From IMG/VR virus record IMGVR_UViG_3300018050_001064, positions 1-43,380 of that record: DNA of 43,380 nucleotides, one strand, 5' to 3'. Shown here piece after piece: positions 1 to 43,380 of this stretch (positions are counted from its first letter, which is position 1; the number at the start of each line of letters is the position of its first letter). Position numbers and translations under genes: made by a program. This DNA comes from a virus. Its lineage: Duplodnaviria > Caudoviricetes. The notes beneath the pieces are model-generated. The model had not been told where the DNA came from. It was given only the letters and a program-made list of their open reading frames with translations, and did not search any database.

Positions 1-338
1 CCCTCCGTAGGGTCTCTCTCCAACCCAATGTAAGATGCCGTCACACGGCACTCGCCGTTCGGTCCGAATGACGAGTCCGTCTTGTAGCATTTGAGGCGTG
101 CATCCGTGGGGTGTGGAGCACCACGCCTTGGGACATTAGGCACTCTTGGCAAACCCGGGTCTACTTGGTAAATGAATGTCCAATTCCCCTCAAGCAACCC
201 TCTGCCGTCCGACGAAATGTTTCCGCCGGGCTGACCAATGCCACCCGCTACCCCGCCCGTAATGCCGTAGTATCTGATGCCGTATTGGTCTTTATACAAC
301 TGACCGCCCGGTCCGTTAGGTGATGGAGGAACTGTCAT
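1..338 (-). CDS. Probable tail-tip protein downstream of tape measure (partial, runs off window)
   Basis: Manually read open frame from ATG at 338 (MTVPPSPNGPGG...PRRGAPHPTDARLKC...) to the window edge; directly follows the tape measure gene. Confidence 0.55.
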   Translation of the reverse strand, partial: MTVPPSPNGPGGQLYKDQYGIRYYGITGGVAGGIGQPGGNISSDGRGLLEGNWTFIYQVDPGLPRVPNVPRRGAPHPTDARLKCYKTDSSFGPNGECRVTASYIGLERDPTE

Positions 339-362
339 ATTCCTTGGTGTCTTGTCGCCCTC

Positions 363-2846
363 TTATCGGTCTGGGAGAACCACGGCTTGTGCGTATGTTC
401 TGCCGTATTTGCCAGAGTCCGTCTGGAATCCGCTCACATCGAAGGTCAAGTTCGCCTTCTTCTCAAGTTCCTTGAGCATAGCACGCTGGACTTCGAGTTG
501 CTCTCTTGCGGTGTTAGCCAGCCCGCCGAACTCCATACCACCACCACCAATGCGTCTCATATCGGTAACTTGACCTTGAGCCTCCTTGTTTCCAAGGTCG
601 AAGGCTGCTCCAAGAATGCTTTGCTTCTGCGAAGCCATCGCCTTCGTTAGGTTCTCAAGTTCGGACTTCTCGGTATCAGAAACCTCCGCCCCGTCTTCAG
701 ATTCAGCCCGCTTAAAGGTAGCCATCTTCTTGTTGTATTCCGCCATCATCTCCTCGTATTTCTTCTGCTCATCGATGATTTTCTGCTCCTCGATTTCTCG
801 GTTGGAGCGACCATCGACCTTCATCAACTTGTATTTCAAGGAGTTCTCAAAGTCCCTCTCGGTCTTGACTCTCTCCTTCACCAAGTCGTTGCGTTTCACC
901 TCCTGCATAAACTCCTTTTCCCTCGCCTTGCGTAGGTTCTCCTGTGCTTGGATTTCCTGCCCCTTGAGTTCGTTCGCCTTTGCTTGCAACTGCTTCTGCT
1001 TGTTTTCTTCAGCCGTAATCAATGTGGTCAGTTCAAGCACTCGGCGGGCACGCTTGGCTTCTTCTTCTGGAGTTCCCTGCCCCTCTGTTTCGTTCAATTC
1101 TTGCAACGCCTCATACTTCTCTGCGATGTCCTTGTTGGCATCCTTCAAGTCCTCAAGAACGCCTTCCTGTGCGTCCTTTGCATCTTCAAGTGCGTCGGTA
1201 GCCTTCTCGACTTCGGTTAAGTTTGTCTTGAACTGCTTGTTGGTGGGGTCTCCTACATACAACTTACGCTCGCTTGCCTTGAGTTGGCGGTCAGCGGCTT
1301 TCTGCTCCTTCTCTGCCTTTCTGCGAGCACCTTCAGACTCGAAGGTGCGGACATTTTCTTCGGCTTTTTCACCCTCGCCTCGCTCTTCCATCAACTGCTT
1401 GTAAGCAGCCTTTGAAAGAATGCTATCCGACCCCTCGTCATACACCTTGCCCTGTATGGCGGCTGTCTGGTGCTGGATGCGGACATACTTTGCCATATCC
1501 TTGTTGAGTTTATTGGCTTCGGCTTCCGCCTTCCTTGCACGCAAGTCTTGTGTGGCTGTTTTGATGCCCGACTTGGTAATTTTTGACAAAGCCCCTTCGC
1601 CCGCCGCATCGAGCAGTTGCTCTCTCGACTCCTCGTATCTTTTGATTCTTTCCGCCTGCTCTTCGCTTGGTCTTGTAGTTCCGTCCGGACCATCAACCGC
1701 ATAATCATCTCCTCTAACCGCTTGAGACTCGTGAACACCAAGGGCTTTTTCCAAAGACTCGGATACGGGTGCGGCCGCTTTCTTTCTTTCTAATTGTTTA
1801 TCAACAAGTTTTCTTTCCGTCTTGTTTAGGATGTCAAACCAAGTTCCATCGTAGACATCTTTGACTTTCTTTTCAGCCTCGGAACGCTCCTTGAGAGCCT
1901 CCATTTGGGCGGCAATGAATTGCTCAACACCGCCAGCAGACTCAATTCCAGACCTTTCGTCCTCTGATAGGTTACCCGTTTCGGCACGAATCTTAAGGCT
2001 TTCTGACCATCTGGTCAGTTTCTCACCAACCTTGGCGGCGTTGCCCGCCAGACGCTCTTCTTTTGCTTCTTTTGTCTCCCAAATCATATCCTTGATGTAA
2101 CCCAGACCCTCGGCAAGCAACGAAACAAAGTTCATCGCCCACGATAGGAGCGGGGCAACACTTGCCACCAACTTTTCAAATCCATCACCAAGGTCATTCT
2201 GAATCTTGGCGACTTCCTTGTGGGCGGCAATCTGCTCTTCCGTCATTGCGTTCTCGTTTTCCAAGAACTTCTGGCGGGCTTCTTCGGATGTGCCCAACTC
2301 TTCAATGAGCGGGAGAAGTTGCTGATATTGACGACCAAGCAGGGCGGCGCCGGCGGCTGAACGCTGGTTCTCATCCCCGATTTCCATCAACGATTTGGCA
2401 ATCTCTGGCAGGAACTTGGACGGCTTGGCTTGGATTTCGGCAAGGCGTTCGGCGGAGATGCCCAACTGTTCAAAGTCTTTCTGTAGGTCTTTGGACGAGA
2501 TAGCCTTTTCAGCAGTCTTGCCCAACTGCTTCATCGACATTGTAAGGGCACGCACATTCACGCCTGCGTCCTTCGCCGCCATCGTAATGGAGTGCATCGC
2601 CGACGGGTCGATGTTGAACTTGATAGCCATCTGCGACACTTGCTTCGCCGTCTGGATGTTGTGTGAAATAGCCTCCGAAACCTTGTCGAAAGCCATCTTG
2701 GCGACAGCCGCCGCCCCCAGCATACCAGCCATCCTGTTCGTAGCCTGCTTGCCAAACTCGCCCATCAAGGACTGTAGGTATGACAGCGACTTCTGTGCCT
2801 GCTCCGTATTGGCGTTTACATTGATGTCTACATTATGCGTGCTCAT
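363..2846 (-). CDS. Tail tape measure protein
   Basis: 827 aa, helical and A/E/K-rich, N-terminus MSTHNVDINVNANT, hydrophobic stretch mid-protein, follows tail tube/chaperone genes. Confidence 0.75.
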   Translation of the reverse strand: MSTHNVDINVNANTEQAQKSLSYLQSLMGEFGKQATNRMAGMLGAAAVAKMAFDKVSEAISHNIQTAKQVSQMAIKFNIDPSAMHSITMAAKDAGVNVRALTMSMKQLGKTAEKAISSKDLQKDFEQLGISAERLAEIQAKPSKFLPEIAKSLMEIGDENQRSAAGAALLGRQYQQLLPLIEELGTSEEARQKFLENENAMTEEQIAAHKEVAKIQNDLGDGFEKLVASVAPLLSWAMNFVSLLAEGLGYIKDMIWETKEAKEERLAGNAAKVGEKLTRWSESLKIRAETGNLSEDERSGIESAGGVEQFIAAQMEALKERSEAEKKVKDVYDGTWFDILNKTERKLVDKQLERKKAAAPVSESLEKALGVHESQAVRGDDYAVDGPDGTTRPSEEQAERIKRYEESREQLLDAAGEGALSKITKSGIKTATQDLRARKAEAEANKLNKDMAKYVRIQHQTAAIQGKVYDEGSDSILSKAAYKQLMEERGEGEKAEENVRTFESEGARRKAEKEQKAADRQLKASERKLYVGDPTNKQFKTNLTEVEKATDALEDAKDAQEGVLEDLKDANKDIAEKYEALQELNETEGQGTPEEEAKRARRVLELTTLITAEENKQKQLQAKANELKGQEIQAQENLRKAREKEFMQEVKRNDLVKERVKTERDFENSLKYKLMKVDGRSNREIEEQKIIDEQKKYEEMMAEYNKKMATFKRAESEDGAEVSDTEKSELENLTKAMASQKQSILGAAFDLGNKEAQGQVTDMRRIGGGGMEFGGLANTAREQLEVQRAMLKELEKKANLTFDVSGFQTDSGKYGRTYAQAVVLPDR

Positions 2847-3475
2847 TTACGGGACTTGCGTGCCTCCTCTTTGATTTTTGCCAACGCTTCTGCCTGCATC
2901 TTTTCCAGAGCCTTACGCTCTTCCACGGCACGCTGGTCGTCTTCGGTGCTAACGATTTGGGTGTCCGAGCCTTCTTGTATGGCAAAGGCGGTGAGAAGCC
3001 AGACGGCTTGACCTACGGGTGTATTCCAAGCCTGCTCCATATCCATCCCCAACTTGGAGGTCATCATCGTGACCATCATCAGAGGAAACGGGACATTCTC
3101 CCCCTTTTCCTTGATGTTCTCCCCCTTGTCTTTTCTTAGGGTCACGGGCGACTGCGAACACTCCGAGGCGTATGTGTAGCATTGACTGACTATCCTCGTA
3201 AAGAACATTAAGTCCGTCTGCATCCTCGTTCTGAACCACAGTTCCCTTAAGGACAGAGAACCAAATGCGTCTTCGGGATGTCCCGCCGAGCATATGCGTA
3301 GGAATGCCATCACATTCTCTGTCGTGAAATCCGCTGGCTTGGCGTTTTTTGCCGTAAACGGCGAGTTCAACGCCGTCAGATACATCATATGACGGAGGTT
3401 GTAAGGGCGTAAAGAATAGCACCCCACCTTCCAAAGGCGGGGCACTACGAAGGCGGTCAGAAAACGACCATCCAT
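2843..3475 (-). CDS. Putative tail assembly chaperone
   Basis: 210 aa, located between putative tail tube and tape measure, 4-nt overlap with tape measure start; call is by synteny. Confidence 0.5.
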   Translation of the reverse strand: MDGRFLTAFVVPRLWKVGCYSLRPYNLRHMMYLTALNSPFTAKNAKPADFTTENVMAFLRICSAGHPEDAFGSLSLRELWFRTRMQTDLMFFTRIVSQCYTYASECSQSPVTLRKDKGENIKEKGENVPFPLMMVTMMTSKLGMDMEQAWNTPVGQAVWLLTAFAIQEGSDTQIVSTEDDQRAVEERKALEKMQAEALAKIKEEARKSRK

Positions 3476-3487
3476 ATCTGCGTGCTA

Positions 3488-3925
3488 TTACGCTCCGGGG
3501 ATAGACGGAGTATATGTAGAACCCGCAGGGGCGAGAGCCGTGATGCCAGAGTAAGCAGTTCCAGAAATGGAGAAGGTGTGGAAACCATTCGCCGTTCCGT
3601 TGTAGCCCGCCGAGGTAATCACAATCTTGTCCACATTGATGGTTAGGACATCGCCAGACTTAATGTCGGGCATATTCGCTGTGTTCGAGGCGAGGACTCT
3701 GCCGTCAACCGAGACATTGGCACGGAAGTCGGACATACGAAGACCAATGACTGTGCCCATCTGGTCGGTGACCTCCTGTGTCTGGGCGAACTGTGCGTCT
3801 CTGCGGTATGAATCGACGATGATACCCGTGACCTCGATGTCTGGGAGACCGAAGTGCAGGATTGTGCCAAAAGTAACAGGGGCTGCGTTAGGCGACTGCG
3901 GTGCGGGAGGGACTGTGTCGGGCAT
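3488..3925 (-). CDS. Putative tail tube (major tail) protein
   Basis: 145 aa, T/S/G-rich with beta-strand character; synteny. Confidence 0.55.
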   Translation of the reverse strand: MPDTVPPAPQSPNAAPVTFGTILHFGLPDIEVTGIIVDSYRRDAQFAQTQEVTDQMGTVIGLRMSDFRANVSVDGRVLASNTANMPDIKSGDVLTINVDKIVITSAGYNGTANGFHTFSISGTAYSGITALAPAGSTYTPSIPGA

Positions 3926-3974
3926 TGGCGTTTAAGGTTTCAAGTTGCCCATTGTCAACTTGCCCACTCTTTGC

Positions 3975-4418
3975 TCACAGAGGCTCTGGTGCTTCGGCTA
4001 TCGGGGCGTAATTTACCATAGCATCGAAGTTCAAGACAGAGGAGAGTTTGCGACCCTCGCTGGCTTCACCTACAGCACCGGGAATGATGTCGTAAATGTG
4101 TAATCCCTTGACCCTCGACTTGCGTCGGCTGGAGATGTTGCGGAATACATTGGTAAGTTGGTAAACAATCGATGTATGAGCGTTTACGCTCGTTTCGTCA
4201 TAGGACGACATCACTATAACTGACACGGGTATTTTGTAATTGCCCAGATTGTCGGGCTGTTCTGGGATGGCGGAAACCGCCTGCCCCGCCACAATGACAA
4301 TGGCAGGGAAAGGTCTATCCTCCGTCCGTAACGATTCGACGATTTGGTGCGTGCCGTTCTGGAAGAACGGGTCGAGCGTCCACTTGAACTGTGCTTCTAT
4401 CGCTCTTCTAATGCTCAT
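3975..4418 (-). CDS. Putative tail terminator/completion protein
   Basis: 147 aa with RPFPAIVI motif, located just before the tail tube gene. Confidence 0.5.
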   Translation of the reverse strand: MSIRRAIEAQFKWTLDPFFQNGTHQIVESLRTEDRPFPAIVIVAGQAVSAIPEQPDNLGNYKIPVSVIVMSSYDETSVNAHTSIVYQLTNVFRNISSRRKSRVKGLHIYDIIPGAVGEASEGRKLSSVLNFDAMVNYAPIAEAPEPL

Positions 4419-4443
4419 ATAGGTCTACACCCCTTGTTCCTTG

Positions 4444-5325
4444 TCAAGGCTTACCGCTCTGTCGGGTCGAGTTTGCCTTGAGGACTTTGTCTATCTCGGC
4501 ATCAATGAACCTTTTCAAGTCATCCGACTTCTCGTTGACTACATCTTCAATGATGCCTAAGGAGGAAATCATCTTGTTGTAATCACCCAGCGAGTTGTAT
4601 GCGTGGATGGACATACCCCCGTCCTTGATGACCGCACCTCCGTGTCCGTTGCCCCCGAATGGGCTTTGCACGGAAGCCCCCAAGGCGGAGAGTGCCTTGA
4701 CCCAACCGCCTGCCATAGTGCCTATGGACTTCTGGCGTGTTATAATGTAGTTCTCTATCGTCTGGCGGTCTTTGACGGAGATACGGAGGTTCTTGTTGTT
4801 CCTTACCGCCTCAAGGACTGCCCCAGACTTTGGGTCTCTTACTTTCTCGTGGAGCGACCTGTCGATGTCAGACTGATAGTCAACCACCTCCGACGGCTCT
4901 GTCCACCCCTTGCGGGCAAAGGTCTCATAGAGATAGTCGATGTCTTTGCTGTCCCACGCCTTTTGCAGGCGAGGGCTTCGCCAAGGTATCGGGTTGTTCA
5001 AGTTCCACAAGACTTGCTCGTTCCTTGCCATTATTAGGTCACCCACCATCGTCTTTTCCCAAGTCGTGAAGGCTGAATTGATTTCAGCCGCAAGATTACT
5101 CTTACCCTGCTGTAATCCAGCATCCGTCCCGCCACCGCCAGAAGTCGGGTCATTGCCCGGCGCAGGATAAGACTTGTTCAGCAACTCTTTGCACACCGCC
5201 ACCACATACTCCTTCAGAGCATTAGGTAGCATCTTCATTACCTCGTCCGAACTTTTTCCGAGGTTCTTGGCTACTTCGGCGGCGTTTGTGCGGACATTAA
5301 TTTGAACACCTTTGGGTGCACTCAC
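4444..5325 (-). CDS. Putative neck/tail completion protein
   Basis: 293 aa between head-closure and terminator genes; synteny only. Confidence 0.45.
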   Translation of the reverse strand: MSAPKGVQINVRTNAAEVAKNLGKSSDEVMKMLPNALKEYVVAVCKELLNKSYPAPGNDPTSGGGGTDAGLQQGKSNLAAEINSAFTTWEKTMVGDLIMARNEQVLWNLNNPIPWRSPRLQKAWDSKDIDYLYETFARKGWTEPSEVVDYQSDIDRSLHEKVRDPKSGAVLEAVRNNKNLRISVKDRQTIENYIITRQKSIGTMAGGWVKALSALGASVQSPFGGNGHGGAVIKDGGMSIHAYNSLGDYNKMISSLGIIEDVVNEKSDDLKRFIDAEIDKVLKANSTRQSGKP

Positions 5326-5645
5326 GATGTTCCTGTAACACCCGTGGATAGGTCAATCCAAGGAGATGGCGGTCTATCCGTGACCTCAAGGATGGTATGC
5401 TTCTGCCCGAAGAAGTAGATGAACTCGCCCTGCTTGGGGCGGTTCGTGTAATAGTCGCTACCGACGGGGGCAAGAATGCGGACGCTGTGGTTCGCATTGT
5501 ATGTGAAACCGCCGTCTGCCATCAATTGCCCGATAGGTGAGCGACTGATGAGTGCTACTCCGTCTTTGCCACGAAACTTGATTGGACGACCGAAGGTCTC
5601 CAAGAACTCCGGACCATCGTCCGACATTTCGTCCCATAGTCCCAT
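5322..5645 (-). CDS. Putative head closure / head-tail joining protein
   Basis: 107 aa, FLETFGRPIKF and PKQGEFIYFFGQKHTI patterns resemble gpFII-like stoppers; synteny. Confidence 0.55.
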   Translation of the reverse strand: MGLWDEMSDDGPEFLETFGRPIKFRGKDGVALISRSPIGQLMADGGFTYNANHSVRILAPVGSDYYTNRPKQGEFIYFFGQKHTILEVTDRPPSPWIDLSTGVTGTS

Positions 5646-5651
5646 CGTTTA

Positions 5652-6479
5652 TCAATCAACTTTGTTGCCGTCTTTATCCACCAAGTGCTTTCTCGCACCA
5701 AGAAGAACTTTGGCAATGTATGCGTCAGTTTTCTTAAGAGCATTCATACCATCCTTATGCTTTTTTTCGTCAAGACCATCAATCCTTGACTGCTCTGGGT
5801 CGTCAGTATTAACAAAAGCCTTGCTACCTCTTCCAAAAGCACCCTCTGCATAGGACTGATTAAGCCCCTTGTAGAGAACTTCAGCCGATTCGCCGGGGAA
5901 ATCGTCGTTTCTTCCCCTTGGTGCAAAAGCCATCAACGCAGTTGTTACTGCTTCACGGATTTCTGGAGGAGCGTAAGCAATGCTTTCTTGGATATACTCC
6001 TTGGATAGGTGGTTTCTGTCGTCTTGATAGATGTCTGGAATGAGTTTTTTCAGTTCCGCATCACCTTCGTAGTCCAATGTCATATACCACCTTGCATTTG
6101 TCCAATCGTCGTAAGTCAAAGCAGACCTCTTGACATCCTTTTCAAACTTTGAAAACACCTTTGATTCCTTGAGTTTTTCTTGGGCTTCACGCTCTTCTTC
6201 AGCCTTGGCGGCATCTTCGGCTTCCTTGGCTTTGGCTTCCCGTTCAGCCTGCTCTCTTTCGTTGACACTCATACGCTTGCCACGGAAATCCTCATTGGTT
6301 TCCTCCTCCGCCCGCATATAGGCAGACTTCAAAGCATCATCGTAGTCTTTTTGATTAGTTTCGGCTTCCTGCTTTTCAGCCTCATTCTTGATACGGAGTG
6401 CCAATGCTTCACGGCGTAGCCGTTCGGATAATTCAGATTCCGCTGCTCTGCCTCCTCTGGATGGATTTCCTCGTGCCAT
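5652..6479 (-). CDS. MARG-leader family protein (unknown cargo)
   Basis: Begins MARGNPSRGGRAAESE; 275 aa, charged and helical. Confidence 0.8.
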   Translation of the reverse strand: MARGNPSRGGRAAESELSERLRREALALRIKNEAEKQEAETNQKDYDDALKSAYMRAEEETNEDFRGKRMSVNEREQAEREAKAKEAEDAAKAEEEREAQEKLKESKVFSKFEKDVKRSALTYDDWTNARWYMTLDYEGDAELKKLIPDIYQDDRNHLSKEYIQESIAYAPPEIREAVTTALMAFAPRGRNDDFPGESAEVLYKGLNQSYAEGAFGRGSKAFVNTDDPEQSRIDGLDEKKHKDGMNALKKTDAYIAKVLLGARKHLVDKDGNKVD

Positions 6480-6514
6480 TTGAAATTGGGGGCGTGTCCA
6501 CCTATGCTTTTGGA

Positions 6515-7063
6515 TTACTTGCGTGGAGGTCGAATCATCAGCATCCCCTGCTCCCCGTTTTTGCTTCGCTCTGGACGCTCATCCAGCACAAACCCGAACT
6601 TGGAATAGAATGCGTGCATCTCCTCCGTGGTTCTCTTCCTTACGCCCGCACGGGTTGGCTGGAAGGGTTCTACCTTCAAGATAATAGGCACACCTCGCTT
6701 GTCCGCCAGAGTCGTCATATCGTTCATAAGGGCTGTGCCAGCCCCCTTGCCAGAAACGCTCTCAATAGTCCGAAGAACCAGCGTGTTGTCGTATGCCGAC
6801 ACCCTTACGGCAAAGGTAGCCTTTGAGCCATCGGGCGTGGTGTAGTCCCTATGCTCGCCGTAGTCTTCTTCTGGTATGCTCGTATTGAGCGTGGAGATTT
6901 TGCGGAGGTCTTTCTCCAGAGCCACAGAGTCCTTCTTCTTGAACGGGGCAATCTTGTCCAGATACTTGTAGTCGGGCATATACGGGTAGTTGGACGGAAA
7001 GGTCTTAATGACCACCTCCGAACGAGCCGCCCTCCCCATACTCATAGGATTCCCTCTTGCCAT
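6515..7063 (-). CDS. MARG-leader family protein with GNAT-like acetyltransferase domain
   Basis: Start re-assigned to ATG 7063 (MARGNPMSMGRAARSE); GKGAGTALM and FYSKFGF match GNAT motifs A and B. Confidence 0.7.
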   Translation of the reverse strand: MARGNPMSMGRAARSEVVIKTFPSNYPYMPDYKYLDKIAPFKKKDSVALEKDLRKISTLNTSIPEEDYGEHRDYTTPDGSKATFAVRVSAYDNTLVLRTIESVSGKGAGTALMNDMTTLADKRGVPIILKVEPFQPTRAGVRKRTTEEMHAFYSKFGFVLDERPERSKNGEQGMLMIRPPRK

Positions 7064-7085
7064 TACCCGTTGCTCCCTGTCCACC

Positions 7086-7115
7086 AAACAAAAAGGGCTA
7101 CCGAAGTAGCCCCTT
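7086..7115 (-). terminator. Intrinsic terminator
   Basis: Minus strand GGGCTAC-TTCG-GTAGCCC followed by TTTTTGTTT. Confidence 0.8.
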
Positions 7116-7135
7116 GGGTGAACCAGCGTCTCCGC

Positions 7136-7366
7136 TTATTCTTCGCCCAGACCCGTGTCGATGAGGAAGGACAGGGAAGCCTGCTCGAACAGGAAGTCGG
7201 AGAAGGTAACGCCTTCCATCTCAAGAGGGCGTTCCTTGACTTCTGCATCGAACAACTTCTTCGCCTTCGCCATCTCGTTCGGAGCGTAGCCAGCACGGAC
7301 AAGGTTGCCATTGTCGTCGCCAGCCACAGGGGCGTTGATGTTCTTCTTGCTCGTCTTCTTTGCCAT
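7136..7366 (-). CDS. Hypothetical protein
   Basis: 76 aa ORF in series with neighbours, ends just before the terminator. Confidence 0.65.
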   Translation of the reverse strand: MAKKTSKKNINAPVAGDDNGNLVRAGYAPNEMAKAKKLFDAEVKERPLEMEGVTFSDFLFEQASLSFLIDTGLGEE

Positions 7367-7374
7367 AGTAGGTC

Positions 7375-7515
7375 TTACTTCTTGAGAACGGACTTCGCCT
7401 TCTCGGCTTCTTCCTTCGCCTTCTGGACGAGGGCTTCAGCCTTCTTGGCGTTGTTTCTGAACACGAGAGCACCAGCGATGAAGCCGATGACGAGACCGAT
7501 GATGAATGCAATCAT
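7375..7515 (-). CDS. Small membrane protein (possible holin-like)
   Basis: Manually read 46 aa MIAFIIGLVIGFIAGALVFRNNAKKAEALVQKAKEEAEKAKSVLKK: one TM helix plus a charged tail; absent from the ORF track. Confidence 0.65.
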   Translation of the reverse strand: MIAFIIGLVIGFIAGALVFRNNAKKAEALVQKAKEEAEKAKSVLKK

Positions 7516-7539
7516 TGTGGTTTATTGGTTTGGGTGAAA

Positions 7540-7914
7540 TTACATATCGACGGCAGTCGGACCATCCGATTGGATGTCGAGTGAAACGCCTTCGATGTTG
7601 TTGCCCTTACGCTTCTTCGGTGCGGGCATCGGAACTTCGTTCACGATGTGATTCGGAACGGGAGTCTTAGGCTGTTCCTTCGGGTGCTGAACATTGCCTT
7701 CAGCGTCACGAAGACCAAGCGTAGCAGTCACCTGTTCGGCAGACTTGCTACGGCGGTCAGCAACGGGATGCTGGAAGAAATACGCTTCCTTGCCCGCTTC
7801 ACGAAGACGCACAAAGTGCTCGCTCGCCTTGTTTGCTTCTGCCTTGATATATGCGGTCGAGACGGGCTTGCCGTCTTTGCCGACCTCGATGACAATAGAG
7901 AACTTCTGGCTCAT
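7540..7914 (-). CDS. Hypothetical protein, paralog of 7958..8203
   Basis: 124 aa; N-terminal ~55 aa align by eye with the neighbouring gene. Confidence 0.65.
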   Translation of the reverse strand: MSQKFSIVIEVGKDGKPVSTAYIKAEANKASEHFVRLREAGKEAYFFQHPVADRRSKSAEQVTATLGLRDAEGNVQHPKEQPKTPVPNHIVNEVPMPAPKKRKGNNIEGVSLDIQSDGPTAVDM

Positions 7915-7957
7915 AGGTCAGTAGCGTGCCTCGACTATCTGTCTTGTCAACAGGTAA

Positions 7958-8203
7958 TTAGTCGGGGATGCCCGTGGCGAACTCACGGACAACGCCATAA
8001 GCGTCCGTGTAGAGACCGCCAACCTTCTCGGCAACCACCGAACGGGTCGGCAGAGGCTCAAGGTAGAGGTAAGCATCCAGACCAGAACCAAGAGCCGTGG
8101 CAAGGGCCGCCTTGGCGGTGACCTTCGAGGTGTATTGAGTCACGACAGTCGTGCTGTCAGAAGGGTCAACTGTGATGAGGATAGAATACTTGGGGTAAGC
8201 CAT
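7958..8203 (-). CDS. Hypothetical protein (possible head accessory)
   Basis: 81 aa directly downstream of the major capsid gene. Confidence 0.65.
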   Translation of the reverse strand: MAYPKYSILITVDPSDSTTVVTQYTSKVTAKAALATALGSGLDAYLYLEPLPTRSVVAEKVGGLYTDAYGVVREFATGIPD

Positions 8204-8274
8204 TGTTGTAAGGGATTAAGCGGTTGCCTGTTGAAGGGTGTCAACTCGTGGGTGGTATCCTATGCAGAGGGGGA

Positions 8275-8305
8275 CAAAAAAGACCCCATCCGAAGATGAG
8301 GTCTC
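8275..8305 (-). terminator. Intrinsic terminator after major capsid gene
   Basis: Minus strand AGACCTCATC-TTCG-GATGGGGTCT followed by a T run. Confidence 0.8.
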
Positions 8306-8327
8306 GTTTGTTCGACTACCGCTTCGA

Positions 8328-9218
8328 TTAAGAAGCGATAATCTTGGCGAGGCAGGACGGGTTACCGACGGACACCCCGTAGAGGATGGACATCGACAGT
8401 TTCTGCTCACCAGCGTCGCCGTCATACCACTCACGGACTTGAATCGAGAGACCCGATTCAGCGTCGGTCGCAGTAGCGACATTACCATACCAATTGGTCG
8501 GGGTAGCAGGCAGACGAGCGGCGATGAGGATGGCTTCCGGAGAAACAGCGATACCCTTGAGGTTCGTGATGGTCGCAGGAAGAGCGGTGTATTGGTTCAC
8601 CTCGAAGCCGTGGATACGGGGCAGGAGGTTCTCGGTCAGAGGAGCATTCGTGCCCGAAGCGTATTGGGCTTGGATGCTGTTGTCCTTGGCGAGGGAGGTG
8701 TAGAGGGCAGGCTTAACAATCAGCGTGCGACCAGCCATAGGGACATTGGCATCGGTCAGAGCCTGCGAGATGTCAGCGACAGCGTCAGCGTCGAAAGCGG
8801 CGACTGTGCTGTTGTAGCCCGTAGCAGGGAAGTTAGTGCCATCAACGAGACCGAAGACATCGTCCATAACAGCCTTCACGACGGCGTGAGCGGCAGGACG
8901 GATGAATGTGCGACGGAGGACATCGTAGCCACCCTTGGCGACTTCGCCATCAGAGAAGCCCATCACGAAGCCCTTGTGCTTGTTGAGGGTGACAGTCTTC
9001 GAGGTCGAGGTGACATCGGAGCGTCCGTAGCCGTTAGCGGCAATGTCGGTTGCCGACACGCCAGAGGCGATACGGGTCGTGACAGACTCGCCACGCTGGA
9101 GGATGTCGCCACCGAAGTCCGTAGTGAACTTGTTGACGAGGGGGAATTGAGCAAGAAGCGTTGTGAGCGAGTCTTGTGCAATGACTTGGAGGTTAATACC
9201 ACCGAGAGTGTTACTCAT
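8328..9218 (-). CDS. Major capsid protein (HK97 fold)
   Basis: 296 aa; RGESVTTRI, KTVTLNKHK, ALTDANVPMAGRTLIV, RIHGFEV and SILYGV patterns typical of coat proteins; strong codon bias; downstream of scaffold. Confidence 0.85.
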   Translation of the reverse strand: MSNTLGGINLQVIAQDSLTTLLAQFPLVNKFTTDFGGDILQRGESVTTRIASGVSATDIAANGYGRSDVTSTSKTVTLNKHKGFVMGFSDGEVAKGGYDVLRRTFIRPAAHAVVKAVMDDVFGLVDGTNFPATGYNSTVAAFDADAVADISQALTDANVPMAGRTLIVKPALYTSLAKDNSIQAQYASGTNAPLTENLLPRIHGFEVNQYTALPATITNLKGIAVSPEAILIAARLPATPTNWYGNVATATDAESGLSIQVREWYDGDAGEQKLSMSILYGVSVGNPSCLAKIIAS

Positions 9219-9262
9219 AGGATTATATTATTTGGGGTTAAGGGTTTGGGTTTGGAAAGTTG

Positions 9263-10084
9263 TCAACCATTTGCCTGTTGATTGGCGATTCGCTGGGCGG
9301 CGCCGAAGCCAGCGAGACCACCAGCCTTGGCGGCTTTGTCTCCTGCTTGGTAGCGAGCACCCTGCGTATCCTTGAAGATTTGGTTGATGGTAGCGATGTT
9401 GGTGCGGGCGTAGCCAGCCTTCGACAGAAGAGCACCCAACTTTGCGGCGACAGGGGAGTCGGACGGGAAGCGGAGCGTGCCTTCCTTGGACATATGCTGG
9501 TAGACCCAAGCACGAACAGCCTTGTCGGGGATAGCCTTAGGGTTAATCTTCCAGCCGTTCACATTGCCATCCTTGTCGAAGGCGGCACCACGGAGATTCG
9601 GAGGAAGGTTGATAGAGAACACGCCGTCCTTCTGGTTCTTGGTGACATCGACACGGGTCTTCTGAACCACATATGTCGAGCCATTGCCGAACTTGATGGA
9701 CTGAACGCCATCCGCACCGATGGTGACTTGACCACCAGAGGCTTGCTGGGTTTCGCCGTTAGGCTTGATGAGGGTAACTGCGTCCTTCTTACCACCGAAG
9801 CGGGTATCTTGGACGATGATAGTGCCGTCCTTGGACTGCATAACGCCAAACTGCGTCAGAGCGAGGATGCGACCAACCTCGGACTTAGGCACTCGGAGCG
9901 TGCCACCACCCGCATTCGTGATGCGAGCGATAGCCTCATTCACATCGCCACCAGAGGCGACGGAGCGGTTTGCCGCTTCGACCTCCGCACGGCTACCTGT
10001 GCCGTATTCGTTCGCTTGAGAGCCGACAGGAGCCATCTTGCCCTCCTGTCGTGCCACATAAACATTAACTCCGCCTCTTGCCAT
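9263..10084 (-). CDS. Head-module protein with degenerate MARG leader
   Basis: 273 aa between scaffold and capsid genes; starts MARGGVNVYVARQE. Confidence 0.7.
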   Translation of the reverse strand: MARGGVNVYVARQEGKMAPVGSQANEYGTGSRAEVEAANRSVASGGDVNEAIARITNAGGGTLRVPKSEVGRILALTQFGVMQSKDGTIIVQDTRFGGKKDAVTLIKPNGETQQASGGQVTIGADGVQSIKFGNGSTYVVQKTRVDVTKNQKDGVFSINLPPNLRGAAFDKDGNVNGWKINPKAIPDKAVRAWVYQHMSKEGTLRFPSDSPVAAKLGALLSKAGYARTNIATINQIFKDTQGARYQAGDKAAKAGGLAGFGAAQRIANQQANG

Positions 10085-10119
10085 AGTAGTGTAGGTTTGG
10101 GTTTGGGGTTGCGTGTGAA

Positions 10120-11913
10120 TTAAGAGCGGGTGCGACGCTTGAGGTTCGCCTGCACGGCACGACCAATCTGCGAGGCGTTAGCCTTGAAGAAGCGGTTCTT
10201 CTCACGAGCGTCGGTCATTGCCTCGAACTTGGCGAGGATGTCGGCATCGGTGACAGGAGCGTCGCCTTGGATTTCAGCGGCAACAGGCTCGGAGGCACTC
10301 TGGGCAACAATCTTTGCCGCCTTGGCTTCGAGGGACTTGTCGGTGGCTTCGGCTTGGGCAAACTTGCTCATCATCGCCTCGAACTTGGCTTGGAGTTGGG
10401 CGACAGCGGTCATCGCTTCGTCCTTCGCCTTCACTTCGGCGGCAAGGGCTTGACCCTGCTTGGCGAGTTCGGCTTCAACCTTCTGCTTCGCCTTGGCAAC
10501 TTCAGCCAGACGCTCGACAGCGACATCGACCACGGAGTCCATAGACTGCTTGGCGACGGCAACGAGCGGGGCTTCTTCAGCGATAGGGGACTTGTCACCG
10601 ATTTCGGTCGTGTTACCCTTGGTCGGGGCACAGCCGTCTTCGTGAACCTTGGTCTCGTCAGAGGCACAGTTGTCCTTGACGCACTTCTCGACGGATTCAG
10701 CCTTCTTGCCCTTCTTGGCATCCTTCTTGTCGAGGAAAGACTCTTCTTCGTCTTGGTCGGGCTGACCTGTGACATCGTTCTTGTTAACGCCACCGATGGA
10801 GTTTTCGCCCTTCTTGGCGGTTTCCTTCTTCTGCTTCTCTTGGTTGACGAGTTGCTTGAGGTATTCCATCAGCGGGGCAGGGATTTCGTCTTCGCCAGCC
10901 TGCTTCGCAACGGCTTCAGCCTTCTTCGCACCCTTACCCGGCTTGGACAGGGTGACTTCGTGCTCGTGCTCTTCGCCTTCGGATTCCTGCATATCGGGAG
11001 ATTCCATAATCTCTTCGACATCGGTTTCGCCCTTCGCCTTGCCAGCCTTGGCGGCGAGTTTCTTGTTAAGGGACGGGGAGGTGGTGTTGTCCTCGTTCAC
11101 ATTGTTCTTGTTAGGGTCAAGACCCGGCTGGGGGATAATGTCGCCGAAGTTCTTTGTCTCTTCCTTGAGAGGGGACTTGAGGGTCGAATCAGCCTTCTTG
11201 CTCTTCGCCTTGGAGGCGTTACGATACTCACGGAGCATTTCCATTTCGTCTTCGGAAAGTTCGCCGTAATCTTCTTCGTCTTCATAGGAAGCCTTGGAAG
11301 CCTTCTTGCCCTTCTTGGACTTGTAGTTGCAGGCTTCTTCGGACTCTTCTTCTTCACGCTCTTCAATCTTTTCCTTGATGAAGTCGGGCATTTCAGCCTT
11401 CTTGCCTTTCTTGGCTTCGTTCCGCATACCCGGAGACGGGTGATTAGGGTTCTCTTCGGCTTCGGCTTCTTCCTTTTCCTCAATCTTGTCCTTGATGAAT
11501 TGGGGCATCTCGCCCTTCTTGCCCTTCTTGCCAGCATCGAGGTGTTGCTTCTCGGCAGGGGTGTTGCCTTCTTCGCCGTCTTCCATACGCTGCTTCACAT
11601 ACTCGTTGAGGTCAGCCTTCTTGGCGGCTTCCTTTTCGAGGCGAACCACATTGGCTTGGAGTTCCTTCAGAACCTTGGCGGTCATCTCACGCTCGGCGAG
11701 CAGTTCGCCCAACTTGGCGACGATAAGGGGGTCAACCGCAACAGGCTCGGAAGCCTTCGGGGCGGAGAGAGCAGTCTCGATTTCAGCAAGACGCTTCGAG
11801 AGGGCTTCCTTTTCAGAAGCGAGTGAGGTAACCTGTTCAGAGAGGGCGAGGGTCTGCTTCGACGCTTCGATAGCCTCCTTGAGTTGCTGTTCGACGGACT
11901 TGGTATTGCTCAT
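10120..11913 (-). CDS. Capsid scaffolding protein (long, repeat-containing)
   Basis: 597 aa, E/K/A-rich, coiled-coil ends, follows the S49 protease, basic C-terminus. Confidence 0.7.
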   Translation of the reverse strand: MSNTKSVEQQLKEAIEASKQTLALSEQVTSLASEKEALSKRLAEIETALSAPKASEPVAVDPLIVAKLGELLAEREMTAKVLKELQANVVRLEKEAAKKADLNEYVKQRMEDGEEGNTPAEKQHLDAGKKGKKGEMPQFIKDKIEEKEEAEAEENPNHPSPGMRNEAKKGKKAEMPDFIKEKIEEREEEESEEACNYKSKKGKKASKASYEDEEDYGELSEDEMEMLREYRNASKAKSKKADSTLKSPLKEETKNFGDIIPQPGLDPNKNNVNEDNTTSPSLNKKLAAKAGKAKGETDVEEIMESPDMQESEGEEHEHEVTLSKPGKGAKKAEAVAKQAGEDEIPAPLMEYLKQLVNQEKQKKETAKKGENSIGGVNKNDVTGQPDQDEEESFLDKKDAKKGKKAESVEKCVKDNCASDETKVHEDGCAPTKGNTTEIGDKSPIAEEAPLVAVAKQSMDSVVDVAVERLAEVAKAKQKVEAELAKQGQALAAEVKAKDEAMTAVAQLQAKFEAMMSKFAQAEATDKSLEAKAAKIVAQSASEPVAAEIQGDAPVTDADILAKFEAMTDAREKNRFFKANASQIGRAVQANLKRRTRS

Positions 11914-11942
11914 AATGCTGGGATGTTAGTGTTTATGAAATG

Positions 11943-12953
11943 TCAACCGATGTAAGGATTCGGCGTATCAAGAGAGGTAGGTGACATCGGCTGGGAATAC
12001 ATCGTGGGGAGCATCTGGCGATGTGCCTGCCTGCGGGTATTCTTGATTTCTTCCAGCAGAGCGTCGAACGAATCGACGATGCCCGTGGTTAACCCACGCT
12101 GTGCCGCCTTGTCTCCGTAGAACGACTGCCCTTGTAGGTCTTCCAGCGATGCGAACTGTCGGACGGAACGGACATCTCGGATAAATCTGCCGTGCAGTTC
12201 ATCGACCTCGTCTTGGAGGGCGTTGATTTGGTCGGGGGTAAGGCTTGTGCCTTCCACGCCTGCCGCCTTGTATTTTCCCGACTTGATGACGACTACTTCA
12301 CGACCTTCCTTCTCGAACTTCTTACGCTCGTCGGTCATTGTGATGTAAACGCCACACGCTCCTACTGAAGCCGAGGGGGTGCAAACAAAGCGTTTGCATT
12401 GTGATGCCATCCAATAAGCCGCCGAACCGCAGTCGGAGTCGGTAAAGGCAATGGTCGGCTTGTCGTATGTGCGGATTTTCTTCGCAAGTTCCTCCAGACC
12501 CGTAGTGCTACCGCCCCCAGAGTCCATATGGAGAACCACCTCGAAGACTGTGTCGTCCTTCATCCAAGCGTCGAGTTGGCTCGCAATCTTGTCGATGTCC
12601 GCACAACCAAGCATCGCCTCAAGGGGAGATAGGCACTTACCAATGACTCCACGCACAGGGATGATGCCCGTGCCATCCTTGACATACGGCATTGATGCCA
12701 CGGCGAGACCAGCAGATGCCGCCATCTTTTCGATGTCCTCATCGTCATCAGCGACGGGGGCGGCACGGAAACGCTTTGCCTTCGGACCGACTTCAGCCTT
12801 CGGCATCGGGTTCATATACGCCGACAAATGGTATGCAATCTCTGGGTTAGAGACGATAAGTTCAGCGTTCTTCAAAAACGCCTGTGCCTTAATAGGGTCA
12901 ATGAGGAGGGGTCGTCCCGCCTTCAAGGCGTAGTGTAAGTCGCTTCTAATCAT
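11943..12953 (-). CDS. Prohead protease, peptidase S49 family (lambda gpC-like)
   Basis: LHMDSGGG, CGSAAYWMAS, SVGACGV and IKSGKYK motifs of SppA/S49. Confidence 0.9.
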   Translation of the reverse strand: MIRSDLHYALKAGRPLLIDPIKAQAFLKNAELIVSNPEIAYHLSAYMNPMPKAEVGPKAKRFRAAPVADDDEDIEKMAASAGLAVASMPYVKDGTGIIPVRGVIGKCLSPLEAMLGCADIDKIASQLDAWMKDDTVFEVVLHMDSGGGSTTGLEELAKKIRTYDKPTIAFTDSDCGSAAYWMASQCKRFVCTPSASVGACGVYITMTDERKKFEKEGREVVVIKSGKYKAAGVEGTSLTPDQINALQDEVDELHGRFIRDVRSVRQFASLEDLQGQSFYGDKAAQRGLTTGIVDSFDALLEEIKNTRRQAHRQMLPTMYSQPMSPTSLDTPNPYIG

Positions 12954-14677
12954 CTGGAGAAAGGTTGCTCTCTGTTACGGGAAAGCCCCGGATTTTGTTT
13001 TGGCAGGGTGTCAACAGAGGTTTCCATCTGCGACGCAGGCTCTGCGGCGGGAGTCTTCGGAGGAGGCGAGAGTTCTGGTTCGCTGTTCGTAAGCGGGTCG
13101 CCAGCCATTTCTTCCGCTTTCTGCCCCACAACTTGGTCGATAGGAACAATCTGCGGTTGTCCATCGGGACCCGGCATAACGATACCCATCGCCCCTTCGG
13201 GAATGGTGTTCGGTTGCTGTTGAGGCTGACCGCCACCACCGCCAGAGGGCGACTTACGCCAAAGTTTGTCTTCTGGGACACCCGTCTCCTTTGACACACG
13301 CTGAATAAATGCGTGGTCACGGGCAATCTTTCGGATGGTCTTCTCAAACCCGTAGCCACGGCTCTGGAAGTCGTCGCTAGGAGGGATACGACCCATATCA
13401 AGGTCGGCACGCTCATTAGCACCCTCACGACCAGCATCAACTGTGACCGACTTACAGCAAACCCACTCCGTCTTCCACCAATTGCGGGCGTTTGGGATTT
13501 CCTTTCGGTCGATTTTAAGACCACACCAGAATTGGAAGTAGTCTTGTAGGAATCGGTTTATGATAATCGTCTGTCTGTGCGAGAAGAAGCGTCCCGCCTT
13601 CGCTACCACGAGGCGAACGGAAGCACCTCCAGCACGAGTCGGGTCTGCAACAAACTCGTATGGCAAGCCCCCCATAACAGAGTCCCTGCGTAGGTGGTCA
13701 ATAAATCCAGCAAAAGCCGCAGACGGACGGGCGGACTGATAAGAAACAAGGCTTTCATTGTTCTGTAAAACGGCGGTCACACCACCAAGCACTCGGTTCA
13801 GAGCGTCGGGGTCGGTATTGGCGGTAGAGGAGTTGCCCTCGCCCAAAGGCTGACCAAGACCAAGGTCACCCGAATCCATTCTGGTGTCTTCCACCTTTAG
13901 GATACGAGAAGTGCGTGAATTGTCCTTAACAGCGACCTTCTCCATCGCCAGCAAGTCCATTTCGTCACGCATATGATTGATAGCGTGCTGATGGGGCGGG
14001 AAGGCTCGGCTCTGGGAGGCGTATTCTGCGTCGAAGATGTGAATCATCGAGGCCGCCTTAATAGGTTCATACTTTCCGTCGCCCTGCTTTACATAATAAA
14101 AGGTCGGCTTTCCGTATTTGTCGAAGCGGATGCCGTCAAAGATGTCGGGGAGCGACATCGCATCGGGCGGGGTCTCCACTCTGTGGGCTTCGATGATTTG
14201 GAACTTCGGGTTGCCCTTCTTATCCTTGCACTTGATGATGAAGATTTCCCCGTCCCTATCCAAGGCTTCGCAAAGGATGTAAAGGGCTTCGAGCATTGAG
14301 AAACGCCCAGACATTTCTGGACGGATGCACTCCTGCTCCCACTCGGCTTCCACCAAGTTCTGCCAATCGTATTCGCCACCCAAGCATTGCAGTCCGATGC
14401 CCTCGCCTATCGAGTAGATGGCGGTGTCTTTAATCATCTGCTTGTAGAGTCCGTTGTTCTTCTCCAGCCAACGGGAAAGGCGAACCATCTCACGACGGGT
14501 CTGCCCCGTCATTTCCATTCGGAAATCGGTCGGCTGGGGTGCGTCGATGCGGGTTCTGTGAACCGAATAGCGTGTGGACTCAAAAGCCCCTTGGTAGGCT
14601 TTCGGCTTCAAGAGGTTAGACAGGCTCATACGAACCCTGTCAAAGACGCTCGGTTTCGGTTGGTTATCGGGTGGCAT
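12950..14677 (-). CDS. Portal protein, lambda family
   Basis: 575 aa; SRWLEKNN, RDGEIF, QIIEAHRV and DGIRFDKYGKP motifs. Confidence 0.9.
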   Translation of the reverse strand: MPPDNQPKPSVFDRVRMSLSNLLKPKAYQGAFESTRYSVHRTRIDAPQPTDFRMEMTGQTRREMVRLSRWLEKNNGLYKQMIKDTAIYSIGEGIGLQCLGGEYDWQNLVEAEWEQECIRPEMSGRFSMLEALYILCEALDRDGEIFIIKCKDKKGNPKFQIIEAHRVETPPDAMSLPDIFDGIRFDKYGKPTFYYVKQGDGKYEPIKAASMIHIFDAEYASQSRAFPPHQHAINHMRDEMDLLAMEKVAVKDNSRTSRILKVEDTRMDSGDLGLGQPLGEGNSSTANTDPDALNRVLGGVTAVLQNNESLVSYQSARPSAAFAGFIDHLRRDSVMGGLPYEFVADPTRAGGASVRLVVAKAGRFFSHRQTIIINRFLQDYFQFWCGLKIDRKEIPNARNWWKTEWVCCKSVTVDAGREGANERADLDMGRIPPSDDFQSRGYGFEKTIRKIARDHAFIQRVSKETGVPEDKLWRKSPSGGGGGQPQQQPNTIPEGAMGIVMPGPDGQPQIVPIDQVVGQKAEEMAGDPLTNSEPELSPPPKTPAAEPASQMETSVDTLPKQNPGLSRNREQPFSR

Positions 14678-14922
14678 CAGCGGTCAACAAGTCGATTGTA
14701 GTTCGTGTAGAGTCCACGAGTCCGTCCATCCAGACGCTGGAGGGCGTAGTTCGCCTCTTGGAGCATCTGTTGAGGGGGCAAGGCAAATTGTTTGCTGGCG
14801 TTTGTCGAGCCATCTCCGTAGGACATAATCGTCTTCCCTTCCATAATCAAAGCAACCGCCTTATCACGGATAGCCTCAATGGTCTCTCTGGGAAGTCCGA
14901 CAAATAGTCCGTTGGCTGGCAT
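14677..14922 (-). CDS. gpW-like head completion protein
   Basis: 81 aa immediately before the portal gene as in lambda; helix-hairpin-helix pattern (EGKTIMSYGDG). Confidence 0.6.
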   Translation of the reverse strand: MPANGLFVGLPRETIEAIRDKAVALIMEGKTIMSYGDGSTNASKQFALPPQQMLQEANYALQRLDGRTRGLYTNYNRLVDR

Positions 14923-14959
14923 CGTGCATTTGGCACGCTGTCAACGACACGGACGAAGA

Positions 14960-15412
14960 AAGTGAATGGTCTGCTGGATGACCCCTTGAACCCCATTTGT
15001 TGAGCAACCCGTAGAATGCCCAAACAAGGTGTGCCGTCATCTCTGCTCGGCTACTTTCATCAGCCAGACCAAGTGGTAAAGGAGAACCAGAGCCTTTTGA
15101 AACGGGAGACTCTCGTCTTTGTCCCGCCCCATCTGTCCGCTCTGGCGTCTTAGGCTTGTAGTTGGAGCGTTCCGTCTCCCGCTGTCTCTTCCCCCGCTTT
15201 GGACACGGGGTGATAGCCATTGGCAACCAGCGAGGCTTCTACAAACTTGCATCACCACCCTGCTTACGCAGGACTGTCGGCGGATGAATCACACCGACAG
15301 CAAAGTTAAAGGGCGGTTCTCGAACCCCGCCATACCCTTAAGTGACCTTAAGGTTTTCAGTCGTTAGCCCCGCTACGGAATGGCTCATTTGCCAACCGCC
15401 GACTGCTTCAAG
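14960..15412 (-). ncRNA. Candidate ~450-nt structured RNA
   Basis: No convincing ORF; follows a boxA-like site and a TTGACA; several hairpins (e.g. CCTTAAG-GTCA-CTTAAGG, CCTGC-GTAA-GCAGG); boundaries approximate. Confidence 0.45.
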
Positions 15413-15425
15413 ATGTTTAAAGAAC
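15413..15425 (-). promoter_or_regulatory. boxA-like antitermination element
   Basis: GTTCTTTAAACAT versus rrn boxA GCTCTTTAACA. Confidence 0.55.
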
Positions 15426-15473
15426 TAAAAGTATTCTTACTCTCGTAGGTTGTTTGTCAACTCTATTTTTTAG

Positions 15474-15587
15474 AGTCGCCGTGGAGGAGTCGAACCTCCG
15501 TCCACGAGTCCTTTCAAGAGACGGGGTCTTGCGAACCACGCCACCGCCAATCAAGACGGCTTCCAAGGACAGCACCACGCTACGGCG
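15474..15587 (-). ncRNA. tRNA-like RNA (non-canonical, ~114 nt)
   Basis: CGCCGT/ACGGCG acceptor-like stem; T-arm GGAGG-TTCGACT-CCTCC; GTCCTT/AAGGAC stem encloses a branched domain instead of an anticodon loop. Confidence 0.6.
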
Positions 15588-15595
15588 TAAAGGTT

Positions 15596-16045
15596 TGGTT
15601 GGTGGTGGGATTTGCACCCACAATTTTCGGACCGGGGAGCGACCCCACCTCGGTGACAGCCAAGGTTTGACATCATCCGTGTCTGCGTTGCTGGAGTTAG
15701 TCGGAAGTCATCCCGACCCCCGTGAGTTATTACCCCCACGAGACGCTACACCCTCCATAAAGTATTAGGCATTCCAGCGACCGACATCACTCCCTTGTCT
15801 CCCCCTCGGCTTATTGAGGTTTCTATCCGGGTGCTCTGTGTGAGAGTTGCGGGGCTTTCGCTTGTCCGCTCCTGTCGCCCACCACAAGCCGTCCGTCCTG
15901 CGAAAGGGGCAGGCAATCTTCGGTGCAAGAATACTCCCTGTGTAGACAGGGCTTGTCTGGTTCGCTTACGGCACTTTTCAGATGCCGACGGGTGATAGGT
16001 CGTCCCCTCTTGCGAGGCTGTGCGAGCAGTTTGCGTGGTGTTGGA
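15596..16045 (-). ncRNA. Candidate ~450-nt structured RNA ending in T-loop-like hairpin and CCA
   Basis: Starts after a boxA-like site; ends GTGGG-TGCAAAT-CCCAC-CACCAACCA; many short hairpins with GNRA/UUCG-type loops. Confidence 0.5.
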
Positions 16046-16058
16046 ATGTCAAAAGAAC
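16046..16058 (-). promoter_or_regulatory. boxA-like element
   Basis: GTTCTTTTGACAT. Confidence 0.55.
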
Positions 16059-16067
16059 AGAAAAGGG

Positions 16068-16261
16068 TGCCGCAGGATACCTCTCGGTATCGATATGTTA
16101 GTCGTAGTCGCATTCAACATTGGGTATCCCCAACTTTAGTTTACAGTTAAATCCCTTGCGAGATACAGTCTCCGTCAGTCACCTTACGCCCTTGCAAGAA
16201 CAGTAAGGCTTTTTTTGGAGGTCAGCGAAACCAATGCACTACGCACTAACAGCCGGCGGCA
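16068..16261 (-). ncRNA. Structured RNA, ~194 nt
   Basis: TGCCGC/GCGGCA terminal stem; long stem TGTTAGT-G-CGTAGT-GCATT with AATGC-G-ACTACG-ACTAACA; 3' GATACC-GAGA-GGTATC hairpin. Confidence 0.55.
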
Positions 16262-16290
16262 TAAAAATCTTACCAAGTTTCGTTACGAGC

Positions 16291-16380
16291 CTTACTTCCT
16301 CTCGCCAGCCCCCAGCGGGGCTTGGCGTTGTAGGCGTGCACTAACGCCTCGTTCTTCGACCTTGCGGTCTACAAAGTAAG
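16291..16380 (-). ncRNA. Small multi-hairpin RNA candidate
   Basis: CTTACTT/AAGTAAG closing stem enclosing GACC-GCAA-GGTC, AGGCGT/ACGCCT and a third hairpin. Confidence 0.4.
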
Positions 16381-16382
16381 CA

Positions 16383-16592
16383 GCCCACGGCAGGACTTGA
16401 ACCTGCAACTTGCGAGAGGGTATCCCCTCAAGAGACCACATTGAGTTTTCAGCAGTATCCCGCTTATTCTCACAGTTAAAACCCGTTTAACAGGTTACAG
16501 TTCTCTAAATCCGCACACTCGGTTGCAACCAAAGTGTGTTTCATTTCGAGAGTCAGCGGTGGTCTAACTCGAACCAATCGAGTAGCGTGGGC
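16383..16592 (-). ncRNA. tRNA-like RNA with ~119-nt insert in place of the anticodon loop
   Basis: 7-bp acceptor GCCCACG/CGTGGGC; D-like arm ACTCG-ATTGGTT-CGAGT; AGACCAC/GTGGTCT stem; long variable arm; T-arm GCAGG-TTCAAGT-CCTGC. Confidence 0.65.
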
Positions 16593-16601
16593 GTAACTTA
16601 T

Positions 16602-16667
16602 GACGAGCCAGACATTGGCGACACTCTTATCGCAGAGCGGGCGTGCTGTCGGCGTGTTAGGCTCGTC
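16602..16667 (-). ncRNA. Small hairpin RNA candidate
   Basis: Perfect 8-bp terminal stem GACGAGCC/GGCTCGTC just downstream of a boxA-like site. Confidence 0.35.
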
Positions 16668-16679
16668 TTGAAACTTGGA

Positions 16680-16691
16680 ATGAGAAAGAAC
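16680..16691 (-). promoter_or_regulatory. boxA-like element
   Basis: GTTCTTTCTCAT. Confidence 0.45.
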
Positions 16692-16702
16692 TGAAAGTGA
16701 AC

Positions 16703-16996
16703 CATCATCTCGTATCTTGGCTTCGGGGCTATCCCCCTGTTCGCCTTCGACTCATCGCCCGTGGACTTATCTGCTCGGCACTTGACCGATTTTCCCTCGC
16801 TGGGGATTGCCACTCTCCGTATTCCCTTGGCTCGCTCTGCGTCGGTCAGTCTTGTAGCGGTTGCCCGCATCTGCCGTCCGTAGTGACTCGACTCCCCTGC
16901 CTTTCCCCATCTGGGTCATCGGTCGGGTTACTCGTTCACTTACTCCCAAGGATTACGAAGTCCTCCACTTCGATGGAGGCGACTTACGAGATGATG
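16703..16996 (-). ncRNA. Structured RNA, ~294 nt, closed by a 12-bp stem
   Basis: Perfect inverted repeat CATCATCTCGTA (16703-16714) / TACGAGATGATG (16985-16996), flanked by two boxA-like sites. Confidence 0.55.
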
Positions 16997-17005
16997 TCAA
17001 AGAAC
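16994..17005 (-). promoter_or_regulatory. boxA-like element
   Basis: GTTCTTTGACAT. Confidence 0.6.
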
Positions 17006-17015
17006 TGAAAGAGGA

Positions 17016-17089
17016 GCGATGTGGCTGGTTTGGTTACCAGCCCCCGACCGCAGTCGGGTTGCACAGGTGAGGTCAGTCTCACACACCGC
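17016..17089 (-). ncRNA. 74-nt cloverleaf-shaped RNA lacking tRNA consensus
   Basis: GCGGTGT/ACATCGC stem plus three hairpins (GTGAG/CTCAC, CCCGAC/GTCGGG, GGCTGG/CCAGCC). Confidence 0.45.
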
Positions 17090-17099
17090 ATAAAGTAGA

Positions 17100-17208
17100 G
17101 AGTCGCCCTTGGTCTTTTCGCTCACGCTCGTTGCCGTTGTTAGCCTCGGTCGTGGTTCACAGCCCCTGCTTGTTGCAGAGGACTTAAGGTAGATTTATCG
17201 GGCGACTC
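17100..17208 (-). ncRNA. ~109-nt RNA candidate closed by a 9-bp stem
   Basis: GAGTCGCCC/GGGCGACTC inverted repeat directly after the first boxA-like site. Confidence 0.45.
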
Positions 17209-17233
17209 AAAGAACAGAGGGTAGTTAACCCTG
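17205..17233 (-). promoter_or_regulatory. boxA-like element preceded by a small hairpin
   Basis: AGGGT-TAACT-ACCCT hairpin then GTTCTTTGAG, resembling rrn boxB-boxA order. Confidence 0.45.
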
Positions 17234-17376
17234 ATGAGAGAAGTAGATACTATGCCCAAGGGTTTGACAAGCCAAAAAAACAAAAAAGATTCAGAAACTC
17301 ATAAACCCCCTGTAAACATTGGGTTTTTTGACGAAAATAATTTTGGCTACGACCCCTTTTTAGGGGTATGACCCCC

Positions 17377-19242
17377 TCACTCGGAGGGCATCTTGGGGTC
17401 TGAAGGGGTGGCTGACCCCTCTGGCTGGCTCTCTGCGGGCTTTTCCTCTGGAGGGGGAGGCGGAGGCGGGGCAAGGAAGCCAAACGCCAAGGCGGGCACG
17501 AACTGCATTACTTCGCAGTCCCACAAGTGATTCGCTCGCTTGCCGATGCGTTTCCACTCTGGCTTGCCTGCAAGATTCTTCGTGCGGACTTCGGACTCCA
17601 TCTGGTCGAGGTAGTCCTGTCCTGCGTCAGCGGACAGCGTATGCTTTCCAATCTTACGCATACGGGAGAGTTGGTCTTTCAACGCCAAGTTGGAAAAGTG
17701 GTGAACGCTTACGGGTCCCGTTCCGACATTGACCAACCTACGAGGAGAGTAGACTTTGCCGACGGGCTTTCGTCCCTTCGATGTTTCAATCATCCAAGTG
17801 AACTCGTATCGCTGGTCACCACGCAACGCAGTCCACTTGTTGATACCGCATTGGCGTATAACATCGTCGAATTGGTCACCGCAGTCCACATATGTCAGAG
17901 CGGGGTGCACCTCCAGAGTCTTGCCCATCGCTACGACATCTTCCCAAGTCTGGACATACTTCCACTTCACGAGACGGCTGTCGCCTCCTTCTGCCCAAGA
18001 CCTAACAAGGACGAAGAAGCCTTCTCTCTGCACATCGACTGTCATAAAGCGTGCTCGTATCTGCTTCTCACGCTTGTGGTCGGAATGTATCTTACGGCTC
18101 GCTGGGTCGATGCGGGCTTCCCTGTCCCACTCCTCGCACATCTTGTAGTCGCCGATGTTGGCGAGCGAACCAAAGTCATCGGGTGCGTCCGACCAGAACT
18201 GTGCCAACTGCTTCTGGCGGAAGATTTGCATAGCCTTGCTGTCCCCGTTCAAGTCGAGGGCGAGTTTCGCACGAACATACATCTCCGCCATCACGCCCCA
18301 CGAGCGTGCCGCCAGACCGCTCCAAGTGTAGCCGTGGTTCGCTGGGTCTGCCAGAGGGTTGGTCACGGCATAGAAGCCCGTGGCATTGAAGTCGTCTCGG
18401 TTAGACCTCGTGTCGTCGAACCGCTTCTTGCACCCCTCGCACTCATACTTGGTCTCCTTGCGGATGAGGTTGTAGTCCATCTCGCCGTCGGGCATCTGGG
18501 CATCGGGTATCTTTACCTGTTCCCAATTCCAAGGCTGCCTATGACCGCAGGAGGGACAGCAGAACGACCAGACTCGCTTGTCGGTCGTGTTCCACATAGC
18601 CTCGGTGTCGTCTCCGACGAACGACCCCTGCGACATAAACACACGCTTACCCATCCAGCCGAAGGAGGTCACACGGGCGGAGGCTTCCGCCATATGCCCC
18701 TGCGGCCACAACCAAGTTTCGTCACCGACCAGCCACCTAATCGAACGGCGTTGGAGGTTCTTCTCGTTGAACGCCCCCAAGCACCAGAAGGTCATATCCT
18801 CCGTCTGGACTGTTCCGTTCTTCTTGCCCGTCTCGTCCTTCGCCAACTTCGCTAGGACAGGGGGCACATTCTCCCACAGGATTTTAAGACGGCTCTGCAT
18901 CCAATCGCCCGCATTGTCGTCCGTGTCATTGAGGTAGAGCGTCGGGGCTGGTTGGCGTGCGATAATAAAACACGACAGCATTTCCGCCATCAGCGACTTC
19001 CCAGACTGAATAGGTGCTATCGTCATCGTCATCCGAACCTCTGGGTCGGCACACGCCCGCAGGGGTTCTGCCAGCCACGGGGTCTCCTGCACCCGAAACC
19101 CAGACGGCATCGGGGAGAACGGAATCTGGCGGATGTTCGCCTCCAGCCACGCCACGATGTCTCCGCCCTCGTCGGGTCGGAACACCTTACGGATGCGGGC
19201 TTCGAGTTGGTCGGCAATAGCCTCCTTTTGAGCGGGGGTCAT
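17377..19242 (-). CDS. terL: Terminase large subunit, GpA family
   Basis: TPWLAEPL, APIQSGKS Walker A, LVGDE Walker B, CPSC/CEGC, MTVDVQ nuclease motif, ANHLWDC. Confidence 0.93.
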   Translation of the reverse strand: MTPAQKEAIADQLEARIRKVFRPDEGGDIVAWLEANIRQIPFSPMPSGFRVQETPWLAEPLRACADPEVRMTMTIAPIQSGKSLMAEMLSCFIIARQPAPTLYLNDTDDNAGDWMQSRLKILWENVPPVLAKLAKDETGKKNGTVQTEDMTFWCLGAFNEKNLQRRSIRWLVGDETWLWPQGHMAEASARVTSFGWMGKRVFMSQGSFVGDDTEAMWNTTDKRVWSFCCPSCGHRQPWNWEQVKIPDAQMPDGEMDYNLIRKETKYECEGCKKRFDDTRSNRDDFNATGFYAVTNPLADPANHGYTWSGLAARSWGVMAEMYVRAKLALDLNGDSKAMQIFRQKQLAQFWSDAPDDFGSLANIGDYKMCEEWDREARIDPASRKIHSDHKREKQIRARFMTVDVQREGFFVLVRSWAEGGDSRLVKWKYVQTWEDVVAMGKTLEVHPALTYVDCGDQFDDVIRQCGINKWTALRGDQRYEFTWMIETSKGRKPVGKVYSPRRLVNVGTGPVSVHHFSNLALKDQLSRMRKIGKHTLSADAGQDYLDQMESEVRTKNLAGKPEWKRIGKRANHLWDCEVMQFVPALAFGFLAPPPPPPPEEKPAESQPEGSATPSDPKMPSE

Positions 19243-20025
19243 TTATTCGTTCTCGTCTCCCATTTCGTCCATCGCCTCATCGGTGAAGTCTTCCAGAGAA
19301 CCGCCCGCCTTCGGGGTGTCGTCGTCGAGGAGGTCTCCTACTGTTGGGAAGAGATGGGACAATGGACTGTTCGGTGGCTTGATGCCAATCGAGTCGTCGC
19401 CAATGGCGGGTGAACCATCCTTCACCAGCGGACTGTATTCCGCTATCTTCCGAAACACATCGTCCTTGAACTCCCGATATGCCTTCAAGGCTTTACTAGG
19501 ATTATCTGGATTCGCCTTCGGAGCAAAGGTCAACTCCGCTCGCTCAATCTGGCTTCGCAACTGACTCAACACCTTGCTGAACCTTGCGGCGGCCGCCTCC
19601 GCATCAATCAGTTTACCCTCTTCTTGGATACGGACAAATCGCTCCTTCTCCAGACGCAATAATGTAGCCACAGCCCTATCGTAGTTGGCATACAACTTTC
19701 CCTGTGCTGGGTCGCCCGACTGCAACGCCTGCATAAACACCTGTCTCGTCAGCCGACACAATTCCGTCTGCTCCGCCACACGGGTATCCATCTCCGAATT
19801 ACCCGTCTCCCCCGTCACCGACTGTAGGATATTGTCCAGCCCGCTCAAGTCCAACGGACGCACAGGCTGGCTGATGTGCCCCCTGTTCTGCATCTCCACC
19901 CGACGGCTATCCCTCCAAGCCCTCGCCTCCTCAATCGAGGTCGTCGGCATCCCCTCCTTCACGAGTTGCGACACCCGTCCCTTTGTAAGCCCAAGGGCGG
20001 CCGCTATTTCATTCTGTGATGGCAT
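19243..20025 (-). CDS. terS: Terminase small subunit
   Basis: N-terminal HTH SQNEIAAALGLTKGRVSQLVKEGMP (Nu1-like) and EEGKLID motif; adjacent to terL. Confidence 0.85.
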   Translation of the reverse strand: MPSQNEIAAALGLTKGRVSQLVKEGMPTTSIEEARAWRDSRRVEMQNRGHISQPVRPLDLSGLDNILQSVTGETGNSEMDTRVAEQTELCRLTRQVFMQALQSGDPAQGKLYANYDRAVATLLRLEKERFVRIQEEGKLIDAEAAAARFSKVLSQLRSQIERAELTFAPKANPDNPSKALKAYREFKDDVFRKIAEYSPLVKDGSPAIGDDSIGIKPPNSPLSHLFPTVGDLLDDDTPKAGGSLEDFTDEAMDEMGDENE

Positions 20026-20091
20026 CTATTTATGATTGGTTTATGACTGTTCTCAATTTGGTCTAAACAAGTTGGGGAAAATCGTGGTGTC

Positions 20092-20766
20092 TTACGACCC
20101 CGCACTTGGAGGGTGCTTAATAATAGATTCCTTAAGGGGGGGTGGGGGGGTGGGTGGTGTTTTTTGGGCGACGAGTTTAGTATGGGGGGCTATGTGGTGT
20201 TTCGGTTTACGAGGCTGTTTAGAGCGTTTGGATTGGTTCTTGTGCCACGCATCTGCGTAAGCCTTGCAGGCTTTCTCGCTACGCATAAATTGGGAAGGCG
20301 AGAGGTTGAAGAGTTGTTGGATACGCTTGACCTTCTTGGATACGAATTGGCGAGAGCAGTCTCGTTGCTTGGCTAACTCTGTCTCGGTGGGCGGGTCGCC
20401 AATTCCGAAGGCGATGAGGATACATCGTGCTTGGAAGAGGCAGTCGGGTGACTCGGAGAGTTGCATAGCCATCACTACACGGCGAACCACTTCTTGGACT
20501 TCATCTTCTGTGTATGTGCGTGTGGGGGCGGGGTCGGGGTCTGTGGCAGGCTCTTCCTCGTATGAGAAGGCTTGGTGGTCAGCCTTGACCTCGAATGTGT
20601 AGTTGCCATCGCCCTCACGGGCTTCGGGACCCAGCCCTTGGGCTATGAGGCTTCTCTGTGTCTCTGTGGGCTGTTGGGCGAACCATATGGCATACGCCTC
20701 TATGCCCTGCTTGTTGGCAGGGATTGCCACCTCTTTGTATTGGCTATCAGAGGGTTGGGTGTCCAT
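20092..20766 (-). CDS. HTH DNA-binding protein (sigma region 4-like)
   Basis: PPTETELAKQRDCSRQFVSKKVKRI resembles the sigma-70 region 4 HTH. Confidence 0.55.
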   Translation of the reverse strand: MDTQPSDSQYKEVAIPANKQGIEAYAIWFAQQPTETQRSLIAQGLGPEAREGDGNYTFEVKADHQAFSYEEEPATDPDPAPTRTYTEDEVQEVVRRVVMAMQLSESPDCLFQARCILIAFGIGDPPTETELAKQRDCSRQFVSKKVKRIQQLFNLSPSQFMRSEKACKAYADAWHKNQSKRSKQPRKPKHHIAPHTKLVAQKTPPTPPPPLKESIIKHPPSAGS

Positions 20767-21007
20767 TAGACAAGGGGTTGGGATTTGTCATCCCCGAAGG
20801 GGAGGTGATAGTGTTCATTAGAGACGCTTATTAGAAATCGGAAACTCCAAAAAGGCACTTGACAAAGGCTTCCTACCCCCAAAAAGAGTGTATTTAACAG
20901 TTCGAGCGTCGAGTTGTAGCATTCGCTCATCGCCTTACGGCTCTTCGCTATCACCTGTTGCTTGGTCGTGCTTTGGTTCATTGGGCTAATGGAATGCTGT
21001 GCCCGTA

Positions 21008-23077
21008 TCAGAACGGGTCGGCTTCCAGCGTCTTCATTGCGGAGTCGCTCCACTTCACGCCGTGCCAATGCCCTCGTGCGTGATTCCAGAGGATGATGGG
21101 ATTGGTGTTGGAGAGGCGGATGAGGTGGTTCGCCACATCGAATGCGGTAGCGTTTCCTACTCCCAATTTGGAGGCGATGTAACGCACCAATTGGCTCTGT
21201 TCTGGGTCGTTGCTGTGTTCGGTCGGGGGCATATCCGCCATCTTCTGCAAATCCTTCATCGAGAAGTTGGTCAGAACATTCTCGTCGTTGACCTCCCAGA
21301 GGATGCGTCCTTCGGCGTGGCGAAGGTTCATAAACGCCGTAGCCTTGCCGTCCTTGTCGAGCAGACCAGCACGCTTGCCTCTCTTGGTGAGAACCAATTC
21401 AAAGAAGGGGCGAATCTTGTCCGTCCGTCGGAGGACTGCGACCTCACGACTCCAATTCACGAGTTCCGAACTGCCCAAACCGGAGTAGGCAAGGTCTGAC
21501 ACAGTTGCGGCGGAGTTCTCTTCCGCCTTCTTGGGCTTGCCCGTATGGTGCAGGAAGACCCAGACGACCTTGGTCTCCATCAGCACGGGCTGAATCCAAT
21601 TACGCAGGAACTGCGATGCGTATGCTTGATTGGAGATGTCCCCGCCTGCGAACGAGAGAAGAGGGTCTGCGAAGAAAAAATCCGCCTTGTTGTGGACGAT
21701 TAGTTTGCGTGCCTGCTTCACGAACTCCAGCCCCACCTTGACTGTTTCTCGGTAGAACTTGATGTTGGTTCGCAGGAGTCTCTTCTCCTCGTCCGTGAGG
21801 GACATAGAGCCGACGATGCCCTTGAAGGCTTCCGCCAAATCCCCGGTGTCGTTCTCCGCCTGCATCACGATGCAACGATACGGGCGGGTGACTTGGATGT
21901 TGAAGAAGGGGCGACCGATAGCCAACATAATCGCCATCTGCATCAAGAAGGACGACTTGCCGATGCCCGATTGACCGATGACGCAGAGCGAACCGCCTTG
22001 GCAGAGCCACCTATTCCCAAGAACTGTGGTCGGGTCGTTGTCCGTGTCGTATTGCATCAGTTCGTCCACGCTGACTTCCTGCGGGACTTCGGACGATTCG
22101 AGGTATGAGAGCCACTCGTCCCAATTGGCTACGCCGACATTGAGGGCGACGATGCGTTGCTCGTGCTCGCCACGGAAGATACCCCCAAGGCGTGACCAGC
22201 GGGAGGGGTTCTTGGTCATCTCGTCTGGCTCGTAGTCGGAGAGGTAGTCGAAGACCTGTTGCCGTCTGACCTTCCACTCCTCGAAGTCCTTGGCATCGAC
22301 TCGAACCCAAGCGTGGAGCGACTTGCCACCGCTGTCGGTGATAGCACCTATTGGTAACTGCGATTGCTTGAAGATGGCGTATTGCTCCTCTTTGGGGCGT
22401 GTGTCGAACTCGACCAGCACGAAGCGGTAGATGCTGACGCTATCGTCTCGACCAGAGTAGTCGCCGTCCTTGATGGGGTTGATGCGAATCCACGCCCCTT
22501 GGGGCTTGTCACGGAACATAACCCTGTCGGTCGGGTTGATGCCGAAGAAATTATCGAGCCACCATTGGACAGTCTGGAATGTGCCCTTGGATGCGGGGAA
22601 GAAGCGTCCGTCCTCGTCCTCGCCCGCCTCGTTCGTGATGCAGATGATTTCGTCCTTCTTGAAGCAGTTCAGAAGAAGTTGTTCGGTCGTGAAACGCTCC
22701 GTATCTGGGACTAGGGGCAGATTTCCGAGGTTAACCTTGAACTTGCCCGACTGCGTGACGCTCGACTGCGTGCCCCCGTGCTTGCGTGGTGCGAGGTCGC
22801 TGTTGTCCCCCGTCAGAAGCCAACCACGAGGCTTGTTGTGCGACTTGTTCATCGCATCCCGAACCTTGTGTCGGAGTTCGCTTTCGCTCCACGGAGGCGA
22901 GCACTTGAGGCTGTAAGCCTGCATCAGCGTCCAAGTCTCCTGCTCGCTCAAGTTGAAGCCGTGGTATAGGGATACAGCAAGGGAATATGTCATCCCGTGC
23001 CCATCCTGTCCAGATACTGCGGGGGGCGTAGCCGCCATAAATCGTGCGGCACGCTCGTAAGGGGTCGTAGTCGTCAT
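21008..23077 (-). CDS. Primase-helicase (PriCT-like, primase, AAA_25/RepA-type helicase)
   Basis: CSPPWSESEL (PriCT-like); VEFD and SGGKSLHAW (primase); GQSGIGKS Walker A, FADPL and LHHTGK (helicase). Confidence 0.85.
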   Translation of the reverse strand: MTTTTPYERAARFMAATPPAVSGQDGHGMTYSLAVSLYHGFNLSEQETWTLMQAYSLKCSPPWSESELRHKVRDAMNKSHNKPRGWLLTGDNSDLAPRKHGGTQSSVTQSGKFKVNLGNLPLVPDTERFTTEQLLLNCFKKDEIICITNEAGEDEDGRFFPASKGTFQTVQWWLDNFFGINPTDRVMFRDKPQGAWIRINPIKDGDYSGRDDSVSIYRFVLVEFDTRPKEEQYAIFKQSQLPIGAITDSGGKSLHAWVRVDAKDFEEWKVRRQQVFDYLSDYEPDEMTKNPSRWSRLGGIFRGEHEQRIVALNVGVANWDEWLSYLESSEVPQEVSVDELMQYDTDNDPTTVLGNRWLCQGGSLCVIGQSGIGKSSFLMQMAIMLAIGRPFFNIQVTRPYRCIVMQAENDTGDLAEAFKGIVGSMSLTDEEKRLLRTNIKFYRETVKVGLEFVKQARKLIVHNKADFFFADPLLSFAGGDISNQAYASQFLRNWIQPVLMETKVVWVFLHHTGKPKKAEENSAATVSDLAYSGLGSSELVNWSREVAVLRRTDKIRPFFELVLTKRGKRAGLLDKDGKATAFMNLRHAEGRILWEVNDENVLTNFSMKDLQKMADMPPTEHSNDPEQSQLVRYIASKLGVGNATAFDVANHLIRLSNTNPIILWNHARGHWHGVKWSDSAMKTLEADPF

Positions 23078-23154
23078 CAGAGGTGTGTGCGAACACAGTC
23101 TCTCACGCTCTCAACGCCTGTCAACCATCAGTAATGAACATTCGTTCAACTTTT

Positions 23155-24099
23155 TCAGATGCCTTCGATGTCGAACAATCCGCCGTCCGTTGCGTCCTTC
23201 GCCTTGGACTTCTTCTCGTGCTTCTCCTCCATCGCCTGCCTCACGCCATCCCAAACGATGTCCATCGCCTTGCCAAAGGCATAGGATGCTGGCTCGCCCG
23301 GAATGCCCGCTGACTCCGATGCTTGTGCGTGTATCGCCTGCTGTGCCTGCGTCCATATGCCGACTGTGTTCATCCGTGCGTCCGCCTTATACGAGAAGAC
23401 GCTCTTCGCTACGGCGTGCCTGTCCCCCATACGGATGGATGCGTGAACCACCACGGCACGCTCCTGCTTGTCTATGGTGGTCTGGTAGTCTATCGTGACC
23501 TTCTGCGAGCGGTTGTCCGCCTCGACTGTGAGGTTGCCACGCTCCGCACGCTTGACCCCGTAAGCCCACTTGAAGACAGGCGTGACCGCTTCCGCTGGGG
23601 GTAGGGGCTGTTTCCCCGCTTCCTTTATCTTCGCACGCAGGGGCGTGAACATACGCATCACGCAAGTGCACACGGGTGCGACAAGTTCCTCGTGCCCGTG
23701 CAAGGTCAACCACTCCTTGAGGTCTGGCTGTTTGTCGAGCCACCACAGGTCGGGGTTGGGGCGTGCGTTGAGATGGTAACTCAACTTACACTCAAACTCT
23801 CTCTCCTCTATCTGGACGACCAGACGGATAATTTCCGGATCCGCCAGCAGTTGGCAGTTAACTATCTCGTCCCCTTTGTTGTCCTTCTTCCCCTTATGCA
23901 CGGCGGGCGTGCACACGAAGGCACACAACTCCGTGTGAGGGAGGATGCGTGCGGGGAGTATCTCCCAACCTTCGGGGTTGGTTGCGGAGGGCAGTTCGCC
24001 CTCCTCTTCAGAGAAAGGAGTCGTCTCCGTCGCCTTCGGTCGCCTTGGGCTTGTTCTGCCAAGGCTTCTTCTTTGCGAACGAGGAAGCGGGAGGGACAC
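23155..24099 (-). CDS. Hypothetical protein (true start likely downstream of 24008)
   Basis: Long ORF; its annotated 5' part overlaps the upstream gene and a hairpin-rich stretch, so the start is uncertain. Confidence 0.55.
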   Translation of the reverse strand: MSLPLPRSQRRSLGRTSPRRPKATETTPFSEEEGELPSATNPEGWEILPARILPHTELCAFVCTPAVHKGKKDNKGDEIVNCQLLADPEIIRLVVQIEEREFECKLSYHLNARPNPDLWWLDKQPDLKEWLTLHGHEELVAPVCTCVMRMFTPLRAKIKEAGKQPLPPAEAVTPVFKWAYGVKRAERGNLTVEADNRSQKVTIDYQTTIDKQERAVVVHASIRMGDRHAVAKSVFSYKADARMNTVGIWTQAQQAIHAQASESAGIPGEPASYAFGKAMDIVWDGVRQAMEEKHEKKSKAKDATDGGLFDIEGI

Positions 24100-24562
24100 C
24101 CGCCTGCTTACGAGCCTTCCATTCTTGGTAGTCGGCTTCCTTGATGGCGGTGGCGGTCTCCATATCGGACTCGCCCTCGAACTTCAGTTGTTCGGGGCTG
24201 ACCCAAATCTTTTCGCCCGTGCGTCCAGAGGCGAAGTATTCGACTGTGATGGTCTTCAGACCGAACTTGGTCTGGATGCCTGCCTTGATGACGAGGACTT
24301 TCTTGTCGGCAAACTTGCCAGCCGAGACTTGGCAGATGTCACCGAGGTCGAGTTCGTGCTTTTCCATTTTGCGTGCTTTGGTTTGGGATATGGTGGGAGG
24401 GAGAGGTGTGGTTAACTTGGCAGGGTCTACGCCGTTTTGGATGAGGAGTTGTTTTTCCTTCTCCGCCTTCTTGCGTCTGGCTTCCGCCTTCTGCTCGTTG
24501 ACGATGGCGAGTTTCCTTATCTCCGCCATATTCCAATCCAGACGCTCTTGCCAATTGCTCAT
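24008..24562 (-). CDS. Protein with KOW/NusG-CTD-like domain
   Basis: LGDICQVSAGKFADKKVLV...TVEYFASGR...VSPEQLK resembles the NusG C-terminal KOW domain. Confidence 0.55.
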   Translation of the reverse strand: MSNWQERLDWNMAEIRKLAIVNEQKAEARRKKAEKEKQLLIQNGVDPAKLTTPLPPTISQTKARKMEKHELDLGDICQVSAGKFADKKVLVIKAGIQTKFGLKTITVEYFASGRTGEKIWVSPEQLKFEGESDMETATAIKEADYQEWKARKQAGVPPASSFAKKKPWQNKPKATEGDGDDSFL

Positions 24563-24623
24563 TTATGATAGGCTGAACGCCGTGCACTTGTTATGCGTAT
24601 GCCGTGAACCAGCGTCAAGCGTT

Positions 24624-24974
24624 CTATCGAGGGAGGAGCAAACCTTTTTCGTATGCCCACTCTGGGTTGTGGTGAATGCGGTCGTGGCACGGACGGCACA
24701 CAGCAAGGAAGTATGTGGTGTCGTAGAGACGAGACTTCCATCGTCCACGCCTGTGATGGATGTCGCACGCAGGAGAGTCGATGCACACTTGGCATCGTGG
24801 ATGTGTAGTGAGATACTCCTTACGCACTTCTGTGTAGAGTTTGTTTTCCTTCGCTCTCTTCTTGCTTACTCTTCGCATCGGTCGATGCGTGCGTAATGTA
24901 TTCTGGATACCTTTTGATTTGAGAGTGCTGTTTGAACGCATTGGGCTTTTGCGTTTGAGCGGAGAGCGTTTCAT
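24624..24974 (-). CDS. HNH endonuclease
   Basis: CQVC...DIHH...LAVCRPCHDRIH, basic N-terminus. Confidence 0.8.
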   Translation of the reverse strand: MKRSPLKRKSPMRSNSTLKSKGIQNTLRTHRPMRRVSKKRAKENKLYTEVRKEYLTTHPRCQVCIDSPACDIHHRRGRWKSRLYDTTYFLAVCRPCHDRIHHNPEWAYEKGLLLPR

Positions 24975-25056
24975 CGGTGCAAAATTGGTGCGTTGTCGCC
25001 CTTGATGCGACCTTGTTCTCTGATTTTATTTCCCGAAACAGAAAATAAATGCTTTC

Positions 25057-25083
25057 GTAAGTCGTTGATTATCAATGAGTTAC
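25057..25083. repeat. Imperfect 27-bp palindrome in divergent intergenic region
   Basis: GTAAGTCGTTGA-TTA-TCAATGAGTTAC, 10 of 12 positions pair, AT-rich context. Confidence 0.55.
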
Positions 25084-25227
25084 AACTTTTTTGATTTTGG
25101 ACTGAAAAATGTTCTTGGCAAACGGCTGGGTATCTGATTGAGTTCCAACATCGAAATAACCGATACCCGCCCAGCACACACCACCCGCTCCTCCCTCCCA
25201 CTCTCTCACCCACACACCCACCCACAT

Positions 25228-25725
25228 ATGCCCAACGCTATGACCCCCGCCACCACCACCAATGTCATCAACGCCTTCCTGTCCGCCGCTGGACAGTTCG
25301 CCTCGGTGACCTTCAAGTCCAACCCGAAGCCCGCCGCCGAGTTCAAGGGCGTGACGCTGGAGAAGACCACCACGGGCGTGTTCCGCTCTGGTGTCAACTT
25401 CGCCAACCTCGCCTCCACCAAGGCGGAGTTCGCTAACGGCGAACGCACGGAAGTCCAGCCCCTCGCTTGGGGCACTTGGGAGAAGTTCCCCTTCGTCATC
25501 GCCCATAAGGGTGAACGCTTCCTCCGCCTCACGACTGTGAACGGCGTGAAGTCCAAGTCCACCTTCAAGGTGAACGGCAAGGAAGTCTCCCGTGACGAGT
25601 TCGAGTCCTTCCTCGTCCCCTCCGCCCGCTCCGCCGCCAAGACCCCGACCGAGGTCTTCAACATCAAGGAAGCCAACCTCGTCTCCTTCAACGGCGAGGT
25701 CTCCGAAGCGGAGGTCAACGGCTAA
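25228..25725 (+). CDS. Hypothetical protein (likely early)
   Basis: Start re-assigned to ATG 25228 after an AC-rich leader; strong codon bias. Confidence 0.75.
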   Translation: MPNAMTPATTTNVINAFLSAAGQFASVTFKSNPKPAAEFKGVTLEKTTTGVFRSGVNFANLASTKAEFANGERTEVQPLAWGTWEKFPFVIAHKGERFLRLTTVNGVKSKSTFKVNGKEVSRDEFESFLVPSARSAAKTPTEVFNIKEANLVSFNGEVSEAEVNG

Positions 25726-25732
25726 CACAACG

Positions 25733-25775
25733 GGGGCGGTAGTCCCAAAGGCTACTGCCCCCTTCCCCTTTCTCT
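25733..25775 (+). terminator. Possible terminator hairpin
   Basis: GGGGCGGTAG...CTACTGCCCC followed by a pyrimidine tract. Confidence 0.45.
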
Positions 25776-25861
25776 CACGACTATGTTCTCCGCCTTCCTC
25801 ACCTTCTTCTTCACGCTCACGGCTATCGCCCTGTGCTTCGCCCTCGCCTCGCTCTAATCGT

Positions 25862-26032
25862 ATGACCCAAGAACAAATCAACGCCATCGCCGAAGATGCC
25901 CTCGCTTGGGCACAAGGCTCGTGGGGGCAGGGACGCTACGATGCGAACCGCTTCGACAAGGAAACGATGACCCGCATCTACTCCGCCCTCGCCGACCTCT
26001 GCCGTGAGAAGGCGATTCGCAACGCCCAATAA
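25862..26032 (+). CDS. Hypothetical protein
   Basis: MTQEQINAIAEDALAW..., 56 aa, ATG at 25862. Confidence 0.55.
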   Translation: MTQEQINAIAEDALAWAQGSWGQGRYDANRFDKETMTRIYSALADLCREKAIRNAQ

Positions 26033-26095
26033 TTTTATTTGACAACCGCTTCCCAATCCGCACAAACACCAATCCACACCCAAACCAAGAACACA

Positions 26096-26386
26096 ATGCT
26101 GTCCTCCGACAAACCCGCCAACCTCTCGCAGTTCTCGTCCTTCGTGACTGTCCCAGAGGCTTCCAACAGCCAGAAGCAAAAGAAGTTCAAGGCCGTCACC
26201 TTGATTTCTCTCTCCGCCCAAGGTCACAATTCCCCCGAATGGCGTGACCGCATCGTCGCCATCAAGGAACGCACGGATGCCGTCCGTGAGTGCCTCAAGA
26301 AGCGGGGTCTCAAGTTCAACCAGAGCAAGATGGCTCTGGACGCTTACGAGCAACTCCTCGCCCGCATCGAAGCCGAACTCATCTAA
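26096..26386 (+). CDS. Hypothetical protein
   Basis: ATG at 26096 after TTGACA and an AC-rich leader. Confidence 0.65.
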   Translation: MLSSDKPANLSQFSSFVTVPEASNSQKQKKFKAVTLISLSAQGHNSPEWRDRIVAIKERTDAVRECLKKRGLKFNQSKMALDAYEQLLARIEAELI

Positions 26387-26424
26387 TCTCCAACCCAGAT
26401 ACCAACACCCAACCTAACACACAT

Positions 26425-27294
26425 ATGGTTCACACCGACATCAACGACACCACCGACGAACGCCTCTCGTCCAAGTTCGACTACCAAGTCGAATGCGTCC
26501 CCCTGCTCACGCAGGACGGACAGGCGACCCGCTTCTTCGGCAACCGACGCACCGACACGGGCGAAGTCTTCGCTACTGTCACCGACCGCTACGAAATCCT
26601 CCAGAACGAAACCCTGCTGACCTCCTCCGAGGCTCTCTTCAAGGGCAATGGTCTGGATGTCTTCAAGCGTAAGGAGGTCGTCACCCACGGCGGTGCTCGT
26701 ATGCGTGCCATCTACGACTTCCCGAACATCGGTGCGAAGGTCGATGGTCAAGACCTCACCTTCCGCCTCGCCGTCCAGAACAGTTTCGACGGGTCGCTCC
26801 GTGCCTCGTTCCAAGTCGGGATGGTTCGCCTCATCTGCACGAACGGGCTGGCGGCGCCGGTCAACACGCTCAACCTCACCCGTAAGCACACCTCCTCGCT
26901 CGATGTGGACTTCGTGGGTCGTGCTCTGGACTCCGCCGTTCAGTCCTTCCACAACGCCATCCCTGCCTTCCAGCGTATGAGCGAAATGCCCGTCTCGATG
27001 AAGGACGGCTCTCGCATCCTGTTCAACCTCGCCGACCGCAAGGTGATGAGCGAACGCCACGCTGAAGCCATCGAGGGCATCTGGAAGGCTCCGACCTTCA
27101 AGGAGGACTCCAAGCGTAACCTGTGGAATCTCTACAACGCCTGCACCCAGCACTTCACTCACAATGTCGAGGCTGGCTCTCGTGGTAAGCCCCGCTTCGA
27201 GTTGGCTGAACGCCTCAACTCGTCCGTGATGAACACGCTCGTCCGTGCCGTCCGCTCCAACCGCATCGAGGACTTGCTGGTCAAGTTGAACTAA
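26425..27294 (+). CDS. DUF932 family protein
   Basis: YEILQN, NSFDGS, RLICTNGL, RKHT and LWNLYNA motifs; start re-assigned to ATG 26425. Confidence 0.85.
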   Translation: MVHTDINDTTDERLSSKFDYQVECVPLLTQDGQATRFFGNRRTDTGEVFATVTDRYEILQNETLLTSSEALFKGNGLDVFKRKEVVTHGGARMRAIYDFPNIGAKVDGQDLTFRLAVQNSFDGSLRASFQVGMVRLICTNGLAAPVNTLNLTRKHTSSLDVDFVGRALDSAVQSFHNAIPAFQRMSEMPVSMKDGSRILFNLADRKVMSERHAEAIEGIWKAPTFKEDSKRNLWNLYNACTQHFTHNVEAGSRGKPRFELAERLNSSVMNTLVRAVRSNRIEDLLVKLN

Positions 27295-27308
27295 TCGGCG
27301 ACGACGCA

Positions 27309-27345
27309 GGGGGCGGAGTAGAAATACTTCGCCCCTTTTGTTTTT
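27309..27345 (+). terminator. Intrinsic terminator
   Basis: GGGGCGGAGTA-GAAA-TACTTCGCCCC followed by TTTTGTTTTT. Confidence 0.8.
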
Positions 27346-27350
27346 GCCTC

Positions 27351-27379
27351 TTGACGAAACCCAATCTGTTGAGCATAAC
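27351..27379 (+). promoter_or_regulatory. sigma70-type promoter
   Basis: TTGACG-N17-CATAAC; same arrangement at 35266-35294 and 37695-37723. Confidence 0.65.
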
Positions 27380-27392
27380 ATCAGCCACGACT

Positions 27393-27752
27393 ATGAAATA
27401 CACCGACCCGAACATCTCCAAAATCCTCGCCCTGCTCGGCGAATCCAAGCACGCCTTGGACAAGGTCTACGAGAAGGCGAAAGAATACGCCGAATGCGAC
27501 AGCGACCTCCGCTGGGCACGAGAGTGCCTACAAGAAGAAGTCGATGGTCTCGCCACGGGCGAAGAGTGGGCTGAAGAGGAGTCCGTCCAGCAAGCCAAGG
27601 AGAAGGTCGAGAAGGTCGAAGCCCAGCACATCCTGCTGGCGGCTGAACTCGCAACCCTGTCCAAGTCCCTCGAAGACGACCTCGGCTCGGCTGGGCGTGT
27701 CAGCGACCACTTCAACAAGAAGACTTACCCGCTCGGTATGTCGCCCCTCTAA
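27393..27752 (+). CDS. Hypothetical protein
   Basis: ATG at 27393 downstream of the promoter; helical. Confidence 0.65.
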   Translation: MKYTDPNISKILALLGESKHALDKVYEKAKEYAECDSDLRWARECLQEEVDGLATGEEWAEEESVQQAKEKVEKVEAQHILLAAELATLSKSLEDDLGSAGRVSDHFNKKTYPLGMSPL

Positions 27753-27889
27753 TGAGCCAATACTCCGACCCCCAGCACGCTCTCCTCGCCCGAATCGCAA
27801 AGGCTCTGGAACGCATCGCAGACTCCCTCGAACAAGAAGAAGAAAAGAATCCGCTTTTGAATCCTATCAAAAATGAAGAAAATCGATAA
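27752..27889 (+). CDS. Hypothetical protein (45 aa)
   Basis: Manually read MSQYSDPQHALLARIAKALERIADSLE..., TAATG coupling to the upstream gene. Confidence 0.55.
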   Translation: MSQYSDPQHALLARIAKALERIADSLEQEEEKNPLLNPIKNEENR

Positions 27890-28088
27890 GCCCGTTTACT
27901 ACACGGCGATGACCATCCTCGTGGAGATGGAAGTCCGTGCTAACTCGCAAGAGGAAGCCAACGCCATCCTGCGTCACAAGATGCAGACCCTCGCCGCTAC
28001 CAATCACGACCTTGCCGTCAACGAGATGGTAAGCAAGATGCCCGACTTCCGCCACCTCGGCGGGTTCGACCTCAAAGCCCTTCCGTAA
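27873..28088 (+). CDS. Hypothetical protein
   Basis: 71 aa in a coupled operon. Confidence 0.6.
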   Translation: MKKIDKPVYYTAMTILVEMEVRANSQEEANAILRHKMQTLAATNHDLAVNEMVSKMPDFRHLGGFDLKALP

Positions 28089-28294
28089 TGCAACACATCC
28101 GTATCCACAATCTCCAGAAGCACGACATCTTCTGTGACCTCGACCTCTCGCCGACTGACCTACAACTTATTCGGGAGTGCGTCAAACTCATCGACCACCA
28201 CGACGAGCGTGTCAGCATCACGCTGACCAACAGCCGTCCTGCGAGTCTTGCCTTGATGCCCGACACCGCCATCCCCATCGTGCGTGCCGTATGA
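28088..28294 (+). CDS. Hypothetical protein
   Basis: 68 aa, TAATG coupling. Confidence 0.6.
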   Translation: MQHIRIHNLQKHDIFCDLDLSPTDLQLIRECVKLIDHHDERVSITLTNSRPASLALMPDTAIPIVRAV

Positions 28295-28563
28295 GCCAGC
28301 CCTTCACCTTCAAGTTCAAGTTCCGCCTGCCTGCCTCGGAGAAGCCCCCGCTCGGACTCCCCCCGCTGGTCATTGACCTCTCCCAAGCCTCCCAGAAGCC
28401 CGATGTGCTGGGTATGCTGGCGGACGGCAAAGCCCCCATCCCAAACAGCCTACAAGGGCTAACGAAGGGGCAACTCGCAAGCCTTGGCGTGTCCAAGGTG
28501 CGGATGTCCAAGAAGCACGGCTCTCGCTATGTCGATGTAACGCCCAAGCGATACGATTCGTAA
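28291..28563 (+). CDS. Hypothetical protein
   Basis: ATGA overlap start, MSQPFTFKF... Confidence 0.55.
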   Translation: MSQPFTFKFKFRLPASEKPPLGLPPLVIDLSQASQKPDVLGMLADGKAPIPNSLQGLTKGQLASLGVSKVRMSKKHGSRYVDVTPKRYDS

Positions 28564-28606
28564 GTGAAACCTTGCACCGCTCCCGTGGTTCGCCACAAGT
28601 GAACCA

Positions 28607-28861
28607 ATGAGCAAGGACAACCCGCTTGGATACACGGAGGAAGACCTCAAGTCAGTCCAGCCTTGCCACCCGACATTTGCCTGCCCGCATTGCAAGCAAC
28701 GCCATTGGGAAAACAAAACCTTGTTTCACAGCACGCCGACACGACTCTGGAAGTCGGAGACGAAGTGCCTCAAGTGTGCGAAGTATGTTCGCTGGCTTGT
28801 GGATCCGGATAAGACAATTGAGGAGCAGTCGGAAGAGATGCACAGACCGATTGGATTTTGA
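28607..28861 (+). CDS. Zinc-ribbon protein
   Basis: CPHC and CLKC pairs. Confidence 0.6.
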   Translation: MSKDNPLGYTEEDLKSVQPCHPTFACPHCKQRHWENKTLFHSTPTRLWKSETKCLKCAKYVRWLVDPDKTIEEQSEEMHRPIGF

Positions 28862-28867
28862 AATCCT

Positions 28868-29077
28868 ATGAAGGGCGTGAGAAAAAAGAGAACTTGGAAG
28901 AGACCAGCCCACGGAGGCGGTCACCTCGTGGCTGGCTTGAAGAACCAGACTCCGTCAGAGTTTGCCGTCACACAGCAATACTTCACATCTGCCAAGGCTC
29001 GCTGGGAATACTTGTTCCACCCCGACCGCAATCGCTGGTTTAAGCGACTCGACGACCGCCCCGCCCCGTCTCCTTGA
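28868..29077 (+). CDS. Hypothetical protein
   Basis: 69 aa, last of the plus-strand block; 3' end overlaps a convergent gene. Confidence 0.45.
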   Translation: MKGVRKKRTWKRPAHGGGHLVAGLKNQTPSEFAVTQQYFTSAKARWEYLFHPDRNRWFKRLDDRPAPSP

Positions 29078-29378
29078 GACCGATGGGATTGCCGTTGGCA
29101 TCCCGTTCAAGCGTCAAGCGTGTCGCCGTAATCTCACGACCGCCAAGCAAGAAGCGTCCTACCACGGAGCGGTCACGCACGACGGACAAACGGACGGGCT
29201 GTGCCTTGCCGTTATCGTAAAGCAACACGAGGTCTCCCTGCTGATACAAGTCCTTCAGAGTGCCTTCTGGATTGTTGCGGAAGTAGCCAGCGACATCGGC
29301 ACGCACAGGCTCATCCGCCATCGTGCGGACGCTGATGCCCTGCACGCTTGAGCGTGGTTTTGTCTGCCCTCTTGCCAT
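29040..29378 (-). CDS. Protein with degenerate MARG leader
   Basis: Starts MARGQTKPRSS; GTTGACA 15 nt upstream of the ATG. Confidence 0.65.
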   Translation of the reverse strand: MARGQTKPRSSVQGISVRTMADEPVRADVAGYFRNNPEGTLKDLYQQGDLVLLYDNGKAQPVRLSVVRDRSVVGRFLLGGREITATRLTLERDANGNPIGLKETGRGGRRVA

Positions 29379-29402
29379 ACGCCCGTGGCGTTATGTCAAC
29401 GC

Positions 29403-29597
29403 TCACTTACCCTCTTCCAACATCTTGGAAATCAATGCCTTAATCTTCTTTTCGGAGAGTCCTTTTAAGGTCGCTTCGAGGATGGCATCTTCCTGCTCTT
29501 GGGTAAGTTCGGCGGGCTTCGAGTTCGGACCGACTTGCTTCTTCGGGTCACGCTCGTTGCCGTCCATATTGTCGCCTGTGGTTCGTCCTTTGGTCAT
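29403..29597 (-). CDS. Hypothetical protein
   Basis: 64 aa, 4-nt overlap with the upstream gene. Confidence 0.5.
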   Translation of the reverse strand: MTKGRTTGDNMDGNERDPKKQVGPNSKPAELTQEQEDAILEATLKGLSEKKIKALISKMLEEGK

Positions 29598-30301
29598 AGA
29601 TTTTTTGTGGTGTATCCGATGTTCAGTTTGCGGTCAACCATCTTAAGCATATCGTCGAGGGCGGTCGCAAGGTCTTTGGTCGTCGCCGAGTATGTGGCAT
29701 CGCCCTTGTATCCGAGTTTCGCAAACGCCACTTCTCTGGCGGCGTTGAGCATCTTCTCGACATCCGATTCCTTCATCTTCCAAAACTTCGAGTCCTTCGG
29801 CGGACTGATGCTGAAGACCTTGTCACCCGCAACGGCACGAAACTCCTTTGCCTTTGCGAAGTGTAGGAGGGTCACATCCGCTCGTGAGAACGGCAGAGAA
29901 ACGCCATCGACGATGGGGTGGTTGTGCGTAAAGATTCTGCCCTTCATAGCCTTGATTTCCTTGTTGGATAACCACACAGCCGAGCCGTTGTGCGATGTCT
30001 TGACCATCACCTGTGTGCCGTCTTCGTCGTAAACCGCCCCGTGTTCGACATTGGCGTTCGAGATGGTTCGCTCCGCAACGGCGATTTCCTTGTTCGCCAT
30101 CTCAATCAATTCCTGTGTAGGAGGCAAATCATCGCCCTCTGACTGCACGCCGTCCTTCTCGATGAGAGCCTTGGACTTGACCAGATTGCCGACGAGTCGC
30201 ACAGCAGGCGACTTCTGGCTCATAATAGCACGCACGGATGTGCTTTCGCTACGGGCTTCCCGCCCGCCTCGTGTGCCCCTGCCATTGCTTCCTCGTGACA
30301 T
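29594..30301 (-). CDS. MARG-leader family protein with JAB/JAMM-like domain
   Basis: MSRGSNGRGTRGGREARSE leader; EHGAVYD...FTHNHP...FSRAD. Confidence 0.7.
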   Translation of the reverse strand: MSRGSNGRGTRGGREARSESTSVRAIMSQKSPAVRLVGNLVKSKALIEKDGVQSEGDDLPPTQELIEMANKEIAVAERTISNANVEHGAVYDEDGTQVMVKTSHNGSAVWLSNKEIKAMKGRIFTHNHPIVDGVSLPFSRADVTLLHFAKAKEFRAVAGDKVFSISPPKDSKFWKMKESDVEKMLNAAREVAFAKLGYKGDATYSATTKDLATALDDMLKMVDRKLNIGYTTKNL

Positions 30302-30304
30302 CGG

Positions 30305-30985
30305 TTATGGGGCGAGGATTTTGATGAGCCGTGAGGTGATTGCGTCACGGGCGATTTGCACGGACTCGTTCAGCCCCCTACTCATAACCTTGGTGAAGTC
30401 TTTGTTGGTTTTGAGGTTGGCGGAATACTCCAGACCGACCTTCCCCTCATACGATGTGTTCCAATTCTTGATGGCACGCTCGCCGTCTTCCCCGCCCTGT
30501 GCCCCACGGATGATAGCCGATGTTCGGCGAACCACCTCATCTACGAAAATCTGCTTTGCCTTGGACTCGACTGTGGCGGTTTCAGAGCCGGGGCGACCAA
30601 ACGCCCAATCCTTGGTGAAATCCTTGAACTCGTCTGGGAACTCCGCCTTGAGGTATCCGAAGTCCTTGGATACGACCTCATCCCAGAGGCGACCAGCCTC
30701 CTTCTTGGCATAATCAACAGTCTCCTTGTCTAGGAAGTATCCCGTCTGCCCCTTCGACTCAAAGGACTCAAACAGCGTCTTACGCTGGGACTCATCCAAT
30801 GGGGCGAGAGCCTTGGTCATCTTGGCGGACACCTCACCCAAATCCTGCTTCTGCGTCCACTTGATGCCTGTCGTAGTGGCGAGCATATCGAAGCCCACAG
30901 TAACCATACGGGTATCACGGCGGGGCGTGGATGCCCCCTCCGAGCGTGCCGCTCGTCCGTCTCGACTGTTGCTACCTCTCGCCAT
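30305..30985 (-). CDS. MARG-leader family protein
   Basis: Begins MARGSNSRDGRAARSE. Confidence 0.8.
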   Translation of the reverse strand: MARGSNSRDGRAARSEGASTPRRDTRMVTVGFDMLATTTGIKWTQKQDLGEVSAKMTKALAPLDESQRKTLFESFESKGQTGYFLDKETVDYAKKEAGRLWDEVVSKDFGYLKAEFPDEFKDFTKDWAFGRPGSETATVESKAKQIFVDEVVRRTSAIIRGAQGGEDGERAIKNWNTSYEGKVGLEYSANLKTNKDFTKVMSRGLNESVQIARDAITSRLIKILAP

Positions 30986-31433
30986 ATTGCTTCTTGGGTC
31001 GCTTCTTGCCCGCAGTCAACCGCATCTGACGCTCCTTGATGGTTCGCCCGTTGCCCTTGTTTCCCGCCCCCCAATTTGGGGTTAGGGCGTGGCAATTGGG
31101 GCACAGCACCTCCAAGTTCTTCTCCTTGGTGTTCATCGCATTGCCGTCCTTGTGGTGAACTTGCACGGGCACTTTGCCCGATACGGGATGCTTCTTGTTC
31201 CATCCACACCGACTGCACTTGTGTCCGTTCCTATTGAGGATGTAGTTGCGGATGGTCTGGGATAATTGGAGTTGGAAGCCCCGAACCCCGTCGAACTTGC
31301 CAGCCTTCCACGCCTTTATCGTCTGCTCGTTCTGCCAAATGTTCTGGCACTTCTGTGAGCAATAGACGATGGGTCGAGAGGGATTCCTCTTGTTAGGACT
31401 AATTAACTTCCCACAACACTTGCAAGGTTTCAT
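30972..31433 (-). CDS. HNH endonuclease
   Basis: CKCC, YCSQKC, CSRC, QVHHKDGN...NLEVLCPNCH. Confidence 0.88.
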   Translation of the reverse strand: MKPCKCCGKLISPNKRNPSRPIVYCSQKCQNIWQNEQTIKAWKAGKFDGVRGFQLQLSQTIRNYILNRNGHKCSRCGWNKKHPVSGKVPVQVHHKDGNAMNTKEKNLEVLCPNCHALTPNWGAGNKGNGRTIKERQMRLTAGKKRPKKQYGER

Positions 31434-31450
31434 CCCTTGCAGGGTGGTTG

Positions 31451-32332
31451 TTAGTCAACCAGATTGTTCAGTCCAGACTTCGGGTCGATGCGTGTAACCT
31501 TAAAGCCAGAACCAGACTTGGACTGACCTTCCTTGTATGGACGACCAGCAGGTCCAATTGCTTTCGCAATCTGCTCTATCTTGTAACTGCCAACCTTCGC
31601 ACCCTCTGCGATGCTTTCAGCCTGCCACGCTGAACTTGAGATGATTTCAGCCGTCTGCTTAACGCCATTCTTGCGACCAATGTCGCTACCAGCGGTGGCG
31701 GCGGCAAGTTGGAGACCACGGGGAGATGCGTCAAAAGTTCCAATAACACGGAGAGATTGAGTGCCATTGGGTGTATTGTTCTCAATTAGGTCGCCACGGA
31801 AGATGCCAACTGTGCCTTGCGGGTCGTTGGTATCCCAAGTGTGCGGGATGGCGTAAAGTTTCTTGTTTGCATCCAAGGCAAAAATGAAGCCGTTTTCCTT
31901 GTTAGCGTCTCTATTTCCACGCTCAAAAGCATCGCTCGCTTCTTCTGACCTTGTAGACTTTGTTCCAGAGCGGTCAAACCCGCCCTTTTGACGATACTCG
32001 TAGTCAATCTTCTTTCCGTCAACTGTGCTTTCCATCAAGTTCAACTTGCCAACCTTCTTTAGGTGGTCGGATTCGGCAATGTCGATTTTGTATGACTCTC
32101 TGTCTGGGCGGAAATCGGTCAGTTCTTTGACGGCTCGGTTGTTCGCCAGATACAACTTCATAGCGGTCAACGCCTTGTCCTCGTCAAACTTGGAATTGTC
32201 GGCTTCGGCTTTAAATGTCTCCAACAGGTCTACCGCCCTGTTAATGCGAGCCTGTGCAGTTTCAGCACGAAAGACTGTGCCCGCCTCGGAGCGTGCCGAA
32301 CGACCTTCGCTTGCTCGATTACCTCTTGCCAT
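31451..32332 (-). CDS. MARG-leader family protein
   Basis: Begins MARGNRASEGRSARSE. Confidence 0.8.
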   Translation of the reverse strand: MARGNRASEGRSARSEAGTVFRAETAQARINRAVDLLETFKAEADNSKFDEDKALTAMKLYLANNRAVKELTDFRPDRESYKIDIAESDHLKKVGKLNLMESTVDGKKIDYEYRQKGGFDRSGTKSTRSEEASDAFERGNRDANKENGFIFALDANKKLYAIPHTWDTNDPQGTVGIFRGDLIENNTPNGTQSLRVIGTFDASPRGLQLAAATAGSDIGRKNGVKQTAEIISSSAWQAESIAEGAKVGSYKIEQIAKAIGPAGRPYKEGQSKSGSGFKVTRIDPKSGLNNLVD

Positions 32333-32367
32333 AGTGCCTCTTGGTCTGTGTCAACGCCCCGTAGGCA

Positions 32368-33186
32368 TCAACCAAGCCCAATCTTCTTGTCTCTAAAGCC
32401 CTTGGCGATTTCGCTGGAGATAATTGCCTTTTGTTCCTGCGTAAGGTCTTTGCGTTCAAGCGTCTCGGTAATTGCCTGCATACGAATCTTCTGGGTGTCT
32501 GGGTTGTATGCAGAACTTGCGGAACGCTCCGACTTTGCGGCACGACCACCAGACAACTGATTACGGGGGTCTTTTTCCTGCCAAGTCATACCCGCCCGTT
32601 GCATTCTGTCATAGCCCTCACGCAGGGCAAGGTCAACCAACTTGGCGGCGGTCTTTTCTCCGAATGTAGGAGTAAGGTCGCTGATACTCAATTGAGCAAA
32701 CCCAGAGAAATTACGCTGACCTTGGACAAACGCTCTCATCATAAGGTCGTTAGCCAAAGCGATGACCGCTTTACGACCTCGACCAAGCCCTTCTTGGACA
32801 TAACCCGCTCCACCCTTTGCGGTAATACGCTTATCCCTGTCTGTTTCGTTTGCCAAAAGGTTAATTGCTTCGGCAACCTTCTTGTTGCCAATCGCTTCAT
32901 CGCTTCTGACAGAAATCAATCTGTCGTAGGCTTTGCCGTTCGTATCATAAAGTTCCGTCAATGTGGTTGGCTTGGTCGGTATAATCTTGTCCGCAATCTG
33001 GTTGAGAGCGTTAGAAATAGCCACGACTGTTTCCCTTGAAATGGCGTTGCTCTTAACAAGACCAACCTCGTTGATTTGAGACTTCATAAAAGAAGCCCCA
33101 GCCTGCCCCTCCGCTCCTTGAAATGCGGAAGAACCACCCTCACTTCGGGCGGCTCGACCTTCTCTGCTGTTGCTTCCTCGTGCCAT
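32368..33186 (-). CDS. MARG-leader family protein with second internal motif
   Basis: Begins MARGSNSREGRAARSE; internal GGRAAKSE near the C-terminus. Confidence 0.8.
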   Translation of the reverse strand: MARGSNSREGRAARSEGGSSAFQGAEGQAGASFMKSQINEVGLVKSNAISRETVVAISNALNQIADKIIPTKPTTLTELYDTNGKAYDRLISVRSDEAIGNKKVAEAINLLANETDRDKRITAKGGAGYVQEGLGRGRKAVIALANDLMMRAFVQGQRNFSGFAQLSISDLTPTFGEKTAAKLVDLALREGYDRMQRAGMTWQEKDPRNQLSGGRAAKSERSASSAYNPDTQKIRMQAITETLERKDLTQEQKAIISSEIAKGFRDKKIGLG

Positions 33187-33221
33187 AGTGATTGTTGGGT
33201 TATGTCAACGGAAGGTAGGCA

Positions 33222-33686
33222 TCACCCCAGCATATCACGAATGTCCCGATTGGTCTGGTAGTCCACCGCCTCAATTGCTCGCTTGATGATGTCCATATAC
33301 TCCTTGGCTTCTCTGCCAGACGGACCACGACCCTCCTTAATCCACTTTGTGCCCATCGACTCAAGGGCATCTATGGCATCCATAACATACGGGCTGTCGG
33401 GCACTTCGCCGTTCATTGCACCCGCAAACTTGCTACGCTCCTTGTAGGCTTCCTTAATGTGGAAGATGGCGTTGTCTCTGGCTTCACGCTCTTCGCCCTT
33501 GGGGTCGGTGTATTGGTAAGAGGCGTTGTTTTGGGCAATGCCACGGAAGTCCCTGCTGATGGTGTCTTCGTTCACATTGCGTCCGCCCTGTGAGGCACGC
33601 TCACGGGAGGTAAAGTCTGAAGAGCCATATTGGTTGGCTTCGGAACGAGCCGCTCGCCCCTCGGATGATTTGTTGCCTCGTGCCAT
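33222..33686 (-). CDS. MARG-leader family protein
   Basis: Begins MARGNKSSEGRAARSE. Confidence 0.8.
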   Translation of the reverse strand: MARGNKSSEGRAARSEANQYGSSDFTSRERASQGGRNVNEDTISRDFRGIAQNNASYQYTDPKGEEREARDNAIFHIKEAYKERSKFAGAMNGEVPDSPYVMDAIDALESMGTKWIKEGRGPSGREAKEYMDIIKRAIEAVDYQTNRDIRDMLG

Positions 33687-33704
33687 AGTAGTCGTGGGTT
33701 ATTG

Positions 33705-34127
33705 TCAGCCCCGATACGCCTCTTTGAGAGTCGCCTCGTTGATGGCATCGAACATCGAATCAACTTGGATTTCTGGTAGGTCAGTAACCACTTTGCCTCT
33801 CGATGTGACCACCTTGAGGTCATACACATCAGAGCCGTAGCGGTATTTCAGTTCGACATTCCATCCTGCGCCGGGCTTGGTGACCTTGAAGGTCAAGGTA
33901 GTGTCCCCGTTCTGGATGCCCGTGAAGCGGAGAGAACCACGCTGGACATACGCCCCCAGACCAAACGGGCTGTAATCCTTCGCCAGCGTGTTCAGTTGGT
34001 CTACCATCGTGCGGGCAACCTCCTTGTGTCGCTCGGTCTCACGAGGGGACAGCGTATTGGTTATCGTGCCAATCTCTGATAGGGCGGCTCGTCCAGAGCC
34101 AGATGATGAATTAGAGCCTCGTGCCAT
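33705..34127 (-). CDS. MARG-leader family protein
   Basis: Begins MARGSNSSSGSGRAALSE. Confidence 0.8.
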   Translation of the reverse strand: MARGSNSSSGSGRAALSEIGTITNTLSPRETERHKEVARTMVDQLNTLAKDYSPFGLGAYVQRGSLRFTGIQNGDTTLTFKVTKPGAGWNVELKYRYGSDVYDLKVVTSRGKVVTDLPEIQVDSMFDAINEATLKEAYRG

Positions 34128-34136
34128 AGTCGTAGA

Positions 34137-34733
34137 TTAAGGATTGAAGAACGCCTGTCGGGCTTTTTCCTTCTTGTCGTATTCGGCTTGGAGTGCGTTC
34201 TCCGTGGCAAGAAGCCTGTCCACTTTTGCGTATGCTTCTGGGACGATAGCCTTGATGCTTGCGTCAATCTCGTCCATCGAGCGACCACGATTGGAGGCTT
34301 TGTCCATATAGTCCGCCATCGGTTGTCCGTATTCCTTGCGGAATGCGACTTCGAGTTCGTCACGAGCCTTGTTGGTTTCGGCGGACGCTTCGTTGTAAAA
34401 GTTCTTCGCACGAACAAAGTCTGCCTCAATCTTCTTCCCCTCTGGGGTGGCAAGCAGACGCTCACGGGAGTTCTCACGAGCCTTGGTTCGCTCCCTGCGG
34501 TTCACCTGTTGCTGAAGCCATTGACCATAAGACGGGGCACGGAGTCCGTTCGCACGGCTCTCATAAGCCTCTTCGCCGTATTGGGCGAGGATGTCGTCTT
34601 TGTTGGCTGGGTAGCCCCTGTTGGCGTTCTTGAGGAGATAAGCCTCCGCATCGGAGGTGGACATCTTCCCGATGTTAGGCACGCCCTCGCTTCGAGCGGA
34701 GCGTCCTGTGCTTGCGTTCTGTCCTCGTGCCAT
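34137..34733 (-). CDS. MARG-leader family protein
   Basis: Start re-assigned to ATG 34733 (MARGQNASTGRSARSE), which removes the overlap with the upstream gene. Confidence 0.8.
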   Translation of the reverse strand: MARGQNASTGRSARSEGVPNIGKMSTSDAEAYLLKNANRGYPANKDDILAQYGEEAYESRANGLRAPSYGQWLQQQVNRRERTKARENSRERLLATPEGKKIEADFVRAKNFYNEASAETNKARDELEVAFRKEYGQPMADYMDKASNRGRSMDEIDASIKAIVPEAYAKVDRLLATENALQAEYDKKEKARQAFFNP

Positions 34734-34761
34734 AGTGGTTATTGTTCGGTGTCTACCCCGT

Positions 34762-34959
34762 TCAGATACCCCTGTGGTGCATCTCGTCGCAGATGCGGGC
34801 GAACTCCCGCTTGTCGGACGCTTCACGCTCCCAATCCTTGCTGGGACGCTTGAACTGCTCGTAGGCTTCACGCAGGAGGTCGTTGGACATCTTGTTGAAG
34901 TCCATCCCGATGTCGCCGTTGGGCAACAGGGTGATGGGGAAGAAGACGGGAGGCTTCAT
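34762..34959 (-). CDS. Hypothetical protein
   Basis: 65 aa, TAATG-coupled to the upstream gene. Confidence 0.6.
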   Translation of the reverse strand: MKPPVFFPITLLPNGDIGMDFNKMSNDLLREAYEQFKRPSKDWEREASDKREFARICDEMHHRGI

Positions 34960-35243
34960 TAGTTGATTTCGACCTTGTCGTGGAGATAGAAGGTAGCCAC
35001 TCGGTCGTGACCAGCCTTGGAGAGTTCAATCTCGAAGATGTATCCGTCCTGCACGAGGACAGGATACTTACCCGAAGCGAGTTTCTTGAGGTAGTGCTTA
35101 ATCTTCTTGGCGTTCTTCGGGTCTTCTTCGACACGGAAGTAGTTACCACCGCAACCGCAACGGCAACAATGACCCTTGCCGATGTAGAGGGACTCGACCT
35201 GTTCGACAGAGAAGGAGGGGGCTTGTAAGAGGGAGGCTTGCAT
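34959..35243 (-). CDS. Hypothetical Cys-cluster protein
   Basis: 94 aa with HCCRCGCGG. Confidence 0.65.
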   Translation of the reverse strand: MQASLLQAPSFSVEQVESLYIGKGHCCRCGCGGNYFRVEEDPKNAKKIKHYLKKLASGKYPVLVQDGYIFEIELSKAGHDRVATFYLHDKVEIN

Positions 35244-35265
35244 AAGGATTGGTTTGATGTCTTAT

Positions 35266-35294
35266 GTTATGGTCAAGTGTTTGGGTATTGTCAA
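35266..35294 (-). promoter_or_regulatory. sigma70-type promoter
   Basis: TTGACA-N17-CATAAC. Confidence 0.65.
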
Positions 35295-35302
35295 CAGCAA
35301 AA

Positions 35303-35343
35303 ATGAAAAAAGGAGGGGCGAGGGTTTTACCCCCCGCCCCTTG
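35303..35343 (-). terminator. Intrinsic terminator
   Basis: Minus strand AAGGGGCGGGGG-GTAAA-ACCCTCGCCCCT followed by CCTTTTTTC. Confidence 0.65.
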
Positions 35344-35401
35344 GTATTCAACAACGACTATGACTACCAACAACCCCCGCTCTCACACGGGGGAAGGTGT
35401 G

Positions 35402-35818
35402 TTAGAAGGGAGCGTCTTCCTTCGGCTTCGAGTAGCGAGAGACCTTGAGGAAGGTCTTCGTTTCGCCGTTCTTCTCGTAGGAGTCCTTCTTCAGCGTCAC
35501 GGCGAGTTTCATCCCGACGAACGAGCGGACAAAGTTGAAGAACTCACCACGCTTGGTGAAGTCATACTCCGTGCCGTTCGGGACTTTCATACCCGTGGCG
35601 ACGATGAGTTGGTTGAGCCGCCAATAGACAGTATCCTTGTTGAGGAGGTCGTCCTTGCACGAGCGGTTGGCGGAGTCCTTGAAGACGATGAGAGCCTTCT
35701 CGAAACCCTGCGGGGTCATCTGCTGTTCCACGGAGTCGATGACGACATTGTAGTCGCCTTCATCCGTGAAGCGTTCGGGGCGGTCGCCCGCATTGAGGTC
35801 TACTTTGAACTTACTCAT
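35402..35818 (-). CDS. Putative ssDNA-binding protein (DUF669-like)
   Basis: EGDYNVVIDSVE start and acidic/aromatic C-terminus EDAPF; next to recombination genes. Confidence 0.6.
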   Translation of the reverse strand: MSKFKVDLNAGDRPERFTDEGDYNVVIDSVEQQMTPQGFEKALIVFKDSANRSCKDDLLNKDTVYWRLNQLIVATGMKVPNGTEYDFTKRGEFFNFVRSFVGMKLAVTLKKDSYEKNGETKTFLKVSRYSKPKEDAPF

Positions 35819-35868
35819 TTTTTCTTTGGTTTTTTGGTTTTTGGGTTGGTTGTGTTTCCTTGGGGGAA

Positions 35869-36801
35869 TTAGTTAATCCACGGCGGGAGGGTGAACGAGG
35901 TCACGCCCTTCGTGTGGACAGGGAAGTCGTTGTTGGCGATGCAGACGGAGAGGTTCTCCATCAGACGCTGACGGATTGCAAACGCTTTCTCAAGCGAACC
36001 AGCATCGAGTTCGTAGAGAGCCGTGCAATACGGCGGGTTCTTTTCCGCCGCAATGAAGATGAACTTCTGGATGGGAATGCCAGCCTTACGGCAGATAGCG
36101 ATATAGTGGCAGGCTTGCATCCAATAGCCCATCTGCATAAACGACTTGTTGAAGCCGTCAGCGGATGCGTCCTCACAGGTTTTTAGGTCACAGATAACTG
36201 TGTTGTCCATCGTGATGAGGTCGGCACGACCTTTGCAAACGATGTCCAGACCATTGACCTTCTCCACGGAGACGATGGAGACTTCGACCTTGGCGGAAGC
36301 GTGAGTGAGGTAAGGCTCGACCTCCTTGTTGGAGCGAACGCTCGTAGCCATACCCTGCACCTGTGCGTATTCGTCCTGCGACAGGATAATCTTGCCCTCG
36401 TTCTTGGCGTAAAAGTCCTTCCACCAAGCGATGGCGGTCACCGCATCTTCGCTCGGCTTCTTGGCATCCATCTGTGCCTTGGTAGGCTTCTTCGGAGCGT
36501 CGTCGGGGACGACAACGATTTCCTCGTTGAACTTGTGAGGCTCGAAGACGGCGAGGTGCGTAGCCGTGCCGATGTGCATCGCCTTGGTAGACGGCTCGGA
36601 GGGGCTGGTCATCCAATGCCAGAAGTGTGCGGGAGATTTGCGGAGCATCATCAGACCACTCTTGGTCAAGCCAAGGATACGATGGTAGTCTTCCGCTTGG
36701 ATGTTGTCATACGAACCCTGTGCGAGCGAGGGTGCGTCTTGCTTCCCGCCAGAGGCAAGGGCAAAAGTGTTGAGGGCAGGAGTAGTTGCGTCGTTAGTCA
36801 T
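35869..36801 (-). CDS. RecE/exonuclease VIII-like PD-(D/E)XK nuclease
   Basis: KSPAHF, GTATHLAVFEP, CKGRAD, DLKT and YWMQACHY motifs; start re-assigned to ATG 36801. Confidence 0.85.
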   Translation of the reverse strand: MTNDATTPALNTFALASGGKQDAPSLAQGSYDNIQAEDYHRILGLTKSGLMMLRKSPAHFWHWMTSPSEPSTKAMHIGTATHLAVFEPHKFNEEIVVVPDDAPKKPTKAQMDAKKPSEDAVTAIAWWKDFYAKNEGKIILSQDEYAQVQGMATSVRSNKEVEPYLTHASAKVEVSIVSVEKVNGLDIVCKGRADLITMDNTVICDLKTCEDASADGFNKSFMQMGYWMQACHYIAICRKAGIPIQKFIFIAAEKNPPYCTALYELDAGSLEKAFAIRQRLMENLSVCIANNDFPVHTKGVTSFTLPPWIN

Positions 36802-36841
36802 AGTCGTAGGAATGGCTGTTGTGCTGGTTAACGCCTCTCTG

Positions 36842-37675
36842 TCAAGAGGCATTCACGATACCTTCGAGGATGCCGACAATCTTCGAGGGGTTAGAGAGGA
36901 TACGCTGTGCGGTCATCGCATCGAGGTCTCGGTAAGTCTTGCTTTCCTTGATGAGTTTCTTCTCGATGAGGTAGTTCGTGGCGTGAGGCTCGAACTTGGA
37001 GAGCACTTCGTCCAGACGGGCGATGACAGCCTGTGCGGGGTCAACCACGACTTCGGTCTTCTGCTCCACACGCTGATACTCCACGGGCTTGGGCAGGGGC
37101 TTGTCCTGCGAGGAGAAGTCGGAGACCTCTTCGGGAGTGTAGATGCCAGAGATGATTTGCGGAGCGAGGAGACGGACGGCTTCGGAGACATTGCGAGCCG
37201 TGAGCATCTGCTTCGGGAACTTACGCCAATTGTCCTTGAGACCACCCTTGGCGGACATAGCGATGCCGTTGTTCTTGAACTCTTCGAGGGTCGAGGCGAT
37301 TTCGACATCGTTGCCATCCTTCGACCAGATAGCACGCACTTCGACATCGGAGCGGACGAGCCACTTGACCTTACCGCCCGTAGTGAGATAGCGACCCAGC
37401 ATAGCATCGGCTCGCATCGTCAACTTACCCTCGATAATGTGATAGGTCTTGGCGAGTTCGAGCGGGGCTTTGCCTTCAGCGAGGCATTGCATCGCCAGCA
37501 CCATACCCTGTTCGGGCTTGACGCAACCGAACATACCAGAAGCCCAAATCATCTCGCCCATCTTCTCGATGGCTTGGATGGGGTCGGTGATTTTGTTGTA
37601 GATGCCAACGCTGTTGGATGCGTTGGTGAGGTTGGAGTTGACCTCGATGATTTCTCCGTTGTTTTCGTGAGACAT
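36842..37675 (-). CDS. RecT-like single-strand annealing protein
   Basis: YHIIEGK, NWRKFPKQML, GIYTPEE motifs; paired with the RecE-like gene; start at ATG 37675. Confidence 0.75.
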   Translation of the reverse strand: MSHENNGEIIEVNSNLTNASNSVGIYNKITDPIQAIEKMGEMIWASGMFGCVKPEQGMVLAMQCLAEGKAPLELAKTYHIIEGKLTMRADAMLGRYLTTGGKVKWLVRSDVEVRAIWSKDGNDVEIASTLEEFKNNGIAMSAKGGLKDNWRKFPKQMLTARNVSEAVRLLAPQIISGIYTPEEVSDFSSQDKPLPKPVEYQRVEQKTEVVVDPAQAVIARLDEVLSKFEPHATNYLIEKKLIKESKTYRDLDAMTAQRILSNPSKIVGILEGIVNAS

Positions 37676-37694
37676 AGTGCGTTGTGCGAAACCT

Positions 37695-37723
37695 GTTATG
37701 GGTAGTCGCACGCACTTCGTCAA
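37695..37723 (-). promoter_or_regulatory. sigma70-type promoter
   Basis: TTGACG-N17-CATAAC. Confidence 0.65.
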
Positions 37724-37792
37724 CGGGCATTTTTGTGTGTGAACAAACTTTCCTTCACACTCCTATCATAAGGTGACACTTCGCAATGGTGA

Positions 37793-38113
37793 ATGGTCAA
37801 GCAAATCTCCGTGTTCGAGCCTCAAGAAATTGGAGGAAAGACAATCCCTCCGCTCTGCGAGCCTGTCGATAACGACAACATCAGCACATCTGTTGCGGCC
37901 GCTACGAACCTCATCTGGTTCGCAATGAACATCGCACTCGCCAAGGGAGACAGGATGGAAGCAGGCAAACTCGCCCGTATGATTGAAGCCATCGTGGAGA
38001 TTGAGGTCGAGGATATGGAGGAAGGCTCGTCGGACGACTATCAAGCAACGCTGGACATTCTCAACGAAGTCCTCGATGATGCCGACGATGAAGACCCGCC
38101 TCTTCCCGATTAA
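37793..38113 (+). CDS. Hypothetical protein
   Basis: 106 aa, acidic C-terminus. Confidence 0.6.
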   Translation: MVKQISVFEPQEIGGKTIPPLCEPVDNDNISTSVAAATNLIWFAMNIALAKGDRMEAGKLARMIEAIVEIEVEDMEEGSSDDYQATLDILNEVLDDADDEDPPLPD

Positions 38114-38564
38114 TCTGTTCCTGCTCTTGATGATGCCTACCATCGGGATGGGGTTCGACTATAATAGTCTCGCATCTGCCGTAGCGGTTGCGGAGAGCAA
38201 CAACAACACGCAAGCAGTCGGCGACTCTGGCAAGGCAAGAGGAGCATACCAGATGTGGCGTGTCGCTTGGGAACAGGTGAACAAGGAACGAACCAAGGAG
38301 AAGAAGTATCGCTACCCGTGGGCATACGCACACGACGCTTATGTCTCTCGCCAATACGCAATCGAGTATCTCCGCTGGTGCGGAATGGTTCTCGAAAAGG
38401 AACTCGGAAGGAAGCCCTACTATTGGGAGGTCTACGCCTCATACGCACGGGGTCCGTCTTGCTTCCGTGACGACCACGACTACAAGTATTCCGAACTCCC
38501 CGCTCGCACCAAGCGAGCCATCGGCATCATCGCCGCACAACTCAAAGAACTACCTCCACGATGA
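38088..38564 (+). CDS. Lysozyme-like / lytic transglycosylase with N-terminal signal
   Basis: AVAVAES...AVGDSGKARGAYQM catalytic-type motif; hydrophobic N-terminus from ATG 38088. Confidence 0.7.
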   Translation: MKTRLFPINLFLLLMMPTIGMGFDYNSLASAVAVAESNNNTQAVGDSGKARGAYQMWRVAWEQVNKERTKEKKYRYPWAYAHDAYVSRQYAIEYLRWCGMVLEKELGRKPYYWEVYASYARGPSCFRDDHDYKYSELPARTKRAIGIIAAQLKELPPR

Positions 38565-39064
38565 GCAAACTAATCTGCATCGACAGCGGAGCCAATGGTG
38601 GCATCTGCGTCTGGGACTTGAAGACCCATACCTTCGTCCTTGAGAAACTCACGGGCGACACGATGGAGACGCTGAAGCCCGTCCTCGATAAGCACTTTGC
38701 CGTGACGGCGGAGGTTGAGACTGTGGTCATCGAGCGTCCACCTCGCTTTATGGGAACGATGATTCCAGCGGCACGCATCGCAGTCCTGTTCGAGGCGTTC
38801 GGAATCACTCTTGGTTATCTGGCGGCGAAGAACCTACGACCCATTGAGGTCACGCCGACGGAGTGGCAACGCCACATCCGAGACGAGAAGGGCATCAAGC
38901 GTGGCGAGATTAAGCACAGCGATTGGAAGAAGCAACTGACCCTCTACGCCAAGGAGCATTACGGCGTGCGGAAAGACCTAACCAACCAGACGGCGGACGC
39001 TCTCCTGCTCGCCGATTGGTATTTCAATGTGCATAACCCGCTCCTGCGGAAGCCACAGGCTTAA
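38561..39064 (+). CDS. RuvC-like Holliday junction resolvase
   Basis: ICIDSG, VVIE, PTEWQ and ADALLLA motifs. Confidence 0.8.
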   Translation: MSKLICIDSGANGGICVWDLKTHTFVLEKLTGDTMETLKPVLDKHFAVTAEVETVVIERPPRFMGTMIPAARIAVLFEAFGITLGYLAAKNLRPIEVTPTEWQRHIRDEKGIKRGEIKHSDWKKQLTLYAKEHYGVRKDLTNQTADALLLADWYFNVHNPLLRKPQA

Positions 39065-39077
39065 GCATTACGCTTCG

Positions 39078-39794
39078 TCAGTCTTCGACGAAGGTGTTAA
39101 GGACGATGGCAATCTTCTTCATCTTTGTCTCCATCGCCCTGTTGTTAGGCATTCCCTTGACCGCAAACCAATTGCGTTCCTCGTATCGGTCTTCTGGGTC
39201 ATCGGAGTTCAGTAGCGGGCTTCCATAACGAACCAACTCCCACGCCTTCTGCTCCTTGTTATAGACGGCTTGGAACGAACCCTTTCTGTATCCGTTGCCA
39301 CCTTGACCAAGCATTTCGTATGTAGGATTCTTACCAACCTTCTGTGCCTCAAAGTAATTGCTCAACGCACGCACCAGCATCGGGTCATCCTTGCGGAGCA
39401 TCGTATCGCCAGCCTCCTTCAACTCCTTGTTGAACTGCTCCTGCTCGCTGTAAAAGCCTCTTGGCTTCAGTAACTCCATAGGTAGCCCCTTCTCCTTGAA
39501 CAGGGCAAAAGCCTCCTTGGCTTTGTCTTCACCACCCAACGAGGCGACCAATCTTGCTTGGTCTCGCTTCGCCAGCACATTTTGTGCGTCGGCGACCGCA
39601 TCCTTTGTTCGGTTCTCCTTACTCTGGATTTCCGACACTACATAGATAGGCACATAGACAGCATCCTTCTGCTGAAGACCAAAGTCCACCTCGCCCTTCA
39701 CGGGCGGAGGGGTCGTTCGTTGGGTTCGCTCGAAGTCACGATAGACCTCGCTCCGTGCGGAACGACCCTCTCGGCTGTTAGAGCCTCTTGCCAC
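39078..39794 (-). CDS. MARG-leader family protein
   Basis: GTG start, MARGSNSREGRSARSE. Confidence 0.8.
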   Translation of the reverse strand: MARGSNSREGRSARSEVYRDFERTQRTTPPPVKGEVDFGLQQKDAVYVPIYVVSEIQSKENRTKDAVADAQNVLAKRDQARLVASLGGEDKAKEAFALFKEKGLPMELLKPRGFYSEQEQFNKELKEAGDTMLRKDDPMLVRALSNYFEAQKVGKNPTYEMLGQGGNGYRKGSFQAVYNKEQKAWELVRYGSPLLNSDDPEDRYEERNWFAVKGMPNNRAMETKMKKIAIVLNTFVED

Positions 39795-39797
39795 GGA

Positions 39798-40562
39798 TTA
39801 GATGTAATCGAGTGAATCGACGACCTTGCCACCTACACGGAAGGAAACTTGTGGCATACTTGTGTATCCGAAGCCATCACCATAATACTCCGTCTGCGTC
39901 TGGGTCATAGAACGACCAAGGTTTCTGACGGCATTACGAAGTTCGGAGCGTTTCGGCAATTCCGTGCCTTCTGGGAAGTCGATGCGAATCTCATCCTTGC
40001 GTGAACCCTTGAAGGTGACCTTGGCTTCACGATACTTGTCGCCAAATGTGCCTTCCTTGAGTCCTTCCTTAACGGATGTTAGGAACTGCTCCGCACGACC
40101 CTTGCCGTCAAGGTTGCCGTTGTAGAGAATACCCGTCTGGACTACATAGTTACCAGAATCCGAGGTCTTCACTCTTTCGCCAAGTTTCTCAAAGAACTCC
40201 TTGTCCGTCTTGGAACTCTTGGTGATTTCACCAAGCATAGCAAAACGCTCTTGGGCATCCTTGTTGTTGCGATTCCATCTCTCGATTTCAAACCCCTTAA
40301 GACCCGCAGGGGCGGGCTTTTCAAACAATGTCGAAGAGGTGCTGAACACCTTTTCCTTTGCTTGGTATGTAGGTGTCTTCTCAAACACATCATTGAGTTT
40401 CTTGCCCAAGGGGCTTGTTTCGCCTGCGGTCGTCCGTGTGAAGGCTGTCAAATCAAGACCCGGCGGCTTGTAGTTGGGGTCTGGAGCCGGGGGCGGGGGA
40501 ATGATGTCGTTCACCGAACTTCTGGCGGTGCGACCTGTTGAAGCATTTTGACCTCTTGCCAT
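39798..40562 (-). CDS. MARG-leader family protein
   Basis: Begins MARGQNASTGRTARSS followed by a Pro-rich linker. Confidence 0.8.
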   Translation of the reverse strand: MARGQNASTGRTARSSVNDIIPPPPAPDPNYKPPGLDLTAFTRTTAGETSPLGKKLNDVFEKTPTYQAKEKVFSTSSTLFEKPAPAGLKGFEIERWNRNNKDAQERFAMLGEITKSSKTDKEFFEKLGERVKTSDSGNYVVQTGILYNGNLDGKGRAEQFLTSVKEGLKEGTFGDKYREAKVTFKGSRKDEIRIDFPEGTELPKRSELRNAVRNLGRSMTQTQTEYYGDGFGYTSMPQVSFRVGGKVVDSLDYI

Positions 40563-40580
40563 AGTAAGCCTTGCCTATTG

Positions 40581-40994
40581 TCAACGGGGCAGGCGAAACA
40601 TCCGTTTGTCGTCCCCCATCACGAACCCGAACTTCTCGTAGAGGGCGATGAGTTCTTTCTTACCAAGTTTGCGGACTCTCACCGAATAGCGACTTAAGGG
40701 ATACGGGGTTGGCGTGAGGTCGGTGATGCCTACCTTGTATTTGTCTGCGAATTGGCATATCTTTCCGATGACCATCGAACCACCACCCGTGTCCATAGCC
40801 CGTATGGAGTCTATGATGAGGTCGTCCCCGTCCTTGGTGAGCCGTAGCGTCCCTCGGATTAAGTCGCCTTGCTGGTTGACCCCCGTGGAGAGGATGGAAT
40901 GCCTACTATCGTTATAAGGCGAGGGTGAACCAAAGATGTCCTGTGTCTCCAGCAGGCTTAAGCCCGTGACCCGTGCGAAATCCTTTATTCGCAT
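40581..40994 (-). CDS. GNAT-like protein without leader
   Basis: IDSIRAMDTGGGS...FADKYKV...LYEKFGFV resembles 6515..7063. Confidence 0.55.
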   Translation of the reverse strand: MRIKDFARVTGLSLLETQDIFGSPSPYNDSRHSILSTGVNQQGDLIRGTLRLTKDGDDLIIDSIRAMDTGGGSMVIGKICQFADKYKVGITDLTPTPYPLSRYSVRVRKLGKKELIALYEKFGFVMGDDKRMFRLPR

Positions 40995-41257
40995 TACGAG
41001 GGTAGCGTGCCGATAACTGCCCGAACCCTGTCGATAGCCTCGACAGCCATCTTGGCGGCGTGAAGACGCTCTTGCCCGCTCGTGTCCTGCCCAGCCAACA
41101 GGTATGGAGTCTTGTCCAATGTGTTCTGATTTACGAGTAGGTTAATGTTCTGCTGTGCCGCCTTGAGGTCAGCAATACAGGTAGCCAGCATACGCCTGTG
41201 CGTGTTCAAGTCTGGTGTCCCCATTCTGGAGAGAACCACGATGCTTTCCTCGCTCAT
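40994..41257 (-). CDS. Hypothetical protein
   Basis: 87 aa, TAATG coupling. Confidence 0.6.
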   Translation of the reverse strand: MSEESIVVLSRMGTPDLNTHRRMLATCIADLKAAQQNINLLVNQNTLDKTPYLLAGQDTSGQERLHAAKMAVEAIDRVRAVIGTLPS

Positions 41258-41265
41258 TGGCGGGC

Positions 41266-41634
41266 TTACTTTTGCTTCTTCGGTGCGGGAGCAGGGGCAG
41301 ACTCACGGATGGTAGGCATCTTCGGGTCTGCTTGGTCTTTTTCGTGCTGTTCAAGCACTTGGCGTGCCTTCTGCACTTCTTGCTGTCTGGCTTCAAACTC
41401 CTTGGCGATACGCTTGAACTCCTTGTCGATGGTCTTCGGGTCGGTCGCCTGTTGCCAGCGGGCGTGTAGGATTTGGCTGTGCTTCTCGCCCTTAATCCAA
41501 GCGTTCATCACATCCTCACCACATTCAATGATACGCTGACGGGCAATCTGCTCAACGGAAGCCATCTGCTTCAGTTGGGCTACTTGAGCCGTAAGGGTCA
41601 TAATAAGTTGTGTTGCTTCTTCGCAGGCTTGCAT
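41266..41634 (-). CDS. Hypothetical protein
   Basis: 122 aa, helical. Confidence 0.6.
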   Translation of the reverse strand: MQACEEATQLIMTLTAQVAQLKQMASVEQIARQRIIECGEDVMNAWIKGEKHSQILHARWQQATDPKTIDKEFKRIAKEFEARQQEVQKARQVLEQHEKDQADPKMPTIRESAPAPAPKKQK

Positions 41635-41640
41635 AGGTCG

Positions 41641-42261
41641 TTACTTGGTAAGTTCCTCGTAAATGTCGTTAACCATAACACGAACGCTCTTCGTGTCATA
41701 TTGGGAGACCTTCTTTTCTCCCGAATCACCCGCACCCTTGCTCGACTTGGCTGAAGACGAGACCATTTGCACGACTTGTTCGGCATACTGCTTCGCCTTG
41801 GTGCTAGGAATAGAGCCAAAATCACGCATCGTGGACTTGATAGAGTCTTCCAAGTCAGCAATCTTCTGGTCGTATTGAGCCTCGACCGCACGGGGGGACT
41901 CTTCACCGCCCTTGGCGATGTCATCCATACGGGATTGTCTTGCCGAGCGAAGGTAGGCAAGTTCCACAGAGTCAGTCACCAAGCCAGCGGCAAGGTCTTT
42001 CGCACTTGAGCCAGCAAACTTGAGCATCTTGTCGTCCTTATCGAGGTCTGCCGAAATAGTGTTCAACAGGTTCTTCACATCGTCAGACACGACGGCGTTC
42101 TTGACCGAATTGATGTCGATTCGACCATCCGAGCCGACAATCTTAAAATCCTTGGACGCTTCGGCAACCTTGCTCGAATTGCGGTTAGACCACGGAGTGT
42201 CTCGTGTAGGAGACTCGCTCCTCGCCGCTCTTCCCCCAGATGCTGTTGAACCTCGTGCCAT
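41641..42261 (-). CDS. MARG-leader family protein
   Basis: Begins MARGSTASGGRAARSE. Confidence 0.8.
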   Translation of the reverse strand: MARGSTASGGRAARSESPTRDTPWSNRNSSKVAEASKDFKIVGSDGRIDINSVKNAVVSDDVKNLLNTISADLDKDDKMLKFAGSSAKDLAAGLVTDSVELAYLRSARQSRMDDIAKGGEESPRAVEAQYDQKIADLEDSIKSTMRDFGSIPSTKAKQYAEQVVQMVSSSAKSSKGAGDSGEKKVSQYDTKSVRVMVNDIYEELTK

Positions 42262-42286
42262 AGATGCCCGTGGTTATCTGTCCACC

Positions 42287-43006
42287 TTACTTGGTCGGAG
42301 GGGGTGGAGGAGTCGGAGGTGTTGCACCGCCCGCAAGGCGAGCCTGTCGCTTCTTGAGGAGAGCCTTCGCACCAAGGTCAGAACGAAACTCCTTGGCGGC
42401 GATTTCGGACGCACCACCGGGATTGACATCAGAACCTTGCGTATTTCCGCCAAAAATGAACCTCGGACCACCGCCAGAAGACATCCACCAAGGACGCTCC
42501 TGTGCCGCCTGTTGGACTTCCTTTTCCTCTTTAGGTTCTGTTGACTTCGGGTCTTTCTTACCCTTCTTGGCGTTTGCTGGGTTCTTTGCGGAGTTAGCCG
42601 CACCAGCGGCGGACTGCTTACCACGGACATAACGCTCCCAAGCCTCTTGGCGTGCCTTTTCAGCCTCCTGCTCGGAGGCAAATTGTGCCTTATCCTGCTT
42701 GGTTTGTAGGTAATCCTTGAAAGCCTTCTCGGCGGCTTCGTTTGCCGCCAATTCCGCCTGTGCTTCAGCCGACTCAAGAGCCTGCGTGTTGCTTGCTGGA
42801 GGAGTTGGTGCTGGCGTAGTCGGAGACGGGGTCGGTGCAGGAGCGGGGGCTGGCTGGTTCGCCTGCGGGGATGTAGGAGCAGTCGCAGGGGGCATATTGC
42901 CACCCGTCGCCGCCTGTTGCTTCAAGGCTTCGGTGTTTCCACGGATGAGTTCTCCGATTTTACCCTCGGATAACGCATTTCTGCCTGCTCCTCGTCCTCG
43001 TGCCAT
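42287..43006 (-). CDS. MARG-leader family protein (Pro/Ala-rich, low complexity)
   Basis: Begins MARGRGAGRNALSE. Confidence 0.75.
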   Translation of the reverse strand: MARGRGAGRNALSEGKIGELIRGNTEALKQQAATGGNMPPATAPTSPQANQPAPAPAPTPSPTTPAPTPPASNTQALESAEAQAELAANEAAEKAFKDYLQTKQDKAQFASEQEAEKARQEAWERYVRGKQSAAGAANSAKNPANAKKGKKDPKSTEPKEEKEVQQAAQERPWWMSSGGGPRFIFGGNTQGSDVNPGGASEIAAKEFRSDLGAKALLKKRQARLAGGATPPTPPPPPTK

Positions 43007-43009
43007 AGG

Positions 43010-43369
43010 TTATTTCTTTTTGTATTTCTCGATGGTGTATTTGATATTGGACAACTCCGTGTTGGAGTCGCCACCAGATTCGGAGAACTTAACATTCGCC
43101 TCAATCTTCATCAAGTATGTTTCACCGCCAAATTGGAAGTTCATCGTTTCCGATGTGTATTTCGGGGCTACACGCCCATCTTCGGCATCAAGAGAAACCG
43201 ACTGTCCAATGTCTCGTAGGGCAAGCCGTCTGGCTGATTTAAAGGCATTGTCCGCCTTCATAGCATCCGTCGGAACAAGACCCTCGTAGACGGGCTTCAA
43301 GGGAGAACCAAGAGGCGGGGCTTCACTTCTTGCCGACCGACCTTCTCGACTGTTTGAGCCTCGTGCCAT
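43010..43369 (-). CDS. MARG-leader family protein
   Basis: Begins MARGSNSREGRSARSE. Confidence 0.8.
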   Translation of the reverse strand: MARGSNSREGRSARSEAPPLGSPLKPVYEGLVPTDAMKADNAFKSARRLALRDIGQSVSLDAEDGRVAPKYTSETMNFQFGGETYLMKIEANVKFSESGGDSNTELSNIKYTIEKYKKK

Positions 43370-43380
43370 TAGAAGTCGGA

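Follow-up and report, generated by a model that had tools for sequence, protein, structure and literature searches.

Phage tRNA regions have long been known for unexplained extra RNAs, such as T4 species I and II, GOLLD and ROOL. The T4 species I and II RNAs have tRNA-like ends and are not known to have a defined function. According to PMC2330249 they are non-tRNA RNAs released from the precursor of a phage tRNA cluster. GOLLD, ROOL, manA and EGFOA are structured, phage-borne RNAs found near tRNA genes, for which assembly through kissing loops is possible, and ROOL has been reported as highly abundant. Transfer-messenger RNA (tmRNA, RF00023) carries a large domain in the anticodon position of a tRNA-like body, and group I introns are inserted in the anticodon arm of bacterial and phage tRNAs. 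The allo-tRNAs and irregular tRNA polycistrons of Mukai et al. (PMC5389517) have a tRNA-Sec-like body in which both the D stem and the variable arm are long; irregular tRNAs were seen as arrays in metatranscriptomes and are, in the same account, probably unused in translation. In the engineered tRNA scaffolds of Ponchon and Dardel (PMC3753655) the acceptor, D and T arms are kept and the anticodon stem-loop serves as insertion site, and the cargo is described as being processed and protected by the cellular machinery.

The locus described here lies in the window, as we call the whole 43,380-base viral record that was analysed, and comprises two RNAs, RNA1 and RNA2, which share one module and belong to a larger non-coding array (Table 1). 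Like the engineered scaffolds, RNA1 keeps the three arms and has its insertion in the anticodon stem-loop; however, it is natural, at least three cargo classes occur on its chassis and the same cargo also stands on a non-tRNA stem, the module being a natural counterpart of the laboratory trick. It shares the general plan of tmRNA, but it has a 6-bp D stem, a long variable arm, a C3-G70 pair (not G3:U70) in the window copy, no encoded CCA and a cargo of 88-123 nt, and the tmRNA model of Rfam gave no match over RNA1 or RNA2. Allo-tRNAs, as PMC5389517 describes them, keep the anticodon loop and have an 8/4 or 9/3 branch or one extra loop, whereas RNA1 combines a 7/5 branch with a cargo of about 90-120 nt; compared with tRNA-Sec and allo-tRNAs, it has the long D stem and variable arm and none of the 8/5, 8/4 or 9/3 branches. 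Unlike group I introns, the insert matches no intron model, and its removal leaves no ordinary tRNA. The module RNAs are much smaller than GOLLD and ROOL, show no sequence or Rfam model match to GOLLD, ROOL, manA or EGFOA, and reverse an arrangement: GOLLD and ROOL embed a tRNA in a large RNA, whereas here the tRNA embeds the module. The array recalls the T4 RNAs as a source of non-tRNA RNAs in a phage tRNA cluster, but nothing similar beyond T-arm matches was found among GenBank phages.

A comparison with Y RNA and YrlA gave only a 14.6-bit match (gathering score 69) spanning two adjacent genes, and no TROVE protein was present among 108 proteins scanned from partial genomes. No published description of the module RNA was found in the literature. 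It may be one of the 10,006 viral RNA candidates of Fremin et al. 2023 (PMC10690425), listed there without a name, but the contig identifiers and two motifs were absent from four supplements of that paper. Among the RNAs of phage tRNA regions, the module represents a new fold and a new modular architecture, with a putative function.

The phage and its non-coding array

The window represents a tailed phage whose genes, all encoded on the minus strand, include those for tape measure, major head, protease, portal, terminase, primase and recombination proteins. The runs in which the array region occurs came from freshwater, river and wastewater samples. The array occupies about 2.3 kb from the gene for the large terminase subunit (terL) to a small gene preceding the portal gene; it has no PHROG-matched gene, U-rich spacers separate its elements, and promoter-like sites are predicted at 15460 (consensus scan) and at about 17270 (by eye). 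Rfam returned zero matches over the window at gathering scores and, at E up to 10, just chance matches and a weak similarity of T arms to tmRNA; over 14 relative loci it returned ordinary tRNAs only. ARAGORN with default settings called one doubtful tRNA in the window and left RNA1 uncalled, which was called in a relaxed run with an artificial intron.

Identity of terL to GenBank phages was at most 23% among the 20 listed of 214 records, the best E-value among the phages listed being that of Verrucomicrobia phage P8625, and one Phycisphaerae bin contained two terL matches (26-27% identity). For the RtcB protein of a relative, the first organism named belonged to Verrucomicrobiota (52%), followed mostly by Bacteroidota. 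The module matched 0 of 151 Planctomycetota genomes, a count of little weight because the search had no positive control and the host may belong elsewhere. The promoter-like stretch at 17240-17294 recurs inverted, several kb upstream of terL, in four relatives (L004:411-465, L006:86-134, L008 and L010:454-507). An N-terminal motif, MARG(Y/N), was seen on unrelated proteins, four in the window, 22 in G004, one in G005 and none in six other records, and is possibly a capsid-targeting signal for internal proteins.

Table 1. Coordinates of the array, its RNAs and associated genes, given as window positions or, where a locus is named, as positions in that relative.
Feature	Position	Strand	Basis or remark
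Terminase large subunit (terL)	17377..19242	-	phrog_15, E 3e-52; upstream of array
Portal protein	12950..14677	-	phrog_21, E 7e-35; downstream of array
Whole non-coding array	14969..17270	-	from terL to small gene preceding portal
RNA1	16383..16592	-	tRNA chassis + 119-nt cargo; fold; 16 distinct homologous genes
RNA1 long variable arm, hairpin with GAUA loop	16416..16429	-	fold and gene comparison
RNA1 cargo	16440..16558	-	core module + optional GGAUAC-capped side domain (hairpin loop 16455-16461)
Core module copy 1 (RNA1)	16472..16558	-	alignment, covariation; covariance model 106.7 bits (training sequence)
UUGCAA loop copy 1	16523..16528	-	invariant, arm tip
RNA2	16068..16261	-	194 nt, paired ends; fold; 11 distinct stretches
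Core module copy 2 (RNA2)	16143..16227	-	covariance model 90.1 bits (training sequence)
UUGCAA loop copy 2	16192..16197	-	invariant
Separate predicted structured RNA, RNA1-RNA2 interval	16269..16380	-	fold; similar stretches in L003, L006, L008, L018
tRNA-derived RNA, hairpins added in D region	15601..15756	-	fold; array member
Relatives of the 15601-15756 family	L005:3610-3763, L009:9119-9344, L010:9457-9599, L012:4166-4328		
tRNA-like RNA, 3' end resembling tmRNA tRNA-like domain	15477..15586	-	tmRNA 16.9 bits vs gathering 47
RNA1-type chassis, shorter cargo	L008:9156-9285, L010:8837-8966, L015:9238-9367, L006:8626-8759, L018:9134-9262		
RNA1-type chassis, third cargo, same array slot	L005:3344-3499		
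RtcB/HD_4-like/PAPS-reductase/ParB loci	L130:2651-3868, L130:6621-7136, L119:3478-4035, L119:1736-2821		
Window MARG(Y/N) proteins	5652-6479, 6515-7063, 31451-32332, 33222-33686		

A conserved module on two scaffolds

The module is a conserved, scaffold-portable fold, present on two scaffolds and as exchangeable cargo on one tRNA chassis, in an order that is shuffled between phages. RNA1 had been read in the initial annotation as a near-complete tRNA cloverleaf with 119 nt in place of the anticodon loop, and folding confirmed it. The acceptor has 7 bp (16586-16592 with 16383-16389; 6-7 bp in all 16 homologous genes), the D stem 6 bp (16567-16583; 6-7 bp across the genes) and the anticodon stem 7 bp (16559-16565 with 16433-16439), enclosing exactly the cargo, and the T arm (16390-16406) has a 5-bp stem in the window copy. 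Across the same genes the variable region measures 26-49 nt, and the cargo varies in length, with extra domains on its 3' side. A GGAUAC hairpin is constant in the variable arm and optional next to the core, five short variants (L010, L015, L020, L055 and L057) having it solely in the variable arm. RNA2 is built from a 6-bp closing stem and an interrupted stem of about 22 bp that bears the module; a D arm is absent, and a 3' GNRA hairpin (16076-16091) occupies the position of the T arm. Its own GGAUAC hairpin, at 16124-16130, is optional and is missing from two variants (L008 and L010).

The shared unit measures 85-87 nt and folds as a three-way junction. It begins with CRCUG and an arm of fixed length that bears the palindromic loop UUGCAA at its tip; CUGUA, a hairpin and UUUAACYG follow. 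CRCUG pairs with CYGY to form P1. Beyond it come the four pairs of P2, an internal loop that is A-rich and has 7-8 nt per side, and P3, which is capped by UUGCAA. The strand (A/C)CUGUA joins this arm to the P4 hairpin, and the junction is closed by UUUAA. In copy 1 these parts are CGCUG with CUGU (P1), 16548-16551 with 16502-16505 (P2), ACUGUA (16496-16501), P4 at 16481-16495 and UUUAA, and in copy 2 P4 is capped by GCAA and the internal loop has A7 opposite GACUGAC. UUGCAA is its own reverse complement and was invariant in 23/23 copies, a count to be read with the fact that the collecting pattern demanded this loop; the looser pattern and the covariance model gave no array copy without it. 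In all 23 copies the arm keeps its length to within 3 nt: CRCTG and the loop are 24-27 nt apart, and the return from the loop to CTGTA takes 22-24 nt. The P4 loop and the internal loop vary together between RNA1-type and RNA2-type copies, a pattern that a contact between the two would fit.

L087 and L148 were rejected as module copies, both lying inside protein genes, and L087 was for this reason left out of the alignment, in which 23 of the 24 distinct candidates gathered were placed, unfitted. Paired cells amounted to 93.0% of 431, as opposed to 30-49% in slid controls, and double-change cells to 81, as opposed to 29 +/- 5 in shuffles (0/500 as high). Both sides had changed at 10 of the 19 pairs, P2 and P4 were 100% paired, and pair 17-67 was present as six pair types; on the two measures based on numbers of pairs and of pair types, the alignment was not better than shuffled ones (85/500 and 92/500). 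RNAalifold recovered P2, the P3 tip and P4, and did not predict P1, in which two of three pairs never vary. Because the copies form two related subfamilies, these counts represent non-independent events, and the covariation support for the fold is good, short of a formal significance test. The least credence of all is given to the suggestion that these are non-functional relics of duplicated or decaying RNA genes: presence is patchy and the clade narrow, but compensatory changes, invariant junction bases and an arm length conserved across phages with 72-100% identical terL speak against it, and the covariation has largely refuted it.

An ordered motif claimed for 16438-16501 and 16117-16169 does stand there and had no occurrence in 200 dinucleotide shuffles of the window, a generous control because the two copies had themselves supplied the pattern. 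Greater likeness of the copies than of shuffled sequence held with lenient scoring (85 vs 51 +/- 5; 0/2000) and was borderline with strict scoring (96/2000 as high). The initial annotation was right about two shared copies; it placed the start of the module about 57 nt too far downstream and missed the 5' half (CGCTGA and the TTGCAA-tipped arm), and the GGGATAC hairpin and CAATGT, which it took as shared core, fall outside the core, the hairpin being dispensed with in the RNA2 variants named above. Its broader proposal of a conserved functional module on stable scaffolds is supported by the covariation in 23 copies, two unrelated scaffolds, swappable cargo and the failed splice test described below. 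A guide-like role disagrees with the position of the variation, which sits in paired stems, unpaired conserved stretches being only 5-7 nt long, and a catalytic role found no support here. A guide RNA was rejected as a candidate for its part, the module having no long unpaired variable stretch. Neither copy of the core matched the Rfam ribozyme and riboswitch families at E up to 10. Resemblances to the SAM-II and c-di-AMP riboswitches, the hatchet and twister-sister ribozymes and the 5' stem of Y RNAs were dropped without an Rfam match, as was the idea that UUGCAA resembles the anticodon loop of tRNA-Cys shortened by one base.

A terL search gave 19 related viral loci (66-100% identity) and a portal search 29. 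An exact scan for the motif of the initial annotation detected eight viral stretches, each accompanied by a relative of terL or of portal, and a looser pattern detected 17 viral and 43 metagenome stretches, clade members being mixed with chance matches. The covariance model, run over 58 of 116 loci after duplicates and some chance matches were left out, yielded 35 full matches at 78-107 bits, one cut by the contig end and, after these, nothing above 16 bits; the extra pattern matches from the viral and metagenome scans scored at most 16.7 bits. No distant member was obtained from the model, because its matches were training copies or near-identical sequences. When the tip loop was dropped from the pattern, five more stretches appeared, all at chance-level score, and no module was found outside the clade in the viral and metagenome pattern scans. 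The module was present in 12 of the 19 terL loci and absent from the array in six, one locus being cut short; it is dispensable. In whole-record searches of eight relatives it was found solely in the array (4/8 records). The order RNA1-RNA2 occurs in the window, L003 and L063, the order RNA2-RNA1 in L010, L015, L057, L078 and L082, and a single module copy in L004, L008, L009, L012, L013 and L020.

A pattern for the D and T arms recovered 21 distinct chassis genes, 13 with the module, eight with two other cargoes (seven with a shorter cargo and encoded CCA, one with a third cargo) and none with a plain loop. In the shorter cargo the anticodon arm is lengthened, and AGUA faces GAA in what looks by eye like a loop E; a branched variable arm accompanies it. 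A search of viral sequences for the 3' part of the chassis returned nine stretches, eight of them in module-bearing contigs and the ninth in unrelated AT-rich DNA without the 5' half of the cloverleaf. The array slot of RNA1 holds, in L006:8445-8518 and L008:8452-8525, an ordinary-sized tRNA of another build, its anticodon loop being unusual in having G at position 33. A small bounded domain thus stands on two scaffolds and one chassis takes different cargoes; chassis and function are therefore separable, and testable as such.

Likely retention, possible expression and possible function of the module

Were the cargo a small intron, its removal would give a working tRNA; it does occupy the anticodon arm, every gene has a possible cut that follows a U and precedes a terminal G, and RtcB is present in one relative. 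However, no cut yields U33 in any of the 16 distinct RNA1 genes, so removal of the cargo leaves the loop of a working tRNA (7 nt, U33, a purine at 37) in 0/16, and cuts of the U/G (group I) type fall at differing places between genes. An insert of this length cannot accommodate the P3-P7 and P4-P6 core of a group I intron. The group I model gave no match at E up to 10, the covarying fold being a single three-way junction, and no intron family matched save for one chance-level hit elsewhere in the array. The variable cargo length with its added 3' domains, the presence of the module in a non-tRNA (RNA2) and the failure to find an intron-less allele among the 21 chassis genes and in the viral 3'-chassis scan also argue against an intron. 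A joint skipping the insert was absent in eight RNA runs, five of which covered RNA1, a test weakened by possible DNA carry-over and by the loss of short tRNAs, a short spliced tRNA being able to escape the libraries; both insert junctions were crossed by contigs of X1 (16341-16687), X2 (16405-16637) and X9, and the 3' junction by contigs of X5 and X7. An intron is very unlikely, and the module is likely retained unspliced in the phage RNAs.

All eight runs consist of contigs, which give no strand, ends or level and may derive in part from DNA, and the depths below are to be read accordingly. The river metatranscriptome X5 had contigs at 16391-16570 and 16071-16246, wholly within RNA1 and RNA2, with depths of 308 and 88, its other two contigs having 3.9 and 4.6. 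In X7, also a river metatranscriptome, contigs at 16397-16555 and 16161-16241 had depths of 342 and 86, and the capsid-region contigs listed 2-13. X8 contained RNA2 only (15.5), X1 and X2 were flat (2-22), X9 was one 10-kb contig, and X12 and X15 had next to nothing at RNA1 or RNA2. These depths are a weak hint that RNA1 and RNA2 are discrete, abundant RNAs, weak because the contigs lack strand, ends and level and X5 and X7, which contain close relatives of the phage and not the phage itself, may stem from one campaign. A third contig of X7, at about 15170-15279 (array stretch 14969-15239), had a depth of 83. The deepest contig of X7 runs into adapter at 16555, where the U of the P1 mismatch lies; X5 does not show this end.

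Very probably the module is a display domain, of whatever kind, that is functional and retained. Our leading reading, to which we assign a probability of roughly 0.45, is that on its two scaffolds, likely unspliced in stable RNAs, it would act in the infected cell as an abundant decoy binding a host protein or RNA-protein machine. Binding, perhaps of a protein, would be the simplest mode of action because the RNA is non-coding, unspliced and apparently plentiful and has an invariant exposed loop on a measured arm; a macromolecular partner was ranked first because of this arm, the tRNA-derived neighbours, the RtcB and HD-domain genes of the clade and the known conflict over tRNA (PMC10264068, PMC11464382), in which phage tRNAs are described as countering tRNA-cutting defences (PMC11555353). 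The array would be transcribed as one precursor from the predicted host-type promoter, from which RNA1 would be freed by host RNase P and 3' trimming via its acceptor and T arms, as engineered tRNA scaffolds are, its cargo staying in place and being presented, and RNA2 would be shielded by its paired ends. The invariant junction bases and a contact of P4 with the internal loop would produce a compact fold. In this fold UUGCAA would be kept at a constant distance and could meet a partner or pair with the same loop of a second copy, the module possibly dimerising through UUGCAA. In the least certain step, the partner would be a host factor opposing the phage via tRNA or translation.

Genes for RtcB (E 4.5e-75), for HD_4-like proteins and for a PAPS-reductase/ParB pair are present in relatives. 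HD_4 scored 27.4 bits in the module-bearing G004 and below the cut-off in G003, the RtcB-bearing phage, which is without the module. Ro60, synthetases and other RNA-binding families were absent among the 108 proteins scanned from partial genomes, and a gene-content comparison of nine partial genomes singled out no partner gene; co-occurrence is uninformative because the module-negative contigs mostly lack the early region. Rather doubtful, at about the weight of a minority opinion, is a broader proposal in which a natural, shuffled library of RNA effectors would be mounted on the tRNA chassis and the module would be a sponge that neutralises a host immune protein or signal nucleotide, the whole forming an anti-defence system of displayed RNA aptamers alone. 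Should a defence factor or signal prove to be bound, the module would represent RNA counter-defence of a new type, and if it self-assembles, a compact building block would be gained; either way, the whole array had been missed by tRNA finders and Rfam.

RNA-only self-assembly, with UUGCAA loops kissing between copies and A-rich loops packing into dimers, rings or cages in the manner of GOLLD, ROOL and manA RNAs, is compatible with a binding decoy and, taken by itself, unlikely. The self-complementary loop is invariant and held at a fixed distance, and some phages make do with only one of RNA1 and RNA2, which would be compatible with a homo-oligomer. Contacts through kissing loops and A-minor interactions are reported for the ROOL and GOLLD phage cages (10.1101/2024.12.08.627333), and cages for RNAs of <200 nt (10.64898/2026.07.01.735769). 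However, one self-complementary loop gives a dimer only, covariation cannot appear in an invariant loop, and the Rfam models of GOLLD, ROOL, manA and EGFOA do not match.

In riboswitch aptamers the invariant bases cluster at junctions and the stems vary, and the same distribution is seen at the three-way junction of the module. An aptamer soaking up a small molecule, for instance an immune or stress nucleotide, would as a sponge require a high copy number, with which the depth hint agrees; it is nevertheless quite improbable, as no riboswitch family matched at E up to 10 in the two regions tested and the long arm and exposed loop point to a large partner. Self-cleaving ribozymes are known from phage tRNA arrays, the conservation of the module is centred on its junction, and one deep RNA contig, that of X7, stops in adapter within P1. 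A new class of small ribozyme, self-cutting or aiding the processing of the array, is still very improbable, since the deep X5 contig passes 16555 and reaches 16570, the equivalent site of RNA2 is crossed by RNA2 contigs and no Rfam ribozyme family matches.

The phi29 pRNA is a multimerising three-way-junction RNA. The present array lies between terL and portal wherever both were seen in relatives, so that a service in head assembly or DNA packaging similar to that RNA (named in PMC12990946), or carriage in the virion, was also weighed. Only a slim chance is left to it, as relatives L005-L007, with terL 88% identical, are without the module, and the array position says little because ordinary tRNA genes fill the same region.

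Other structured RNAs of the array

The tRNA-derived RNA at 15601-15756 belongs to a family with an expanded D region (at least two added hairpins and varied arms), several members of which encode CCA. The RNA of about 110 nt at 15477-15586 is conserved in L005:4064-4182, L008, L009, L023 and L055, with no tag frame and no G3:U70; it is a possible decoy of SmpB or the ribosome. An RNA of about 294 nt with a 12-bp closing stem lies at 16703-16996 on the minus strand; it has no Rfam match, and similar stretches are present in L012, L013, L019 and L023. Further structured RNAs occur downstream of the second promoter-like site, at 14969-15239 on the minus strand, a stretch that includes a 116-codon ORF conserved at its 3' end only.

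Follow-up and report, generated by a model that had tools for sequence, protein, structure and literature searches.

A short N-terminal leader conserved as peptide on otherwise unrelated genes of a lambda-type freshwater phage is a candidate head-loading tag

Why does a phage begin many otherwise unrelated genes with the same short peptide? The question is raised by two genes of the window (the whole 43,380-nt stretch of DNA analysed here) that encode an identical N-terminal 16-mer. We confirmed that both lie on the minus strand, one starting with ATG at 43369 (leader 43322-43369) and the other with GTG at 39794 (leader 39747-39794), and that their leaders differ in 9 of the 15 post-start codons. 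These differences amount to 10 nucleotides, all silent and none coding (10 of 12.6 synonymous sites; 0 of 32.4 nonsynonymous sites). Serine codons also switch between TCN and AGY in other copies, as the first-pass annotation had noticed (position 15 of the 11 ungapped copies: AGT 3, AGC 3, TCC 2, TCG 2, TCT 1). Sixteen genes begin M[AS]RG and 14 of these end their leader in A-x-S-[E/S], the layout being M[AS]RG, a small polar spacer, GR and A-x-S-E. A family pattern that was drawn from the motif itself matched 14 times, whereas of 60 codon shuffles 51 gave no match, 8 gave 1 and a single one gave 2. With the motif taken for granted, the identical pair is only mildly special, as shuffling the columns of the 11 ungapped leaders yielded an identical pair in 4.5% of trials. 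Beyond the leader, the cargo bodies of the 16 genes had no BLASTP match to one another at E<=1e-4 over at least 40 aa.

All 16 genes are on the minus strand; five have their leaders within 39747..43369 and the remainder lie at 29040-34733 and 5652-10084. The first member of the identical pair, 43010..43369 (119 aa), had no Pfam, PHROG or NCBIfam match. Next to it are 42287..43006 (239 aa; Pro/Ala-rich, with a 14-residue variant leader ending ALSE) and 41641..42261 (206 aa; GTGGACA box upstream), both with homologues in the relative G009, and 39798..40562 (254 aa; GTTGACA box upstream), whose leader ends ARSS and whose body is 64% identical to a G009 cargo bearing another leader. The second member of the pair, 39078..39794 (238 aa), has its GTG start 3 nt past an upstream TAA; its homologues begin MARG-x5-GR-x-ARSE, with positions 5-9 varied, in 9 of 12 other clusters, and are shorter calls without this end in the remaining 3. 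The middle group comprises 34137..34733 (198 aa), whose G006 and G009 homologues use their own dialects, 33705..34127 (140 aa; 18-residue variant ending ALSE), 33222..33686 (154 aa), 32368..33186 (272 aa), 31451..32332 (293 aa), 30305..30985 (226 aa), 29594..30301 (235 aa; a 19-residue MSRG leader on JAB/RadC-like cargo) and 29040..29378 (112 aa), which has the MARG start only and homologues in G015 and G018 with leaders in their own dialect. The last group holds gene X (9263..10084, 273 aa; MARG start without the A-x-S-E end), 6515..7063 (182 aa), with GNAT acetyltransferase-like cargo (Pfam PF13508 at E 0.001, below its cut-off), and 5652..6479 (275 aa). For 14 of the 15 cargo genes in the window, no informative family was found in Pfam, PHROG or NCBIfam, a weak T4_Gp59_C row and a TolA row being treated as noise, and 13 of the 15 bodies offered no functional lead. 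Twelve of the 15 lie outside the head/tail module, amid replication and recombination genes, and exonuclease VIII-like and RecT-like genes (35869..37723, minus strand, family matches) separate two cargo arrays.

We found that purifying selection acts on the peptide, as the first-pass annotation had proposed. Across the 55 pairs of the 11 ungapped leaders, which are not independent of one another, silent sites were saturated while residues were kept (pS 0.73, pN 0.30; Jukes-Cantor dN 0.39, dS about 2.6), giving a dN/dS of roughly 0.15 or less rather than near 1. Saturated silent sites likewise rule out a recent duplication of the identical pair, in line with the original argument. Silent sites in codons 4-16 showed no excess of identity (117 identical codons versus 142±13 under synonymous resampling), and the leaders held no conserved RNA structure (RNAalifold, 0 pairs in 10 leader regions). 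For codons 4-16, then, it stands that the leader is conserved as peptide and not as DNA, and that it is not a DNA or RNA repeat; codons 2-3 and a box upstream are conserved as DNA.

At codons 2-3 even the silent positions are fixed: codon 2 is GCA in 14 of 16 genes, codon 3 is CGA or AGA in 16 of 16, and 70 identical pairs were counted versus 27.5±6.3, a fixation that is weak in G009 and absent in G018. The box, of (T/G)GACA type, stands 14-17 nt upstream of 8 of 15 leaders; it also occurs in front of 9 of the 16 head/tail genes, as against 3 of 13 genes of other kinds and 8.5% of random sites, and may be a late promoter. Near-identical strains change allele inside the leader, as in 5652..6479, which departs from strain L094 from leader codon 6 on (compared over a 21-kb stretch of the 89-kb L094 record). 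Gene 31451..32332 is a mosaic of two adjacent leader genes of the relative G001, its box and leader resembling G001 gene 5232 and its body G001 gene 6144, and at the same leader loose ends and joints were seen in contigs that come from other lakes. Given this DNA-level conservation of codons 2-3 and the box, and the exchange of cargo between strains at leaders, the earlier claim that the leader is not a recombination site was too strong. Judged from the sequences, the peptide is under selection and the two identical copies are old, while the cassette is still being shuffled.

The phage that carries these genes is uncultured, from freshwater, with a lambda-type head. Family matches identified an S49 head maturation protease (11943..12953), a lambda-family portal (12950..14677) and the major capsid protein (8328..9218), all on the minus strand, the portal gene being directly followed by the protease gene; together with a gpA terminase these mark a lambda-type and not a T4-type head. 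The closest cultured match of the capsid protein is Verrucomicrobia phage P8625 (33% identity); no relatives of it were found in GTDB genomes. The stretch also occurs in RNA runs, as contigs that carry neither timing nor strand. Between the protease and capsid genes lies a protein of 597 aa, scaffold-like by this position (10120..11913, minus strand, no family match), with an acidic conserved block (residues ~215-325; 10939-11271). All 19 head-module records from the leader clade have this block, and none of 14 others does; confined to one clade, it counts as one event.

Gene X lies between the scaffold and major capsid genes, the place that gpD has in the lambda gene order. Of 10 distinct genomes, 8 show its cargo-like start, the exceptions being G012 and G017, and between strains it is 43-90% identical per 60-nt bin versus 95-100% for the capsid gene. 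Residues 1-27 are predicted to be disordered. In searches of PDB and viral libraries its fold, modelled at pLDDT 67.5, matched nothing with E<=0.001. The best VIA hits, to small beta-barrels of a commonly found arrangement, reached Z 5.5; gpD did not feature among the fold matches listed, and Atlas gave no usable match. The end motif [AS]xSE occurs twice in the window's scaffold and not in its protease, portal or capsid protein, and its counterpart LxSD is absent from all four G018 head proteins. Since this motif, which is the leader's end and may not be S49's own, does not mark head proteins, cleavage at it is unsupported.

Comparison with relatives revealed that each genome uses one leader dialect; G009 has 22 tagged cargo genes and G018 has 23 (examples of dialects across lineages are MARGYSQSRSE and MATR..LxSD). 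Of the 15 window cargo genes, 8 have a leader that ends at residue 16, and of the 22 in G009, 18 have one that ends at residue 11. Among cargo genes having a homologue in another dialect group, 25 of 26 had a leader nearer to the unrelated leaders of their own genome than to their homologue's leader (mean similarity 0.63 versus 0.34). In this test the groups were set by eye, three leaders were shortened by the parser and kin were not independent; duplicates G003, G010, G011 and G013, and all but one gene of G016, were excluded. Dialects correspond to clades on the S49 protease tree, which indicates a phage-encoded reader. The 86 leader genes, gene X included, fall into 54 families. The MATR-type pattern also picked up three loci in unrelated records; these were dropped as isolated or chance matches.

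One window cargo, the JAB protein of 29594..30301, came with carrier evidence. When the best 150 of its 2336 homologues were taken, 79 were at least 290 aa long, of which 42 carry Phage_Mu_F or Phage_min_cap2 (E<=0.001); a phage S78 protease was found on another 3. The JAB domain of Dorea phage DO134P1 sits at the end of a MuF protein adjoining the portal gene. The 71 short homologues among the same 150 start with an MGGR/MAKTSG-type sequence in 14 cases and an HPR..GRF-type sequence in 11. Neither MuF nor Phage_min_cap2 turned up in any of 5 leader-phage records, which are partial. A word index gave no extended forms of the JAB and GNAT cargo, weak blanks given that a profile search found many for JAB. 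Other cargo in relatives includes HD phosphohydrolases, pentapeptide repeats and a six-member family that has R..S..E residues. The top fold matches of this family are all to ADP-ribosyltransferases but weak, none better than E 0.05 or above Z 5.0. Alignment profiles of the JAB and ADP-ribosyltransferase (ART)-like families had no significant match to solved structures.

We propose that the leader is probably a head-loading tag for injected effectors, working like the capsid targeting sequence (CTS) of T4 but not of that family. This peptide reading is supported, at the level of sequence, by selection on the peptide, unrelated bodies, dialects that follow genome and head protease, a box common to head/tail genes, and JAB cargo on MuF proteins elsewhere. 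Expressed late, the tagged proteins would be addressed by their N-termini to the assembling head, where the tag may dock on a component of the phage head, for which the acidic scaffold block of this clade is the leading candidate. Once loaded, they would be injected with the DNA and act against the host as effectors; the tag could be cleaved behind its final E, with the motif counts giving this no support here. Cargo genes would likely be gained, lost and swapped by recombination at the box and first codons, as the mosaics illustrate, and the phage's own RecT and exonuclease may provide a route for leader-to-leader exchange.

In the available text of the source papers, T4 internal proteins share only the N-terminal leader that packages them (PMC12373910, PMC3012670); this CTS, on IPI-III and Alt, is a leader of 10-20 residues and the sole common part of these diverse small proteins (PMC5694885, PMC3012670, PMC12373910, PMC9391042). 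As far as those accounts go, the resemblance extends to an acidic last residue, variable loci and perhaps cargo, as T4 Alt is an ADP-ribosyltransferase and some cargo of relatives may be such. Here, however, the head is of lambda type (lambda portal, S49 protease, gpA terminase) with no gp21-type prohead protease, each record has 15-23 cargo genes versus three IPs and Alt as described for T4, capsid, portal and protease lack the end motif, and dialects are lineage-specific; the present system is known from its genes, with packaging proposed and cleavage no more than possible. Propeptides of SPN3US/phiKZ ejection proteins are described as cut at A-X-E or S-X-E (PMC5694885). In that account they likewise place identical N-termini on diverged head proteins with a motif ending in E, but belong to jumbo myoviruses, whose proteases are related to that of T4, whose propeptides are for the most part long, and where capsid and portal are cut at the same motif. 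The available text on MuF (Phage_Mu_F/Phage_min_cap2) head carriers and polyvalent proteins (PMC5576092, PMC5512222, PMC9503650) describes proposed early effectors that fit the cargo classes seen here (JAB, GNAT, HD, ART-like), and the JAB passenger is shared; there a folded carrier domain sits on one gene, whereas here a peptide of 11-19 residues sits on many, and the protease directly follows the portal. We found no paper on this leader in the part of the literature covered.

Other readings of the leader must account for the same data. A tag that acts only inside the infected cell, where a protease, chaperone or modifying enzyme of phage or host would recognise it with no packaging, would suit a free N-terminal motif, and most cargo genes do lie outside the head module. 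We consider it unlikely, as the box is common to head/tail genes, the gene adjoining the capsid gene has the same start, and JAB cargo sits on head proteins elsewhere. It is also quite unlikely that the leader is a DNA-binding arm, rich in Arg, Gly and Ser, by which tagged proteins ride to the head or the replicating genome on DNA and not via a head protein. The net charge of the first 16 residues averages +2.2 in the window and the first 22-27 residues are predicted to be disordered in both models, which speaks for such an arm; however, the charge is only about +1 in G009 and G018, fixed spacing and an invariant acidic end fit a shaped binding site, and the dialects follow the protease tree.

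The position of gene X and its far greater variability than the capsid gene would fit an arm that docks outside the capsid as a decoration protein does, with cargo displayed and not injected; the identifiable cargo, being cytoplasmic enzyme types and MuF passengers, leaves this reading little chance. Finally, the DNA cassette of promoter box, start region and recombination anchor could be the selected unit and the peptide a by-product, given that codons 2-3 and the box show conservation at the DNA level and that swaps map to leaders. This reading is already largely refuted, and we hold it to be highly improbable: codons 4-16 keep G, GR, A, S and E with silent identity at or below chance, the codon 2-3 fixation fades in relatives, and no RNA structure is predicted.

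If the leader is a head-loading tag, 11-19 residues would mark about 50 unrelated, almost wholly unannotated families as virion-delivered and yield a list of candidate anti-defence or host-takeover proteins for a probable freshwater Verrucomicrobia phage group. CTS-like loading would then extend from T4-type to lambda-type heads. A bolder scenario, which we offer only tentatively, is that a lambda-type lineage replaced the MuF carrier by a peptide address code: the acidic scaffold insert would read an uncleaved, lineage-specific tag and load 15-25 effectors per head, the first codons and promoter box would be the exchange point of a cargo library, and the tag, in view of the other short starts seen on JAB cargo, would count among several such interchangeable peptides that address proteins to the head in tailed phages at large. 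The dialects make the reader testable by leader swaps against scaffolds, and a portable tag could load chosen proteins into small lambda-type capsids.

A further trace of rearrangement lies within 32368..33186, where an internal half-leader (SGGRAAKSE, 32527-32553) sits at the point where the G001 and G006 orthologues end and is likely a relic of the fusion of two leader genes.

A leader beginning M[AS]RG was found at the N terminus of 16 minus-strand genes of the window, among them genes 39794 and 43369 (genes are named by start position). As the first-pass annotation had stated, these two encode the same peptide with synonymous codons, and its argument against a recent duplication agrees with our finding that the copies are old. 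An identical pair turned up in 4.5% of column shuffles of the 11 ungapped leaders, and the result is thus the leader family rather than the pair. The leader ends matched in 14 of the 16 genes (A-x-S-E in 13, A-R-S-S in 1), whereas 60 codon shuffles yielded at most 2 matches to the pattern, which was derived from the motif itself. BLASTP among the bodies behind the leaders (hereafter cargo) revealed no match to one another. The public call of the 39078-39794 (-) protein (P0152) begins downstream of the leader because the start codon is GTG; gene callers can therefore conceal the tag.

Purifying selection on the peptide, as originally proposed, was borne out by codon comparison. Pooled pS was 0.73 and pN 0.30 across the 11 ungapped leaders, identical codons at codons 4-16 numbered 117 versus 142±13 expected from the codon use of cargo, and no consensus RNA base pairs were predicted in 10 leader regions; these comparisons indicate that selection acts on leader residues. 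The accompanying claim that the DNA itself is not conserved stood for RNA pairing and codons 4-16 but not for codons 2-3 and an upstream box. Codon 2 was GCA in 14/16 leaders, codon 3 ended in A in 16/16, and identical pairs at codons 2-3 numbered 70 versus 27.5±6.3 expected. This fixation was weaker in the related phage G009 and not seen in G018; it may stem from a requirement of translation start. A (T/G)GACA-type box, plausibly a late promoter element, lay 14-17 nt upstream of 8/15 leaders and 12-42 nt upstream of 9/16 head/tail genes and 3/13 other genes, compared with 8.5% of random sites. Another three leaders start 3 nt after the preceding stop codon.

The annotation had also held that the leader is not a recombination site, a claim that fails. 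Against the near-identical strain L094, identity per 60-nt bin was 95-100% in the capsid gene, 43-90% in gene X (9263..10084, minus strand) and 28-83% in gene 6479. Gene 7063, GNAT-like by weak match, was mostly at least 95% identical, with a 24-nt indel immediately behind the leader; leaderless gene 7366 was variable too (73-88%). In gene 6479, the box and codons 1-5 were identical over >40 nt and the alleles diverged from codon 6. Gene 32332 is a mosaic: its box and leader are of the type of gene 5232 in the relative G001 (81% over 53 nt), and its body is that of G001 gene 6144, next after 5232. Protein 33186 extends beyond the end of its G001 and G006 orthologues into a second half-leader. 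In contigs of other lakes, loose ends lay at positions 32276, 32301 and 32335, and two joints led to the leader of gene 32332 (aligned at 90% likeness, sides 44 and 58 nt), evidence that is weak taken alone. Together, these breaks indicate that the cassette, though its leader copies are old, is a working exchange point.

Relatives were collected by leader-pattern and capsid-protein scans, then as 40 stretches from 15 records, yielding 86 leader genes that fall into 54 families. A MARGYSQSRSE-type leader heads 22 cargo genes in G009, G018 has 23 with MATR..LxSD, G015/16 have 3 with MARS..RSD, and G006 and G001 have 4 and 6 leader cargo genes. In an unbiased count over 22 records, shared first-four-residue sets were present in the window (G000), G001, G005, G009, G015, G016 and G018; the other 15, many of them fragments, had no set above 3. 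Homologous cargo carried the leader spelling (dialect) of their own genome in 25/26 cases, with dialect groups assigned by eye and the single miss a leader clipped by the parser. On the protease tree, the dialects form clades. Gene X lies next to the capsid gene, and its start matched its genome's dialect in 8/10 distinct genomes (exceptions G012 and G017). In farther relatives, one or two genes had a different common start (MAGR/MSRT); G030-G032 lacked both gene X and leaders. In distant relatives (L031:7923-9626, L078:10586-11404, L044:1194-2105), MAGR[TS][FY] or MSRT[WY]HATG is common to the gene at the X position and one more gene. Within the window's cargo array, a second GNAT-like gene (40581-40994, minus strand) has no leader; it showed weak tblastn likeness to the GNAT cargo region of relatives and no family match. 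Leaderless genes 41266-41634 and 40994-41257 keep their position in G009 and G018.

The strongest cargo case was 30301, a JAB/RadC-like domain with the motif HNHP..SxxD; RadC matches on 4 homologues confirm the family. Its profile matched 2336 proteins, and the best 150 comprised 79 of at least 290 aa and 71 shorter ones. Phage_Mu_F or Phage_min_cap2 was carried by 42 of the 79, and S78 head protease by 3 more; neither of the first two was found in 5 leader-phage records. By start, classed by eye, the 71 short homologues comprised 10 with this leader, 14 MGGR/MAKTSG-type, 11 HPR..GRF-type and 36 others. Among P0025-P0150, short homologues from unrelated phages had recurring starts (MGGR[GS]G, MAK[TM]SG.NRG, HPR..GRF, GNF.H.GRPG, CGTGAGGF), which are perhaps further head-address peptides. 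MuF proteins are described in PMC5576092, PMC5512222 and PMC9503650 as head components proposed to deliver passengers. Relatives' cargo included HD phosphohydrolases (G005 and G009), pentapeptide repeats (two genes in G006) and an ART-like family with weak yet uniform fold matches (five paralogues in G018, one in G009); ART-like, pentapeptide and HD cargo lie in L074:7894-8601, L076:14705-15628, L077:3473-6548 and L046:2774-3556.

The window encodes a gpA terminase, lambda-family portal, S49 protease, 597-aa scaffold-like gene, P22-coat-like major capsid protein, tape measure, primase, RecT and exonuclease VIII. We consider it probable that the leader is a head-loading tag, the most likely reading: cargo proteins would be made late, bound by the leader to a head component, enclosed in the prohead and carried into the next cell together with the DNA. 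T4's CTS, reportedly the subject of Mullaney and Black 1996, resembles the leader in this proposed loading into the prohead. PMC5694885, PMC3012670, PMC12373910 and PMC9391042 describe the same loading mode for it. The leader is not a member of the CTS family, however: the window head is lambda-type, and the leader's end motif does not mark the window capsid, portal or protease; cleavage of the leader is therefore possible but rather doubtful. It is unlikely that the leader is a tag acting only inside the cell, slightly less likely that it is a DNA-binding arm, and more improbable again that it displays cargo on the outer capsid surface. Least credible, given the selection on residues and for all the conserved box and codons 2-3, is a peptide that is a by-product of a DNA cassette. 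For the head-loading reading, the scaffold offers only a candidate reader: an acidic block conserved in the leader clade and absent in 14/14 other records, a distribution that amounts to one evolutionary event. The scaffold-like protein (10120-11913, minus strand) has a length of 486-597 aa across the leader clade versus about 330-410 aa in others, and its gene contains a 117-nt duplication (11336-11530). A search of published literature outside supplements, which could hold such a list, found no paper on this leader; the lambda-type head, lineage dialects overriding cargo ancestry and direct overlap with MuF cargo are new.

The window is the whole linear record (43,380 nt) of a tailed phage, whose capsid protein has its nearest cultured match in Verrucomicrobia phage P8625 (33% identity). 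We infer its host assignment; a search of GTDB genomes with the capsid protein found no prophage. Sequencing runs covering at least half of the window were freshwater without exception (9/24 among the matches listed). Despite a CheckV verdict of complete, the window is probably about half of the real genome, because an 89-kb contig (L094) carries a 100% identical capsid protein and the contigs with homologues of cargo 39794 are about 89 kb long. Beyond the window end (43377 onward), a contig extends into another leader, its DNA almost identical to that of 32332, indicating that the leader array goes on outside. Within the array, an HNH endonuclease gene (30972-31433, minus strand), retained in relatives, overlaps leader gene 30985 at its start. 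A DUF932 gene (26290-27294, plus) lies on the opposite strand.
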